Shown here piece after piece: positions 1 to 64,000 of a stretch of DNA of 64,000 nucleotides. Made by a program: the position numbers and the translations under genes. Below the pieces are notes generated by a model that made no database searches, was not told where the DNA came from, and saw only the letters and a list, made by a program, of their open reading frames with translations. How positions within the stretch are numbered: the first letter of the stretch is position 1; every line of letters starts with the position of its first letter. The stretch is from an uncultured Spirochaetota bacterium (GTDB taxonomy: Bacteria; Spirochaetota; Brevinematia; Brevinematales; JAOACQ01), in contig CAVYGN010000002.1 of NCBI GenBank assembly GCA_963768055.1, forward strand, positions 768,001 to 832,000. The letters run 5' to 3'.

Positions 1-1
1 T

Positions 2-1357
2 CGTATTGAGGAATGTGTTAATGATCCCAAGGTGATAGCAGTAAATAAAACCTATCAGACCCAGTTCTTCGATTTTAGCGGAAGTTTCGATGCTGTATAC
101 TCCCGCCCATTTAAAGACCGTAAATATTTTTTTTACATGAATATCTATCTTTTTTGTCCTTTTCTCTTTCATTATAAATGCCGCGATAAAATTTATCCTC
201 TCTTCGAAAATTTCGCAATATAATTTATAAATATCGTAATTTGTATGCATTATAACAGGGGTATAAAGAGGGTCTCTTTTTATCAGCTGGAGCAGCTGTG
301 TGAAATAATTTTTGGTCAAAAGGTCTTTGAGTGCGTCGAAACATTGATAGAATTCGTTTTCAATCCTTTCCCTGACGGACGAATCATTATCATTGTTCAT
401 TTTCCCCTCTTCGATTATCAGGGAAGGTTCCGATGTCATCGCCATGAAGGATGATACATCGAAAAGGTTTTTAAAGATAAGAACATTGTCAAGGTTCAGG
501 TCGATCTGAAGTAAAATATCCTCGAGATCGGACAGATAAGGCAGAAGCGCTTCGGCGGCGATATCGTTAAACGCCGGGCTTACTCCCGGGTTGTACTGCG
601 GGTCGAATCTTTTAAACAATGAAATAAAATCGTATTCGGTCAAATTTTTGATGTACATAAGATTTGTATATATTTTATTGGCAGCTTCGGTGGATTTTTT
701 ATCCAGAGAAGCCAGATAAGCCTTAATTGAATTTTCAACAGCGTTTCCCGCTTTCATGCTGCTTTCGAAGTCGGCTATGATCCTGCCGATACCCTGGTAG
801 GAAAAATTGCTGTCTACCTCTTTTGAATTGATGTCCATTATTTTTTCAAATAAAAGTTCAAGCCCTGTTTTATGGATCTGCTCCGGGTTGTCCCAGGATT
901 CAGAATTTAAAGGCTGCTCCATGACTTTTTTAAGGGCTAATATTTTCAAATAAACGTCATGAAGTTTATAAGCAAAAAACTTTGTAATCCTTTGAGTCGA
1001 TGAGTTAAAAACCGACGGCTTGTATTTATTCAGGCTTTTTTCTATATTCTTTAAGGCTTTATTGAGTCTGTAATTGTAAACTCCTTGCCTGCTGAAAAAA
1101 GACAGGAAAACAATATAAATTTTTTCGAAAAAGTTCAGTTCGACATAAAACTCCTTTTTTTCAAAAGGTTTTGCATTTGAGCTCAATTGCTCCTGGGGAA
1201 AGGGGGGCTCCTCTACCTCAGGCTGGTGCCTGTTTATATCTTTCTGTATCTTTTCCTTTTCCTCGCTTGATAACTGCAGGGCTTTCGGGTCGAAAACTTT
1301 ATCGTTAAATAATCCCTTTTTTTTAGCCTGGTCTACGGAATTTTGGTCATATGACAT
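2..1357 (-). CDS. Hypothetical helical protein, partial (runs off the left edge); resembles spirochaete conserved hypotheticals (DUF5312-like, unverified)
   Basis: ATG at 1357 directly after the stop of the PSP1 gene. Reads MSYDQNSVDQAKKKGLFNDK...; the frame is open in the parts I translated at both ends (near the edge ...LIGFIYCYHLGIINTFLNT). Missing from the ORF track, probably because there is no stop in the window. Confidence 0.8.
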   Translation of the reverse strand, partial: MSYDQNSVDQAKKKGLFNDKVFDPKALQLSSEEKEKIQKDINRHQPEVEEPPFPQEQLSSNAKPFEKKEFYVELNFFEKIYIVFLSFFSRQGVYNYRLNKALKNIEKSLNKYKPSVFNSSTQRITKFFAYKLHDVYLKILALKKVMEQPLNSESWDNPEQIHKTGLELLFEKIMDINSKEVDSNFSYQGIGRIIADFESSMKAGNAVENSIKAYLASLDKKSTEAANKIYTNLMYIKNLTEYDFISLFKRFDPQYNPGVSPAFNDIAAEALLPYLSDLEDILLQIDLNLDNVLIFKNLFDVSSFMAMTSEPSLIIEEGKMNNDNDSSVRERIENEFYQCFDALKDLLTKNYFTQLLQLIKRDPLYTPVIMHTNYDIYKLYCEIFEERINFIAAFIMKEKRTKKIDIHVKKIFTVFKWAGVYSIETSAKIEELGLIGFIYCYHLGIINTFLNT

Positions 1358-1358
1358 G

Positions 1359-2375
1359 CTATCCTATTTCCTCTTCCTGTATTCCGGCATTAATCGGTTT
1401 TAAACAATTTTCTCCGCTGGTTTGATATATGGATGTTCCCTCATTGTCTTTTTTTAAAAATTTAATGTTATCGACGGGATATTTTTTTTGATGATGGTTT
1501 TCATCGCAGACATAAACCTCCCTCTTAATTATATTATGGGAGGAAACGGTATAATTTTTATTACCGTCTGCGACGATTGAACCTATTAAGGGATATTCTT
1601 TCTTTTCTTCATTATAAAATTGTGCCTCGTAAGAAAGGCAGCACATCAGCCTTCCGCAGGAACCGGTTAATTTGCTTGAATTAACAACGAATCCCTGGTC
1701 TTTAGCCATTTTCAGGTATATGGAATTGATGTGGCAGTTGGTGCGCAGGCAGCAATTCACAATTCCGCAAACCCCGTAGCTTCCGATAATCTTTGCCGCA
1801 TCCCTGACGCCTATCTGGCGCATTTCAATTCTTGTTTTAAAGATTCCGGCCAGTTTTTTTACAAGTTGGCGAAAATCGATCCTATTGTCGGCGGTAAAAT
1901 TAAAAATGATCTTCTTTTTTTGAAAAAGAAAATGGACGTTAATCAATTTCATATCAAGTTTCAAATCGCAGATTTCTTTTTTGGCGATCTGGAAGGCCCT
2001 TTTTTCTTCTTCACGGAAGGATTGCCAGGATTTCAATTCTTCCTCGGAGACAAGTTTAATGATCCTGAAATTTTCTATCTGTTCTTTATCTATCTCAACC
2101 GGTATATGTTCGTCCCTGGTTTCCAGGATTGACTTATCGTCGATTTCTATTCCGCCGATATCGGTTTCTCCCGAATGATCCTGAACCGGTTTTTTAACGA
2201 AAAACTTATCCCTGGTGATATCCTTGATGCTTGAAGTCGCAAGTCCGATATCCTCTCCGAATTTAGTGTTTACCAGGTAGTAGTTGTTAGGGGCGACGGT
2301 TAAACCTTCGGCCGCAAGGTAAGGCAGGATCATATTATCGAAGTATGTCTTTATATATGCAGCTTTATATATCAT
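1359..2375 (-). CDS. ricT: PSP1-domain protein (RicT/YaaT family Fe-S regulatory protein)
   Basis: FNFTADNRIDFRQLVKKLAGIFKTRIEMRQIGVRD; CGIVNCC; MAKDQ; KLTGSCGRLMCCLSYE. Confidence 0.85.
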   Translation of the reverse strand: MIYKAAYIKTYFDNMILPYLAAEGLTVAPNNYYLVNTKFGEDIGLATSSIKDITRDKFFVKKPVQDHSGETDIGGIEIDDKSILETRDEHIPVEIDKEQIENFRIIKLVSEEELKSWQSFREEEKRAFQIAKKEICDLKLDMKLINVHFLFQKKKIIFNFTADNRIDFRQLVKKLAGIFKTRIEMRQIGVRDAAKIIGSYGVCGIVNCCLRTNCHINSIYLKMAKDQGFVVNSSKLTGSCGRLMCCLSYEAQFYNEEKKEYPLIGSIVADGNKNYTVSSHNIIKREVYVCDENHHQKKYPVDNIKFLKKDNEGTSIYQTSGENCLKPINAGIQEEEIG

Positions 2376-2559
2376 ATTATTTTTATCTCCTGTTCGAAAT
2401 TGTGAATAAAATTATTAATTTGTTGATTATTATATAATTATTTTTTAAACTCATCAATAAATTTAAACTTATGGTATATGAATATATTTAAAAATACAAG
2501 CCTTTACACGGATTATTCAACTGAATAATAGGGATTAATCAGTTATTTATGAAGGAACC

Positions 2560-3309
2560 ATGGATCGGAATTTTAAAGATAAAAGAGTTTTCGATATATT
2601 TAATACTCTTTTTTACAGATACGGCCATCAAAACTGGTGGCCGATTGTAGTAAACGGGCGCTGCTTGTATCTTGATGATTACAGATCAAGGGAAAGAACT
2701 GCTGATGAGATATTTGAGATTATGGTCGGTTCAATTCTGACTCAGAATACATCCTGGGAAAACGCAGCTAAAGCCGTATCGAAGATGAAAGAAAACAATT
2801 TAATGAACATGGAATCAATTATGGCGATTAAAATTGCGGAATTGGCTTCCGTCATTAAAGGTTCCGGGTACTTTAATCAAAAGTCGAGAAAAATAGTCGC
2901 CCTGGTAAATTTTCTTAATAGTGTTTCAGGGGGTATCGAGGCAATAAGGAGCATACCCCTCAAAGATGCGAGGAATATGCTTTTATCGGTTTGGGGGATT
3001 GGAAAGGAAACGGCGGATTCAATACTTCTTTACGGATTTTATTTTATGATATTCGTAGTAGATGCTTATACATTGAGGATATTTTCAAGGATAGGTGTTA
3101 AAACTGCTGAGAAAGGATATGACGCACTCCAGCGCCATATCATAAAAAACATTGACTCCGATACTCTTATATACAGGGATTTTCATGCCTTGCTGGTTTT
3201 ATTGGGCAAAACTGTTTGCCGGAAAAAACCTCTTTGCGGTATTTGCGTTTTATATTTTTTGTGCCATTTTGCGAAAATTTATACGGGTTTCGCACAAAAA
3301 CGCACGTAG
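2560..3309 (+). CDS. Endonuclease III-like HhH-GPD DNA glycosylase with 4Fe-4S motif
   Basis: YGHQNWWP; FEIMVGSILTQNTSWEN; HhH LLSVWGIGKETADSI; VDAY; C-terminal CRKKPLCGICVLYFLC. Confidence 0.9.
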   Translation: MDRNFKDKRVFDIFNTLFYRYGHQNWWPIVVNGRCLYLDDYRSRERTADEIFEIMVGSILTQNTSWENAAKAVSKMKENNLMNMESIMAIKIAELASVIKGSGYFNQKSRKIVALVNFLNSVSGGIEAIRSIPLKDARNMLLSVWGIGKETADSILLYGFYFMIFVVDAYTLRIFSRIGVKTAEKGYDALQRHIIKNIDSDTLIYRDFHALLVLLGKTVCRKKPLCGICVLYFLCHFAKIYTGFAQKRT

Positions 3310-3359
3310 TTACGCACATTTCCGGTTTATTACGGAATTATCGTTGGGGAGATGCGTTC

Positions 3360-4235
3360 ATGGCCTGCAGGATTTGCGGGAACAATTTTATCATAAAAAA
3401 ATATATGATCGGCAGGTTTGATCCTCCGTTGATTATTTCTGAATGCAAGCTATGCAGATTTTTATTTCAGGAAACGGATATTGAAACAGCTTATTCTTAT
3501 TATGATAGCGGTTATTACGATGGACAAAGTTTTTATTCCTATATGGACGAGAGGAAAGAAGAGGCTGCTTGCAGGGTTGTATGGAAAAAGCGGTTTTTAA
3601 AGTGGATAAAATGGGATAGAACGGGTGTTAAAAATGGAAATTTTCTTGATGTGGGCTGTTCTTTCGGGGGGCTCATGAAGGTTGCGGAGGAAAACGGATA
3701 TCATTCCAACGGAATAGAAGTTTCTGTTTATTCAGGGGAGTATTCAAAAAAAAGGTTCGGAGAGGATTCGGTTTATATAGGCAATGTCGAGGATGTAAAA
3801 CTTCCCGAAAATAAATATTCGATTGTAAGTTTCATCGAAGTCATTGAACATATTTACGATGTTAGAAAAGCATTGAAGAATATTTACTCTTCTATGAAAA
3901 AAGGGGGGGTGATAATTATACAAACAGCCGATATGGACGGTTTGCAGGCAAGATTCCACGGAGACGCTTACAACTATTTTCTTCCCGGGCATCTGTCATA
4001 TTTTTCAAGGGCAAATCTTTTGGCATTACTGGAATCTTCCGGCTATAAAAATATAAAATTTATTGGAGGTGTTGAATTCGGCTTGCTTCCAAAATTAATC
4101 AAATCGGGATATGGGTTTAAAAAATGGACAGATTATTTAAGATGGTTTAAAATTTCAATATATCATCTTATGAGTAAGATTGCAATTGGAAGGCTGCATT
4201 TGACAAGTTCCATGGTCATGGCAGCCTGGAAGTGA
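3360..4235 (+). CDS. Class I SAM-dependent methyltransferase with N-terminal CxxC...CxxC
   Basis: Probable start ATG at 3360 (MACRIC...ECKLC); FLDVGCSFG; EVIEH; GHLSYFS. Confidence 0.85.
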   Translation: MACRICGNNFIIKKYMIGRFDPPLIISECKLCRFLFQETDIETAYSYYDSGYYDGQSFYSYMDERKEEAACRVVWKKRFLKWIKWDRTGVKNGNFLDVGCSFGGLMKVAEENGYHSNGIEVSVYSGEYSKKRFGEDSVYIGNVEDVKLPENKYSIVSFIEVIEHIYDVRKALKNIYSSMKKGGVIIIQTADMDGLQARFHGDAYNYFLPGHLSYFSRANLLALLESSGYKNIKFIGGVEFGLLPKLIKSGYGFKKWTDYLRWFKISIYHLMSKIAIGRLHLTSSMVMAAWK

Positions 4236-5062
4236 GTAATATAGTTAAAGAAGGCAAAGTGGAAATAGTAAAGAAAAATATAGGTTTTGTTTACATATCA
4301 TTGATAGTTCATTTCTATATCATATTGATAATATTAATATCTTTCGATAAGGATTTTCTAGTATCCATGTTCAATCCGGTCATTCTAAGGCCTCAGGAAA
4401 GCGAAGAAACAACAATAGTCGATACAATTACGGAATCCGAGACAAAACCTTTAAAAGGCGTAGTTTCGGATAAACCTAATATTAATTCAGCTGAAAAGCT
4501 CGGAGAAGATAAATACAATTTTCTCAACCCGGATATGAAACTTAGTCCTTATCAGGGAAATAACAGCGGAAAAAGCATTGTCGATTCGTCAAAAAAAAAC
4601 GCTTCCGGCGAGGATTCCATCCAGCTTGAACGTTTAAAGGGGAGAAACACAATGCCTCTCGATAGCGGAGATTACCATACGACATATTTTGACCCGGATA
4701 AACCCCCTGATGTCGAAATGGATAACCTGGGAGATATATCTCTTGCCACAATTCCGGAATCCTACGCCCCGTATTTTCTCAGCATGGAGAAAAAAGTTGG
4801 TGAAAAATGGCAGATGTTTTTCCCGATATTTCAATTTTACGAAGGGATCATTAAAAGCGGAGAGGTAGTTGTCAGTTTCTGGGTCGATGAAAACGGTAAC
4901 GTCATAAACCCTGTAGTTAAAAGATCTTATGGATACAGTATTTTGGATTCTGCTTGTGTCAACGCCATTTATTATTCTAAAAATTTCGGACCGCTGCCTG
5001 AAAGCATTAGAAAAAACAAGATCATTAAAGTCGATTTTAAATTCATATACACATCAAGGTAA
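4232..5062 (+). CDS. TonB C-terminal-domain protein with N-terminal membrane anchor
   Basis: TM segment ISLIVHFYIILII; C-terminal GEVVVSFWVDENGNV...RSYGYSILDSACVNAI...FGPLP. Confidence 0.8.
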   Translation: MSNIVKEGKVEIVKKNIGFVYISLIVHFYIILIILISFDKDFLVSMFNPVILRPQESEETTIVDTITESETKPLKGVVSDKPNINSAEKLGEDKYNFLNPDMKLSPYQGNNSGKSIVDSSKKNASGEDSIQLERLKGRNTMPLDSGDYHTTYFDPDKPPDVEMDNLGDISLATIPESYAPYFLSMEKKVGEKWQMFFPIFQFYEGIIKSGEVVVSFWVDENGNVINPVVKRSYGYSILDSACVNAIYYSKNFGPLPESIRKNKIIKVDFKFIYTSR

Positions 5063-5074
5063 TCTGTGATTGTC

Positions 5075-5103
5075 TTGAATTTTTTTCTGAAGATCTTTAT
5101 AAT
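5075..5103 (+). promoter_or_regulatory. Sigma-70-like promoter of the ABC operon
   Basis: TTGAAT-N17-TATAAT. Confidence 0.6.
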
Positions 5104-5195
5104 ACTTCTTTGAATTTAATGGCAGTTGTTGCCGTCTGCCGTATAATTTCATACGGCGCAAGTAATAATACATTATCAAATCGAAAGGAGTTTGT

Positions 5196-6131
5196 ATGAT
5201 TTCTGTGCGGGGATTAAAAAAATTTTACGGCGATGTCAAGGCTGTTAACGGTGTCGATTTCGATATTCAGAAGGGTGAGATCGTTGGTTTATTAGGGCCT
5301 AATGGGGCCGGTAAAACTACAACTCTTCGGATGATCACGGGTTATTTAACCCCTACTGACGGGGAAGTGAATATCGATAATATGAATATAATGGATAATT
5401 TAAGCAGAATAAAAAAAATTATAGGCTATCTCCCTGAATCAGCTCCTCTATATGATGATATGGTCGCTTATGATTATCTTGAATTCATTGCCAGGATACA
5501 GGAAGTCGGAGAGGGCGAAATCCGGGGAAGGATACATTATGTATCGGATAAATGCGGTCTCGATCCTGTTATAAACAAGAAAATATCAGAGCTGTCGAAG
5601 GGTTTTAAGCAAAGAGTGGGTCTTGCGCATGCCATTATTCATGATCCGGCCATTCTCATCCTGGATGAACCGACCAGCGGTCTGGATCCCAATCAAATAG
5701 TCGAAATAAGGGAATTGATCAAGGAGCTCGGGCGTGAAAAAACCGTCATACTTTCAACCCATATATTAAGTGAAGTGGAAGCATCCTGCAACAGGGTCAT
5801 CATAATAAACAAGGGCAATATCATTAAAGATGAAACCACAGCGAACCTGATTGCGGACGCCGGAACGTCGGACGTTGTTACCCTTCAGATTAAAACTTCG
5901 GCAGCTAAAAAAGCGATTGAAAAACACCTTTCTATTGAAGGGGTCGTTAAAATTGAGGTTACGGATGGCTCGAAAGGGATTAAGGACATACTGGTTTATT
6001 CAGTTCCGGGACATGATTTAAGAGAGTCGATCTATAAAAAAATCAAAGAGAGCGATTGGTCGCTTATTGAAATGAAAAGAGAACGGCAGACGCTTGAGAG
6101 TATATTCCAGGAATTGACGAAGGAGGCTTAA
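5196..6131 (+). CDS. ABC transporter ATP-binding protein (GldA-like)
   Basis: GPNGAGKTT; LSKGFKQRVGLA; ILDEPTSGLDP; STH. Confidence 0.92.
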   Translation: MISVRGLKKFYGDVKAVNGVDFDIQKGEIVGLLGPNGAGKTTTLRMITGYLTPTDGEVNIDNMNIMDNLSRIKKIIGYLPESAPLYDDMVAYDYLEFIARIQEVGEGEIRGRIHYVSDKCGLDPVINKKISELSKGFKQRVGLAHAIIHDPAILILDEPTSGLDPNQIVEIRELIKELGREKTVILSTHILSEVEASCNRVIIINKGNIIKDETTANLIADAGTSDVVTLQIKTSAAKKAIEKHLSIEGVVKIEVTDGSKGIKDILVYSVPGHDLRESIYKKIKESDWSLIEMKRERQTLESIFQELTKEA

Positions 6132-6132
6132 A

Positions 6133-6858
6133 ATGAATGAAAATGTAATTAATTATAAGAAAGTCTGGATATTGTTTAAAAAAGAATTAAGGTTCTTTTT
6201 CTTTTCGCCTATAGCTTATATTTTTATCTGTGTTTTTTTGGTATTCGCAGGATGGGTGTTCTTTTCACAATTCTTTTTATTCAATCAGGCGGAAATGAGA
6301 GCCTTTTTTGAGATTCTTCCTTTTTTTCTGGCTTTTATTATTCCGGCTATCACGATGGGTCAGTTTTCGGAAGAATTCAGCGTGGGTTCGTATGAAATGA
6401 TAAGCACGACATCGGTATCTCTATCCGATATAATACTTGGAAAGTTTTTAGCCGCCTGCGCGTTTATGCTTATAGCCCTTGTTCCGACATTCATTTTTCC
6501 GGTCAGCATTGCATTCCTCGGTGACCTTGATTTCGGGCCGGTCCTGGGAGGGTATATTGGATCGGTTCTTCTGATAGGGGCTTTCGCGGCAATAGGCATA
6601 TTTTCATCGTCGTTAACGAGAAATCAGATAATGTCGTTGATAGTTTCTATAGCGATTTGCGTTCCCCTCACTTTCATTGTGTTCATGGATCAATATCTTC
6701 CACCGGTCTTTTCTGAGATTATCAATAATTTATCCGCCGCCGCCAGGTTTAGAAATATTTCAAAAGGGGTTGTCGATTGGCGCGACGTACTGTACTTTCT
6801 TTCTGTAATCGTAATCGCTCTTTATTCGACGAAACTGGTATTGGAACGTAAAAAATAG
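6133..6858 (+). CDS. ABC-2 type permease (GldF-like)
   Basis: KKELRFFFFSPIAYIF; IILGKFLA; multiple TM helices; ISKGVVDWRDVLYFLS. Confidence 0.88.
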   Translation: MNENVINYKKVWILFKKELRFFFFSPIAYIFICVFLVFAGWVFFSQFFLFNQAEMRAFFEILPFFLAFIIPAITMGQFSEEFSVGSYEMISTTSVSLSDIILGKFLAACAFMLIALVPTFIFPVSIAFLGDLDFGPVLGGYIGSVLLIGAFAAIGIFSSSLTRNQIMSLIVSIAICVPLTFIVFMDQYLPPVFSEIINNLSAAARFRNISKGVVDWRDVLYFLSVIVIALYSTKLVLERKK

Positions 6859-6860
6859 AA

Positions 6861-9014
6861 TTGATGAAGGAGAAAATTTATATGAAACCTGAAATCCAGA
6901 AACAACGGATAGATAGCCTTACCACTTACCTGATAGTTGTCGGCATTATTCTTGTCCTGAATATTATCAGCTCCGGCCTGTCTTTTAAATTGGACCTGAC
7001 CAGTCAAGGTGTATTTTCAATAGCACCTGTAAGCAGGGCAATTGTTAAAAAACTTTCAGGGCCGATGACAGTTAAAATATTTTTCACTTCGGGACTTCCG
7101 GCTCCTTATAATACTATCGAAAGATATTTGAAAGATATCATGATGGAATACAAACAGGCAAGTTCATATAACAATTTCAGGTATGAATTCGTTGACATGA
7201 CAAAAAATCCTGACGAGGCCATGGAATACGGTATTTATCCGGTGCAGATCAGGGTTGTGGAAAAAGACCAGATCCAGATGAAAAAAGCGTATATAGGCAT
7301 GGTATTTCTTCATGCAGATATGGTAGAGAGGATACCTCAGATAAAATATGCAGAAGGACTGGAATATAATATAACTTCTATAATCAGGAAAATGATAAAT
7401 AAAATAGACTGGCTTAATTCCCTGAAAACGAACATTAAAATAGAATTAATAGCCTCATCGGGCATACCCCCGCTAATGACAGCATCGACTAACGGATATA
7501 ATGAAATTTCAGTCAGCCCGGATTTGATTTCTAAGATCAGCAATTCCTTTAATTCCCTTAATGCAAAAATGATGGGCAAGCTTGAATTTCATTACATCGA
7601 TCCCGGCCGGGATAAAGAAGCGCTACCGGAGGTTGTAAAAGAAAATTTCCATCCTATTGCATGGAAAACCATTGTTGATGATAAAGGCCGGAATTATCCA
7701 GCCGGATCAGGTTATATCGGCATGGTAATTGAATATAACGGCAAAACCAAGCTTTTAAGTTTATTATCGGAAGACATAATGGGCAATCCCTTTATTATGA
7801 ACATAGATAATTTAGAGGAATCCATGCAGGGTGCGGTTGACGACCTTATAAGGGTCAATCCCAAGGTAGGATATGTAGCAGGGGATATGGAACCCGATCC
7901 CTGGGATTACTCGAAATTCGGCGGACAGGAAAGCCCTGATTCGGCATCGAGATTTGCGGATTTCATTAATAACGACTATGAATTTGTCCCGGTATCGCTG
8001 AAAGATGAAAAATTACCTGAGGGTATTACCGCTCTGGTGATCCTGGAACCTAAAGCGCCGATGACCCCTTATGAACTGTTTCAAATTGATCAGTTCATTA
8101 TGTCAGGAAAATCTGTGGCGTTTTTCACACCCGGACTGTTCTTTCCCCCGTCAAACCCTCAGCAGCAGGGAGAATTGCCCAGAGGTTATAAATCCAGTTC
8201 GGGCATTGACAAGCTTATCGAAAATTACGGGATCAGAATAAATGATAATCTTGTGCTCGATGACAGTTCTTATTATAAACCTGTTCTGGAAAACGGAGAA
8301 CAAATCGAGGTCGAATACGCTCCCCTCATCGAACAGGAAAACATTTCTCAGAACCATGAAATAACCAAAAGGATCAAGGGATTGATATTTGTGAGCGCTT
8401 CATCGCTTGACCCTATCGATGACATTATTAAAAGCAATAAGCTAGTATTTACTCCACTGGTTAAAACTTCGAAAAGATCCTGGGAAAAAGGTGAAGGGGT
8501 ATCTCTCGATTACAGGTTCTTAAAACCCGGCTCGGATACAAAATTTTCTCAATATACGCTTGCCGCTGTGATGGAAGGGCACTTCAACAGTTACTTTAAC
8601 GGGAAAACGATACCTGCGGAACCTAAGACGACAAATAAAATAAAGAAAGCTCAGGAAGTCATTACCGGCGAAAAAAAGAGCGAATTCCTGGCCTCTGTTG
8701 ACAAAGGAAGAATATTGGTGATTCCCGATTCCGACATACTGAAAAATACAGTGCTGGATAGTGAAGGCATCAGTCCCAACGATATATTCGTCAAGAAGTC
8801 TGTTGACTGGCTTGTAGGAGACAAGGTCCTTATCCGGATAAGAAACAAGGGGCTGACTTATAATCCTTTAAAAAACACCTCGGACCAGGTAAAGGGATTT
8901 GTAAGGATATCTAATTTAATTGCCGCCCCGCTTCTTATAATTATTCTTGGACTTATATTATTGAGACTTGATATTAGAAGAAGGGAATTGATAAGAAAAG
9001 AATTTCAGAAATAA
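6861..9014 (+). CDS. GldG-family (ABC auxiliary/GIFT domain) protein
   Basis: N- and C-terminal TM helices; LDLTSQGVFSI; LEYNITSII; IDQFIMSGKSV; VDWLVGD...IRNK; follows the GldA/F-like genes. Confidence 0.85.
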   Translation: MMKEKIYMKPEIQKQRIDSLTTYLIVVGIILVLNIISSGLSFKLDLTSQGVFSIAPVSRAIVKKLSGPMTVKIFFTSGLPAPYNTIERYLKDIMMEYKQASSYNNFRYEFVDMTKNPDEAMEYGIYPVQIRVVEKDQIQMKKAYIGMVFLHADMVERIPQIKYAEGLEYNITSIIRKMINKIDWLNSLKTNIKIELIASSGIPPLMTASTNGYNEISVSPDLISKISNSFNSLNAKMMGKLEFHYIDPGRDKEALPEVVKENFHPIAWKTIVDDKGRNYPAGSGYIGMVIEYNGKTKLLSLLSEDIMGNPFIMNIDNLEESMQGAVDDLIRVNPKVGYVAGDMEPDPWDYSKFGGQESPDSASRFADFINNDYEFVPVSLKDEKLPEGITALVILEPKAPMTPYELFQIDQFIMSGKSVAFFTPGLFFPPSNPQQQGELPRGYKSSSGIDKLIENYGIRINDNLVLDDSSYYKPVLENGEQIEVEYAPLIEQENISQNHEITKRIKGLIFVSASSLDPIDDIIKSNKLVFTPLVKTSKRSWEKGEGVSLDYRFLKPGSDTKFSQYTLAAVMEGHFNSYFNGKTIPAEPKTTNKIKKAQEVITGEKKSEFLASVDKGRILVIPDSDILKNTVLDSEGISPNDIFVKKSVDWLVGDKVLIRIRNKGLTYNPLKNTSDQVKGFVRISNLIAAPLLIIILGLILLRLDIRRRELIRKEFQK

Positions 9015-9027
9015 AAAGGAGTAATAA

Positions 9028-9927
9028 ATGAATAACCGGACAAAATATATTATTCTGCTATCCATACTTGGCGCCCTTATCCTTGTATGGATACTTTTAG
9101 TATCGAATCCGGAAAAAGCGTACCGGCTCCCCAATGTAAAGGCTCCGGATAATGTTACAGGAATAGGAATAGTAAAGGGGACTGGCGAAAAAATTATGCT
9201 TATCTTTACAAACAGCAAGTGGATGCTTGAACCCGGCGATTATTTTGCACAAAACAGCGATGTAAACGAAATGATCGCCCAGCTTAAAACCTTCGAGATT
9301 TCCGATCTTGTTACAGGAGGATCATTATTGAATTACAGCCTGGATGATTCGAACAGGATTGATATCATGGCCTATTACAGCAATAAAGAGGTTCTTCATT
9401 TTTATATGGGAAAAACAAGTGCAACATACAGGCATACCTATGTGCAGCTTTCAGGCGACACTAATGTTTATCAGGCTAAAGGTACCTTTTATTACGCCTT
9501 CAACAAGGATTTCGACGGTTTAAAATCAAGGGATATTTCCCTGCTTAATAAGGATGACCTGATGCAGGTTAGAATAAAAGAAAATGGAAAGGAATACTTA
9601 TTAAAAAGAATTAAATCTTCTGATAAATCCCAATGGAAGGCTTCCTGGAAAAATACACCGGCTGATGAAGTTAAAGTCGATGCTTTTCTGCAGAAAACAA
9701 CTCCATTGTCAGCAGCGGCGCTTGCGCCGGGGAAAATGGATGATAAAGCTTCTTACTTGAGGCTTATTGAGCTGAAAACCGATAAGGAAATAGAAACCAT
9801 TTATATTTTCAGACAGGAAAACACCAAGGAAAAATTTTATATCGTAGGTGTGAAGGGTAATCCCGTGTTGTTTAAAATAACCGAATCCCAGGGTAAAGAT
9901 CTGCTGAAAAAAATATACGAATTTTAA
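9028..9927 (+). CDS. DUF4340-family protein
   Basis: N-terminal anchor; position after gldG-like gene; YSLDD...MGK...TYV pattern. Confidence 0.7.
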   Translation: MNNRTKYIILLSILGALILVWILLVSNPEKAYRLPNVKAPDNVTGIGIVKGTGEKIMLIFTNSKWMLEPGDYFAQNSDVNEMIAQLKTFEISDLVTGGSLLNYSLDDSNRIDIMAYYSNKEVLHFYMGKTSATYRHTYVQLSGDTNVYQAKGTFYYAFNKDFDGLKSRDISLLNKDDLMQVRIKENGKEYLLKRIKSSDKSQWKASWKNTPADEVKVDAFLQKTTPLSAAALAPGKMDDKASYLRLIELKTDKEIETIYIFRQENTKEKFYIVGVKGNPVLFKITESQGKDLLKKIYEF

Positions 9928-9993
9928 TATGGGTCCGCAGGGATTAGAAACGCCCAGGCTTTAATATTCCATTTTCCGCCTGTCGATATAATA

Positions 9994-10395
9994 ATGACTT
10001 TGATACTTTCAGGAGAGTCATTGGTGGAAAACGAGGAAAGAATATCCCTCATACGCAGGGGGAACGAGCTTTTTAACCAGGGAGATTTTAAAAATTCCCT
10101 GAAGATTTTTTTAATGACGGATTATAAAGATGGCATAATCCGCGTAGCGGATTACCTGTATTTTGATAGAAAGGATAAGGTAAGCGCAGTAAAACTTTAT
10201 AAGAGGGCAGGCCATCAAAAAGTGATTGATGAGTTTTCAGAAAGGGTGGCGGTTTTGATCAAATTACTTTTGTCGGAAGATAAAATTATTAAGCAGATCA
10301 CTGAAGGTGAAATTGAGGGAACCGGTTCAGTCATTAAGGAATGGAAACCGGCTTCGATAAAGGGCGACGATCTTTCGAAGATGGACAACAAGTGA
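9994..10395 (+). CDS. Hypothetical helical (TPR-like) protein; start may be 10021 or 10024
   Basis: LIRRGNELFNQGD...DGIIRVADYLY...AVKLYKRAG; stop overlaps the rsmI start. Confidence 0.7.
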   Translation: MTLILSGESLVENEERISLIRRGNELFNQGDFKNSLKIFLMTDYKDGIIRVADYLYFDRKDKVSAVKLYKRAGHQKVIDEFSERVAVLIKLLLSEDKIIKQITEGEIEGTGSVIKEWKPASIKGDDLSKMDNK

Positions 10396-11096
10396 ATGGC
10401 ATATTGTATGTAGTATCGACTCCTATCGGTAATTTAGGCGATATAACGCTCCGGGCCCTGGAAATATTAAAGAATGTCGATGGGATTGCATGTGAAAACC
10501 GGGATAGGCACATAAAACTGCTAAACCGTTACAGCATAAAAAACCGTCTCCTGGAATATTCTCCCGCTAATGAAAAAAACAGTTCAAAAGGCATTGTAAA
10601 ACTTCTTCTTGAAGGAAAAAATATCGCCCTTGTCAGCGATGCCGGGGTTCCCGGTTTGTCCGATCCCGGTTATGTACTATTGGAAGAAGCACGGAAGAAT
10701 TTTATTAAAATCGTACCCGTACCGGGAGTATCTGCACTTACGACCCTGCTCTCTGTTTCCGGCATGCCTTTCAAAAAATTAATATTTCTCGGATTTTTGC
10801 CCAAGTCATTATCGCGTATTGAAAAGGAACTGGGCCAATACCGTAGTTTCAATGGAGGGATAGTTTTTTTTGCGAACCAGCGGCATGTAAAAAAAATCCT
10901 GGATCTCATTAATAAAATTTTCGACAATGTCGAAATTATTATTGGAAGGGAGATGACAAAGATGAACGAAGAGTTTGTTCGGGATAAAATTACAGAAATA
11001 ATAAAGGCCGGTATTGAGGAAAGAGGGGAATTTACAATTTTAATTCATAACAGGTTAAAAAATCCAGGAAGGGAACATACTGAAGGGCGCCTCTAA
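10392..11096 (+). CDS. rsmI: 16S rRNA (cytidine1402-2'-O)-methyltransferase RsmI
   Basis: GTG at 10392; LYVVSTPIGNLGDITLRALE; VSDAGVPGLSDPG; REMTKMNEE; RGEF. Confidence 0.93.
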   Translation: MNGILYVVSTPIGNLGDITLRALEILKNVDGIACENRDRHIKLLNRYSIKNRLLEYSPANEKNSSKGIVKLLLEGKNIALVSDAGVPGLSDPGYVLLEEARKNFIKIVPVPGVSALTTLLSVSGMPFKKLIFLGFLPKSLSRIEKELGQYRSFNGGIVFFANQRHVKKILDLINKIFDNVEIIIGREMTKMNEEFVRDKITEIIKAGIEERGEFTILIHNRLKNPGREHTEGRL

Positions 11097-11224
11097 TAAC
11101 CTTCGGATAGGAAGCGCCCATAGGGCATGCATTCAAGTTGAATTGTGCATGTTAACGGAAAGAGATTTTCTTGAGTAATTAGAACTGCCCTGAATAAAAT
11201 AAATTTTTAGGAAGAGAAGTTTTC

Positions 11225-11253
11225 CTAAAGATTGTTTTGAAATTGACCGAAAA
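11225..11253 (+). promoter_or_regulatory. Possible sigma-28 promoter of flgM
   Basis: CTAAAG...ACCGAAAA; spacing is one base longer than the TAAA-N15-GCCGATAA consensus; context fits. Confidence 0.4.
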
Positions 11254-11280
11254 TTAAACCGACAGAAGAGGAGGTCCTTT

Positions 11281-11571
11281 ATGGAAATTCGAGGAATTGA
11301 CAATGTCAGGGGAATTGATAACAATTCAAAGATAAACAAGTTAGTTAAAAAAGATAATGAATCAACTCAGGTCCCTGATTCGGCTGAAATTTCCAAGGAA
11401 GCAAAGCAGCTTGCCGAAGAAGCGAAAATACGCGAAACATTGGCTAAAGTGCCTGATGTAAGAGAGGATAAAATCCAGCAGGCGAAGGAAAAGCTCGAAA
11501 ACGGGGCATACAATAAAGAAGAGGTTATAAACACTGTCGCTGAAAGGCTGATGAAAGTTCTTGGCCTGTAA
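11281..11571 (+). CDS. flgM: Anti-sigma-28 factor FlgM
   Basis: DSAEISKEA...VPDVREDKIQQAKEKLENGAY...VAERL; GAGGAGG SD. Confidence 0.9.
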   Translation: MEIRGIDNVRGIDNNSKINKLVKKDNESTQVPDSAEISKEAKQLAEEAKIRETLAKVPDVREDKIQQAKEKLENGAYNKEEVINTVAERLMKVLGL

Positions 11572-11606
11572 ATCACAGAATTTAAGAAAGTTTTAATAAA
11601 TCTTAT

Positions 11607-11635
11607 GGGGCTGCCTCAAAAGGCAGCCCCTTTTT
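11607..11635 (+). terminator. Intrinsic terminator after flgM
   Basis: GGGGCTGCCT-CAAA-AGGCAGCCCC-TTTTT. Confidence 0.85.
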
Positions 11636-11679
11636 CGTGATCTGATAGATATAAGTCATGCATTATGATATAATTAAAT

Positions 11680-13014
11680 ATGAAAAATAATTTACCTGTA
11701 GTTGCGATAATCGGAAGACCTAATGTGGGGAAATCCTCCCTGTTCAATCTTCTCCTTGGAGAAAGAAAATCGATAGTTGATGAAATTGAAGGTGTGACCC
11801 GGGATGTCAATAAGGGAATAGTAAAAACAAACCGTATTTCTTTTACTATCCTGGATACCGCCGGATATCTTGAGAAAGGAGATGAATTCAATAAATTGGT
11901 CCAGGAAAAAATAAGAGAAGCTATCGCCGGTACTGACCTGGTTTTATTTATTGTTGATGGAAGAGAGCCCCATCCTTACGATGAAGATATCGCCCGTATT
12001 CTTAAGAGGGAACAAAAGCCCGTTATTATAATCGCCAATAAGCTTGATAACAGGGATATGGAAAGTCTTGCCGACCAATTCTATCATCTTGGTTTCGATA
12101 CCATTATACCTTTTTCGGTTTCCCATAAACGCGGTTACATACAGATAATTGAAATCATCGAGGATATGCTGTCGCATTTAGAATATGACCAGGAAGACAA
12201 ACCTGAAGAAGATGAAATTAAAATATCTATAGTAGGAAAGCCGAATGTCGGGAAATCTCTTTTGATTAACAAGCTCCTGGGTTTTGATAGAAGTATAGTA
12301 TCGGATATTCCCGGCACTACGAGGGACTCGGTTGACGATGTTTTTAATTATTCGGGACATACAATAAGGCTCATTGATACGGCAGGACTCCGGCGGAAAT
12401 CGAAAGTAAGCGGCAACATTGAATATTACAGTAATGTAAGGACTGTTCAGACTATTGAAAGAAGCGACGTGGTTATTATGCTTATGGATGCCGGGGAACA
12501 AATTTCACAGCAGGACAGGAAAATTGTTGAGATGGTCATCGAGAAGGGCAAGGCCCTTGTTATTGCATATAACAAGTGGGATCTAAAAAGGACAAGGTCG
12601 GACGATGATTACAGGCTCATGGAGGGGACCAGGAAACTTACATTTAAGGAGATCGGTATTTATCAATTTGTCCCGGTTGAATTTGTTTCAGCCCTGGACG
12701 GATACCGGATAGATAAGTTGATGGAAACCGTATTCAGGGTTGACAGGGATTATCATTACCGGGTACCGACGGGAGTTTTAAATGCCTGGCTTGAAAGAGA
12801 AATAAGGGAAAGCGATATAAAAAAACCGAGTTCCAACCTGAGGATCTATTATGCCACACAGGTTTATTCGGCGCCGCCCAAATTTATTTTTTTTATAAAT
12901 AAAAAGGAGCACTTAAGAAAGGATTTTACGAGGCAGATTGAGAAAAAATTAAGAGGAGCCTTTGAATTTACGGGTACTCCTATTAAAATAACTTTCAAAG
13001 AAAAAGCCCCTTAA
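11680..13014 (+). CDS. der: Ribosome biogenesis GTPase Der (EngA)
   Basis: Two GTPase domains (GRPNVGKSS and GKPNVGKS; DTAG x2; NKLD/NKWD) plus KH-like C-terminus FTGTPI. Confidence 0.96.
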   Translation: MKNNLPVVAIIGRPNVGKSSLFNLLLGERKSIVDEIEGVTRDVNKGIVKTNRISFTILDTAGYLEKGDEFNKLVQEKIREAIAGTDLVLFIVDGREPHPYDEDIARILKREQKPVIIIANKLDNRDMESLADQFYHLGFDTIIPFSVSHKRGYIQIIEIIEDMLSHLEYDQEDKPEEDEIKISIVGKPNVGKSLLINKLLGFDRSIVSDIPGTTRDSVDDVFNYSGHTIRLIDTAGLRRKSKVSGNIEYYSNVRTVQTIERSDVVIMLMDAGEQISQQDRKIVEMVIEKGKALVIAYNKWDLKRTRSDDDYRLMEGTRKLTFKEIGIYQFVPVEFVSALDGYRIDKLMETVFRVDRDYHYRVPTGVLNAWLEREIRESDIKKPSSNLRIYYATQVYSAPPKFIFFINKKEHLRKDFTRQIEKKLRGAFEFTGTPIKITFKEKAP

Positions 13015-13034
13015 GGGCTTGGGTTGGAGGTAAA

Positions 13035-16000
13035 ATGAAAAAATATTTATTTTTAGCGGTAATGACGTGTTCGGTATTATTTTTCCTCCGGCACTCTTTT
13101 GGGCTTAATCAGATACCGGGTTCCCAGAATGTATATGTCGGTTATGGAGTTAACGAACTTTCTCTGGGTTATGCGGGTATTTCCGAAATGTCCAGTATCG
13201 ATGGGAACTCATTCAACCCCGCAAGCATGGGCGATCTTAGGAGAATGGCAAACAGCCTGTCGGCAGGCGGGTTTGAAAGCGATGATTTGTTATTCAGCGC
13301 AGGTTTTTCATATCCGACGGGGATCGGAGTCCTGTCGATCAACGGCGTTTATCTCGAAGATTCGGCTTCAAATTCACTTTCATCCCTGATCGGGCTTCAA
13401 TTAAGCCTGGCCAAACCCATCACAGAAAATTTATTCTGGGGCGTCGATGTAAAATACGGTTCGGGTTCTTTATCGAATTCCTCCGATTATCAGCTTGCCG
13501 GGGATATGGGACTTATACTCAGGGAAAATACCCCGGGGACGGGCTTCGGTTTTTTTGAACCCTCATTCGGCATTGTATTAAAAAACCTGGGAAAATCGAT
13601 ACAGCTTGGCGAATATGATCCGTTCCCGGCAATGGGCGTCGGAGCCGGCGCATCATTTGATCCTGTGAAATATGATGCATATAGGTTAAGATTGATAGCC
13701 GATGCCGTAGTTCCGGTTAATCCGTTTAATGTCATTCTTGACGCCGGACTTGAAAATACATTCTTTGATTTTTTGAAGATAAGGGCGGGGTATATATTTT
13801 CAACCCCTTCCCTTGGAATATCCTACATCGGGCCTTTCCAGCTGGGTATAGCCCTGATGGGAAAAATAGCCTATAATGCCACTAATTTCAATCCTGAAAA
13901 CCTGCAGGTAAAAACTGCAGGCGAGCGCCTGGACAATTCGACGGATATTGAATTGGCATATGCGCTTCAGCAGCAGAATTTCAACGGCAAGTACGAACTT
14001 GCTCATTTTATAAATGTCAGCGTTGCATGGGGTTACTTTAGCACTGTAAAGCCGTTTGTATCCCTCAAACCCGATATTATATACATCTCGCCTAATACCG
14101 AATCCACACAGGGAAAAGTGAGATTATCGCTCGATATCAAGGATAGCGTTATTATAGAAGGTTGGGAAGCCGATATCAGGGATAAAAACGGCAATACCGT
14201 GAAAACTTTCAAGAGCCTTGATAAATTGCAGATCAGAATGCTGACCCCCGGAAAATTTTTAAGCCAGATATTCTCATCAAAACAGCAGGTTGATATTCCC
14301 GGGGATGTAGTATGGGACGGCCATGATGAAATCGGGGCAAAAGTCCCGGATGGGGAATATAATTATATTCTGCGCGCATGGGATGAAAATAACAATATTG
14401 GAGAAACCGAACCCGGAAAGCTGATAATAGATACCGTACCCCCGAAGCTGGAGCCGTCATTACCGTATCTCGTGTTCTCAATCAATAAAGACAGTTCAAA
14501 GCAGTTGTTATTTATAGATATAAAAAGTTCCGATGTCGAAAACGGTGATAAGATACATGCTGCAATAATAGATTCAAAAACCAATGAGGTGCGAACATTC
14601 GATTTTGAGAATTCATGCCCGGCCCGGATAGTCTGGGATGGACATGATGATCATAATGGTATAGTTCCTGAAGGAGAATACAGCTTTTCTGCCAGGGCAT
14701 GGGACAGGGCCGGTAATATAACATTGAAGAAGATTACAGGCATACGTCTTGTGACAAATTATGAAACAATCATGCTGAATTCAGAAGATGATGCCTTCTC
14801 TCCGAATAACGATGGTTTCAAGGATACTGTAACATTTGTCCAGAAATCGTCCAGCACCAGGGGCCTGGAGGAATGGTCGCTCAAAATTTACGATAATAAT
14901 TCAAACGTCGTAAAGGAATATAAAGGCGGCCATGACCTGCCTGAAGAAATTGTCTGGGACGGAAGGGATAAAAACAATTCAATAGTCAAGGATGGGTACT
15001 ATACATATGGCACCGGTTTGATATTCGACAGCGGAAACCATCCGATATCGGAAAAAAAAGTTGTCAGGGTTAAAACCGCCCCTCCTTTGATCGTGATAAA
15101 ACCGGAATATATGTCATTTTCCCCGAATAATACTGAAGCCCGGAACTCGATGGTATTCGATAACACGGTAGAGGGAGATGACGATGATGTTATTGATATA
15201 AAGATAATCGATCCCTCAGGCAATATTGTTTATTACAATACATACCGGAAAAAAGATTTCCCGGATAAGTTCATATGGAACGGGAAGGACAAAGATTTAG
15301 AACCCCTCCCTGAAGGCAAATATACTTATGTTGTAGAAGGGGAAGATAAGGTAGGCAATAAAGATTCAAAACAGATAACCGGGATAGTCTTGAAAACAGG
15401 GCTTGAGAAAGTTTCTGTCCAATCAGATTTAAAAGCCTTTTCGCCAAAAAACTCCGTAAGCAATAAAATAGTCTTTACACCGCTGGTTACATCGAAGGAA
15501 AACATAGTTGATTTCGAATTGTCCATCCGGGATGATAAAAACAATTTAGTGAAATCGATAAAGACAAATACATTCATGAATAAGATAGAATGGAACGGGA
15601 CTGATAATTCAAAAACATTGGCTAAAGATGGGAATTATTCATATCAATTGAGGGTTAAATATGATTATGGAAACGAATTGAATTCAGCCGCCAAAAATGT
15701 CAGGCTTCTTACGAAGGTCCCTGAGATTACAATAAAAGCAGATGATTGGATTTTTTCTCCTAACGGGGACGGTAATAAGGAAACATTTATCATCCGGCAG
15801 CATGTAGGAGAAGACCCGGAAATTTTATATAATGCCGGGATATTCGATCAGAATGGCAAGCCGGTGAGGTCTTTCAAATGGGCGGGAACGGGGCCCTCTT
15901 CAGTGCCGGCTGAACTGGTATGGGAGGGATTAGACGACAAAGGGAGCCAGGCCCCTGAAGGAATATATATGTATGAAATATCCGGTACCGACGTCGCGGG

Positions 16001-17120
16001 CAATAAAACTAGAAAAACCATCGACAGGATTAAACTGGTCAGGACTTTTGAAAAATTGCTGTTTACCAGTGATATTAAAGCCTTTTCACCGAACAATGAC
16101 GGAATAATGGATACGATTAAATTTTATCAGGTTCTTTCTTCTACTAATGACCTGCAGGCGTCCCTTTTGACAATTTATGATTCTACCGGCAATAAGGTCA
16201 GGCAATTTATTAAAAAGGGCGGCATCGATAAAGAAACAGCCTGGGATGGTAAAAACGACAAGAGCAATATTCAGCCCGACGGTTTCTATACGGCTGAGCT
16301 TGAGTGCTCCTTTGAAAGCGGCAATGACATAAAGGCGGCGATATCCAATATAATTATTGACAAAATAACTCCGGCGTATAAGCTTTCTGTAAGCCCCGAT
16401 CTTTTTACCCCCGATGGAGACGGGGAAAACGATATACTTTATATTAACCTCGAGGTCTGGGCACTGGCTGGAATAAAGAATTGGGAAATAGATATAAGTA
16501 AAAAACTTGAAAATGGCGAAAAAGGCAGATTGTTCAAAAGATTTTTCGGAACAAACGATACGGTAAAACAGATACAATGGGATGGATATAGCGATGACGG
16601 GCAGGATCTTGTCGAATCCGTCCAGGACTACATACTTGAACTTAAAGCTGAAGATAATGTCGGCAACATGCTTACCAATGTTTTCAGGGAAATACCGGTC
16701 GGGGTCTTAGTTGAAAAAACGCCCGATGGTTTAAGAATCAGGGTTTCAAGCATCCAATTCGCTTTTGACAAAGCTGATCTTATAGGGAATAGCGGAGAAA
16801 GCCTCGACAAGGTCATTTATATAATTCGCAGGATCCTTTCGGACCCTAAAAAATACGGAATTACAGACAACTATAAAATCGAGGTAAGCGGTCATACTGA
16901 CGACGTCGGCACTGATGAATATAACCAGAAATTGTCGGAAAAGAGGGCGTTCCAGGTTTATCAGTATTTCCTGATGAAAGATATCGATCCAAGGATTCTG
17001 ACATATGCCGGATACGGCAAGTCGCGTCAATATAAGGTGGTGACCCCGGATATGACGAAAGAGAAAAAGGACGAATACAGGGCACGCAACAGAAGGGTGG
17101 AGTTTTTTATAAGGAAGTGA
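13035..17120 (+). CDS. Large exported protein: N-terminal putative beta-barrel, 8 FlgD-Ig-like repeats, C-terminal OmpA peptidoglycan-binding domain
   Basis: Signal peptide; LSLGYAG...NPASMG and alternating strands; 8 FSPNxDG-like and 8 W[DNE]G motifs; SGHTDDVG...NQKLSEKRA...GYG...NRRVEF. Confidence 0.85.
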   Translation: MKKYLFLAVMTCSVLFFLRHSFGLNQIPGSQNVYVGYGVNELSLGYAGISEMSSIDGNSFNPASMGDLRRMANSLSAGGFESDDLLFSAGFSYPTGIGVLSINGVYLEDSASNSLSSLIGLQLSLAKPITENLFWGVDVKYGSGSLSNSSDYQLAGDMGLILRENTPGTGFGFFEPSFGIVLKNLGKSIQLGEYDPFPAMGVGAGASFDPVKYDAYRLRLIADAVVPVNPFNVILDAGLENTFFDFLKIRAGYIFSTPSLGISYIGPFQLGIALMGKIAYNATNFNPENLQVKTAGERLDNSTDIELAYALQQQNFNGKYELAHFINVSVAWGYFSTVKPFVSLKPDIIYISPNTESTQGKVRLSLDIKDSVIIEGWEADIRDKNGNTVKTFKSLDKLQIRMLTPGKFLSQIFSSKQQVDIPGDVVWDGHDEIGAKVPDGEYNYILRAWDENNNIGETEPGKLIIDTVPPKLEPSLPYLVFSINKDSSKQLLFIDIKSSDVENGDKIHAAIIDSKTNEVRTFDFENSCPARIVWDGHDDHNGIVPEGEYSFSARAWDRAGNITLKKITGIRLVTNYETIMLNSEDDAFSPNNDGFKDTVTFVQKSSSTRGLEEWSLKIYDNNSNVVKEYKGGHDLPEEIVWDGRDKNNSIVKDGYYTYGTGLIFDSGNHPISEKKVVRVKTAPPLIVIKPEYMSFSPNNTEARNSMVFDNTVEGDDDDVIDIKIIDPSGNIVYYNTYRKKDFPDKFIWNGKDKDLEPLPEGKYTYVVEGEDKVGNKDSKQITGIVLKTGLEKVSVQSDLKAFSPKNSVSNKIVFTPLVTSKENIVDFELSIRDDKNNLVKSIKTNTFMNKIEWNGTDNSKTLAKDGNYSYQLRVKYDYGNELNSAAKNVRLLTKVPEITIKADDWIFSPNGDGNKETFIIRQHVGEDPEILYNAGIFDQNGKPVRSFKWAGTGPSSVPAELVWEGLDDKGSQAPEGIYMYEISGTDVAGNKTRKTIDRIKLVRTFEKLLFTSDIKAFSPNNDGIMDTIKFYQVLSSTNDLQASLLTIYDSTGNKVRQFIKKGGIDKETAWDGKNDKSNIQPDGFYTAELECSFESGNDIKAAISNIIIDKITPAYKLSVSPDLFTPDGDGENDILYINLEVWALAGIKNWEIDISKKLENGEKGRLFKRFFGTNDTVKQIQWDGYSDDGQDLVESVQDYILELKAEDNVGNMLTNVFREIPVGVLVEKTPDGLRIRVSSIQFAFDKADLIGNSGESLDKVIYIIRRILSDPKKYGITDNYKIEVSGHTDDVGTDEYNQKLSEKRAFQVYQYFLMKDIDPRILTYAGYGKSRQYKVVTPDMTKEKKDEYRARNRRVEFFIRK

Positions 17121-17133
17121 ATATATATAATTA

Positions 17134-17170
17134 TTAAGCCCCTTTGCATATGCAGAGGGGCTTAACTTTT
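17134..17170. terminator. Hairpin/bidirectional terminator between convergent genes
   Basis: TTAAGCCCCTTTGCA-TA-TGCAGAGGGGCTTAA-CTTTT. Confidence 0.75.
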
Positions 17171-17173
17171 AAT

Positions 17174-17638
17174 TTAGAAATGGACTCTTATGCCCAAACG
17201 GAAATCTGCTCCTAAAGTTAAGCCCGGTAAGAAAAAGAGCAGCGGAGCTCCTTCCAGGAAAACTTCAAGGTGTGAGACAGGGTAAAATTGCAATCCAATC
17301 GGAATCCTGCCCCCGAAATCAAATGATGAGCCGCTGCCAAATCCGACTCCAATAAATGCCCCAACTCCGATATAAAAATCCAGAGCTCCTGCAAGATGTT
17401 CGTTGATAACCCAGAAATCGCCGTTGACTTCTAATGATCCTGAGCTGGTTAAATTCCATTCGGCGCCCCACATGATAGGTATCGGGTTTATCCTGAATGT
17501 AAGTCCCAGACCTGTACCATACAAGGTGCCAATTCCGTAATCCCCATAAATGCCGATCGCGCTCGAACCGGCAATACAAAATCCGCTACCCGCGATCAAT
17601 AACACCAAACTAAAGGCTAAAAGGATCCTTTTCATCAT
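17174..17638 (-). CDS. Small outer-membrane beta-barrel protein (BAPKO_0422/DUF3996-like)
   Basis: Signal peptide; Gly/aromatic amphipathic strands; GGRIPIGLQFYP..LEVFLEGAP; C-terminal GIRVHF beta-signal. Confidence 0.75.
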   Translation of the reverse strand: MMKRILLAFSLVLLIAGSGFCIAGSSAIGIYGDYGIGTLYGTGLGLTFRINPIPIMWGAEWNLTSSGSLEVNGDFWVINEHLAGALDFYIGVGAFIGVGFGSGSSFDFGGRIPIGLQFYPVSHLEVFLEGAPLLFFLPGLTLGADFRLGIRVHF

Positions 17639-17668
17639 TACCCTCCATTAAATTCATTATGAAATATT

Positions 17669-17696
17669 ATTTTATAGAAAAAAATATAAAAGTCAA
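17669..17696 (-). promoter_or_regulatory. Sigma-70-like promoter of the barrel gene
   Basis: TTGACT-N16-TAAAAT on the minus strand. Confidence 0.5.
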
Positions 17697-17729
17697 ATTA
17701 TAGCCGGCGAGTTTGCATGAAAATTTATT

Positions 17730-17745
17730 TGCGTGTACGTTAACT
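17730..17745. promoter_or_regulatory. Candidate LacI-family operator, copy 1
   Basis: TGCGTGTACGTTAACT, identical to 18868-18883; CG-centred pseudo-palindrome. Confidence 0.7.
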
Positions 17746-17761
17746 TTTTTATCAAAAAATA

Positions 17762-17790
17762 TTGACATTGTTTTTTTGTTGAATTAAAAT
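17762..17790 (+). promoter_or_regulatory. Sigma-70 promoter of the LacI-ara operon
   Basis: TTGACA-N17-TAAAAT. Confidence 0.75.
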
Positions 17791-17824
17791 AGTGAAAATA
17801 CAGTATTGTTTCAAAGCGGGTATT

Positions 17825-18856
17825 ATGACAATAAAAGAGCTGGCTAAAAGAGCCAATGTATCTATCGGAACGGTGGACAGGGTTATGCATGGAAGAGGGA
17901 GGGTATCAAAAGACACCTCCGAGATGATTAAAAAGCTGATCTCTGAATCAGGGTATAAACCCAATATATTCGGAAGGCGTTTATCTTTGTCAAAAGATTT
18001 TACTTTTGCCATTTTGATGCCAAAGCTTTACCAGGATTCAAAATATTGGGAAATGTCGTCGAAAGGAATAGAGCAGGCGCATACTGAGCTGAAAGCTTAT
18101 AAAGTAAAAATAAAATATTTTTTTTACGACCGCTATTCCGAAATTTCGATAAAAAAGGAAATAGAAAAAATAGAAAATACCGGAATCGACGGGTTGTTGA
18201 TTGCCCCTGTCCTGCACAGGCCGATAAAAAAGTATCTGGCGACCATCGCGAAAAAGATTCCATACGTTTTGTTCAATGCGAATATCCCGGATTCAAACGC
18301 CGTCAGCTATATCGGGCAGGACTCTTTTCAGAGCGGTGTTTTATCCGCCAAGCTTATGAAAATGTTAGTTTGCAGGAAAGGGTGTATAGCTGTAATGATC
18401 GCCGCGCCTGACGATTACCATATAACGGAAAGGGCTGACGGGTTTTATTCATATTTTGAGGATAACGATGATTATTCTCTTAAATCATATACAATGAGCC
18501 CGTGTACAAAGGAAACTTTTTATGCAATGATGAAGAAAATAACGAGGGAGGAGAGGGAACTTCAGGGTGTTTTTGTTGCTAATGCTGCGACCCATTATGC
18601 TGCAGAATATCTGAAAGAGCATTTCAGCGACAAAAAAATATGCCTGGTAGGTTATGATCCTATAGATGAAAACGTAAAATACTTGAGGGAGGGAATTATC
18701 GACTTTCTCATAAGTCAGAAAGCCGAAATGCAGGGTTATAAGGGCATTTACGCTCTTTACCGCAGTGTTGTACTTCAGGAGCCCTCTGAAAAATATATTA
18801 TGATGCCGCTTGATATTATTACGAAAGAAAATTTGATATACTACCAGAAGTATTAA
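17825..18856 (+). CDS. LacI-family transcriptional regulator (putative arabinose regulator)
   Basis: MTIKELAKRANVSIGTVDRVMHGRGRVS HTH; GYKPN; periplasmic-binding-protein-like domain. Confidence 0.92.
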   Translation: MTIKELAKRANVSIGTVDRVMHGRGRVSKDTSEMIKKLISESGYKPNIFGRRLSLSKDFTFAILMPKLYQDSKYWEMSSKGIEQAHTELKAYKVKIKYFFYDRYSEISIKKEIEKIENTGIDGLLIAPVLHRPIKKYLATIAKKIPYVLFNANIPDSNAVSYIGQDSFQSGVLSAKLMKMLVCRKGCIAVMIAAPDDYHITERADGFYSYFEDNDDYSLKSYTMSPCTKETFYAMMKKITREERELQGVFVANAATHYAAEYLKEHFSDKKICLVGYDPIDENVKYLREGIIDFLISQKAEMQGYKGIYALYRSVVLQEPSEKYIMMPLDIITKENLIYYQKY

Positions 18857-18867
18857 TTTTGGTCTAA

Positions 18868-18883
18868 TGCGTGTACGTTAACT
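18868..18883. promoter_or_regulatory. Candidate LacI-family operator, copy 2 (before araB)
   Basis: TGCGTGTACGTTAACT, 13 nt before the araB ATG. Confidence 0.7.
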
Positions 18884-18896
18884 ATTTGGCGGGATT

Positions 18897-20555
18897 ATGG
18901 ATAGTAATAGTTTGGTTATCGGAGTTGATTTCGGGACGGATTCTGTCAGATCAGTGATTATTAATGCCGGCAACGGGTCTGAAATCTCGAGTTATGTCAG
19001 CTACTATAAAAGATGGAAAGAGGGGAAATACTGCGATCCCTATAAGGCCCGCTTCAGGCAGCATCCCCTTGATTATATCGAAGGCCTTGAAGAATCGGTC
19101 ATTGGAGCGCTTAAACAGACTCCCGATGGAACTTCAGGAAGGGTCCGCGGTATTTCAATAGATACGACCGGATCAACCCCGGCGGCTGTGGATCGAAACG
19201 GCACCCCCCTCTCTCTTACACAGGGATTCGAAGATAACCCCAACGCCATGTTCGTTTTATGGAAGGACCATACGGCTGTTGAAGAAGCGGAGAGGATCAA
19301 TGAAACAGCCAGAAGGGGAAAAACGGATTATACGAAGTATGAGGGTGGAGTATATTCTTCAGAATGGTTCTGGTCCAAAATTCTCCATATTTTAAAGACC
19401 GATTTTGAAGTAAGGGAAAAAGCTTTTTCCTGGGTTGAACACTGCGACTGGATCCCTGCCCTGCTTACAGGAAATACCGATCCTCTGGTTATGATGAGGA
19501 GCAGGTGCGCTGCAGGCCATAAGGCTATGTGGCATGAAGACTTCAACGGACTGCCGCCGGAAAGCTTCCTGGTATCGGTGGATCCTTTATTCAAGGGAAT
19601 AAGGGAACATTTGTATAGTGACACGTTTACCAGCGATATAAAAGAGGGAAATTTGACCCGCGAATGGGCCCTGAAATTGGGTTTAACTGAGGACGTCGCT
19701 GTAGGTGTCGGGGCTTTTGATGCCCATATGGGCGCTGTTGGGGGAGAAATAGAGCCGTACATTCTTTCGAAAATTATCGGGACTTCCACTTGCGATATAC
19801 TTGTCGCTCCGGTAAAAGAAATGTCCGGAAAGTTAATACGCGGCATCTGCGGCCAGGTTAACGGTTCTGTCATTCCGGGCATGCTCGGCATGGAAGCCGG
19901 GCAATCTGCATTCGGCGATGTTTATGCCTGGTTCAGGAATATTCTGTTATGGCCTTTGGAAGCGATAATCGGCGACAGCAGATTATTAGAGGAAATATCG
20001 CATAAAATCCTTCCCAAACTTTCAATGGAAGCTGAAAAATTACATGCAGGGGAATCCGGAATAACAGCCCTTGACTGGATGAACGGTAGAAGGACCCCTG
20101 ACGCAAACCAGGTCTTACGGGGAGCTCTGTCCGGTCTTAATCTGGGGAGCGATGCTCCCGCAATATACAGGGCGCTTGTCGAAGCTACAGCTTTCGGCTC
20201 TAAAAAAATTGTTGACCGTTTCATTTCAGAAGGGGTACCTATAAAGGGTGTGATAGCTCTGGGAGGAGTAGCTAAAAAATCGCCGTTTGTTCTTCAGGTA
20301 TTGGCCGATGTTTTAAATATGCCGATAAAAGTCGCCCGTTCGGACCAGGCGGTTGCTCTCGGCGCCGCAATGTTCGCATCTGTAGTATCGGGAATATATG
20401 ATAATATAGAGGATGCTCAAAAAGCGATGGGAAACGGGTTTGAGGGTGAATTCAGCCCCGATAAGTCTAATACTGACAAATATTCAGAATTATATAAAAG
20501 GTACTCCGAAATGGCTGACTTTGTAGAGAGCAAAATGTTTCAGCCTGGAGAATAA
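18897..20555 (+). CDS. araB: L-ribulokinase
   Basis: IGVDFGTDSVR; RQHPLDY; LWKDHTA; GGVYSSEWFWSK; DWMNGRRTPDANQ. Confidence 0.95.
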   Translation: MDSNSLVIGVDFGTDSVRSVIINAGNGSEISSYVSYYKRWKEGKYCDPYKARFRQHPLDYIEGLEESVIGALKQTPDGTSGRVRGISIDTTGSTPAAVDRNGTPLSLTQGFEDNPNAMFVLWKDHTAVEEAERINETARRGKTDYTKYEGGVYSSEWFWSKILHILKTDFEVREKAFSWVEHCDWIPALLTGNTDPLVMMRSRCAAGHKAMWHEDFNGLPPESFLVSVDPLFKGIREHLYSDTFTSDIKEGNLTREWALKLGLTEDVAVGVGAFDAHMGAVGGEIEPYILSKIIGTSTCDILVAPVKEMSGKLIRGICGQVNGSVIPGMLGMEAGQSAFGDVYAWFRNILLWPLEAIIGDSRLLEEISHKILPKLSMEAEKLHAGESGITALDWMNGRRTPDANQVLRGALSGLNLGSDAPAIYRALVEATAFGSKKIVDRFISEGVPIKGVIALGGVAKKSPFVLQVLADVLNMPIKVARSDQAVALGAAMFASVVSGIYDNIEDAQKAMGNGFEGEFSPDKSNTDKYSELYKRYSEMADFVESKMFQPGE

Positions 20556-20556
20556 A

Positions 20557-21258
20557 ATGGATGATAATTTTAAAGAAATCAAGGAAATAGCCTGGGAATG
20601 CAATTTAGCTCTTTTGAAAAATAATCTTGTAAAATATACATTCGGGAATGTCAGCGCATTCGATTTGGCGAAAGGAGTATTTGCGATTAAGCCGAGCGGT
20701 TTCCCCTATGATGAACTCAAACCCGAAGATATGGTTATCGTGGATCTGGAGAATAAAGTGGTTGAAGGTAAATACCGCTATTCATCGGATACGAAGACCC
20801 ATTCCCTTCTCTACAGGAATTTTCAGGGGATAGGAGGGATTACACATGTTCATGCGCCTTACAGTGTGGCATGGGCCCAGTCCGTGAAACCGATCCCGGT
20901 TTTCGGTACAACCCATGCAGATATTGCCCCCTATGATATACCATGCACAAAAATAATGAGCGATGAAATGATTAAGGGTGATTATGAGGAAGAAACCGGG
21001 AATCAGATACTCGATGTATTCAAAGAAATATCCTATAAAGAGGTTGAAATGGTTCTTGTGGCTTGTCATGGCCCTTTTACATGGGGTGAAACTCCTGAAA
21101 AGGCCCTTTACAATTGTATTATGCTGGAAGAGATCGCAAAGATAGCATTATGGACCCTGGAAATAAATCCCGCTGCCGCCAGATTGAAAAACACGCTGAT
21201 TTCAAAGCATTACACAAGGAAACATGGGAAGGATGCTTATTATGGCCAAAACCATTGA
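20557..21258 (+). CDS. araD: L-ribulose-5-phosphate 4-epimerase
   Basis: TFGNVS; IKPSG; SSDTKTH; GTTHAD; HGPFTWG; RKHGKDAYYGQ. Confidence 0.95.
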   Translation: MDDNFKEIKEIAWECNLALLKNNLVKYTFGNVSAFDLAKGVFAIKPSGFPYDELKPEDMVIVDLENKVVEGKYRYSSDTKTHSLLYRNFQGIGGITHVHAPYSVAWAQSVKPIPVFGTTHADIAPYDIPCTKIMSDEMIKGDYEEETGNQILDVFKEISYKEVEMVLVACHGPFTWGETPEKALYNCIMLEEIAKIALWTLEINPAAARLKNTLISKHYTRKHGKDAYYGQNH

Positions 21259-21319
21259 TATTATAATTTTATATTTTTTAAGTATTTTCAGTCAATTTTC
21301 GGGAAAAGGAGGAGAAAGT

Positions 21320-21955
21320 ATGAAGGGATTTTCAAAGGGCTTGTGCTTTGTAATATTTGCTGCAGCAGCTTCATTGGTTGTTGTTAATTCGTATGCGGTT
21401 ACTGCCGCTCTTAATGTAGTCGGTTTATATTCCGAGACCACTTCCGGACAGGTTGAAATCCAAAAAGGCGGGAAATGGAAAATCGTTAGCCTCGGGGATA
21501 AAATCCCTCTTTACACTGTAGTAAGGATAACTGTTGACAGGGATTGGGTTGAATTAAGCCCGGACGATAATCCGAATGCTGTTTATGAAATTGATGGGAG
21601 TGCTTCCGGGCCTGTTGTTAAGAAAATATCCGATCTGTTGAAGCAAAAACCTAAAATTGTAAGCTTTCCGAAAAAAGGAAGTAAAGAAGAGAAAATATAT
21701 TCCGGGAAAGTGGTCGTCAGGCAATACCTGGGCAGGCAGTTTTACAGGGAAAATGATGACGCCGATTGGGTTAACCTTAGATACGGCGATAAACTGGATA
21801 AGGCAGGTACTGTAAATATAATAGGCATAAATAATACCCTTGTAATTGTCTTTCCGAACGGGTTGGTTACCAACGTTATCGGCCCGATACGGTTCAAGGT
21901 GGAAAAGCTATTTACAGGACAAAACCTTTATAAATACCTTAATGTGACTGAATAA
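21320..21955 (+). CDS. Exported hypothetical protein with two FecR-like beta repeats
   Basis: AAGGAGG SD before ATG 21320; signal peptide; GQVEIQKGGKWKIVSLGDKI and GRQFYRENDDADWVNLRYGDKL. Confidence 0.7.
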   Translation: MKGFSKGLCFVIFAAAASLVVVNSYAVTAALNVVGLYSETTSGQVEIQKGGKWKIVSLGDKIPLYTVVRITVDRDWVELSPDDNPNAVYEIDGSASGPVVKKISDLLKQKPKIVSFPKKGSKEEKIYSGKVVVRQYLGRQFYRENDDADWVNLRYGDKLDKAGTVNIIGINNTLVIVFPNGLVTNVIGPIRFKVEKLFTGQNLYKYLNVTE

Positions 21956-22139
21956 AAATAATTATATCGGTTATTTAAAGGAGGAAATCTTATAAAAAAA
22001 AAGGAGGCCGTTATGTAGTAAAATCAATTAACCGGCAACAGCGGAAACATAAGCGAGAGGCTTTTCTTTATTAATTGCCCTGTTATTAATAAGGAAAAGA
22101 AGTTATCATGACAGGGCTATTTTAGGAAAGGAGGATCTT

Positions 22140-23117
22140 ATGAGGAAATTGGTCGTTGGTCTTGCTTTATTGGTGATTGGTTTGGCCTTTGTTTTAGGTT
22201 CAGGTACTTTCGCAGCAAAAAAGAAGATTGTTTTGGGTTTTTCACAGCTTGGCGCTGAAAGCGAGTGGAGGGTTGCCTGCACTCGTTCTATTCAGCAATC
22301 TGCAAAAGATTATGGAATTGAATTGATCTTCTCGGATGCCCAGCAGAAACAGCAGAACCAGATAGCGGCAATCAGGTCTTTCATAGCAAGAAAGGTCGAT
22401 GTTATCGGACTGACATGTGTTGTCGAATCAGGCTGGGGCCCCGTTCTGAGGGAAGCGAAAGCAGCACATATTCCTGTAATAATGGTTGACAGAGGTTGCG
22501 ATGAAAAGGACACATCGCTCTGGACAACGATAATCGGATCGAATTTCGAAAAAGAAGGGGAAAAAGCCGCGAAATGGCTTGGCGATTATTTGAAGAAAAA
22601 AGGGATCGATGACGGCAAAAAGCAGATCAATATAGATGAACTTCAGGGTACTGTAGGATCGGCTCCGGCTATCGACCGTAAAAAAGGCTTTGAAACGGTC
22701 ATGAATGCCGAACATCCGAACTGGAAAATTGTTCGGACCCAGTCAGGCAACTTTACCGACTCGGAGGGTAAGGCTGTCATGCAAGCATTTCTGAAAGCCG
22801 ATAAAAATGTGCAGGTTGTCTTTGCTCATAACGATCAGATGGCTTTAGGCGCTATACAGGCAATCGAGGAAGCAGGGCTTAAACCCGGAAAGGATATTAC
22901 CATCGTATCGATGGATGGTGTAAAGGGAGCGTTCGTGGCTATGATGGCTGGAAAATTGAACTGCAGCGTCGAATGCAATCCACTTCTCGGGCCCCAGTTG
23001 TTTCAGGCAGCTGAAGATCTTATGGACGGGAAAACACTTCCCCCAAAAACCGAGACAATTGAAGGCATATTCGACGAAACTACAGCAGCAGCGGCTTTCC
23101 CGACCCGCCAGTATTGA
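22140..23117 (+). CDS. ytfQ: Sugar ABC transporter substrate-binding protein (YtfQ-like)
   Basis: GFSQLGAESEWR; DAQQKQQNQI; GTVGSAPAIDRKKGF; HNDQMALGA; VECNPLLGP. Confidence 0.9.
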   Translation: MRKLVVGLALLVIGLAFVLGSGTFAAKKKIVLGFSQLGAESEWRVACTRSIQQSAKDYGIELIFSDAQQKQQNQIAAIRSFIARKVDVIGLTCVVESGWGPVLREAKAAHIPVIMVDRGCDEKDTSLWTTIIGSNFEKEGEKAAKWLGDYLKKKGIDDGKKQINIDELQGTVGSAPAIDRKKGFETVMNAEHPNWKIVRTQSGNFTDSEGKAVMQAFLKADKNVQVVFAHNDQMALGAIQAIEEAGLKPGKDITIVSMDGVKGAFVAMMAGKLNCSVECNPLLGPQLFQAAEDLMDGKTLPPKTETIEGIFDETTAAAAFPTRQY

Positions 23118-23129
23118 TTAAAGTAAGGA

Positions 23130-23158
23130 ATAACCGTCCCGCTTTGCGGGACGGTTAT
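23130..23158 (+). other. Strong intra-operon hairpin after ytfQ (mRNA stabiliser/attenuator)
   Basis: ATAACCGTCCCGC-TTT-GCGGGACGGTTAT; perfect 13-bp stem with no U-tract. Confidence 0.7.
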
Positions 23159-23181
23159 CAATATAATAAGGAGGTTTCAAG

Positions 23182-24720
23182 ATGCCGGAAAAAACTGTTT
23201 ATCCTATTCTTGAAATGAAGGGTATAAATAAAACCTTTCCCGGTGTGAAAGCGCTGTCCGGCGTGGATTTCAGGTTATACGGGGGCGAAGTGCATGCGCT
23301 GATGGGGCAAAATGGAGCAGGGAAATCAACACTGATTAAAGTTATCACCGGCGTAAACAAGCAGGAATCAGGGGAAATTCGACTTGAAGGGAAACTAATT
23401 AGGCCTGATTCTCCCCTCGAAGCCCAGAAATTGGGCATTAGTACAGTGTATCAGGAAATAAATCTTTGCCCTAACTTATCCGTAGCGGAAAATATTTTTA
23501 TCGGCAGACAGCCTGAAAATTTTGGAGCGATTAACTGGAAGGTAATGAATGAAAACTCGGAAAAATTACTAAGTTCTTTAAACGTTTCGATCGATGTAAC
23601 ACAATTACTGTCTTCTTACTCAGTCGCGATACAACAAATGGTGGCGATAGCGCGCGTACTTGATATATCGGCAAATATTCTGATCCTCGATGAACCGACA
23701 TCCAGCCTTGATGAAAAAGAGGTGAGGCTGTTATTTAAAGTCATCAGGAAACTGAGGGACGACGGGATGGCGATCCTGTTTGTAACACATTTTGTAGAGC
23801 AGACTTATGAAATTTCAGACAGGATAACAATTCTTAAAAACGGGGAGAGGGTGGGAGAATACCGTACCAAGGATTTGCCGAAGGTTGAACTTATCTCTAA
23901 GATGCTGGGAAAAGAGCTTTCCGAATTCAGCTATTCGCAAAAGGATATGCAGAAGAGAGCCGGCGGCGGGGAATCGGTAAAAGAGAAAAATATCGTATTA
24001 AAAACAGAAAAGCTTTCCCGAAAAGGTTCGATATCTCCGATAGACCTGGAAATCTCAAGCGGGAAGATACTCGGGTTCGCAGGGCTTGTGGGCTCGGGAA
24101 GAACTGAAACCGCAAGGCTTATTTTTGGTATCGATAAAGCCGACCAGGGAGACATATACATTAAAGGAAATAAAATTTCTATGAAAGGTCCTTCTAATGC
24201 GATAAATGCCGGTTTGGGATTTTGTCCTGAAGATAGAAAATATGAAGGAATTGTCGATGAACTTTCGGTCAGGGAAAACATAATCTTGGCGCTGCAGGGG
24301 AAAAACGGAATATTTAAAAATATACCCTTAAAAAAACAGCAGGAAATAGCGGAAAATTTGATCAAAATACTTGATATAAAGACTACAGGGACAGAGCAGG
24401 AAGTTAGAAAACTGTCCGGCGGCAATCAGCAGAAGGTTATGCTGGCGAGATGGCTTGCGACTAATCCCGACTTGCTCATCCTTGACGAACCTACCCGCGG
24501 GATAGATGTGGGCGCAAAGCTGGAGATAATGGAACTCGTCCTCACCCTGGCGAATAGCGGAATGGCTATACTATTTATATCCTCTGAGATCGACGAGGTT
24601 GTCAGATGCAGCAATGAAGTCGCCGTTTTCAAAGACAGGGAAAAAATAACCGATTTGACAGGCGGGGATATTGATGAAAACAGGATTTTACATATTATAG
24701 CCGGAGGTAATAATTTATGA
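23182..24720 (+). CDS. ytfR: Sugar ABC transporter ATP-binding protein (YtfR-like)
   Basis: GQNGAGKST; tandem NBDs; LSGGNQQK; DEPTRGIDVGAK. Confidence 0.92.
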   Translation: MPEKTVYPILEMKGINKTFPGVKALSGVDFRLYGGEVHALMGQNGAGKSTLIKVITGVNKQESGEIRLEGKLIRPDSPLEAQKLGISTVYQEINLCPNLSVAENIFIGRQPENFGAINWKVMNENSEKLLSSLNVSIDVTQLLSSYSVAIQQMVAIARVLDISANILILDEPTSSLDEKEVRLLFKVIRKLRDDGMAILFVTHFVEQTYEISDRITILKNGERVGEYRTKDLPKVELISKMLGKELSEFSYSQKDMQKRAGGGESVKEKNIVLKTEKLSRKGSISPIDLEISSGKILGFAGLVGSGRTETARLIFGIDKADQGDIYIKGNKISMKGPSNAINAGLGFCPEDRKYEGIVDELSVRENIILALQGKNGIFKNIPLKKQQEIAENLIKILDIKTTGTEQEVRKLSGGNQQKVMLARWLATNPDLLILDEPTRGIDVGAKLEIMELVLTLANSGMAILFISSEIDEVVRCSNEVAVFKDREKITDLTGGDIDENRILHIIAGGNNL

Positions 24721-25769
24721 GTGTAATTTCTCGTTTATGGAAGGAATTTTCTTCTTCAAGAATAATCTGGCCTGTTGCCGCGCTTGCGGTCGTCCTTCTG
24801 TTTAATCTGATCCTTAATGTAAATTTTTTCAGCTTGGAGATTAAGGAAGGGCATTTATACGGCAATATCATAGATATAATAAAAGGTTCCGTACCGATTA
24901 TGCTCATATCGATAGGACTGACCCTTGTGATCGCCACAAAAGGCATCGATATTTCCGTGGGATCTCTGGTAGCGATCTCGTCCGCCGTAGTGGCGGTGAT
25001 GATCGGAGGCAATCTGGTAATGGTTAACGGCCATCAGGAGTTCGTGACATTGTTTCCGATGTCTGTGGCAATAATCGGCACTCTTCTCGTGGCTTCAGTT
25101 GCCGGCATGTGGAACGGCATGCTTGTATCGCGCATCGGTATACAGCCAATTATCGCTACTTTGATATTATTCATCGCGGGGCGGGGTGTAGCCCAGCTTA
25201 TTACTACCGGCCAGATCGTTTACCTCTATTACGAACCCTTCTTTTATCTAGGTAACGGATATCTGTTTGGGCTGCCCTTTTCTCTTTACATAGTCGCTTT
25301 TGTCCTGGCTGTCACACTTTTAATAGTAAGGAAAACCGCAATCGGAATGTTTGTTGAATCTGTCGGTATAAATCCCACGGCTTCCCATCTTTCCGGGATT
25401 AACTCAAAAAATATTATTTTCTGGTGCTATGTTTTTTGCGGATTTTGTTCGGGAATAGCCGGACTGGTCGTCTGCTCAAATATCAAAAGCGCCGACGGCA
25501 ATAACGCCGGACTTTTAATGGAATTGGACGCGATCCTTGCTGTAGTCCTCGGCGGAACATCGCTGAGAGGAGGCAAGTTCTATCTTATGGGGAGCATGAT
25601 CGGGGCATTGATCATTCAGACATTGACGGTAACAATCTGGTCGTTTAATGTTCCTCCCCAGATATCGCTTGTAGTTAAGGCGATAGTAATTTTCATTATT
25701 TGCCTTCTCCAGTCCGGTGTATTCCGGAAGGGACTATTAAGAATGTTCGGCAGCAGGGGGATTGCATGA
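24717..25769 (+). CDS. ytfT: Sugar ABC transporter permease (YtfT-like)
   Basis: TLVIATKGIDISVG; IQPIIATL; SADGNNAGLLMELDAILAVVLGGT. Confidence 0.9.
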   Translation: MSVISRLWKEFSSSRIIWPVAALAVVLLFNLILNVNFFSLEIKEGHLYGNIIDIIKGSVPIMLISIGLTLVIATKGIDISVGSLVAISSAVVAVMIGGNLVMVNGHQEFVTLFPMSVAIIGTLLVASVAGMWNGMLVSRIGIQPIIATLILFIAGRGVAQLITTGQIVYLYYEPFFYLGNGYLFGLPFSLYIVAFVLAVTLLIVRKTAIGMFVESVGINPTASHLSGINSKNIIFWCYVFCGFCSGIAGLVVCSNIKSADGNNAGLLMELDAILAVVLGGTSLRGGKFYLMGSMIGALIIQTLTVTIWSFNVPPQISLVVKAIVIFIICLLQSGVFRKGLLRMFGSRGIA

Positions 25770-26782
25770 AAATTTTATATAAAATAAGCGATAAATATCT
25801 GCCATTATTAGTTACTATAACTTTGTTCATTTTTATGTTCGGAGTAGGTTCTGCCATGTTCTTCGGGTTTTTCAGCCTTCAGAATTTTTTTAATATCCTT
25901 ATCAACAACTCTTACCTTATGATAATCGCCATCGGCATGACATTTGTCATTATTTCAGGGGGTATTGACCTGTCTGTAGGATCATTACTGGCTTTTTCAA
26001 CTATGCTTTCGGCCAGTCTCCTTGAAATATATCATTTAAGCCCCCTCATTGTCATACCTTTCGTTCTTGTCACAGGGGCGTTATTCGGATGTCTGATGGG
26101 TTGTCTGATTCATTATTTTGACCTGCCCCCGTTTATCATTACACTCGGCGGTCTTTATCTCGCAAGGGGCCTGTGCTATGTTGTCAGTATAGATACGATC
26201 CCGATCACGAATCCATTTTATACATTTGTCGCTCAGTATGAGATCCATTTTACACCTACAGATTTCATATCCATAAATGTGGTTATCGCCCTTGTAATGA
26301 TAATTATTGCCCTCTACTTAGCCCATTACAACAAGTTCGGCAGAACTGTTTACGCCATCGGGGGGAACGAACAGTCAGCGCTATTGATGGGCCTTCCTGT
26401 TGCGCAAACGAAGGTGCTTGTATATACCTTCAGCGGATTTTGCTCAGCCCTGGCGGGGGTCGTATTCACATTTTACATGTTGTCGGGATACGCATTGCAT
26501 GGCACGGGTTTGGAGCTTGACACAATCGCGGCAGTCGTTATCGGCGGAACTATGCTGACGGGCGGCGTTGGTTATATTGCCGGTACTATATTCGGGGTCC
26601 TGGTTTTCGGGACTATTCAGGTTTTAGTGACTAACCAAAGCCTGAATAGCTGGTGGACAAGGATAGCAGTCGGATTATTGATTTTCCTCTTCTGCCTGAT
26701 TCAGAGAATATTTGTGGCCGGCAAGAGTCTAAAAACCGAAGAGGAAACTCCGGTTAAAAAGGATGAAAAATCCCTGATCTGA
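25766..26782 (+). CDS. yjfF: Sugar ABC transporter permease (YjfF-like)
   Basis: ATGA overlap with ytfT; GMTFVIISGGIDLSVG; GGNEQSALLMGLPV; ELDTIAAVVIGGT; SWWTRI. Confidence 0.9.
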   Translation: MKILYKISDKYLPLLVTITLFIFMFGVGSAMFFGFFSLQNFFNILINNSYLMIIAIGMTFVIISGGIDLSVGSLLAFSTMLSASLLEIYHLSPLIVIPFVLVTGALFGCLMGCLIHYFDLPPFIITLGGLYLARGLCYVVSIDTIPITNPFYTFVAQYEIHFTPTDFISINVVIALVMIIIALYLAHYNKFGRTVYAIGGNEQSALLMGLPVAQTKVLVYTFSGFCSALAGVVFTFYMLSGYALHGTGLELDTIAAVVIGGTMLTGGVGYIAGTIFGVLVFGTIQVLVTNQSLNSWWTRIAVGLLIFLFCLIQRIFVAGKSLKTEEETPVKKDEKSLI

Positions 26783-26842
26783 AATCCGGGGATTTTGTTT
26801 TCTTGCGCTACTTTCCCTATTTTATCTCCTTTTTTACTCGAA

Positions 26843-26874
26843 GCCCTGCCCCCTTATGGGGGCGGGGTCGTTTT
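26843..26874. terminator. Terminator hairpin between convergent yjfF and egsA
   Basis: GCCCTGCCCCC-TTAT-GGGGGCGGGGT-CGTTTT. Confidence 0.65.
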
Positions 26875-26880
26875 AACTTT

Positions 26881-28050
26881 TCAAGAGTAAAATTCACGGG
26901 TTAAAATATCTGACATTTCTTCAAGTATTCCACATTCAAAAAGATAAGTGAGAATTGTATAGCGGGGCCTGAGATCCTTTGCATGGAGGATGCTGTCATG
27001 GAAAACAGTTCTGCTTATTCCCAGATCTGAAGGGTTGTCGGCAGAACCTGCCCTTTTTAAAATATCCGAAAGATGTGCGGGGCCTGGTGTGAAAGGAGCT
27101 ATCCCAAGTTCATTCTTCAGGCGCTCGTATATTGTTGAGATAACAATAGCCGCTGCACCGACAGCATTTCCATGCAGCGGGTGAGTGGAACCTTCTTTAA
27201 GTGCTTTCATTTCCCAATAGTGAGCCAGGTGATGCTCCGACCCTGATGCAGGCCTTGAATTACCGATGAGTCCCATGGAAATACCTGATAATAATAAAGA
27301 ATCAAGTAAATTTTTAACCGCGTCACTATCCCGCGCTCCTATCATTCCCGCTTTTGAAACTGTTTGAGTTACTGCCTTTTTCATTAATGCCTCGCATGCA
27401 GGACAAAGATATTCCCCGTTGATTTTATTAGACAGCTCCCAGTCCGATAAGGCTGTAAATTTACCTATAATATCTCCGAACCCGGCCCTTATCATTTCAA
27501 TCGGGGCGTCTGATATAACACGCTCATCGGCGATAACAGCAAGAGGATAAACAGCTTCGAATGTTTTTTTATAACCCTCGACAATGATCGGAGAAACCGT
27601 GGAAGCGTATCCGTCCATGGAAGGGGCTGTACAGAATATAATATATGGAATATTAAGTTTGAAACTGATATAACGCGATAAATCATTCAGGGTTCCTGAA
27701 CCGGCAGTGATGATCATCGCCGTGTCTCTGTCGGTTTCAAGCAAAAGCCTTCCAACGGCTCTTTCATCAGGAACCAGGGGGCCTGGTCCTTCAAAAATAA
27801 AAAGATTGGTTTTAAATTTATTGTCTGACAGGCTCTTAAAAAAATTATTTCCTCCCGCAGCCCACGTGTTGAGGTCGGAAATAAAAAGAATATTCTCCGG
27901 TCTTTTATCTTTAATTAAAATGGCCAATTCATCGGCAGGGTTTTGCCCGATATAGATCTTTTTTATGCCGACGAAGTGTCTCCTTCCGCACTCGCAATCA
28001 AATGAGATACCGGCCATCTTATCAATAGGCAGATTCAACAGGTCAGTCAT
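26881..28050 (-). CDS. egsA: sn-glycerol-1-phosphate dehydrogenase (AraM/EgsA family)
   Basis: CECGRRH; GSGTLND; TAPSMDGYAS; AGFGDIIGK; SRPASGSEHHLAHYWEM; LHG. Confidence 0.9.
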   Translation of the reverse strand: MTDLLNLPIDKMAGISFDCECGRRHFVGIKKIYIGQNPADELAILIKDKRPENILFISDLNTWAAGGNNFFKSLSDNKFKTNLFIFEGPGPLVPDERAVGRLLLETDRDTAMIITAGSGTLNDLSRYISFKLNIPYIIFCTAPSMDGYASTVSPIIVEGYKKTFEAVYPLAVIADERVISDAPIEMIRAGFGDIIGKFTALSDWELSNKINGEYLCPACEALMKKAVTQTVSKAGMIGARDSDAVKNLLDSLLLSGISMGLIGNSRPASGSEHHLAHYWEMKALKEGSTHPLHGNAVGAAAIVISTIYERLKNELGIAPFTPGPAHLSDILKRAGSADNPSDLGISRTVFHDSILHAKDLRPRYTILTYLFECGILEEMSDILTREFYS

Positions 28051-28061
28051 GCTTGCCCGCC

Positions 28062-30134
28062 TCAGTGCCCCTCAAGCAATTTCATGGAAGTTTTTATTAT
28101 ATTGTCCACTGTAAATCCGAAATGTTCCATGAGAACATTGCTGGGTGCAGAAGCCCCGAAATGGTCAATACAGATATATCCTCCGCTATCGCCTGCATAA
28201 CGTTGCCAGCCATGCGAGGCACCGGCCTCGATTACAAGCCTTTCTTTTACAGCCGGAGGCAGTATATATTCCCTGTATTTCCGCTCCTGCTCTGCGAATA
28301 ATTCCCAGCTCGGCATTGAAACGACCCTTGCAAAAATCTTGTTTAAGGCAAGGGCTTCTCTCGCGGAGATTGCCAGGCTGACTTCGGACCCTGTAGAAAT
28401 CAGGATAAGATCCGGGCGGTTTTTCCCGCCTTCAGCTTCGGCGAGTATGTAAGCTCCCCTTCTAAGCCCAACCGCCGGGCCGAACTTTGCCCTGTCGAAA
28501 ACAGGCAAATTCTGCCTGGATAATATAATAGCCACCGGGCGGTCTTTCATTTCGACAGCAGCTTTCCATGCCTCTGCCGTTTCGTTAGCGTCTCCCGGCC
28601 TTATAACAACCAGCCGGGGAATCGCTCGAAGGCATGAGAGCTGTTCTACAGGCTGGTGCGTCGGCCCGTCTTCACCGAGTCCTATACTGTCGTGAGTGAA
28701 TATATAAATTACATGGAGCCCCATCAAGGCGGCAAGACGGATCGTAGGCCGCATGTAATCCGAGAAAATCAGGAATGTAGCTCCATACGGTATAATTCCT
28801 CCATGTTCGGCCAGTCCGTTAAGAATAGCCCCCATTCCATGCTCTCTTACGCCGAAATGAATGTTTCTTCCCGAGTAATTCCAATCCCCTCCGGAAGTGC
28901 CCTGCCTGTCAATCGAAGCAATTTCAGGGTTTTCAAAATCCCCCAAACCCTTTAATACTGTAAAGGTTGAAGGATTCAGATCGGCTGATCCCCCGATTAG
29001 AAATTCCAGCCCGGGGGCTGTAATATTCATGATTCTGCCCAATGCGGTACGAGTCGCTATACCCTTTAGATCGGGATCAAATACCGGAATTTCCGAATCC
29101 CACCCTTTTGGTATCGAACCGTTAATCGTGCTTTTCAAGCCGGAAGCTAAATCGGGATAAACTCTTTCATAAGCTGACAATCTGTCATTCCATTCAGACT
29201 GGGCCAGATTGCCGCGCGGAATGGATTCTCTGAATAACGCAAGCACCTCTCCGGGAATATAAAACGGCGGATCTAATGGCCATCCCATAGCTTCTTTAGT
29301 CAGCCTGACTTCATCTGCACCTAATGGCGAGCCGTGAGCTTCGAATTTATCCTGCTTATTGGGAGAACCGTATCCAAGGTGAGTTTTTATCAGTATGAGG
29401 GAGGGACGATCGGTTATGTTTTTAGCAGTCGAAATGGCTGTATCTATAGCATCAAGATCGTTTCCATCATTAACGGATTGCGTGTGCCAGCCGTAGGCTT
29501 CAAAACGCATGGCACGGTTTTCTGTGAATGAAATATCCGTCGAAGCGGAAAGGGAAACCCGGTTGTCATCGTAAAGGCAGATCAGCTTCCCTAGTTTTAA
29601 ATGTCCTGCCAGCGAGGCTGCTTCAGCGGCGACTCCTTCCATAAGGTCTCCGTCGCTTGCGATTGTATAGGTATAATGATCGATGATTTTATGTCCGGGA
29701 CGGTTAAAACGGGCGGAAAGCCATGCCTCGGCTGCAGCTAAACCGACGCTGTTGCTAAAACCCTGTCCCAGCGGTCCGGTCGTCGCTTCGACCCCGGGTG
29801 TAACGCCGAATTCAGGATGCCCCGGCGTTTTGCTGTCCCACTGCCTGAATTGTTTAATATCATCAAGAGACAGATCGTACCCGGTCAGGTGAAGGAGGCT
29901 GTATAAAAGCATCGATCCATGTCCGGCCGACAAAACGAACCTGTCGCGATCGAACCACTTCGGGTCCGCCGGATTGTGCTTCAGAAATCTCGTCCAGAGT
30001 ATGTAAGCCATCGGCGCGGTTCCCATGGGCATTCCCGGATGCCCGCTTCCCGCTTTTTGAACCGCGTCTATGGCCAAAAAACGGATTGTGTTTATGGAGA
30101 GCCTATCCAATTCTTCTGCCAAGTCTGATTTCAT
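28062..30134 (-). CDS. tkt: Transketolase
   Basis: [57 protein letters not shown]. Confidence 0.97.
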
Positions 30135-31637
30135 TTAAAACCCCTTATGGAAATAATATCCTTCATTCCATTTTATCTCTTTTTTAAATTCATTGAGATT
30201 GGTATTGCTGTCAATAATAAGAAATTCAATGCCAGCTATATTTGCAAAATCTTCAAGCTGTTCACTTGTAACAGATTGGCTGAAGGAAGTGTGGTGGGCG
30301 CCGCCGGCATAAAGCCATGCCGCCGCCGCTGTTTTCAGATCGGGCCTTGGAATCCACAAGGCTCTCGCAACCGGCAAATTGGGAAGAGGGTAGTCGGGAG
30401 CTACTACATCTACTACATTAGCCAGCAATCTGAATCTGTTACCCATATCTATTAAAGAAGCGCAGACCGCCGGGCCGCTTTTCGCAGTAAATACAAGCCG
30501 TGCAGGATCTCCCTTTCCACCGATGGACAGAGGGTGGATTTCAAGGGAAGGTTTTTTGTCCGCAATGGATTCGCAAACTTCGAGCATATGCGCACCGAGA
30601 ACCTTTGGAGCTGTCCCGCCGAAATTATAAGTATAATCCTCCATAAAAGAAGTTCCGCCTGATAACCCTGATCCCATTACCTTCATAGCCCTCACAAGAG
30701 CCGCTGTTTTCCAGTCCCCCTCAGCGCCGAATCCGTACCCTTCAGCCATCAGGCGTTGAACGCCCAGTCCCGGCAATTGTTCAAGCCCGTAAAGATTTTC
30801 GAAGGTTGTCGTAAAAGCCTTTATATTGTTGTGTTTGAGGAATGCCCTTAATCCCGCTTCTATTCTGGCAGCCTCAAAGAGAGAATTAAAACGGGAATTG
30901 CCTTTTTTTAGAGACTCTTCAATATCATATTTGGATTCAAAGTCTGAAATCAGTGAATTAATTTCTTCATCAGAAACCTTTTTAATAAATTCGACAAGGT
31001 CGCCAAGGCCGTACCCGTTCACTGAATATCCGAGACGCATTTCTGCCTCAACTTTATCGCCTTCAGTTACAGCCACATCCCTCATATTGTCACCGAATCT
31101 CGCTATCTTTGCACCCTGAGCGTCCTGCCATGAACATGCAACCCTGCTCCATGAACCAATCTCGGCGATAACATCGGCATCCTGCCAGAAACCGACTATT
31201 ATTTTCCTGTTCAAACGCATTCTGCTGGTTATGAAACCGAATTCACGATCTCCATGTGCGGACTGGTTAAGGTTCATAAAATCCATATCTATTTCGGACC
31301 AGGGAATATCCCTGTTAAATTGAGTATGGAGATGCAGAAAAGGTTTGGAGAGTGCCTTTAATCCGGCGATCCACATTTTACCGGGTGAAAATGTATGCAT
31401 CCAGGTGATAATACCGGCACATTTTTTATCTGAATTTGCTTCAACGCATAGATCGTGAATCATTTCCGGATTGGTAAGTACAGGTTTAAAAACCACATTA
31501 ACGGGAATTGAATCAGAACCGGAAAATGTTGAAGAGATGATCTTTGCATGGTCGGCAACTTTTTTCAGAGTTTCTTCTCCGTATAGGTGCTGACTTCCGG
31601 TTACAAACCATATTTCATACTGTTTAAGATCTGTCAT
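30135..31637 (-). CDS. araA: L-arabinose isomerase
   Basis: [57 protein letters not shown]. Confidence 0.97.
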
Positions 31638-31733
31638 ATGCCAATCCTCCTTATAATCTTCAAACCAGGCTTTACAGGAAGCGGGTTGGCAACTGCGGAA
31701 ATAATGATTCTAAGCGATATGAATAACCTTTTT

Positions 31734-31762
31734 ATTTTAGTTCAGGATGATTATTTTTGCAA
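31734..31762 (-). promoter_or_regulatory. Sigma-70-like promoter of araA-tkt-egsA
   Basis: TTGCAA-N17-TAAAAT on the minus strand. Confidence 0.6.
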
Positions 31763-31774
31763 TAAAATAAACAA

Positions 31775-32605
31775 CTATTTCTTTTGCAAATTCGATAAAG
31801 TTTCTCCAAAAATTGGATTGGAATGTGGAAAAGGAGGAATATATTCGGTTTCACCACCTATCGCGCGATTTAAATAAAAAAGGTAATGAACAGTATGGTT
31901 CTGGGTCTCGAAAATACAGTCGAGGAAACGAAGAGAATCGCCCGGCATTTGTTTGATAAGGTCGCTCACCTTCAGGCGGTTCAAGAATTTATCCATTCTC
32001 GTACGGATATTATAAAAGTAATCCCGGATATTAACGAAGGGCCTGTGGACGATCCTTCCAGGTTGAAAGCTGTAATCGTAAAAACGGTCGATAATTTCGC
32101 TGTCGCTAACGCCTCTGGCTTCCAGAAAATAGTCCGGATAACCGGCTGGACGGAGGACCCATTTGTCGATAAAACTTAATATTAACAGGATGTACCGCCA
32201 TAATTGCTTTCCGCTGATTTCCCGGTTCCAGAATTCTTTATTTGTATCCCGTATAAAATCCTCTATATCCCATAAAAGGAAATTAATGTGGCTTGAAATT
32301 GTTTCCAATGAACCGTAAGTTCCGCTTGCAATTCCGGGAAGGTTATCTGAGAGTATAGTATTTTTTCGACTTTTGAGAATACTTCCGGTCTTGATATATG
32401 CATCGTATTCGCTTTTTTTTACCGGATCGATCAGAACCCTGTAAGCGTTATTGATCACTTTAAATTTAGTCTCGGATTCCGGAGAATTGTTGTTTTTGTC
32501 CGGGTGGTAAAGCAGAGCCAGTTTCCTGAATGATGATTTTATAACTTCAATAGAAGCATTTTCAGGTATGTTAAGGATTTCATAGTATGTGGAATATGTC
32601 ATCAT
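31775..32605 (-). CDS. J-domain (class C DnaJ-like) protein with unrecognised C-terminal domain
   Basis: TYYEILNI...FRKLALLYHPDKN...FKVINNAYRVLIDPVKKSEYD; probable ATG at 32605 or 32602. Confidence 0.85.
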   Translation of the reverse strand: MMTYSTYYEILNIPENASIEVIKSSFRKLALLYHPDKNNNSPESETKFKVINNAYRVLIDPVKKSEYDAYIKTGSILKSRKNTILSDNLPGIASGTYGSLETISSHINFLLWDIEDFIRDTNKEFWNREISGKQLWRYILLILSFIDKWVLRPAGYPDYFLEARGVSDSEIIDRFYDYSFQPGRIVHRPFVNIRDYFYNIRTRMDKFLNRLKVSDLIKQMPGDSLRFLDCIFETQNHTVHYLFYLNRAIGGETEYIPPFPHSNPIFGETLSNLQKK

Positions 32606-32669
32606 AAACTCTATTATTACGCGGCCGGCTAGGCGCAACCAGCGAGAGGCAGGTTGGAACTTTTGCCGG

Positions 32670-33368
32670 TTACCGCGTATGCCGAATCTCGGCTTCACTT
32701 TTTCTTAAATAAACAGGCACTATCCTGCCGGGATCAAAATCTTCTTCTTTAGCAGGCAAGTTATATGCTATATCGCAGATTGCGCCGCCGGATATTACTG
32801 CGCCGGGGATATGTACGCAATCCTTGCCCGGTATTTTTATAAAATAATTCATGTACTTTGTCAAGCCATCTCCAAGAAAGATAACGGTTTTATTTTTTCG
32901 ACGCTTTATAATAAGAGCAAGTTCGCCGGGTTCAATATCATAATCTTCGGTAATCCTTTTGCCGCCCTCGAAAAGGGCCGTGAAAACTTTATTAAGTCTT
33001 GCGTCAATAAGGGGAATTACAAGAGGTTTGTTAAAAAACAAGGCTGCCGGAATAGATTTAACAAGCAATTCCAGGGAAGAAAGCCCGACGATCCTTTTTT
33101 TTAGGGCCCATGCAATGGATTTGGCGGTTGTTATTCCTATTCTAAGCCCTGTAAAGGAACCCGGGCCGACGCCGACGGCGATAACATCGATATCCTGCAA
33201 GGACTTTTTTAGTATATCAAGACCTGCATTGACGGAGTAGAGTAATTTTTCTTCCTGGCTTAATGGAGCCTTGATATGCATTTCAAGCCTGCAGTGGTGA
33301 GGAACTGAAAAGTACAAACCTATTGCAGTGTCCTCGAGGAAAGAGGTATCTATCCCTAAAATATTCAT
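32670..33368 (-). CDS. tsaB: tRNA threonylcarbamoyladenosine biosynthesis protein TsaB
   Basis: ILGIDTS; GVGPGSFTGLRIG; IDAR; PVYLRKSEAE. Confidence 0.95.
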   Translation of the reverse strand: MNILGIDTSFLEDTAIGLYFSVPHHCRLEMHIKAPLSQEEKLLYSVNAGLDILKKSLQDIDVIAVGVGPGSFTGLRIGITTAKSIAWALKKRIVGLSSLELLVKSIPAALFFNKPLVIPLIDARLNKVFTALFEGGKRITEDYDIEPGELALIIKRRKNKTVIFLGDGLTKYMNYFIKIPGKDCVHIPGAVISGGAICDIAYNLPAKEEDFDPGRIVPVYLRKSEAEIRHTR

Positions 33369-33387
33369 AAATATTAATTACCCTTGG

Positions 33388-33933
33388 TTACTTTTTTTGA
33401 AAAATGGAAAGGGATGTGTCTCCATATCGTTTTTCGATAATAAAAAAAGGATATTCGGAGAAATTATTCTTATTTCCATGCTCAAGAATAAATATACCAT
33501 TATTTTTTAATAATGAGAGGGTAATTTTGTATAATTCGTCAAAGTGATACTCCACATCCCTGTAGAACGGATCGGCGAATATTATATCAAAAGGTTCAAT
33601 CGGGGAATTAGTGAAAAGTTCGCCAAGTTGAAGTACATTATGCTTGATATAACGGTATCTTTCCTTATCTTGAACAATAGAATCCAAGTTTTTTTTTAAA
33701 AACATATAATTCTTTTTAGCGTCTTCCACAAAGCAGGAAAATGCGGCTCCGTTTGAAAGAGCTTCTATGCCTATAGCGCCGCTTCCGCAGTAAAGATCTA
33801 AAAACCTTGAACCGTTGATGATACTCTGAATGATATTCATTACCGCAAGCCTGACTTTGTCTGCGGTTGGTTTGATGCCGGATTTCGGGATCATAAGTGT
33901 TTGGCCCTTAAATATGCCTGAAGATATCCGCAT
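33388..33933 (-). CDS. rsmD: 16S rRNA (guanine966-N2)-methyltransferase RsmD
   Basis: MRISSGIFKG; KPTADKVR; LDLYCGSGAIGIEALSNGA; DIIFADPFY; YGDT. Confidence 0.9.
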   Translation of the reverse strand: MRISSGIFKGQTLMIPKSGIKPTADKVRLAVMNIIQSIINGSRFLDLYCGSGAIGIEALSNGAAFSCFVEDAKKNYMFLKKNLDSIVQDKERYRYIKHNVLQLGELFTNSPIEPFDIIFADPFYRDVEYHFDELYKITLSLLKNNGIFILEHGNKNNFSEYPFFIIEKRYGDTSLSIFQKK

Positions 33934-33936
33934 TTA

Positions 33937-34644
33937 TTATCCTTCCTGAATGATGGTCCCGACATTGTCTCCGGATATTGCATTTTTTATATTTCCCTCT
34001 GTAAAAATATTAAGGACCATGATCGGAAGTTTGTTATCCATACATAAAGTTATTGCTGTTGAATCCATGATTTTAAGTTTTTTGTTAAGGACTTCCTGAT
34101 ATGAGATCTTTTCATACCTTTCAGCTTCCGGAAATTTTTTAGGGTCTTTAGTATAAACTCCGTCTACTTTAGTCGCCTTCATCATAATCTCTGCGTTGAT
34201 CTCGATAGCCCTTAGAACTGCTGCGGTATCTGTTGAAAAATATGGATTGCCGGTACCTCCTGCAAATATTACTATGCGTCCCTTTTCGAGGTGGCGTATG
34301 GCCCGTCTTCGAATAAAAGGTTCCGCCACAGACGCTACATTTATCGCCGATTGAACGCGAGTCTGAACTTTATATTTTTCTTCCAGTACGGATTGGAGTG
34401 CAAGGGAGTTGATAATTGTCGCAAGCATTCCCATATAATCGGCTGTAGTCCTGAGTACGCCGAAATTGCCCGCATCAGTGCCTCTGATTATATTGCCGCC
34501 GCCGACCACTACGCCGAGGGACACATCCAGTTCCGAGGCATCGGATATTTGCTTGGCGACTTCGCTTATCGCGTTGTAATCGAGACCGTCTTTCTCGCCC
34601 CCGAAAACCTCACCGCTGACCTTTAATAAAACTTTTTTATACAT
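33937..34644 (-). CDS. pyrH: Uridylate kinase
   Basis: ATG 34644 with AAGGAG SD; LLKVSGE; GGGNIIRG; DYMGMLAT; GTGNPYFSTDT. Confidence 0.96.
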   Translation of the reverse strand: MYKKVLLKVSGEVFGGEKDGLDYNAISEVAKQISDASELDVSLGVVVGGGNIIRGTDAGNFGVLRTTADYMGMLATIINSLALQSVLEEKYKVQTRVQSAINVASVAEPFIRRRAIRHLEKGRIVIFAGGTGNPYFSTDTAAVLRAIEINAEIMMKATKVDGVYTKDPKKFPEAERYEKISYQEVLNKKLKIMDSTAITLCMDNKLPIMVLNIFTEGNIKNAISGDNVGTIIQEG

Positions 34645-34673
34645 ACGACACTCCTTTTTTTCTAAGGAATGCA

Positions 34674-34749
34674 AAATAAAGGCGGGCCCCTCACCGCTTT
34701 GTCTGGCTTACTTTGTTAGGGCCAACAAACTGGTGAGGGGGCCCGCTTT
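34674..34749 (-). terminator. Long hairpin plus U-rich tail between tsf and pyrH
   Basis: GCGGGCCCCCTCACC...GGTGAGGGGCCCGC followed by CTTTATTTT on the minus strand. Confidence 0.6.
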
Positions 34750-34771
34750 CAATAATGTATTTATTACAATT

Positions 34772-35590
34772 TTACAGAGAGACCCTTATAAAGGAATTAA
34801 CTTTAAGAGGTATGCCCTTTTCTTTAACAAATTCTTCAAGGACCTGCCCCACCTTTTTCTCCTCGTCGAGAATATACATCTGTTCAAGCAGTACATTTTC
34901 GTTGTAATACTTTTCAAGCTTACCCTTTACAATATTTTCAATGATTTTTTCGGGTTTGCCCGTCGCCTTGGCTTCTTCGGTAAAAGTTTTTTTAAGTTCG
35001 GCAACTATGTTTAGAGGAATAGTTTTTGATTCGACCGCAACCGGATTCATGGCTGTGATCTGCATCGCTATATTTTTCATCATCTGCTTGACTTCTTCGT
35101 TGATTTTGCCTGCTTCGAAGTCGGCGATCACTGCAACTTTCCCTAAATGCAGATATGGGAATAAATCTTTTCCCTTCATTATAAAACGCCATTCGGAAAC
35201 AAGAATATTCTCTCCCAGTTTAGCGATAATGTTTCTCCTGAGGTTCTCTACATCGTCAGGAAGAGTGGCTGAAAAAGGATATTCTTTACTGAAAATGACG
35301 TCTTTAACCTCGCTCACGAATTTTTTAAAATCATCGGTTTGTGCGACAAAATCGGTTTCGCAATTTACTTTCAGAATAAGGCCTTTGTCCTTTCCGCACT
35401 CATATACGACTAAACCTTCTTTTGCTTCCCTGCCGGCTTTTTTATCGGCTTTTCCCAGGCCCTTTTTTTTGAGAATTTCGACCGCTTTATCCACATCTCC
35501 TTTCGTTTCCTTAAGGGTAAGCTTGCAGTCGACTACACCGGCCCCGGTCTTTTCTTTTACTTCTTTTATCAAATTAATGCTGATTTCCAT
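34772..35590 (-). CDS. tsf: Elongation factor Ts
   Basis: KEKTGAGVVDCK; KKAGREAKEG; VNCETDFVA; GKPEKIIENIVKGK. Confidence 0.96.
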   Translation of the reverse strand: MEISINLIKEVKEKTGAGVVDCKLTLKETKGDVDKAVEILKKKGLGKADKKAGREAKEGLVVYECGKDKGLILKVNCETDFVAQTDDFKKFVSEVKDVIFSKEYPFSATLPDDVENLRRNIIAKLGENILVSEWRFIMKGKDLFPYLHLGKVAVIADFEAGKINEEVKQMMKNIAMQITAMNPVAVESKTIPLNIVAELKKTFTEEAKATGKPEKIIENIVKGKLEKYYNENVLLEQMYILDEEKKVGQVLEEFVKEKGIPLKVNSFIRVSL

Positions 35591-35603
35591 TAACGGCTCC
35601 TGC

Positions 35604-36416
35604 TTAATCCTTTTTGATTAGGGCGTCTTCAATATCTTCAACTTCTTCATATTCGGCCGGGGTTTCAACTTCGCTGGCCATTGTTTCTTCAATAGCTTCT
35701 TCCGCGTCTTTTTTAGCGGCAAAAGTGGAACCCTCGATAACTGCGTCCGCCATAATCGATGTCAGGAGTTTTACAGATCTTATAGCATCGTCGTTTCCCG
35801 GGACTATGTAATCAAGCAGATCGGGGTCGCAGTTTGTGTCGGCTATGCCGAAGACCTTTACTCCCAGCGCTTTAGCTTCAAGAACCGCATTGATCTCTCT
35901 TTTTATATCGACGATCCATATCGCGTTAGGTATTCTTTTCATGTCGCGCAAACCCTCGTAAAAGGATTTCATTTTGGTGATTTCCCTTTCAATTTCAAGG
36001 GCCTCTCTTTTTGAGATGGTTTCCCTTTCACTTTCTAATTTCTTTTCAAGCCTTTTCATCTTATCTATACTTTTTCTTATCGTTGAATAATTAGTGAGGG
36101 TACCGCCCAGCCATCTCTTTGTTACATACGGCATTCCGCATCTTGCAGCTTCTTCGAATACTGAAACCTGGGCCTGTTTTTTTGTTCCCACGAATAAGAC
36201 AAGCCCTTCCTGTGATATTATTTCTTTTAGTGCGGTATAAGCTGTTTTCAGCTTCTCCATTGTATGCCTTAAATCTATAATATAAATACCGTTTCTTTTC
36301 ACAAAGATAAAGGGTTTCATCTTGGGGTTCCATCTTTTTGTCTGATGCCCGAAATGGACTCCGGCCTCAAGCAAACCGCTCATAAGTTCTTTTTCATCGT
36401 AAATTATACTAGCCAT
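35604..36416 (-). CDS. rpsB: 30S ribosomal protein S2
   Basis: LLEAGVHFGHQTKRWNPKM; RWLGGTLTN; DTNCDPD; PGNDDAIRS. Confidence 0.98.
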   Translation of the reverse strand: MASIIYDEKELMSGLLEAGVHFGHQTKRWNPKMKPFIFVKRNGIYIIDLRHTMEKLKTAYTALKEIISQEGLVLFVGTKKQAQVSVFEEAARCGMPYVTKRWLGGTLTNYSTIRKSIDKMKRLEKKLESERETISKREALEIEREITKMKSFYEGLRDMKRIPNAIWIVDIKREINAVLEAKALGVKVFGIADTNCDPDLLDYIVPGNDDAIRSVKLLTSIMADAVIEGSTFAAKKDAEEAIEETMASEVETPAEYEEVEDIEDALIKKD

Positions 36417-36453
36417 ACCCTATAATGCCTCCATGAGGAATTTATTGACATTT

Positions 36454-36482
36454 AATTTAAGAGGAATGGAGGTTTTTGTCAA
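36454..36482 (-). promoter_or_regulatory. Sigma-70-like promoter of rpsB
   Basis: TTGACA-N17-TAAATT; the -35 overlaps the upstream stop codon. Confidence 0.6.
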
Positions 36483-37732
36483 ATTTTATCAGCGTATCTT
36501 CCATATAATCTGTAAAATAGACTGAAATTATTATTTTTTACTGAATTAAGAAAAAAGGGAATAGACGCATCAGCGCCTTGCATAAACGAATAAAAATCTA
36601 AAATCTCTGAAAATCCTCCCTCTGTATTACCGGTAATTTCATACGGAGAAGCTATTACAAATTTTGTTCCGTTTTCAAGAAGGTTTAAAATAACCCCGTC
36701 GGTCTCAAGTCCTGTAAAACAGCAATTCAGAAAAGCCATATGAACTCTTTTTGAATAAAATACACGGTCTGTTAATACTTTATTGAGCTCAATCATCCCT
36801 TTACCGCTATGTATTTCCCCATGCCCGGAAAAATGGAAATAGCATGAATTCCTGACCTCATATTTACAGCCCTGATATGCTTCATCGCTGATCGCTTCAA
36901 TATCGAAACGGTTTTCCAGGAGTTTTTTAAGGGAGTTTATTTCCCCTGTGTTATCAATTTTGTTTGAAAAAATTATTGTAAAATTTTGGGTTAAATGGGC
37001 AGGTTCCCTTACAGGCATTGGCAGAAGATACTGTACAATGGTACGGTTTAGAATTTCAAGGGGCAGATAAATTCCCTTTCCGTTTATATAAACGTCAAGG
37101 AGTGAATAATCGTTCCTGCCGCAATTCTCAGGAGCAAGGGGGATGCCGAGTTTAATAAATATATTTTCAATCATTTCCCTGATTATTGTTTTTATTTCAT
37201 CGATTTGTGAAATATTTGAATTTTTTATGGCTGTATCGATTTCCTTTCGCAGGCCGTGAAGTTCTTCCTGTAAACCGATCCATTTTTCCCATTGTAAATA
37301 GTTTTCAATAAAAATTTCATCCTGAGTATTGTGATAAATGAAACGGATATAAGATCCTTTTTTTATTCTGATATTAAGTACCGGAGGCCTTGCCCTGGCA
37401 AGGGACGAACCGATAGAGATCCATCCCAAGGCCGTATTTTCGGGAACGATATGGTATCTTTTCTGAGAGAAAAGGGATTCATAAACGCCCCGGCTGATTG
37501 CCGTTTTATTATATTCTGAAAAACGTATCGAAAGTTTTTTTGAAGGGCCTCCTGAAGCTCCCGTGCGGGATGTTTCAAGGCCAAATACTCTAAATTTTGT
37601 AACCTGTTCATTATCGAAGACGTGGATTAAATCGCCGGTTTTTATGAATTTTTCAAGATTCCCTGCCAGTCCATTGTCTATAAAAATATAGCGTCCGAGA
37701 ATTTTAATTTCCTGGGAACGTATACAGATCAT
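36479..37732 (-). CDS. Hypothetical protein with C-terminal CHAT (caspase-like) domain
   Basis: LPLEIL; YFHFSGHG; AFLNCCFTG; LLENGTKFVIASPYEI; FYSFM; YRLYG. Confidence 0.7.
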   Translation of the reverse strand: MICIRSQEIKILGRYIFIDNGLAGNLEKFIKTGDLIHVFDNEQVTKFRVFGLETSRTGASGGPSKKLSIRFSEYNKTAISRGVYESLFSQKRYHIVPENTALGWISIGSSLARARPPVLNIRIKKGSYIRFIYHNTQDEIFIENYLQWEKWIGLQEELHGLRKEIDTAIKNSNISQIDEIKTIIREMIENIFIKLGIPLAPENCGRNDYSLLDVYINGKGIYLPLEILNRTIVQYLLPMPVREPAHLTQNFTIIFSNKIDNTGEINSLKKLLENRFDIEAISDEAYQGCKYEVRNSCYFHFSGHGEIHSGKGMIELNKVLTDRVFYSKRVHMAFLNCCFTGLETDGVILNLLENGTKFVIASPYEITGNTEGGFSEILDFYSFMQGADASIPFFLNSVKNNNFSLFYRLYGRYADKI

Positions 37733-37737
37733 AAATT

Positions 37738-38622
37738 CTACGGCGACTTTACAACAATTACCTGGGATTCGTTGATTTTCTTGACGGATTTCGGATTTGC
37801 AAAAAGCCTAGCCGCATCCTGATTGTTCAGAACAAAACTTGTATTCATTTTTCCGGTAAGGCTGAACGGTATAGTGTAAAAAACCCTTTCCCCGGACCTG
37901 GGGGAGATAAAAGCATTGTAAAGGCTTGTGGTATATTCACAAATACCGAGTTTTTCCAGGTACGATTTGTCAACCGTTTCGGGTCCATAAAGCAGAATGC
38001 CGTCCTCATCAAATATCCTCATCTGAATACTCGGATTGAATTCCTTGTATGAGAGCGTATCGATTATCAAACCGTCGAAATATTCTGTATCTTTGGTTTC
38101 CGGCTGCACATAATTGGTTAATTCCTTTTTTTCCAGATCGCGGAAAAAAACAGCGGCGATACCGTTCTTGCCGAAAATCGAAAGTTCGGCTATTCCGTAT
38201 ACTGTTTTCTCTTTTTCAATCATCGGGTAATAAACCGCTTTATCTGCATAAGATATTATTTCATACCTGACATCGTTTTTTATTGAATAGTAATCTTTAA
38301 GCAGGTATAAATCGGAAACCCTTACATAACCCATCGCCTTTATAAGGTTTTGGCGAAGTTCATCCCTTACCTGGGATTCGTAATCATTAATAATCTTCCC
38401 GATATTAGGGCTGTCTTCTTTTATATCGATTGAAATTTCTGTTCTTACAATACCGGCCGTCCAGTCGATGATGCTGTTATAATCCGGGATATTTTCAACA
38501 AGGTCGCTTTTTGAATTACTTGCGCTATTCCATGTTTCTGTAGCCGTATTTTGAGCATAATAAGAAGAATTAAAAATGAATAAAAACCCGGTTAAAAAAA
38601 GTGAAAAAAATAAACGATTCAA
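37738..38622 (-). CDS. Exported protein, LPP20-like C-terminal domain
   Basis: TTG start after GGGAG; signal peptide; IDWTAG; FDGLIIDT...FNPSIQMRIFDEDGILLYGPETVD...GICEY. Confidence 0.65.
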   Translation of the reverse strand: MNRLFFSLFLTGFLFIFNSSYYAQNTATETWNSASNSKSDLVENIPDYNSIIDWTAGIVRTEISIDIKEDSPNIGKIINDYESQVRDELRQNLIKAMGYVRVSDLYLLKDYYSIKNDVRYEIISYADKAVYYPMIEKEKTVYGIAELSIFGKNGIAAVFFRDLEKKELTNYVQPETKDTEYFDGLIIDTLSYKEFNPSIQMRIFDEDGILLYGPETVDKSYLEKLGICEYTTSLYNAFISPRSGERVFYTIPFSLTGKMNTSFVLNNQDAARLFANPKSVKKINESQVIVVKSP

Positions 38623-38644
38623 TTATAAACTCCCGATCTTATTA

Positions 38645-38671
38645 TTATCGGCAGCGCGCCAGGCATCCTGA
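38645..38671 (-). promoter_or_regulatory. Sigma-28 (FliA)-like promoter
   Basis: TCAG-N15-GCCGATAA on the minus strand, 22 nt before the TTG start. Confidence 0.65.
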
Positions 38672-38673
38672 GG

Positions 38674-38958
38674 TTACCAGAATTTGATATCGAATCCGTT
38701 AAATTCGTTATTATCCGTATCCTCGATCTTATAATCGATGTTTTCTACTCTCGACCCTGTCGGGCCTTTTCTCAGGTAAAGCAGAAAATCGTTTATCTGA
38801 TTTTCATCCCCGACAGCGACAGTTTTAACATCCCCGGCCGGAAGATTGGCAACCCAGCCTGTGACGCCTATCATTTCCGCCTTATCAAGAACATAATATC
38901 GGAAACCGACGCCCTGCACACGCCCGGATATCACTGCCTTGATTTTTTTTAACGGCAT
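38674..38958 (-). CDS. acyP: Acylphosphatase
   Basis: SGRVQGVGFR; GWVAN; GP..SRVE. Confidence 0.93.
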   Translation of the reverse strand: MPLKKIKAVISGRVQGVGFRYYVLDKAEMIGVTGWVANLPAGDVKTVAVGDENQINDFLLYLRKGPTGSRVENIDYKIEDTDNNEFNGFDIKFW

Positions 38959-38977
38959 CTGTCATATCCTTTAGTTA

Positions 38978-39589
38978 TCATCGCGTAATGAGTATGACGC
39001 ATCCTTCGGAAAAGAAATTCGGGAATAACATGCCCGTTTTATGTTTATTACCCCGTATATAAACAATTTTTTTTAATTTTATCCCCCGTTTTTTGCAGAA
39101 TTCCTTGAAATCCGCCAGGGTCAGGAGATGGATATTGGGAGTGTTGTACCAGTCATGCGGCAGGGTTTTGGATTTAGGCATTCTTCCGCCCATAAACAGT
39201 TTGAGCCTTACCTGATAAAATCCAAAATTCGGAAAACTTACAATTCCGTAGTTGCCGATCCTGAGGATTTCATCAATCAGGACGTCCGGAAAAGTGAGTT
39301 CCTGGATTGTCTGGCTAAGGATCACATAGTCATAAGCATGGTCCCTGATATTATCGAATTTTTCATTGAGGTCGTGTTCAATTACAGGTATGCCTTTTTC
39401 TATGCAGCTGATTATCCGTTTATGGTCGATTTCAATGCCCATTCCCTTGACTGATTTATTGTGAATCAGGTAATCGAGAAGAGTCCCTTCACCGCATCCC
39501 AGATCGAGAACGCTTGAACCCTTTAATATCCAATTGGCGATAATTGTCAGGTCGGCCCTGTTTTCGAGAAGCGACAGGAGCTTTTTCAT
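38978..39589 (-). CDS. metW: Methionine biosynthesis protein MetW
   Basis: RADL; VLDLGCGEG; DYVILSQTIQ; IVSFPNFG; GRMP...WYNTPNIH. Confidence 0.93.
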   Translation of the reverse strand: MKKLLSLLENRADLTIIANWILKGSSVLDLGCGEGTLLDYLIHNKSVKGMGIEIDHKRIISCIEKGIPVIEHDLNEKFDNIRDHAYDYVILSQTIQELTFPDVLIDEILRIGNYGIVSFPNFGFYQVRLKLFMGGRMPKSKTLPHDWYNTPNIHLLTLADFKEFCKKRGIKLKKIVYIRGNKHKTGMLFPNFFSEGCVILITR

Positions 39590-39590
39590 G

Positions 39591-40775
39591 CTACTCGCCT
39601 CCTTTTCTTATTCCAGCCTGGGATGCATAATACTTATCATGAGTCGCCCTGAGATAATGGTTGATAATTTCAGCCTGTGTATCTACTTCGATCAGGAACG
39701 CGTCATGACCGTACGAGGTTTCGATATTTATATAGGTGACGTCTTTTTTCTGCTTCATTAACGCGTCGACGATTTCCTTGGATTGATAGGGAGGAAAAAG
39801 CCAGTCTGAAGTAAATGAAAGAATAAGGGTCCTCGACTTGATATCCTTAAAAGCCTTATCAAGTTTGCCACCGCCATATGACTCAGCTGCGTCAAAGTAA
39901 TCCATTGCTTTTGTTACATAAAGATAACTGTTCGCGTCAAAACGTTCGACAAATTTATTGCCCTGGTGGTCGAGATAGCTTTCAACCTGGAATTCGTTGG
40001 AAAAATCATAGCTGAAAACATCTTTGTCCTGTAGCCTTCTGCCGAATTTTTTATGCATTGATTCGTCGCTTAGATAAGTAATATGACCGATCATCCTTGC
40101 GATAGAAACACCCTCCGCAGGCAGCTCGTCTCCGTAGTAATTACCGTTTTTCCATCGGCTGTCGGATATTATGGCTTTCCTTCCTACGGCATTGAATGCT
40201 ATACTTTGAGCTGATGAACGGCTTGTCGCGGCTATAATAATACATGATACAGGAATATCCGGATACCTGAGAATCCATTCCAGGGCCTGCATTCCGCCCA
40301 TTGATCCCCCGATCACGTTAAGGAGCTTTTTTATTCCAAGATGGTCGATAAGGCGTTTCTGCACTTTAACAAGGTCCCCGATAGTGACCACAGGGAAGCT
40401 TATACCATATGGTTTTCCTGTATCCGGATCTATGCTGGAAGGGCCTGTGGTGCCCATGCATCCGCCTAAAATATTTGAGCATATTACGAAATACTTATCG
40501 GTATCCAGGGCTTTGCCCGGTCCTATAAAATTTTCCCACCAGCCTGGATTATGGCCCTGGGATTTATGAAATCCTGCGGCATGGGCGCTGCCGGAAAGAG
40601 CATGACAGACCAGAACCGCATTGGACTTATCCTCATTCAAAAACCCGTAAGTTTCATATGCTACCGTTATCGGGCCGAATCTCCGCCCCGAATCGAGTTC
40701 GATAAAATTATCTCCTGTATCGGAAAGATCAAAATATCCGGTTTCAACGATGCCGACGCTTTTTTTATCCTCTAT
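39591..40775 (-). CDS. metX: Homoserine O-acyltransferase MetX; proposed non-canonical ATA start at 40775
   Basis: SVGIVET...LDSG..FGPITVAYETYG lies upstream of the track's TTG (40640); CHALSG; GGSMGGM; ARMIGHITYLS; DWLFP; GHDAFL. Confidence 0.92.
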   Translation of the reverse strand: MEDKKSVGIVETGYFDLSDTGDNFIELDSGRRFGPITVAYETYGFLNEDKSNAVLVCHALSGSAHAAGFHKSQGHNPGWWENFIGPGKALDTDKYFVICSNILGGCMGTTGPSSIDPDTGKPYGISFPVVTIGDLVKVQKRLIDHLGIKKLLNVIGGSMGGMQALEWILRYPDIPVSCIIIAATSRSSAQSIAFNAVGRKAIISDSRWKNGNYYGDELPAEGVSIARMIGHITYLSDESMHKKFGRRLQDKDVFSYDFSNEFQVESYLDHQGNKFVERFDANSYLYVTKAMDYFDAAESYGGGKLDKAFKDIKSRTLILSFTSDWLFPPYQSKEIVDALMKQKKDVTYINIETSYGHDAFLIEVDTQAEIINHYLRATHDKYYASQAGIRKGGE

Positions 40776-40793
40776 CTCCAGCCTCCGGAAAAG

Positions 40794-42584
40794 TTATTTA
40801 TTCGCTTTATATTCGACAGTCTTAATGCTTAATTCCGCCAGCTGCTTATCAGTTACTTTCGAGGGAGTATCCGACATCATATCCTGCCCCTTCTGGGTCT
40901 TGGGGAAGGCTATCACATCACGGATATTCGAGAGTCCCTGAAATTCCATTACCAGGCGGTCAAGGCCGAAAGCGAGTCCTCCATGAGGAGGAGCTCCGTA
41001 ACTCAATGCTTCCAGAAGAAAGCCGAATTTTATTTTAGCGTCTTCTTCTGAAATATTAAGTATATTGAAAATTTTTTTCTGGACTTCCGGGTTGTGGATC
41101 CTGATGCTTCCTCCGCCAAGTTCGATGCCGTTCAAAACCAGGTCATAGGCATCGGAACGGACCTTTCCCGGTTCCTTTTCCAGAAGTTCGAGGTCGTCGA
41201 CCTTCGGTGCAGTAAAAGGGTGGTGAACCGAATCCCAGCGGTTTTCATCAGTATTCCAGTCGAACATTGGAAAATCCACAATCCATACGAATTCCATTTT
41301 ATTTTTATCCCGCAGTGAAAATCTGTCACCGATATTAAGGCGCAGGTTGGCAATGGAATCGTAAACTACTTTTTTATTGACATCGGCTATGAAAAGCAGT
41401 GCGAAATCCTCCTTTGCGCCTGTAATTTTAATAAGGGCGTCCTGGATTTCCTGTGAAAAATATTTAACGATGTTGGATTCAAGCTTTCCGCCTTTGACCC
41501 TCATCCAGGCCATCCCCTTTGAGCCGTATTTGCCGACAAAAGAGATGAGGTCGTCCATATCCTTTCTCGAAAGCCGGCTTCCTTCGGGGACAGGGAGGCA
41601 TTTAACCATTCCTCCCGCCTGGGCCTGGGTCTTGAAAACTGAAAATTCGCAGTTTTTTACCGTTTCCGTTACATCCACGATCTCCAGGCCGAAACGGAGA
41701 TCGGGCCTGTCTATACCATATTTATCGATCGCCTCTTTGTAAGTGATCCTCCTGATAGGAGTTTTAATTTTGATCCTGTAATTTTCAAGCAGTATCCTTG
41801 CTATCATATTTTCCATCAGTGTAATTATATCGTCTTCGGTGATAAACGACATTTCGATATCGATCTGGGTGAATTCAAGCTGCCGGTCCGCCCGGAGGTC
41901 TTCGTCCCTGAAACACTTTGCGATCTGGTAATACCTGTCTATGCCGCCGATCATTAATATCTGCTTGTAGATCTGCGGCGATTGGGGCAGGGCGTAAAAA
42001 TTGCCGGGGGCGAGCCTTGAAGGGACTAGGAAATCCCTTGCTCCTTCCGGAGTAGACTTGTTCAATATAGGCGTTTCAACTTCCAGGAAACCGTTTTCAT
42101 CCATATAGTTCCTGACCGTATTGACAATTTTATGCCTCATAAAAAGATTATTGTACATCTGCTCTCTCCGGATGTCGAGATACCTGTATTTAAGCCTGAC
42201 CTCCTCGCTGATTTCATCCTGGTCGATCTGAAAGGGAGGGGTTTTCGACTTGTTGAGAATATCGATCCTGTCGACCTTAACCTCGTATCTTCCCGTCGGG
42301 ATCTTCGGATTTATATTTTCTTCCGTCCTTAACAGGACTATGCCGCTTGCCGATAATACGTCCTCGCTCCTGGTTTTTTTCGCGATTTCATGAGCGTCGG
42401 GATTGGTCTGCGGGTCGAATACAAGCTGGATGATCCCGCTCCTGTCCCGTACGTCCAGGAAAGTGAGTCCTCCATGATCCCTGTAATTCTGCACCCAGCC
42501 GTTTATTACAACCCTTTTGCCTACAAGCTTGTCCGAGTTTACCTGACCGCAGTACAGCGTCCGCTGCTGTTCCCTGGTAATCAT
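40794..42584 (-). CDS. aspS: Aspartate--tRNA ligase (probably non-discriminating Asp/Asn type)
   Basis: RDHGG; TPEGARDF; LPQSPQ; CFRDEDLRADRQ; HHPFT; GAPPHGGLAFGLDR. Confidence 0.97.
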   Translation of the reverse strand: MITREQQRTLYCGQVNSDKLVGKRVVINGWVQNYRDHGGLTFLDVRDRSGIIQLVFDPQTNPDAHEIAKKTRSEDVLSASGIVLLRTEENINPKIPTGRYEVKVDRIDILNKSKTPPFQIDQDEISEEVRLKYRYLDIRREQMYNNLFMRHKIVNTVRNYMDENGFLEVETPILNKSTPEGARDFLVPSRLAPGNFYALPQSPQIYKQILMIGGIDRYYQIAKCFRDEDLRADRQLEFTQIDIEMSFITEDDIITLMENMIARILLENYRIKIKTPIRRITYKEAIDKYGIDRPDLRFGLEIVDVTETVKNCEFSVFKTQAQAGGMVKCLPVPEGSRLSRKDMDDLISFVGKYGSKGMAWMRVKGGKLESNIVKYFSQEIQDALIKITGAKEDFALLFIADVNKKVVYDSIANLRLNIGDRFSLRDKNKMEFVWIVDFPMFDWNTDENRWDSVHHPFTAPKVDDLELLEKEPGKVRSDAYDLVLNGIELGGGSIRIHNPEVQKKIFNILNISEEDAKIKFGFLLEALSYGAPPHGGLAFGLDRLVMEFQGLSNIRDVIAFPKTQKGQDMMSDTPSKVTDKQLAELSIKTVEYKANK

Positions 42585-42617
42585 AATTCCTCCGATGCCA
42601 ATTGAATAAACCTACAT

Positions 42618-42646
42618 ATTTTAAAGTGAATTGAAAAATATTACAA
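42618..42646 (-). promoter_or_regulatory. Sigma-70-like promoter of aspS
   Basis: TTGTAA-N17-TAAAAT on the minus strand. Confidence 0.55.
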
Positions 42647-42674
42647 GGCGATAGGCCGAGAGAGGAATTGCTGT

Positions 42675-42997
42675 TTAATCCGAAATTCTATAAACCAATA
42701 TATGAATGCTTTCATTTGTATAAATACCATCTTTGCCCCGCCGGGTCATAAAAATCACATAATCATCTTTTGACAATTTTATAGTAACTGATTGGCCCTT
42801 AACCTTTTTTCCGCATTTTTAGACAGGTTTTGAAATTCGTTGTCGCCAAGCTGGTAATCATAATTTATCGACTCGTAATTTGACGGGCCAAATATTATGT
42901 CCCTGATCGTATAGATTGTCCGGATATGAATTTGTCAAGGTATCCGTCTCGCCCTGCCGATGCCTCTGCTTATGCCGGTTATTAATACCGTTTTCAT
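42675..42997 (-). pseudogene. SDR oxidoreductase N-terminal remnant followed by degraded coding fragments
   Basis: MKTVLITGISRGIGRA (TGxxxGxG) at 42997-42950, then a stop and short frame-shifted protein-like fragments ending at TAA near 42675. Confidence 0.6.
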
Positions 42998-43813
42998 GGA
43001 TATGCCCACTTCATGTATTGCTGCCCCGACCGCCGTGGCATAGTCGGCATTTTCCGGTATGTGGAAATTCACATTATAGATTTTAGAGATCCCGTCGAAA
43101 ATTATCCTCGCCTGTGGTATAAGCGCAAGCCTTCCCGTCAATACGATATCCCTGTTATCGGTTTGTTTGGAAGCGAACATCGCTATTACCCCGATCGACT
43201 GGAAAACGAGATTGAAAATTCCAAGGGCGAAATCGCTTTTAACGGCCTTGTCGCTAGTCTTGCCGAAATTGGAAGCCGTAGCGTTTGACGGCAGATCCCC
43301 TATCTTCAAATTTGAAATGTCGCTTATAGCCAGGTCGATATTCCCGAGATCGCCATCCCGGGCCATTTCTATGATATTGTTAATATCGGTGCTGCCCAGG
43401 ATGCACTTCGAAAGTCCCAGGAGTGTCCCTCCTCCCACTCCCGTGCCGCCCAGGTGGGTCGTTTTTCCTCCATCGGCCTTTACTATTGCAGTTCCTGTTC
43501 CGAGGCTCACTACGACAGCTTTTTTCATATGTGACAGATAAAGCCCTCCCAGCCCTATCGCCTGGAACTCGTCAACCCTTGATACAGGTATTCCTATAAT
43601 AGTCGATTTGATAAATGAAGCTCCCGCCCCTGTAATTACTATTTTTTTAATATCATTTACCGGAATGTGGTCGGAATCTATAAGCTTCCCGAGGGCCCCG
43701 GAGGCCGACGTTAAAGGATCGCTGGCGCTGACTGTAAAAAAACTCATGATTTTATCGTTTATCAGGCTGACAATCTTTGTGGTTGTTCCCCCGATATCTA
43801 TTCCAATGATCAT
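42935..43813 (-). CDS. coaW: Type II pantothenate kinase (Fumble family)
   Basis: IGIDIGGTTTK; ITGAG; VDEFQAIGLG; SLGTGT; GGTGVGGGTLLGL; TASNFGK; probable ATG 43813 after GGGAGG. Confidence 0.88.
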   Translation of the reverse strand: MIIGIDIGGTTTKIVSLINDKIMSFFTVSASDPLTSASGALGKLIDSDHIPVNDIKKIVITGAGASFIKSTIIGIPVSRVDEFQAIGLGGLYLSHMKKAVVVSLGTGTAIVKADGGKTTHLGGTGVGGGTLLGLSKCILGSTDINNIIEMARDGDLGNIDLAISDISNLKIGDLPSNATASNFGKTSDKAVKSDFALGIFNLVFQSIGVIAMFASKQTDNRDIVLTGRLALIPQARIIFDGISKIYNVNFHIPENADYATAVGAAIHEVGISMKTVLITGISRGIGRARRIP

Positions 43814-43916
43814 GCCGCCTCCCATTAGTGTGGCCTTGCGGAATATTTACATTAGGGCACGCGAATAAATGTAAATGATAATTATAATTATAAGATGATT
43901 TAACTTATATTCCAAA

Positions 43917-44498
43917 TCATTTGCGGTTGAGCACCGCATAAGCCCAAAAAAGGCCGGTTACCTCGATATTAAGATCGTATTTCATTATTATTTTTTTAAA
44001 GGCTTTATAATGCGAACCCGTCGTGATTATATCGTCGATAATATATAAATTTCTTATTTTTTTGTTTTTAAATCCTTCCCATTGGTAATTATCGATTATT
44101 TCATCTATAATACGGGGCCCTCCCATATGGCTGGCGCGCCGGCTTTTTATCAACGAGACCGGTTGTTCTATGACGATATTATTTCTTAATTCTTTTAATC
44201 TTAAAAGGGTTTTTTCGAGCCTGTCGTCGTAAAGCCCGTCGATTTTGCATTTTGACGGCGGTACAAAAGAAAGGTAATATGCTTCCTTGCCGGCAAAAAA
44301 CAATGAAAGTTCTTCGGCGAATATGTTTATTGAAGATATTTTATGCTTTTCCAGGTCCGGTCTTGTTTTCACGTTATGCTTGAAATTTTTTATAAGCTGA
44401 TTGGTTTCACAGAACAAAAACCCCCTTCTTGGATAGTATTCTCTTCTATAAAAACATTCGTCATTAGAAGGGTCTATATAGCGCGGGAAATTTCTCAT
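43917..44498 (-). CDS. Stand-alone phosphoribosyltransferase-fold protein (ComF-like)
   Basis: NQLIKNFK; FVPPSK; YDDRL; SH; PRPP-binding loop YIIDDIITTGSH. Confidence 0.8.
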   Translation of the reverse strand: MRNFPRYIDPSNDECFYRREYYPRRGFLFCETNQLIKNFKHNVKTRPDLEKHKISSINIFAEELSLFFAGKEAYYLSFVPPSKCKIDGLYDDRLEKTLLRLKELRNNIVIEQPVSLIKSRRASHMGGPRIIDEIIDNYQWEGFKNKKIRNLYIIDDIITTGSHYKAFKKIIMKYDLNIEVTGLFWAYAVLNRK

Positions 44499-44727
44499 GC
44501 CGGGTGTAATTCTTATCCAGTCCTTCAGAAATGTCTCCTTTCGAATAGTTTATTATCATTATATTATTGTTATAATGGCAATATTCTAATTCTGTCTGGA
44601 TTTTTATTCAAATTCCGGTAAAATTGATTAACTTTTCATCCGATAACATGTTACAGAATTAAATTAACATAAAATTAATCCCCGATTCACCAAAAACTAA
44701 TATAATTGAAAAAAAGATCATAAAATT

Positions 44728-44756
44728 TTGCAAAAAAGGCAAAGGAGTGATATACT
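44728..44756 (+). promoter_or_regulatory. rRNA operon promoter
   Basis: TTGCAA-N17-TATACT with extended TG and an A/T-rich UP-like region. Confidence 0.75.
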
Positions 44757-44941
44757 ACTGACCGCCTCCGAGAAGGAAGCGAAAGGTAATAGAACTATGG
44801 TGAGAGTCCAGTGCGAGTCCTACTCGGTCACCGAGGGTTAAAGCTCGGTGATGGAGGAAGACAAACAATTTCTTAAGAACCCCGCGCCGGCTTGCCGGAG
44901 CGGGGAGATGAAACAGATCAAACAAGAAATGATAATAAAAT

Positions 44942-46473
<1,532 letters not shown>

Positions 46474-46723
46474 TTTAGGGAGAAAAAAAGTCACTGGACT
46501 CTCATCATTTATATAAAAATAAAGGATGAATATAAAAAAGGTATCTTGATTTGTTTAACGCAGATCGAGAACAATTCGCCTGTCAACGTATATAAATCGT
46601 TGAGGTTCATCTGAGCTCATTGGGGTAATGAGCTCACGCCGAACTTTTGCGAGGCGTAGAGCGAATTACACCGAAGTTAATGAGCCAAGCCGAGCAAAGT
46701 GAGGCATAAGGCGAATTAACCGA

Positions 46724-46797
46724 GGGTGTATAGCTCAGTTGGTTAGAGCGCAGCCCTGATAAGGCTGAGGTCGGTGGTTCGAAACCACCTACACCCA
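46724..46797 (+). tRNA. tRNA-Ile (GAT)
   Basis: GGGTGTA...TACACCC-A; anticodon arm CAGCC-CTGATAA-GGCTG; GTTCGAA; CCA not encoded. Confidence 0.97.
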
Positions 46798-46848
46798 ACC
46801 CCTCACAAGGTGAGGAGCGTACTTGATCGCATATGCGCTCAAGCACGG

Positions 46849-46921
46849 GGGGGTGTAGCTCAGCTGGGAGAGCGCCTGCCTTGCAAGCAGGATGTCAGGG
46901 GTTCGATTCCCCTCATCTCCA
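46849..46921 (+). tRNA. tRNA-Ala (TGC)
   Basis: GGGGGTG...CATCTCC-A; CCTGC-CTTGCAA-GCAGG; GTTCGAT; CCA not encoded. Confidence 0.97.
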
Positions 46922-46993
46922 GGCAAGAAACAAAGAAAAGAAAAGAATAGGAAAGAAAAAGAAAGAAAAGCGGTTATAGGAATAAGGTAAGAA

Positions 46994-49886
<2,893 letters not shown>

Positions 49887-49917
49887 TTCTTTCCTTTATT
49901 CTTATATCGTTTTATTT

Positions 49918-50023
49918 GCTCTCGACCATAGCGCAGGTGTTACACCCGGTCCCATTCCGAACCCGGAAGTTAAGCCCTGCGTCGCCGATGATACTCGTTT
50001 CGGGGAAAGTAGGTGTCGAGAGC
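49918..50023 (+). rRNA. rrf: 5S rRNA (short, about 106 nt)
   Basis: Helix I GCTCTCGAC/GTCGAGAGC; CCCATTCCGAAC; GAAGTTAAG; GCCGATGATACT; GAAAGTAGG. Confidence 0.95.
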
Positions 50024-50058
50024 TTTTTTTATTTATAAGGGTTATGCAAGGGTTTGTT

Positions 50059-50736
50059 ATGAGTTTTAAGGGGTTTACAAAGGAAACGATAAAATTCCTT
50101 TTTGAAATCGGATATAATAATAACAGGGAATGGTATGAAAGCCATAAATCCGACTATAGAAATTTCGTATTGAAACCCTTTCAGGAACTTGTTACAGATC
50201 TTGGAACCATGATGCTGGCTATTGATACGGAATTTGAGGTAACTCCCGCTGTAGATAAAACTATCTCCAGAATTTACAGGGATGTACGTTTCTCAAAAGA
50301 TAAGACTCCATATAGAAATAATGTCTGGATCTCCTTTAAAAAATCAGTGGAAAAATGGAAGGAAACGCCGGTATTTTTTTTTGAGATATATCCGGAATAT
50401 TATCATTACGGCATGGGATTTTTTTATTATCCTTCCGTATTAAAAGAAAAATTACGTAAAAAAATCCTTGCAGATAATGCGGGTTTTAAAAAAGCTGTTT
50501 CGTTCTACAGGGAAGGCGATCCTTATATTATTTCCGGGGAAACATTCAAAAGGGTAAAAGACAAAGATGTGCCGGAATTTCTAAGGCGGTGGTATGAACG
50601 GAAGGGTTTTTACCTTTATAACCGTAAAGAGCTGGATGATCTGATCTTCGGGCCGGCCCTTGTGGATTTTCTTTACAAAAACTTCCTTAAAGTAAAACCG
50701 TTATATGATTATCTATGGGATGTTATCAAAGGTTAA
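50059..50736 (+). CDS. DUF2461 (TIGR02453) family protein
   Basis: FKGFTKETIKFL...NNNREWY...SRIYRDVRFSKDKTPY; start 50059 or 50044. Confidence 0.88.
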   Translation: MSFKGFTKETIKFLFEIGYNNNREWYESHKSDYRNFVLKPFQELVTDLGTMMLAIDTEFEVTPAVDKTISRIYRDVRFSKDKTPYRNNVWISFKKSVEKWKETPVFFFEIYPEYYHYGMGFFYYPSVLKEKLRKKILADNAGFKKAVSFYREGDPYIISGETFKRVKDKDVPEFLRRWYERKGFYLYNRKELDDLIFGPALVDFLYKNFLKVKPLYDYLWDVIKG

Positions 50737-50740
50737 GAGT

Positions 50741-50829
50741 TGTCATTTCGAGGAGCACAGCCCCTAAAGGGGCTGTATGACGAGAAATCTTCCCACAGTG
50801 GAGAATTTTTTCTTTCGGTCGAAATGACA
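50741..50829. repeat. Palindromic REP/MITE-like element
   Basis: 11-bp terminal inverted repeats TGTCATTTCGA/TCGAAATGACA with two internal hairpins. Confidence 0.65.
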
Positions 50830-50893
50830 GTTCTGCTTCGAAAAACAGTGATTTGGAAGAACCAGGCTCAATCCCTGCAATTAGAAAATTAAC

Positions 50894-50922
50894 TTGATTT
50901 TTAAAGTGTTCATAATTAAAAT
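50894..50922 (+). promoter_or_regulatory. Sigma-70-like promoter of tRNA-Gly
   Basis: TTGATT-N17-TAAAAT, 12 nt before the tRNA. Confidence 0.6.
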
Positions 50923-50934
50923 AAGAAAGATCGA

Positions 50935-51006
50935 GCGGGTGTAACTCAGTGGTAGAGTGTTAGCTTCCCAAGCTGAAAGTCGCGGGTTCAAATCCCGTCG
51001 CCCGCT
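50935..51006 (+). tRNA. tRNA-Gly (CCC)
   Basis: GCGGGTG...CGCCCGC-T; TTAGC-TTCCCAA-GCTGA; GTTCAAA; CCA not encoded. Confidence 0.96.
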
Positions 51007-51022
51007 ATGTTTTTTTCCCTTG

Positions 51023-51051
51023 TTGCAAAAATATCCTCATCGCTTTACAAT
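51023..51051 (+). promoter_or_regulatory. Sigma-70-like promoter of mraY
   Basis: TTGCAA-N17-TACAAT. Confidence 0.6.
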
Positions 51052-51089
51052 GAAAGTATCCTTCATCTGTTAACATTAAGGATTGGTTT

Positions 51090-52187
51090 ATGTTAAACGC
51101 ACTTCTTCTGCCTTTTAAAATTCCCGGCTTTGGGCTTTTAAATTATATTACTTTCAGGGCGATGGCTGCTTTTGCAACTTCATTTATTATCGGGGTATAT
51201 GTGGCCCCTTATTGTATAAAAAAGTTTAAGGATTTCGGCATTAAACAATCGATCAGGATAGACGGTCCTGAAACACATCAGATCAAATCCGGTACCCCGA
51301 CCATGGGAGGGATTTTGATAATTATTTCAGCATTGATTTCAATACTGCTCTGGACCAAATTCAATTATTATATTCTTATTGTCAGTCTTGGGATATTTCT
51401 CTTCGGCACTATAGGGTTTTTAGACGATTTCATTAAAATAAAATATAAGAACTCTAAAGGGATAAACGGAAAATTAAAAATCATACTGCAGACGGCAGTT
51501 TCATTTTTATTGATTTTCTTCCTGACATTGAACCCTAATTTTTCAGACATTTTTTGGAAATTTTATATTCCAATAATCGATAAACCTCTTTTCGCCTGGC
51601 CCCATTACCTGGCTTATATTTTTTATATTTTCACGATGGTTGCTTTTTCAAATGCTATGAACCTTTCTGACGGCCTTGACGGGCTAGCTTCAGGAATGGG
51701 CATTATTTTATATCTGCCTTTTGGTATAATAAGTTACGTCATAGGAAATGCGCTTGCCGCAAGATATTTAAAGTTTCCATTTATTAGCGGAACTGGAGAA
51801 TTGACTGTAATAGCGGCTGCGATGATCGGAGGATTGACTGCGTTTTTGTGGTATAATATTCACCCGGCGGAAGTATTTATGGGTGATACAGGTTCGCTGA
51901 CCATGGGCGGAACCATAGCTCTCATTTCGATAATTTTAAAACAGGAGATTCTTCTGCTTATAGCAGGAGGAATGTTCTTTATCGAGGCTTTGTCCGTGGT
52001 GATTCAGAAAGGCTATTTCAAATATACGAAAAAGGTTTATGGTGAGGGGAAACGAATATTTTTAATGGCCCCAATACACCATCACTTTGAAAAAAAAGGC
52101 TGGAAAGAGACCCAGGTTGTGATACGGTTCTGGATCCTTTCGGCTTTATGTGCGCTTATGGCTTTAGCCACATTGAAAGTTAGATAA
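51090..52187 (+). CDS. mraY: Phospho-N-acetylmuramoyl-pentapeptide transferase
   Basis: KSGTPTMGG; GFLDD; NAMNLSDGLDGL; FMGDTGS; MAPIHHHFE. Confidence 0.97.
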   Translation: MLNALLLPFKIPGFGLLNYITFRAMAAFATSFIIGVYVAPYCIKKFKDFGIKQSIRIDGPETHQIKSGTPTMGGILIIISALISILLWTKFNYYILIVSLGIFLFGTIGFLDDFIKIKYKNSKGINGKLKIILQTAVSFLLIFFLTLNPNFSDIFWKFYIPIIDKPLFAWPHYLAYIFYIFTMVAFSNAMNLSDGLDGLASGMGIILYLPFGIISYVIGNALAARYLKFPFISGTGELTVIAAAMIGGLTAFLWYNIHPAEVFMGDTGSLTMGGTIALISIILKQEILLLIAGGMFFIEALSVVIQKGYFKYTKKVYGEGKRIFLMAPIHHHFEKKGWKETQVVIRFWILSALCALMALATLKVR

Positions 52188-52199
52188 GAGGAGGTCGGC

Positions 52200-52766
52200 A
52201 TGAAAAAAATTAAATTAAATGACAATCAAAAAAAGGAACTTCTCAAAGTTGCCCGAATGACAATCGAGCGCATGCTTACAGGTAAAGAGTCCCCCGATAT
52301 TCCTTCTCTGTCGGATGAGGTATTTTCACAGAACTATGGGATTTTTGTCTGCCTGAAAGTCAATAATGGACTCAGGGGCTGCATCGGTAATATCGAAGGC
52401 GTAAAATCTATCAGGGATTCTATAAAGGAAATGGCCATTGAATCGGCTTTCAGGGATCCCAGATTCCCTCCGCTGGCAAAGAATGAACTTGATAAGATTG
52501 AAATTGAAGTATCGATCCTCTATCCCCTGGAAGAAGTCAAAGATTATAGTAAAATTGAACCGGGGAAGCATGGCCTTGTAATGGAAAGGGGTTATCAGAA
52601 AGGTCTGCTTCTCCCGCAGGTCGCAACTGAAAACAACTGGGATAGGGAAGAGTTTATGAACCAGACCTGCAGAAAAGCCGGAATGGAAAATTATTGCTGG
52701 GAGAATGATGCAAAAGTATTTAAATTTGAAGCAGTGGTTTTTAATGAAAAAGAGCTGGGGGTTTAG
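52200..52766 (+). CDS. amrA: AMMECR1-domain protein (AmmeMemoRadiSam protein A)
   Basis: FVCL...LRGCIG; AFRDPRFPPL; EVSIL; GLLLPQVA; CRKAG. Confidence 0.92.
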   Translation: MKKIKLNDNQKKELLKVARMTIERMLTGKESPDIPSLSDEVFSQNYGIFVCLKVNNGLRGCIGNIEGVKSIRDSIKEMAIESAFRDPRFPPLAKNELDKIEIEVSILYPLEEVKDYSKIEPGKHGLVMERGYQKGLLLPQVATENNWDREEFMNQTCRKAGMENYCWENDAKVFKFEAVVFNEKELGV

Positions 52767-53847
52767 ACTAGACCCGGCGAAGTTCGCAAAATTTACTAAT
52801 TTTATCATTAAATACTGGAAAGAAACTGTTTTCGTATCCTCTTTTCTTGCTCTTATACTCGCTATTTTTTTTGCCGTGAGTATAACTAATATTCAATTAA
52901 AAGAAGCTGAAAAAAACGCCAGTATAAACTCAATTAAATACAGCGTGGTGAACTCATGGAAAGGAACTAACGGAGAAGTCATAAAGTCTTTTACCGTTGA
53001 TACTTCCAATGTTTACATGGCCCTTGGACAGGATGGATTTTCGATCTTTGACAAGCTTACCCTCGATAGGGCATCTTCATTGGTAACCAATTTATCGATC
53101 AATGACGTAGCTGTTAAAACTTTCGGGACCAGCACCCTGGCATTTTTAGCAGTAGGGGGGATTGAAACTCCCGGCGGTATTGCCGTATGCGATGTAACAG
53201 AGAATACCAATATCAAGGTAATAAATTCCATTTTGACCTCAAATTCAATCTGCGAAAATATAAAGTTACTGGGCGGCGAGGGCAAACCGCTCAATATATT
53301 ACTCAGCGATAATAATAGCGGTTTTGTCTATTATACATATGACCCGGCAAAAAACCTCCTTTTACAAAACCTTCTTGGCAGCGGGCGGAATTATCCCGGT
53401 ATTGGAATTGATGCGGATAATAAACTCATCTGCTCTGTTTCCAAATCAGGGACAGTTTACTTATATAACTGGAAGGGTGAACTTCTTTCCATGATAAGCA
53501 ATTCCCTTTCTATGGCTAATAGTGTTTCCATTTACAGTAATTTTTTGATTATAGGCGATAGGATGGCCGGTGCAATAATTTATAATGCTTCGGACCCCAG
53601 GAACTGCGGATATGTCGTAAATTATAACACTTCCGGAGATACATATGATGCTTTTGAAAGAGATAATTCCATATATATAGCCGATGGAATCAATGGCATC
53701 CTGAAGGTCAGAAGAGATAAGTTCTCGGAATTTATCCTGGAAAAACAGTTCAATGACGGCGCTATTTATAATAAATTATTTTATTCCCCAGCTGATGATG
53801 AAATATATGCGGGCTGCGGTAAAGACGGATTTAAGATACTAAAGTAA
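52744..53847 (+). CDS. Membrane-anchored beta-propeller-like protein (LVIVD-like repeats); start uncertain
   Basis: N-terminal TM; VYMALGQDGFSIFD, LIIGDRMAGAIIYNASDP, IYIADGINGIL, IYAGCGKDGFKIL. Confidence 0.7.
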   Translation: MKKSWGFRLDPAKFAKFTNFIIKYWKETVFVSSFLALILAIFFAVSITNIQLKEAEKNASINSIKYSVVNSWKGTNGEVIKSFTVDTSNVYMALGQDGFSIFDKLTLDRASSLVTNLSINDVAVKTFGTSTLAFLAVGGIETPGGIAVCDVTENTNIKVINSILTSNSICENIKLLGGEGKPLNILLSDNNSGFVYYTYDPAKNLLLQNLLGSGRNYPGIGIDADNKLICSVSKSGTVYLYNWKGELLSMISNSLSMANSVSIYSNFLIIGDRMAGAIIYNASDPRNCGYVVNYNTSGDTYDAFERDNSIYIADGINGILKVRRDKFSEFILEKQFNDGAIYNKLFYSPADDEIYAGCGKDGFKILK

Positions 53848-53925
53848 TAAAAACCATTATTATTTAAAGAAATAAGCTTGATTAAACCGATATTTTGTAA
53901 GAGAAAATTCGAAAGGGAGTTCGAT

Positions 53926-55170
53926 ATGCCTTTAAAAAAAACGAGAAGTTCATTAAAAAATCTTGATAAAGATGCCGGTAAATTTAAAGAATTGCTGAGG
54001 ATTACAGAGAATCTGAATCATGTTAAAGATGTGGATTCACTTCTTGATAACATACTATACGAAGCCAGGCTTTTTACAAAAGCCGATTCAGGATCGATTT
54101 ATCTTGTTGAAGGGAATAAATTGAAATTCAGCTATGTTCAGAATGATACACTGGCGAAAATAGATGAAACCAATAATAAATATATATATTCTATCTTTGA
54201 AATTCCAATTAATGACAATTCCATAGCAGGTTATGTGGCGTTGACTGGTAAATCGTTAATTATTGATGATGTTTACAAGATACCTAAAAAAGTTCCATAT
54301 TCTTTTAACTCCTACTTCGATTCCATGTCTTCCTATAAGACCCAATCGATGCTGACAGTTCCGCTCATAACAAGCAGGCAGAATATTATCGGTGTTATGC
54401 AGATAATAAACGCCAAGAACTCTAAAGGCGATGTAATTCCTTTTACCGAAGATGACCGTATGTATGTGGCATTTTTCTCAAATAATGCATCCGTGGCTAT
54501 TGAAAGGGCAAAAATGACACGGGAAATTCTGCTAAGAATGATTAAAATGGCTGAACTAAGAGATCCTAAAGAAACCGGAAACCATGTAAACAGGGTTGCC
54601 AGTTATTCGATTGAGATTTATGAAAAATGGGCGAAAAAGAGGGGACTTTCCCTGGATGAAATAAAACGGATAAAAGACGTCCTCCGTATTGCGGCAATGT
54701 TGCATGATGTAGGAAAAGTCGCAATCTCAGATACAATTCTGAAGAAACCCGGGCGTCTGACGCCTAAAGAATTTGAACTTATGAAGATGCATACGGTTTT
54801 CGGGGCAAGGCTTTTTGATAACGCCGTATCCGATTGGGATGCTCTTTCGGCTGAAGTAGCACTGAACCACCATGAAAGATGGGACGGCCAGGGATACATG
54901 GGCAGGGTTATATGTGAAGAGGAGGAAGAATGTACTTCCGGTCCCGGAAAAGCCGGCGATGAGATTCCGATCCTTGGAAGGATCGTCGCTCTGGCCGATG
55001 TATATGATGCGCTGATCTCCTCAAGGGTTTACAAAGACGCCTGGCTGGAAGAGGACGTACTCAAGTATATTAAAGAGGGTAGCGGCAAACATTTCGATCC
55101 TGATGTCGTTGAAGCTTTTTTTTCCATTTATGACGTCATCAAAGCCATAAAGGAAAAATACGCGGATTAG
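53926..55170 (+). CDS. GAF plus HD-GYP cyclic-dinucleotide phosphodiesterase
   Basis: ADSGSIYL...SIAGYVA...SMLTVPL; ETGNHVNRV; LHDVGK; HHERWDGQGY; ADVYDAL; probable ATG 53926 after AGGGAG. Confidence 0.9.
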   Translation: MPLKKTRSSLKNLDKDAGKFKELLRITENLNHVKDVDSLLDNILYEARLFTKADSGSIYLVEGNKLKFSYVQNDTLAKIDETNNKYIYSIFEIPINDNSIAGYVALTGKSLIIDDVYKIPKKVPYSFNSYFDSMSSYKTQSMLTVPLITSRQNIIGVMQIINAKNSKGDVIPFTEDDRMYVAFFSNNASVAIERAKMTREILLRMIKMAELRDPKETGNHVNRVASYSIEIYEKWAKKRGLSLDEIKRIKDVLRIAAMLHDVGKVAISDTILKKPGRLTPKEFELMKMHTVFGARLFDNAVSDWDALSAEVALNHHERWDGQGYMGRVICEEEEECTSGPGKAGDEIPILGRIVALADVYDALISSRVYKDAWLEEDVLKYIKEGSGKHFDPDVVEAFFSIYDVIKAIKEKYAD

Positions 55171-55188
55171 CTGCGATTGGAGTGATGA

Positions 55189-57360
55189 ATGCAGAAAATC
55201 AAAAGCTTGAGGGAACTTTCGGGCGTTATAACTGAATTACCCCGCGGCGGCTACTTGGTTGACACTTCTGCCGGTTATATTCAATTCGGGTCGCCTCCTG
55301 AAACTCTAAAGGATACAATATTCCTGCCTAAAGGGGTACCTCAAATTTTTGTGCTCCCGATCGAGCATTTTGACCCGAAACATGGAATGAGTGTGGCGGA
55401 AATTGAATTTCCAATATACTATAACTTTTTTTTGAAATTGAAAAAAACGAGAATATTTGTCAACCCTAATCATATTGAGAATATGAAAATAGTGCTCCAG
55501 GAAGCTGTTTTCGGCCCTGTTGAACTCGATATCGAAGGTGATGTTGTAAAAGGTGAGAACACGCATATACCCGATATAATGTCAGAGATGAAATTTTTCA
55601 GGGCCGGCAGGGTTATGGAAGACCTTGTCGATCTCCAGGAGTTGATCCCCAGCGGTTTCAATATTGATGGTGTTAGAATAATACAGAAACCTGACGGAGG
55701 TTTTGATGTTTTCGATAATGGAAATTTAATTGCCACGGTTCCGGCAAAAATCAGCTTTAAAGCTCTTTATGACCTCGGAACGACTTTAAGCGAACCCTTT
55801 ATTCCGCCCGAATTCGGAATTACATGCCTCGGCCCGTCGCATGGATTTGATCCCGAACAAAATACATCCGGGTTTATACTCTGGATAAATAAAGTCGGTA
55901 TTATGGTCGATCCCCCTGCCAACTCCACACTCTGGCTTAAAGATTCAAATGTTAATCCAAAGATTATCGACAGTATTATTTTTACCCACTGTCATGCAGA
56001 CCATGACGCCGGCACGTTCCAGAAGATCCTGGAAGAATCAAAAGTAACTATTTATACAACCCCTACTGTGATGCAGAGTTTTTTAAGAAAGTATTCGGCG
56101 CTTACCAGGATACCTCCGGCCACCCTTATGGATCTTTTTAATTTTTATCCCGTCAAGATGAATGGGAGATATAATATTCATGGGGCTCTGTTCAATTTTT
56201 ATTATTCTCTTCATTCAATTCCTACTATCGGGTTTCATTTCAGCTACCGCAATAAACGGTTTATCTACTCTTCCGATCATTTGAATGAACCGGAAATTGT
56301 AAAAAAACTACATGAGGACGGCGTAATATCCAAACCAAGGATGGAACATCTCCTTAATTTTCCATGGCATTATGATTTAATATATCATGAATCGGGAATT
56401 CCCCCCCTTCATACACCGGTAAGCTATCTTAATTCTTTGCCTGTTGAAACACAGAAAAGAATAACGGTATATCATATTGCCGAAAAGGATTTTCCCAAAG
56501 AGACAAATCTTACCCTTGCAAAATTCGGGATTGGTGAAACTATCTACCCTGACATTGAAAAATATGAATTCGAGGATTCCTACCGCATCCTTGATGTTTT
56601 CAGCAGGATCGATGTTTTCAAGGACCTCCCCTTTGAAAAGATCAAGGACCTTCTTCTCGTTACAAAAAAAGAGAGTTTCAACAAGGGTGATTTTATCATA
56701 CATAAAAACACGCCCGGTGATAAATTTTATGTAATAGTCTCCGGTAATGTAAGTATCAGCGGATTTGAGAATGGAGACATCAGCGATAAAGTATATGCGA
56801 CGTTCGAATATTTCGGGGAGGCTTCAATTATTCTTGATACGCCGAGGACCGCTGATGTTGTCGCGATGACCAATGTCGAAGCTTATTCAATAAGCAGTGA
56901 CTCCTTTAAAAGATTGATAGGCAATACTGTTGTCGAACAAAATATCCGCAAACTCGCAAAGGTCAGGAACGAACAGACATGGACGGTCATCAAGTCCAAT
57001 CCTTTTTTTAAGAACCTGACATCATTCCAGGTAACCGGGCTTGAATCAAAACTTAAACCCGTAGAATTTGAAAACGATGAAATTTTATTTGAAGAAGGAA
57101 AGAAAAGCGACCATATATTCCTTCTGATAGAAGGGTGCGTAAAATCCTCCAGGCAGGAAAAGAGCGTCAGTTTATGCAATAAAGGGGACATAATCGGGGA
57201 TGTCTTCTCAATTAAAGACGGAAAAACAATGAAATTCTCATTTAGGACAGAAACACACGTCAAGCTATACAGGATCGAAGGCCAGGATATTCTATCATTT
57301 CTAAGGGACAATCCCGGCGTTTTAATGAACATGATGTTTGAAAAAGGCCGGATAAAGTAA
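55189..57360 (+). CDS. Metallo-beta-lactamase-fold phosphodiesterase with two cNMP-binding domains
   Basis: GPSHGFDP; THCHADHDAG; HSIP; SSDH; HESG; FGE...RTADV. Confidence 0.85.
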   Translation: MQKIKSLRELSGVITELPRGGYLVDTSAGYIQFGSPPETLKDTIFLPKGVPQIFVLPIEHFDPKHGMSVAEIEFPIYYNFFLKLKKTRIFVNPNHIENMKIVLQEAVFGPVELDIEGDVVKGENTHIPDIMSEMKFFRAGRVMEDLVDLQELIPSGFNIDGVRIIQKPDGGFDVFDNGNLIATVPAKISFKALYDLGTTLSEPFIPPEFGITCLGPSHGFDPEQNTSGFILWINKVGIMVDPPANSTLWLKDSNVNPKIIDSIIFTHCHADHDAGTFQKILEESKVTIYTTPTVMQSFLRKYSALTRIPPATLMDLFNFYPVKMNGRYNIHGALFNFYYSLHSIPTIGFHFSYRNKRFIYSSDHLNEPEIVKKLHEDGVISKPRMEHLLNFPWHYDLIYHESGIPPLHTPVSYLNSLPVETQKRITVYHIAEKDFPKETNLTLAKFGIGETIYPDIEKYEFEDSYRILDVFSRIDVFKDLPFEKIKDLLLVTKKESFNKGDFIIHKNTPGDKFYVIVSGNVSISGFENGDISDKVYATFEYFGEASIILDTPRTADVVAMTNVEAYSISSDSFKRLIGNTVVEQNIRKLAKVRNEQTWTVIKSNPFFKNLTSFQVTGLESKLKPVEFENDEILFEEGKKSDHIFLLIEGCVKSSRQEKSVSLCNKGDIIGDVFSIKDGKTMKFSFRTETHVKLYRIEGQDILSFLRDNPGVLMNMMFEKGRIK

Positions 57361-57390
57361 TTTCAAATTTCGTCATTCTATGGAGATGTA

Positions 57391-58188
57391 ATGCTGAACA
57401 AGGGTGATTTCATCTATATATATCATGATGATAAAGCTTCGTACATGATGGCCTACCAGGAAAACATGAATGTGTCGACCCACAAGGGGGAACTGAAAAT
57501 ACCCCCGGATTCGGAATACGGCGACTGCATACTGGCCAATACCGGTGAACCTTTTTATCTATTAAAGCCTGTACTCTCGGATTGTATGATGAAGGTTAAG
57601 AGAAGGACAACTATTATTTATCCTAAGGAAGCCGGAGTGATAATCCTTGAACTCGGTGTTTCCGGAGGTAAGCAGGTTATAGAAATAGGGACCGGCTCAG
57701 GTTCGCTCACTCTTCTCCTGTCAAGATTGGTCGGAAGGGATGGGCGTGTTTATTCTTTTGAACGGAGAAACGAACATCTTGAAAATGCGATCAAGAATGT
57801 AAAAAAATTCAGTCCTTTTGATAATGTGGAATATTTTATGAAAGACCCCTCGCAGGAGAGCGGATTCGGCATTGAAAATGCCGACGCTATTTTCTTGGAT
57901 GTTCCGGAACCATGGAAGCTTGTAGAAGAAGCTCATAGATCGCTTATCAACGGCGGCGCTGTCGGGGTGATATCCCCTAATATCGAACAAGTCCAGACTA
58001 CCGTCTATAAAATGAATGAAACCGGTTTTGTCAGGGTAAGGTGCATGGAAGTGCTTTCAAGGGGGATCAGAGTCAAAAAAAATCTCACCAGGCCTTTCGA
58101 CAGGATGATAGGGCATACGGGATATCTGGTTTTTGCCCATAAGATTAAAAAAGAGAAAAAAGAACCCATCTTTGATTTCAGCATTTAA
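57391..58188 (+). CDS. trmI: tRNA (adenine58-N1)-methyltransferase TrmI/GCD14
   Basis: RRTTIIYPKE; IEIGTGSGSLT; SFER; FLDVPEPW; PNIEQV; MIGHTGYL. Confidence 0.92.
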   Translation: MLNKGDFIYIYHDDKASYMMAYQENMNVSTHKGELKIPPDSEYGDCILANTGEPFYLLKPVLSDCMMKVKRRTTIIYPKEAGVIILELGVSGGKQVIEIGTGSGSLTLLLSRLVGRDGRVYSFERRNEHLENAIKNVKKFSPFDNVEYFMKDPSQESGFGIENADAIFLDVPEPWKLVEEAHRSLINGGAVGVISPNIEQVQTTVYKMNETGFVRVRCMEVLSRGIRVKKNLTRPFDRMIGHTGYLVFAHKIKKEKKEPIFDFSI

Positions 58189-58195
58189 TATCCGG

Positions 58196-59449
58196 TCAAT
58201 GCCTTGATTTTTTTTTAAGAACTTTCTGATACCACCTTGCGAGATCAATGCATAGTCCGGGCAGAACGACAGCCGGAGTGACATTGTTGTATCTGATTTT
58301 ATTTTCGATGAAACTTATTCGTGCCGCAAATTCCCTGAGTTCAGAAGTATAAACTGACTGGATGACAGGTCTTAGAATATTTTTGTAATCTTCATCAATA
58401 AACCCGGAAAGATCGGTTTTTCTCAGGTACTCCTGGCGCATAAGATGTGCGTTCCTGATAAACTCAATGAGTTCGTTGAAAAAATGGACCGGTGCTTTAA
58501 TGTTTTCATCGGAGACAACTTTATCAATAAAAGAAAAAACCGAATTTCCCTGCTGGATTACCGGTGCTACCGAAGTAAAAAACTCAATAACTTTTTTCTT
58601 CCTTTCTTCATGAAATCTGAAAAGGTCATCCTCCATCAGGTCGGACGTCGAGAAATAATCTCCGGCGCTTATTGCCTCCGTTCCCAGGATTTCACTGACC
58701 AGAGCAGGGGTCAGAGGGTTGAAATGTATAATCATGCTTCTGGATAAAATTGTCGGAAGTATCGTATTGCTTGAATTTGCGGATAAAATTACTAAATTAC
58801 CAGCTGGAGGTTCCTCAAAGAGTTTTAAGCTCGCATTTTGAGTTTCTTCAGTTGCGTTCTCAAAATTTCCTATCAAGGTTATTTTATGACCGGACTCTGA
58901 TTTTATTCCATTGAATTCGATCGCTCTCCTGATGAAATCTATAGGTATTCTAAGTTTTTTTGAAAGCTCATCGGAAACCAGGATAAGGTTCTCGGAAAAA
59001 GCCTTTGAGTTTTCAATCAAATTAAAATAGGATCCGCTATTGATGATACCTGACAATTCGTTCCTGAAATCATTGACAGAATAAGCCGTACTGTCACCGG
59101 AGATTTTTTTCAATTTTATATTTGTGGTTTCACCGAGGGAGATAGCTGTTGAAAGCCTTCCAAGAAGGTAATTTAAATAACAGGGGAATGCCGATCTTAT
59201 CTTTTCGCCTGAGATATTTTTAAGAAAATAACGTGTTTTAACTGAAAACGAATCGTTCCTATAGAATATAAAATCCATTGACAAAAAAGGGTCTTGCAAA
59301 AGGATCTTTCCGGCCATGCGGACTGCGGCTGTAAATTTGCCGCATCCCCGGCCGCCCAGCAGTATTACAGTCCTTCCAAAAATTTTCTCATCGATAATCC
59401 TGGATATTACTGCCTGGGCCCTTGATTGCCCTTGTAGTGAACCCTGCAT
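58196..59449 (-). CDS. holB: DNA polymerase III delta'-like clamp-loader subunit
   Basis: LQGQ; GGRGCGKFT; NASLKLFEEPP; ILPTILSRS..IHFNPL; long internal insertion. Confidence 0.75.
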   Translation of the reverse strand: MQGSLQGQSRAQAVISRIIDEKIFGRTVILLGGRGCGKFTAAVRMAGKILLQDPFLSMDFIFYRNDSFSVKTRYFLKNISGEKIRSAFPCYLNYLLGRLSTAISLGETTNIKLKKISGDSTAYSVNDFRNELSGIINSGSYFNLIENSKAFSENLILVSDELSKKLRIPIDFIRRAIEFNGIKSESGHKITLIGNFENATEETQNASLKLFEEPPAGNLVILSANSSNTILPTILSRSMIIHFNPLTPALVSEILGTEAISAGDYFSTSDLMEDDLFRFHEERKKKVIEFFTSVAPVIQQGNSVFSFIDKVVSDENIKAPVHFFNELIEFIRNAHLMRQEYLRKTDLSGFIDEDYKNILRPVIQSVYTSELREFAARISFIENKIRYNNVTPAVVLPGLCIDLARWYQKVLKKKSRH

Positions 59450-61701
59450 TACGACGTTCCTCTCTTGATATCGATAAGATTAAGCCTTATTTCCTCATTC
59501 CCCTGGAATTTATTAATTTCCGGGGTTACAACCAGATCGAAATGCACATCTGAATTAACGATCATTTTGATTTTTTTTGACCAGTTCCAGCCTGTAACGG
59601 TTAAAGATTTCCCGTTTTTCTGAATAGTCATAAGAATATGTTCTCCGTTTCTGCCTATAACCCTGTTCGATACTATTTTTACATCTTTCATCAGCAGGCG
59701 GGGTATTTCATTTCCGTTTCCTGTCGGTTCGATAACATTTTCCAGATATCTTATCATATTGAGATTCAGCTCCTCAGCGTCATCGATTACAGCATCAATT
59801 AAAAGTTCTCTTCTTAAATCGTCTGGATTGAGGAGGTCCATATATTCTATTATCCTTTCCCTGAAAGGGCCTATGTTATCGGTTTTAATCGTAAACCCGC
59901 CCGCAGATTTATGGCCGCCGTACTGAATAACAAGGTTATTCAAAGAGTCGAGCATTTTGATGACGTCGAAACCGTTTGGAGCGCGTATGGAACCTGTTGA
60001 ATATTCCCTGTCTATAGCTACGATGATGACGGGGATACTGTAAAGATTAGAGAAGCGATTGGCGAGAAGCCCTGTCGTTCCTTTTGCAAACTTATCGGAC
60101 GATACAAAAAATATCCTGTCTGCAGCATTTGTATTTTTTTCAAGTAGAGTATTGATGATCTCTATGCCGTCATCGACAATATTTTTTCTTTCATTGTCTT
60201 TTGATATAATGTCTTTTACCAGCTCTTCCGATTCTTTTATCTTATTGGATATGAGAAGTTCGACACTGAAACTTGCATCGCCAACTCTTCCCGGAGAATT
60301 CAGAATCGGCGAAACGCTCCAGCTTATGTCCCTGCTTTTGACATGTTCGATATTCATATTGATGTCCCTGAGCAGCGTAATGAGGCCGATGGAGGAATGA
60401 GGTAATAAACGCAGTCCGTTTTTGACAATAGTCCTGTTCTCATCAATCAGAGGCATAATATCGGCGATAGTGCCTATAGCGGCAAGGGGGAGATATTCCT
60501 CATACAGTTCCAGGAGTTTCGTGTTTCTGCTGATTATAAGCCTTCTGTAAACTTCCGAACAGATATAACAATCATAGAGGCTTCGGTGCAGCTTTCCCGT
60601 TTCAGGATATAGACCCAGGGATTTCGCGACAGTTCCGAGCTTATGATCATTTATTTTTTTTATCATTACTCTTGCCATTTTTAGAGTGTCTTCAACAGGG
60701 TTATAAATGCAAACTTTCATGTTTTTTTTAAGTTCTCTCTCCAGAAATTTCAAGTCGAATTCGATAACGTTATGGCCTACAAGTCTGCAGCCGTCGATAA
60801 AATCTATAAACATTCCGAGAGCTTCCTGTATTGATCTGCCCTCTTTTTCAAGCATTTCATTTGTGATACATGTTAATTCTGTTATTTCATTCGTTATTTT
60901 GAGCGAGGGTTTGATAAGGGTTTGAAATTCCGCAAGTTTAATACCATTTTTTACCTTGATCGCCCCGATTTCTATTATCTCGTCCTTCGATGGGTTTAAA
61001 CCTGTAGTTTCAATATCGAAAAAAACGATTTCAATATTGTATGTTTCGCTAAGAGTCATTTTTTCAGCCATGCCGCAAACAAGCTTAAAGGCTACTGATG
61101 CACCGCTTAAAAAAGCGAAGGGATAACTGTCATGAGATATTTTTGGATTTATCACGGCGTAGGCCTCGGGTATTTTATCCCTGGCTTCATGGTGATCGGT
61201 TATTATCACATCGATTCCGATTGTCCGGGCGTATTCTATTTCAGGGATCGATGTTATTCCACAATCCACGGTTATGATCAGGCTGAAATCATTCAGTGCA
61301 GCCCAGCCGATTACATCCTTTGAAATCCCGTAATTTTCAGCGCCTTCAGGGACTCTATAACCTACGTTGGCATCCAGCCTTTGGAGATATTTGTATAAAA
61401 TAGCTGTGGCAGTCACTCCGTCAGCGTCCTTATCCCCGAAGATGAGAATACCCTGCTTCTCTCTTACCGCAAGTTCTATCCTTTCAATGGCTTTAACCAT
61501 GTCTTTAAAAAAAAACGGGGAATAAAGATTTAGAGGCGATGGTTTAATATAATGCTGGATCTTAGCGGGTGTATCAATACCTCGGCCCAGAAGAATGGTT
61601 GTTATCAATTCCGGGTAATGAAAATACTCGGAAATCTCATTCAACTTTTTTAAATTACGATCGGCAATCAGCCAGATCCTGTCCTTGTTTTGAAAATCCA
61701 T
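59449..61701 (-). CDS. recJ: ssDNA exonuclease RecJ with inserted DEDDh exonuclease domain
   Basis: GDKDADG; TVDCG; TDHH; IGTIAD; NSPGR; GSIR; GGHKSAGG; insert FDIETTGL...GHN..FD...HRSLYD. Confidence 0.93.
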   Translation of the reverse strand: MDFQNKDRIWLIADRNLKKLNEISEYFHYPELITTILLGRGIDTPAKIQHYIKPSPLNLYSPFFFKDMVKAIERIELAVREKQGILIFGDKDADGVTATAILYKYLQRLDANVGYRVPEGAENYGISKDVIGWAALNDFSLIITVDCGITSIPEIEYARTIGIDVIITDHHEARDKIPEAYAVINPKISHDSYPFAFLSGASVAFKLVCGMAEKMTLSETYNIEIVFFDIETTGLNPSKDEIIEIGAIKVKNGIKLAEFQTLIKPSLKITNEITELTCITNEMLEKEGRSIQEALGMFIDFIDGCRLVGHNVIEFDLKFLERELKKNMKVCIYNPVEDTLKMARVMIKKINDHKLGTVAKSLGLYPETGKLHRSLYDCYICSEVYRRLIISRNTKLLELYEEYLPLAAIGTIADIMPLIDENRTIVKNGLRLLPHSSIGLITLLRDINMNIEHVKSRDISWSVSPILNSPGRVGDASFSVELLISNKIKESEELVKDIISKDNERKNIVDDGIEIINTLLEKNTNAADRIFFVSSDKFAKGTTGLLANRFSNLYSIPVIIVAIDREYSTGSIRAPNGFDVIKMLDSLNNLVIQYGGHKSAGGFTIKTDNIGPFRERIIEYMDLLNPDDLRRELLIDAVIDDAEELNLNMIRYLENVIEPTGNGNEIPRLLMKDVKIVSNRVIGRNGEHILMTIQKNGKSLTVTGWNWSKKIKMIVNSDVHFDLVVTPEINKFQGNEEIRLNLIDIKRGTS

Positions 61702-61713
61702 TAAAAGGCCCCT

Positions 61714-62628
61714 TTAAGATTCAAGTACGATCGATAAAATAGCCATTCTTATAAAGAGGCCGTTATGGGCCTGGCGAAAATACGCTGAGCGTGGATCCCC
61801 GTCAACCTCATACTTTATTTCGTCTACCCTTGGGAGCGGGTGCATTACAATGGCTTTCTCAGGGAGTATATCGAGTATTTTTTTATCAATTATGTATATT
61901 CCTCTGGTTTTTTCGTATTCTTCCATGCTTGTGAATCTTTCCCTCTGGATCCTTGTCTGGTATACTACATCAATATTCTTTACAGTATCCTCGAGTTTGT
62001 CCGATTCCTCGTATATTACTTTATGTCTGTCAAGATAATCTTTTATATCATCTTTCATTCTTACATTCGGAGGGGCCACGAATATTATCCTGATATTCTT
62101 GAATTTTGTGAGAAGATAGGCCAATGACCTGGTTGTTCGTCCATTGGCAAGGTCTCCGACCATTGCTATATTTAAATCATCTATGTGGCCAAGTTCTTTT
62201 TTAATCGTATAAAGATCGAGGAGGGATTGTGTTGGGTGCTGTCCTGTCCCGTCTCCGGCGTTAATTATAGGAATATTAGAAACCTGGCTTGCTTTTCTTG
62301 CCGCTCCGTTTTCAGGATGTCTTATCACTATTACATCTCCATAACCGTTAAGGACGCGGATAGTGTCTTCAAGGGTTTCTCCCTTGGCAGCTGAAGAGAA
62401 ACTTGCGGCGTTTTCAGTGGAGATTACGCTTCCTCCAAGCTTTATCATGGCGGCTTCAAATGATAACCTGGTCCTTGTCGAGGGTTCATAAAAGAGGGTT
62501 ATAAGTATTTTATTTTTCAGAACAGTTACCCGATGGGATATTTTTTCCATTTTATTAGCTGTTTCAAAAATATATTCAAGATCCTGCCTGGAGAATTGCT
62601 GAGATTCAATTACATGCTTTAGTTTCAT
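61714..62628 (-). CDS. pyrB: Aspartate carbamoyltransferase catalytic subunit
   Basis: FYEPSTRTRLSFE; KGETLEDT; NAGDG..QHPTQ; TRIQRER; MHPLPR. Confidence 0.97.
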   Translation of the reverse strand: MKLKHVIESQQFSRQDLEYIFETANKMEKISHRVTVLKNKILITLFYEPSTRTRLSFEAAMIKLGGSVISTENAASFSSAAKGETLEDTIRVLNGYGDVIVIRHPENGAARKASQVSNIPIINAGDGTGQHPTQSLLDLYTIKKELGHIDDLNIAMVGDLANGRTTRSLAYLLTKFKNIRIIFVAPPNVRMKDDIKDYLDRHKVIYEESDKLEDTVKNIDVVYQTRIQRERFTSMEEYEKTRGIYIIDKKILDILPEKAIVMHPLPRVDEIKYEVDGDPRSAYFRQAHNGLFIRMAILSIVLES

Positions 62629-62642
62629 AAATTATCCCCATT

Positions 62643-63338
62643 CTATAAATACCCACCGCTGTACCTGATTGCAAGCTGATAGATATCGTCTTCTTTTTCA
62701 TTAAAGAGATGTGTGAAAAGCCCCGCCTTAGTCGTTTCACTGTATTCATCGCTCGATAGTTTCCCAATATATATAGCGTCCTTTCTATCCAGTCTGAGCT
62801 TTTCAATGGAGAGAATGATAAGTGCAGATAAAGGTTTAGTGATTCCTATCCCGTCTGAAAAGTTGAAATCATCGAAAAGATGATAGACCATCAGATCTTT
62901 TAAGAGCAGTTTTATTATATCACCTGTAGTTTTATCGGTTGTTGAAATGATTGATATCTTTTTACCCCTTTCCTTTAAAAGGTTAAGCGTGCTTGTTACA
63001 TTTTTCCGCAATTTAGGAGAAATTTGAAGGGTAGCGTCGATATAGCTGTCGTATATTTTTTTGAATATTACCCCATCCCTGATCCCCAGTTTTTGTATAA
63101 GATATTCGATCTGCTGAAAAGGCCCGCAGGCTAACCCCTTTTCCTCTTCATATTTTACGGCGTAATCGATCGATTCCGAATAAATTTTTCTGAGGGAGGT
63201 AAATTTTATGGGAAAGAGGGACTTTTCAAGTATTGTATAAATATTGTCAAGCCTGTATTTTTCCCTTTCAGCGGATCCGTACGAGTCGTCAAGGATAGTC
63301 TGGTAAAGATTGAAAATAATGCAGGAATAATCGTTCAT
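62643..63338 (-). CDS. Degenerate HAD-superfamily protein
   Basis: IIFNLYQTILD (motif I with D to N); IISTT; FSDGIGITKP; IYIGK instead of IGD. Confidence 0.7.
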   Translation of the reverse strand: MNDYSCIIFNLYQTILDDSYGSAEREKYRLDNIYTILEKSLFPIKFTSLRKIYSESIDYAVKYEEEKGLACGPFQQIEYLIQKLGIRDGVIFKKIYDSYIDATLQISPKLRKNVTSTLNLLKERGKKISIISTTDKTTGDIIKLLLKDLMVYHLFDDFNFSDGIGITKPLSALIILSIEKLRLDRKDAIYIGKLSSDEYSETTKAGLFTHLFNEKEDDIYQLAIRYSGGYL

Positions 63339-63351
63339 ATCTCCTCCGATT

Positions 63352-63999
63352 TCATTCTGTAACTTTGACTGTGGAAATAGAAGAAACCTCGTCGTCGCCG
63401 GCTATATCCATCAGTTTGAGAAGATTTGAGCTAACTTTAACTACCCCCATGGAAATTCTTCGGCCGTTTTTAGTGGTTATGATAAGAGTATCGTCTTCTT
63501 CACACTGAACAAAACTAGCGAGGCTTCTGCCTTTACCCAGGAGGACAAGCTTATGTCCCTTTACTCCCCTGTTTAAAAGTTCTGAAAAATCGGAAGGTTT
63601 TACCTTTCTTCCCCTGCCGTCTTTTGTGATAAATATGATAAATTTATCATTGTCGGCTGTTTCCATGCCAAGAACCTCTTCTTCGGGGCCGGTAACCGAA
63701 GTTGCCTTCTCTCCGCCGACTCCCCTGTTATGCACTGTAAACAAATTCTCATCGAACCTGAAACCCTTGGCATTTTTCTTTATAAGAAACAGTTTTTTTG
63801 TTCCATCGGTTATGACCGCGCCCACAACTGCGTCGCCGGCCTTCAAATTTATGCTGTTAACTCCGGTCCTGTTTATGTTCTCGAAATTCGTGAGCGATAT
63901 CCTGGCTGCTTTTCCCTTTTTAGTAATAAACAGGATGAAATGGTTCTTGGTAAATTCATGTACAACAAGAACGGCCGTGATCATTTCACCCCTTATTTC
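63352..63999 (-). CDS. GyrA/ParC C-terminal beta-pinwheel, partial (5' part is outside the window)
   Basis: Repeated blades FITKKGKAARI, RTGVNSINLKAGDAVV, RGVGGE, FITKDGRGRKV, ITTKNGRRI; frame open to the window edge. Confidence 0.85.
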   Translation of the reverse strand, partial: EIRGEMITAVLVVHEFTKNHFILFITKKGKAARISLTNFENINRTGVNSINLKAGDAVVGAVITDGTKKLFLIKKNAKGFRFDENLFTVHNRGVGGEKATSVTGPEEEVLGMETADNDKFIIFITKDGRGRKVKPSDFSELLNRGVKGHKLVLLGKGRSLASFVQCEEDDTLIITTKNGRRISMGVVKVSSNLLKLMDIAGDDEVSSISTVKVTE

Positions 64000-64000
64000 A

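Follow-up and report, generated by a model that had tools for sequence, protein, structure and literature searches.

Where does translation of metX begin in this spirochaete? In the window, which is the whole 64,000-nt stretch of DNA analysed, metX (homoserine O-acyltransferase) lies behind aspS (aspartate--tRNA ligase) on the minus strand, and the first-pass annotation proposed that it starts at AUA. The aspS ORF (40794..42584, minus strand) encodes 596 aa from an ATG and ends in a TAA at 40796-40794. This stop is followed by CTT TTC CGG AGG CTG GAG ATA GAG GAT AAA AAA AGC GTC GGC ATC GTT GAA ACC, and the metX frame is open from 40793 (minus strand), in frame with aspS across the single stop. 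Counted from the ATA, which is 18 nt from the aspS stop, metX spans 39591..40775 (minus strand) and has 394 codons followed by a TAG stop at 39593-39591. The metW gene (38978..39589, minus strand; 203 aa; TIGR02081, 239 bits) begins with an ATG one base past the metX stop, and its own GGAGG is located 8 nt before this ATG, within the 3' end of metX. Every coordinate and codon that the first-pass annotation gave for the aspS-metX junction was correct when the minus strand was read. The two gene identities also held in the profile search: AspS scored 838.5 bits with NCBIfam NF001750, and the MetX frame scored 528 bits with NCBIfam NF001209 (cut-off 331), matching at residues 23-379 of 394. The acetyl-specific and the succinyl-specific MetX models both scored under their cut-offs (470/500 and 495/560, score/cut-off) and thus assign no acyl donor to MetX.

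Reading of the sequence confirmed that there is no ATG, GTG or TTG in the metX frame from the aspS stop to a TTG at 40640 (40638..40640, minus strand; residue 46). The open stretch ahead of this TTG is 51 codons long. By arithmetic from codon frequencies, a start-free run of 51 codons has a chance of about 12% and is not rare. According to the MetX alignment, what is beyond chance is the place of the gap, since the start-free stretch spans nine invariant MetX columns. Initiation at the TTG would yield an N-terminally truncated protein of 349 aa, and the SD pairing of this codon is weak (-3.7 kcal/mol). In a 24-sequence MetX alignment the truncated protein would lack the invariant residues G8, V10, L27, G30, P35, Y40, E41, Y43, and G44, and in the structure model it would lack the predicted strands 13-16 and 37-43. 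The earlier claim that this TTG would cut off the conserved core therefore stands. The N-terminal strands (VGIV...LDSG...VAYETYG) are encoded in frame, and they are kept only if initiation is upstream of 40751. The MetX model has a pTM of 0.81; pLDDT is 77-88 in the N-terminal region and below 50 at residues 1-8. A run of seven adenines (40760..40766, minus strand) was read within codons 4-6 (GAT AAA AAA AGC), and it may include a 3-nt expansion compared with relatives that read M-x-D-K-S-V. An indel in this run that restores a start was considered and rejected, because no ATG, GTG or TTG is present in any of the three frames from the aspS stop to the run and thus an indel cannot supply a start.

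Within the 18 nt from the aspS stop to the ATA there is a Shine-Dalgarno (SD) core, GGAGG (40782..40786, minus strand). It can pair without a mismatch with the CCUCC at the 3' end of the 16S rRNA (GGATCACCTCCTTA), which is encoded in the same window. The duplex with the 16S tail has an energy of -10.4 kcal/mol; stronger pairing is seen for no more than 10 of 48 window genes, and weaker pairing for 37 of 48. The density of GGAGG in the window is 0.00098 per nt per strand, and the motif is found ahead of 13 of the 49 window genes with a spacing of 3-11 nt (median 6). The in-frame ATA (40773..40775, minus strand) is 6 nt past the GGAGG, exactly at the window median. This codon aligns colinearly with residue 1 of MetX from Leptospira (chain 2pl5_A; query 4-376 corresponds to chain 4-363), and it lies at, or one codon ahead of, Met1 of the closest relatives. 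These closest proteins open with MNDNSVGIV, MEDKTVGIV, and MADKSVGIV, and the window protein reads (I)EDKKSVGIV. With a strong SD at this spacing and colinearity with the Met1 of relatives, the ATA at 40775 is, as the first-pass annotation proposed, most likely the best candidate for the metX start, as predicted from sequence. The GGAGG-N6-ATA arrangement itself occurs four times in the window where 2.2 are expected, and 22 of 100 shuffles reach four. It is not enriched beyond chance, and this count was dropped as evidence for an ATA start. The codons ATA, ATT, ATC, and CTG together make up 11.7% of the window codons, and it is not improbable, on these sequence counts, that a near-cognate codon falls around the right spacing by chance.

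There are two other near-cognate codons in frame, a CTG (40779..40781, minus strand) that would give 396 aa and an ATC at 40751 that would give 386 aa, the first being the I in VGIVET. The proteins of some relatives start only at MGIVET or MGLVKT (P0011, P0034), residues 1-8 are predicted to be disordered, and a protein starting from I9 might still fold. However, the CTG abuts the SD with a spacing of 0, outside the 3-11 nt range of the 13 window genes, in agreement with the earlier view that it is too close to the SD. The ATC has an SD pairing of only -3.6 kcal/mol, and the nearest GAGG is 17 nt off. It is very unlikely that metX starts at either of these codons.

Of 80 related loci, 79 possess a canonical in-frame start from which residues 27-40 would be retained, and the remaining one (L046) is truncated by the end of its contig; no such start exists in the window. 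The aspS-metX order is shared with L001, the nearest genome (84% identity), which alone among the 80 related loci has aspS directly ahead of metX. In L001, metX begins with GTG, in a different reading frame from aspS. The six loci labelled Brevinematales start with GTG, ATG, TTG, TTG, GTG, and ATG (GTG in L001). Among these six, L008 has an SD-less GTG or possibly an AUU start, and L010 has an ATG with a 13-nt spacer. Going by these sequences, metX start codons clearly turn over in the Brevinematales-labelled loci (n = 6). The closest protein (P0001, 86%) begins with VGIVDVK, which means that its Val is read from a GTG start or that the protein call is partial. In the protein search, nothing matched the window MetX with full identity.

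Which canonical codon was lost depends on the alignment. In the MAFFT alignment, ATA/GAG of the window is opposite ACA/GTG of L001, and the Met of relatives faces the GAG (40770..40772, minus strand), not the ATA; the codon opposite the ATA in L001 is either ACA or GTG, depending on how the sequences are aligned. The ungapped DNA alignment, in which this GAG is opposite the GTG start of L001, says that the ancestral codon would be a GTG that changed to GAG at 40772-40770. The protein pattern M-x-D-K-S-V says that an ATG or GTG would have become ATA together with an AAA insertion. In a third option, the ancestral start might be a GTG at the Val codon as in L008 and P0034, where the window has GTC.

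It could also be that the start was never lost and that the codon at 40775-40773 is truly ATG, with the A at 40773 being a base-call or assembly error, or a minority variant, in place of G. ATA and ATG differ by a single base, the locus with ATG would be ordinary (GGAGG, 6 nt, ATG), and the closest relatives carry M at or beside the ATA position. On the other hand, no split genes or truncated profile matches were noticed in the scanned window genes (sets of 6, 7, and 37; list of 49). Rfam found a complete rRNA operon within the contig, which suggests a good assembly and would make a one-base substitution unlikely. Moreover, the 5' end truly varies between species, as L001 shows. We therefore regard an error as rather unlikely, but not to be dismissed.

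The first-pass annotation suggested that the AUA is a means of control linked to methionine or to the fidelity of initiation. The alignment of orthologous loci that it proposed argues against this, since the ATA is not conserved: L001 has GTG, the five other Brevinematales loci have ATG, TTG or GTG, and 79 of 80 loci have a canonical start. Its statement that no SAM riboswitch or T-box is visible was correct for both the window and the junction region. At the gathering score, Rfam detected only rRNA and tRNA in the whole window, and at E<=1 over 38500-44900 it detected only a chance-level ALIL match (E 0.61). In the six Brevinematales metX loci, Rfam likewise found no SAM/SAH riboswitch or T-box. 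The varied starts of these six loci and the lack of a riboswitch or T-box at metX are consistent with a broader reading, in which weak or near-cognate starts control the flux into methionine synthesis in Brevinematales at the step of translation initiation, and the AUA is fixed and selected. If so, the window would be the extreme case, with AUA use tied to initiation stringency (IF3, fMet-tRNA supply). We consider this improbable.

Does the gene without a canonical start still work? There is no internal stop in the 394 codons from the ATA. S158 (in GGSMGG), D324, and H357 are invariant in the MetX alignment (n = 24), and we take them to be the nucleophile Ser of GxSxG and the Asp and His of the catalytic triad. 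Compared with L001, metX has a pN/pS of 0.116 over 379 codons, while aspS has 0.083 and metW has 0.172. As judged from these comparisons, the rest of the gene is intact and under purifying selection. Frameshifts, internal stops, and relaxed constraint were looked for in metX as marks of a pseudogene and were not found, leaving the start-codon loss as the sole lesion.

A recent loss of function would leave much the same picture. Here the start would have mutated, no useful MetX would be made, methionine would come from uptake or another route, and the gene would have had no further decay yet. Of 81 loci, only the window lacks a canonical start (apart from L046, cut by a contig end), and we saw no sign of selection maintaining the ATA. 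Furthermore, AUA, AUC, AUU, and CUG gave only 1-2% of AUG in E. coli reporters, according to the available text of 10.1101/063800. Against this, the 394 codons are intact with the invariant residues retained, the pN/pS indicates that the gene stayed constrained through nearly all of its divergence from L001, the strong SD is kept at the ideal spacing, and metW is intact; some translation is also expected from an SD with AUA in view of published cases. A recent loss is thus unlikely in our view, though it deserves serious consideration.

Since aspS and metX are in frame over one stop, read-through of the aspS TAA could in principle provide MetX activity as an AspS-MetX fusion, as the first-pass annotation noted. 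TAA followed by C has a comparatively weak fourth base. However, the shared frame is a 1-in-3 event and is not common to L001, where metX is out of frame. The two aspS genes are 89.6% identical over 596 codons, and both terminate at an identical column of the MAFFT alignment. TAA also terminates more of the window genes than any other stop (26 of 49). No fused relatives were among the matches listed: none of the 120 longer MetX-containing proteins listed, of 219 at E<=0.001, contained an AspS domain, which is weak evidence. Read-through is extremely unlikely to be the source of MetX.

Termination-reinitiation is another way in which aspS could be involved. Ribosomes that finish aspS would be held by the SD and restart at the AUA, so that MetX would track AspS translation. 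The SD is located in the 18 nt that separate the aspS stop from the AUA, and both unfolding and scanning models are described in the available text of a review (PMC12548453). A hairpin of seven pairs with the loop AGG (40775..40791, minus strand) takes in some of the SD and the leading A of the ATA, and it would be opened by a terminating ribosome. However, this hairpin is weak (-6 kcal/mol); 26 of 200 shuffles fold equally well, so it is not significant, and it is absent from L001. It was therefore rejected as a coupling device. In E. coli and Haloferax, coupling is nearly lost at distances of about 20 nt, as reported in the accessible part of PMC10666635, and aspS precedes metX in only one of the 80 related loci. 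These results speak against the earlier proposal of re-initiation after aspS, and we consider it quite improbable.

The explanation that we favor, with roughly even confidence, is a lineage-specific loss of the canonical start followed by weak SD-led initiation at AUA, as in citZ, ccpN, and infC of S. aureus. One or two point changes at the extreme 5' end of metX would have removed the canonical start that relatives have. The gene most likely shares a transcript with aspS and metW, because it is 18 nt behind aspS and no terminator-like site is found between them. On this transcript, a 30S subunit would bind the GGAGG de novo at a typical 6-nt spacer ahead of the in-frame AUA, and the initiator tRNA would pair with the AUA despite the third-base mismatch. 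The local RNA at the metX start is not strongly folded (z +1.22), in keeping with such initiation. Full-length MetX of 394 aa would then be made at a small fraction of the AUG rate. Since metW has its own SD and ATG, it would not depend on the metX AUA. We infer initiation at the AUA, its level, and its sufficiency for methionine synthesis. The ATA state is probably a tolerated, lineage-specific hypomorph rather than a conserved regulatory design.

Several observations count against AUA initiation. ATA differs from ATG by one base, as would also be expected of a base-call error or of an inactivating mutation that arose very recently. Conservation of the ATA is lacking, and MAFFT places the Met of relatives opposite the GAG. 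In addition, the SD is a 5-bp core only and lies partly under a weak hairpin, and the motif is at chance level.

For annotation, gene callers limited to ATG, GTG, and TTG would report a 349-aa MetX without the conserved N-terminal strands, or a pseudogene, and therefore the genome would be wrongly scored for methionine prototrophy. Should the AUA prove real, the few bacterial genes with AUA starts would gain a natural case from a spirochaete order that has not been studied. It would also mean that a biosynthetic gene can survive the loss of its start codon by SD-led near-cognate initiation. A metX with AUA is the type of intermediate expected during start-codon migration at the 5' end of a gene. 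The window metX opens no new mechanism and would belong to a known kind of near-cognate start. We found no report of a non-canonical metX start in the literature on metX/homoserine O-acetyltransferase start codons, as judged by listings, and no report on translation initiation among the genome papers listed for Brevinematales. Nothing usable was found in the literature on the MetX N-terminus.

Within its own family, the window MetX resembles the homoserine O-acetyltransferase MetX of Leptospira interrogans (PDB 2pl5), with an E value of 6e-125 and colinearity from residue 4. As in the known metX-metW pair, metW is directly 3' of metX. Unlike the Leptospira metX, the window gene is without a canonical start and follows aspS with no upstream region of its own, an order seen only in L001 among the 80 loci. 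Like termination-reinitiation pairs, aspS and metX are co-directional, lie close together and have an SD placed between stop and restart, but their gap is 18 nt and not the required -4/-1 overlap (available text of PMC6728339, PMC10666635, and PMC12548453).

Among genes with near-cognate starts, the window metX is similar to infC (AUU in E. coli and AUA in S. aureus), ccpN (AUA), and cvfC1 (AUU), in that an AUN codon is combined with a good SD and no canonical start preserves the N-terminus, as far as these genes are described in the sources. The AUU start of pcnB is another conserved near-cognate regulatory case. Unlike the window start, those of infC, ccpN, and cvfC1 are conserved across species and are tied to IF3 autoregulation or metabolic sensing, as described in the available text of PMC13009471 and PMC5499595. 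Ribo-RET placed the starts of infC, ccpN, and citZ in S. aureus at AUA, and their output was about 10-30% of that with AUG (accessible part of PMC13009471). The citZ case is similar to the window metX: a housekeeping metabolic enzyme has an SD-supported AUA in one strain lineage (NCTC 8325) only, with an output of about a tenth of AUG, according to the same text. There are also differences, since the citZ start was mapped by retapamulin ribosome profiling and reporters while the window start is predicted from sequence, and the S. aureus AUA sites have extended SD pairing while metX has a 5-bp core (available text of PMC13009471). Changing the AUG of T4 rIIB to AUA removed about 85% of translation and left about 15% of the AUG level, and a HB-3 hydrolase with AUA reached 7.5% of AUG, as given in the accessible portion of PMC5499595. 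The window metX would be like these two, in which one start-codon transition left the gene working, though weakened. While rIIB and the HB-3 hydrolase are laboratory mutants or constructs in E. coli in the text of PMC5499595 available, the window metX is a natural chromosomal gene from an unstudied clade.

The aspS gene (40794-42584, minus strand; NCBIfam NF001750, 838 bits) ends with TAA at 40796-40794, and its frame continues past this stop as CTT TTC CGG AGG CTG GAG ATA GAG GAT AAA AAA AGC GTC GGC ATC GTT GAA ACC. The frame stays open from the aspS stop down to TAG 39593-39591 on the same strand and was identified as MetX by NF001209 (528 bits, cut-off 331). The metW gene begins one base past the metX stop with its own GGAGG and ATG, and the next gene encodes an acylphosphatase. 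The first-pass annotation had reported that metX has no ATG, GTG, or TTG between the aspS stop and TTG 40640. Reading of the frame bore this out, every coordinate that it gave at the junction was correct when the sequence was re-read, and the absence of a normal start is confirmed. TTG 40640, the first canonical start in the frame, is residue 46 when counted from ATA 40775, the candidate start. No canonical start codon was seen in any of the three frames between the aspS stop and the run of seven As at 40766-40760, and therefore a homopolymer indel in this run was rejected as the cause of the start loss. Since the aspS-metX junction has no terminator-like site on the minus strand, the two genes are likely to be co-transcribed.

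The nearest MetX proteins and loci carry the labels Brevinematales or Brevinematia. Among genomes, the best-matching locus is L001 (84% identity), and of 80 related loci it alone has metX directly following aspS. Its junction reads TAG CC GGAGG AATAGAGACA GTG AAT GAT AAA AGC GTC, and its metX starts with GTG, out of frame with aspS and 10 nt past the Shine-Dalgarno (SD) sequence. A MAFFT alignment placed ATA and GAG of the window opposite ACA and GTG of L001. The proteins of the closest relatives start with MNDNSV, MEDKTV, or MADKSV and that of the window with IEDKKSV, a pattern that fits better with ATA being the old start and one AAA having been gained in the A run. By either alignment, the canonical start would have been lost through one or two substitutions. 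A base-call error at the metX start could instead be responsible, but we consider this quite unlikely. A canonical in-frame start that retains residues 27-40 is present in 79 of the 80 related loci, the exception being cut by a contig end, and is absent from the window. In the other Brevinematales-labeled loci metX starts with ATG (L002, L010), TTG (L003, L004), or GTG (L008). These differing starts, four out of six being non-ATG when L001 is counted, show that the start codon turns over within the clade.

The GTG of L008 (2956-3010, from a Brevinematales MAG) is the Val codon of SVGLV and the only canonical in-frame metX start there, with no SD-like sequence ahead of it. The conserved residues T-D-S are encoded immediately ahead of this GTG; AAGGA is followed, after 4 nt, by an in-frame ATT. 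This locus is ambiguous: its start may be near-cognate (AUU), which would make it the second such case, or may have moved recently. Long spacers between GGAGG and the start were seen in L001 (2983-3000, 10 nt to GTG) and L010 (2973-2994, 13 nt to ATG), against a median of 6 nt for the window's own genes.

The 16S gene of the complete rRNA operon in the window ends GGATCACCTCCTTA, and thus the anti-SD is canonical. From 55 ORFs we took a reference set of 49 genes, leaving out metX itself, the antisense ORF 40551-40832, and four ORFs that fall within the rRNA operon. If the first canonical start is assumed for each ORF, the set has 40 ATG, six TTG, and three GTG starts; the stops are 26 TAA, 16 TGA, and seven TAG. 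GGAGG is found within 25 nt upstream of 13 of the 49 genes, with a spacing of 3-11 nt (median 6 nt). At metX, GGAGG (40786-40782) directly abuts CTG (0 nt) and precedes ATA by 6 nt and GAG by 9 nt. Pairing of this SD with the 16S tail is predicted at -10.4 kcal/mol, and only 10 of 48 genes have a stronger duplex (one of the 49 lacks 20 nt of upstream sequence); the predicted duplexes at ATC 40751 and TTG 40640 are -3.6 and -3.7 kcal/mol. That a near-cognate codon other than ATA is the metX start is very improbable. No unusual RNA structure was found in the 120 nt around the start site (z +1.22). A seven-pair hairpin at 40791-40775 partly overlaps the SD. At -6 kcal/mol it is weak, being equaled by 26 of 200 shuffles, and it is not present in L001. 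An Rfam search of the window and of six Brevinematales loci detected neither a riboswitch nor a T-box, in agreement with the first-pass annotation, which had seen no SAM riboswitch or T-box. Its proposal of translation-level control was not supported; nothing speaks for a conserved regulatory mechanism at metX.

The Leptospira MetX structure 2pl5_A aligned residue 4 to residue 4 of the window MetX, and thus ATA is colinear with the first residue of the structure. G8, V10, L27, G30, P35, Y40, E41, Y43, and G44, all before residue 46, are invariant in a 24-sequence alignment. In the AlphaFold2 model made from this alignment (mean pLDDT 75.7, pTM 0.81), residues 11-50 have pLDDT 77-88 and include strands 13-16 and 37-43, and residues 1-8 are below 50. 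Only two among 120 listed homologues are shorter than 370 aa. The product from TTG 40640 would accordingly be without conserved structure. The first few residues would be free to vary, in line with the predicted N-termini of relatives, which have 0-5 residues ahead of VGIV. The 394 codons of metX contain no internal stop, and S158, D324, and H357 are invariant. Compared with L001, metX has a pN/pS of 0.116 across 379 codons, its synonymous sites being saturated (aspS, 0.083; metW, 0.172); purifying selection has therefore acted on metX during almost the whole divergence from L001. A very recent inactivation of metX would look identical; we consider it unlikely.

Re-initiation after aspS could occur in principle, but 18 nt separate the aspS stop from ATA, and a distance of about 20 nt is reported to almost abolish termination-reinitiation coupling (PMC10666635), making it improbable. 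Read-through of the aspS stop into an AspS-MetX fusion, another early suggestion, is barely credible: the shared frame is a one-in-three coincidence that L001 does not share, aspS ends at the identical aligned column in both, and TAA is the commonest stop in the window genes. No AspS domain was found in any of the 120 listed longer MetX-containing proteins, which is weak evidence; their fusion partners are MetW, Cys/Met PLP enzymes, homoserine dehydrogenase, and MFS transporters. In other lineages, MetX and MetW are commonly fused into a single chain of about 600-750 aa (proteins P0067, P0085, P0086, P0091, P0092, P0096, P0106, P0110, and P0121-P0127), and thus the metX-metW pair, with a 1-nt gap in the window, is sometimes a single gene.

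Other genes were also noted in the window. In a 750-aa RecJ (59449-61701, minus strand), a 3'-5' exonuclease domain of the DnaQ/DEDD type splits the profile match at about residues 223-395, which would join 5'-3' and 3'-5' exonucleases in a single protein. The 1361-aa protein at 13035-17120 (plus strand) contains repeats of FlgD-like/T9SS-type Ig-like segments and carries an OmpA-like peptidoglycan-binding domain at its C-terminus; its best match, the Leptospira adhesin family Lsa66, is under its cut-off. Three genes at 5196-9014 (plus strand) in this spirochaete-like genome resemble GldA/GldF/GldG, the ABC transporter of gliding motility in Bacteroidetes, with every match under its equivalog cut-off. 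The rRNA operon (44942-50024, plus strand; 16S, tRNA-Ile-GAT, tRNA-Ala-TGC, 23S, 5S) is divergent from the panK-aspS-metX-metW block, and the GC skew changes sign at about 24-28 kb and again at about 44 kb. Two minus-strand ORFs, 36479-37732 (417 aa) and 37738-38622 (294 aa), lie between rpsB and the acylphosphatase gene. Neither has an NCBIfam match, and the 294-aa ORF has none in Pfam; the 417-aa ORF is preceded by 25 open codons and lacks an SD ahead of its first ATG.

The most likely reading, to which we give about an even chance, is that the canonical metX start was lost in this lineage and that full-length MetX is made at a low level by weak, SD-led initiation at AUA 40775. Start loss, inactivation, and base-call error are all more likely than re-initiation, another near-cognate codon, or read-through. 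The case is modest and matters mainly for annotation. In published work, AUA, AUC, AUU, and CUG gave 1-2% of AUG in E. coli reporters (10.1101/063800), translation of T4 rIIB fell by about 85% on an AUG-to-AUA mutation, and with AUA the HB-3 hydrolase gave 7.5% (PMC5499595). Weakened start codons tend to go with stronger SDs (PMC5622118). AUA starts of S. aureus infC, ccpN, and citZ were mapped by retapamulin profiling; all have extended SDs and yield about 10% of the AUG output, with ccpN reaching up to 30% in rich medium, and the AUA of citZ is confined to the NCTC 8325 lineage (PMC13009471). The window metX looks most similar to S. aureus citZ, a metabolic gene with a lineage-specific AUA in which a good SD has been kept.
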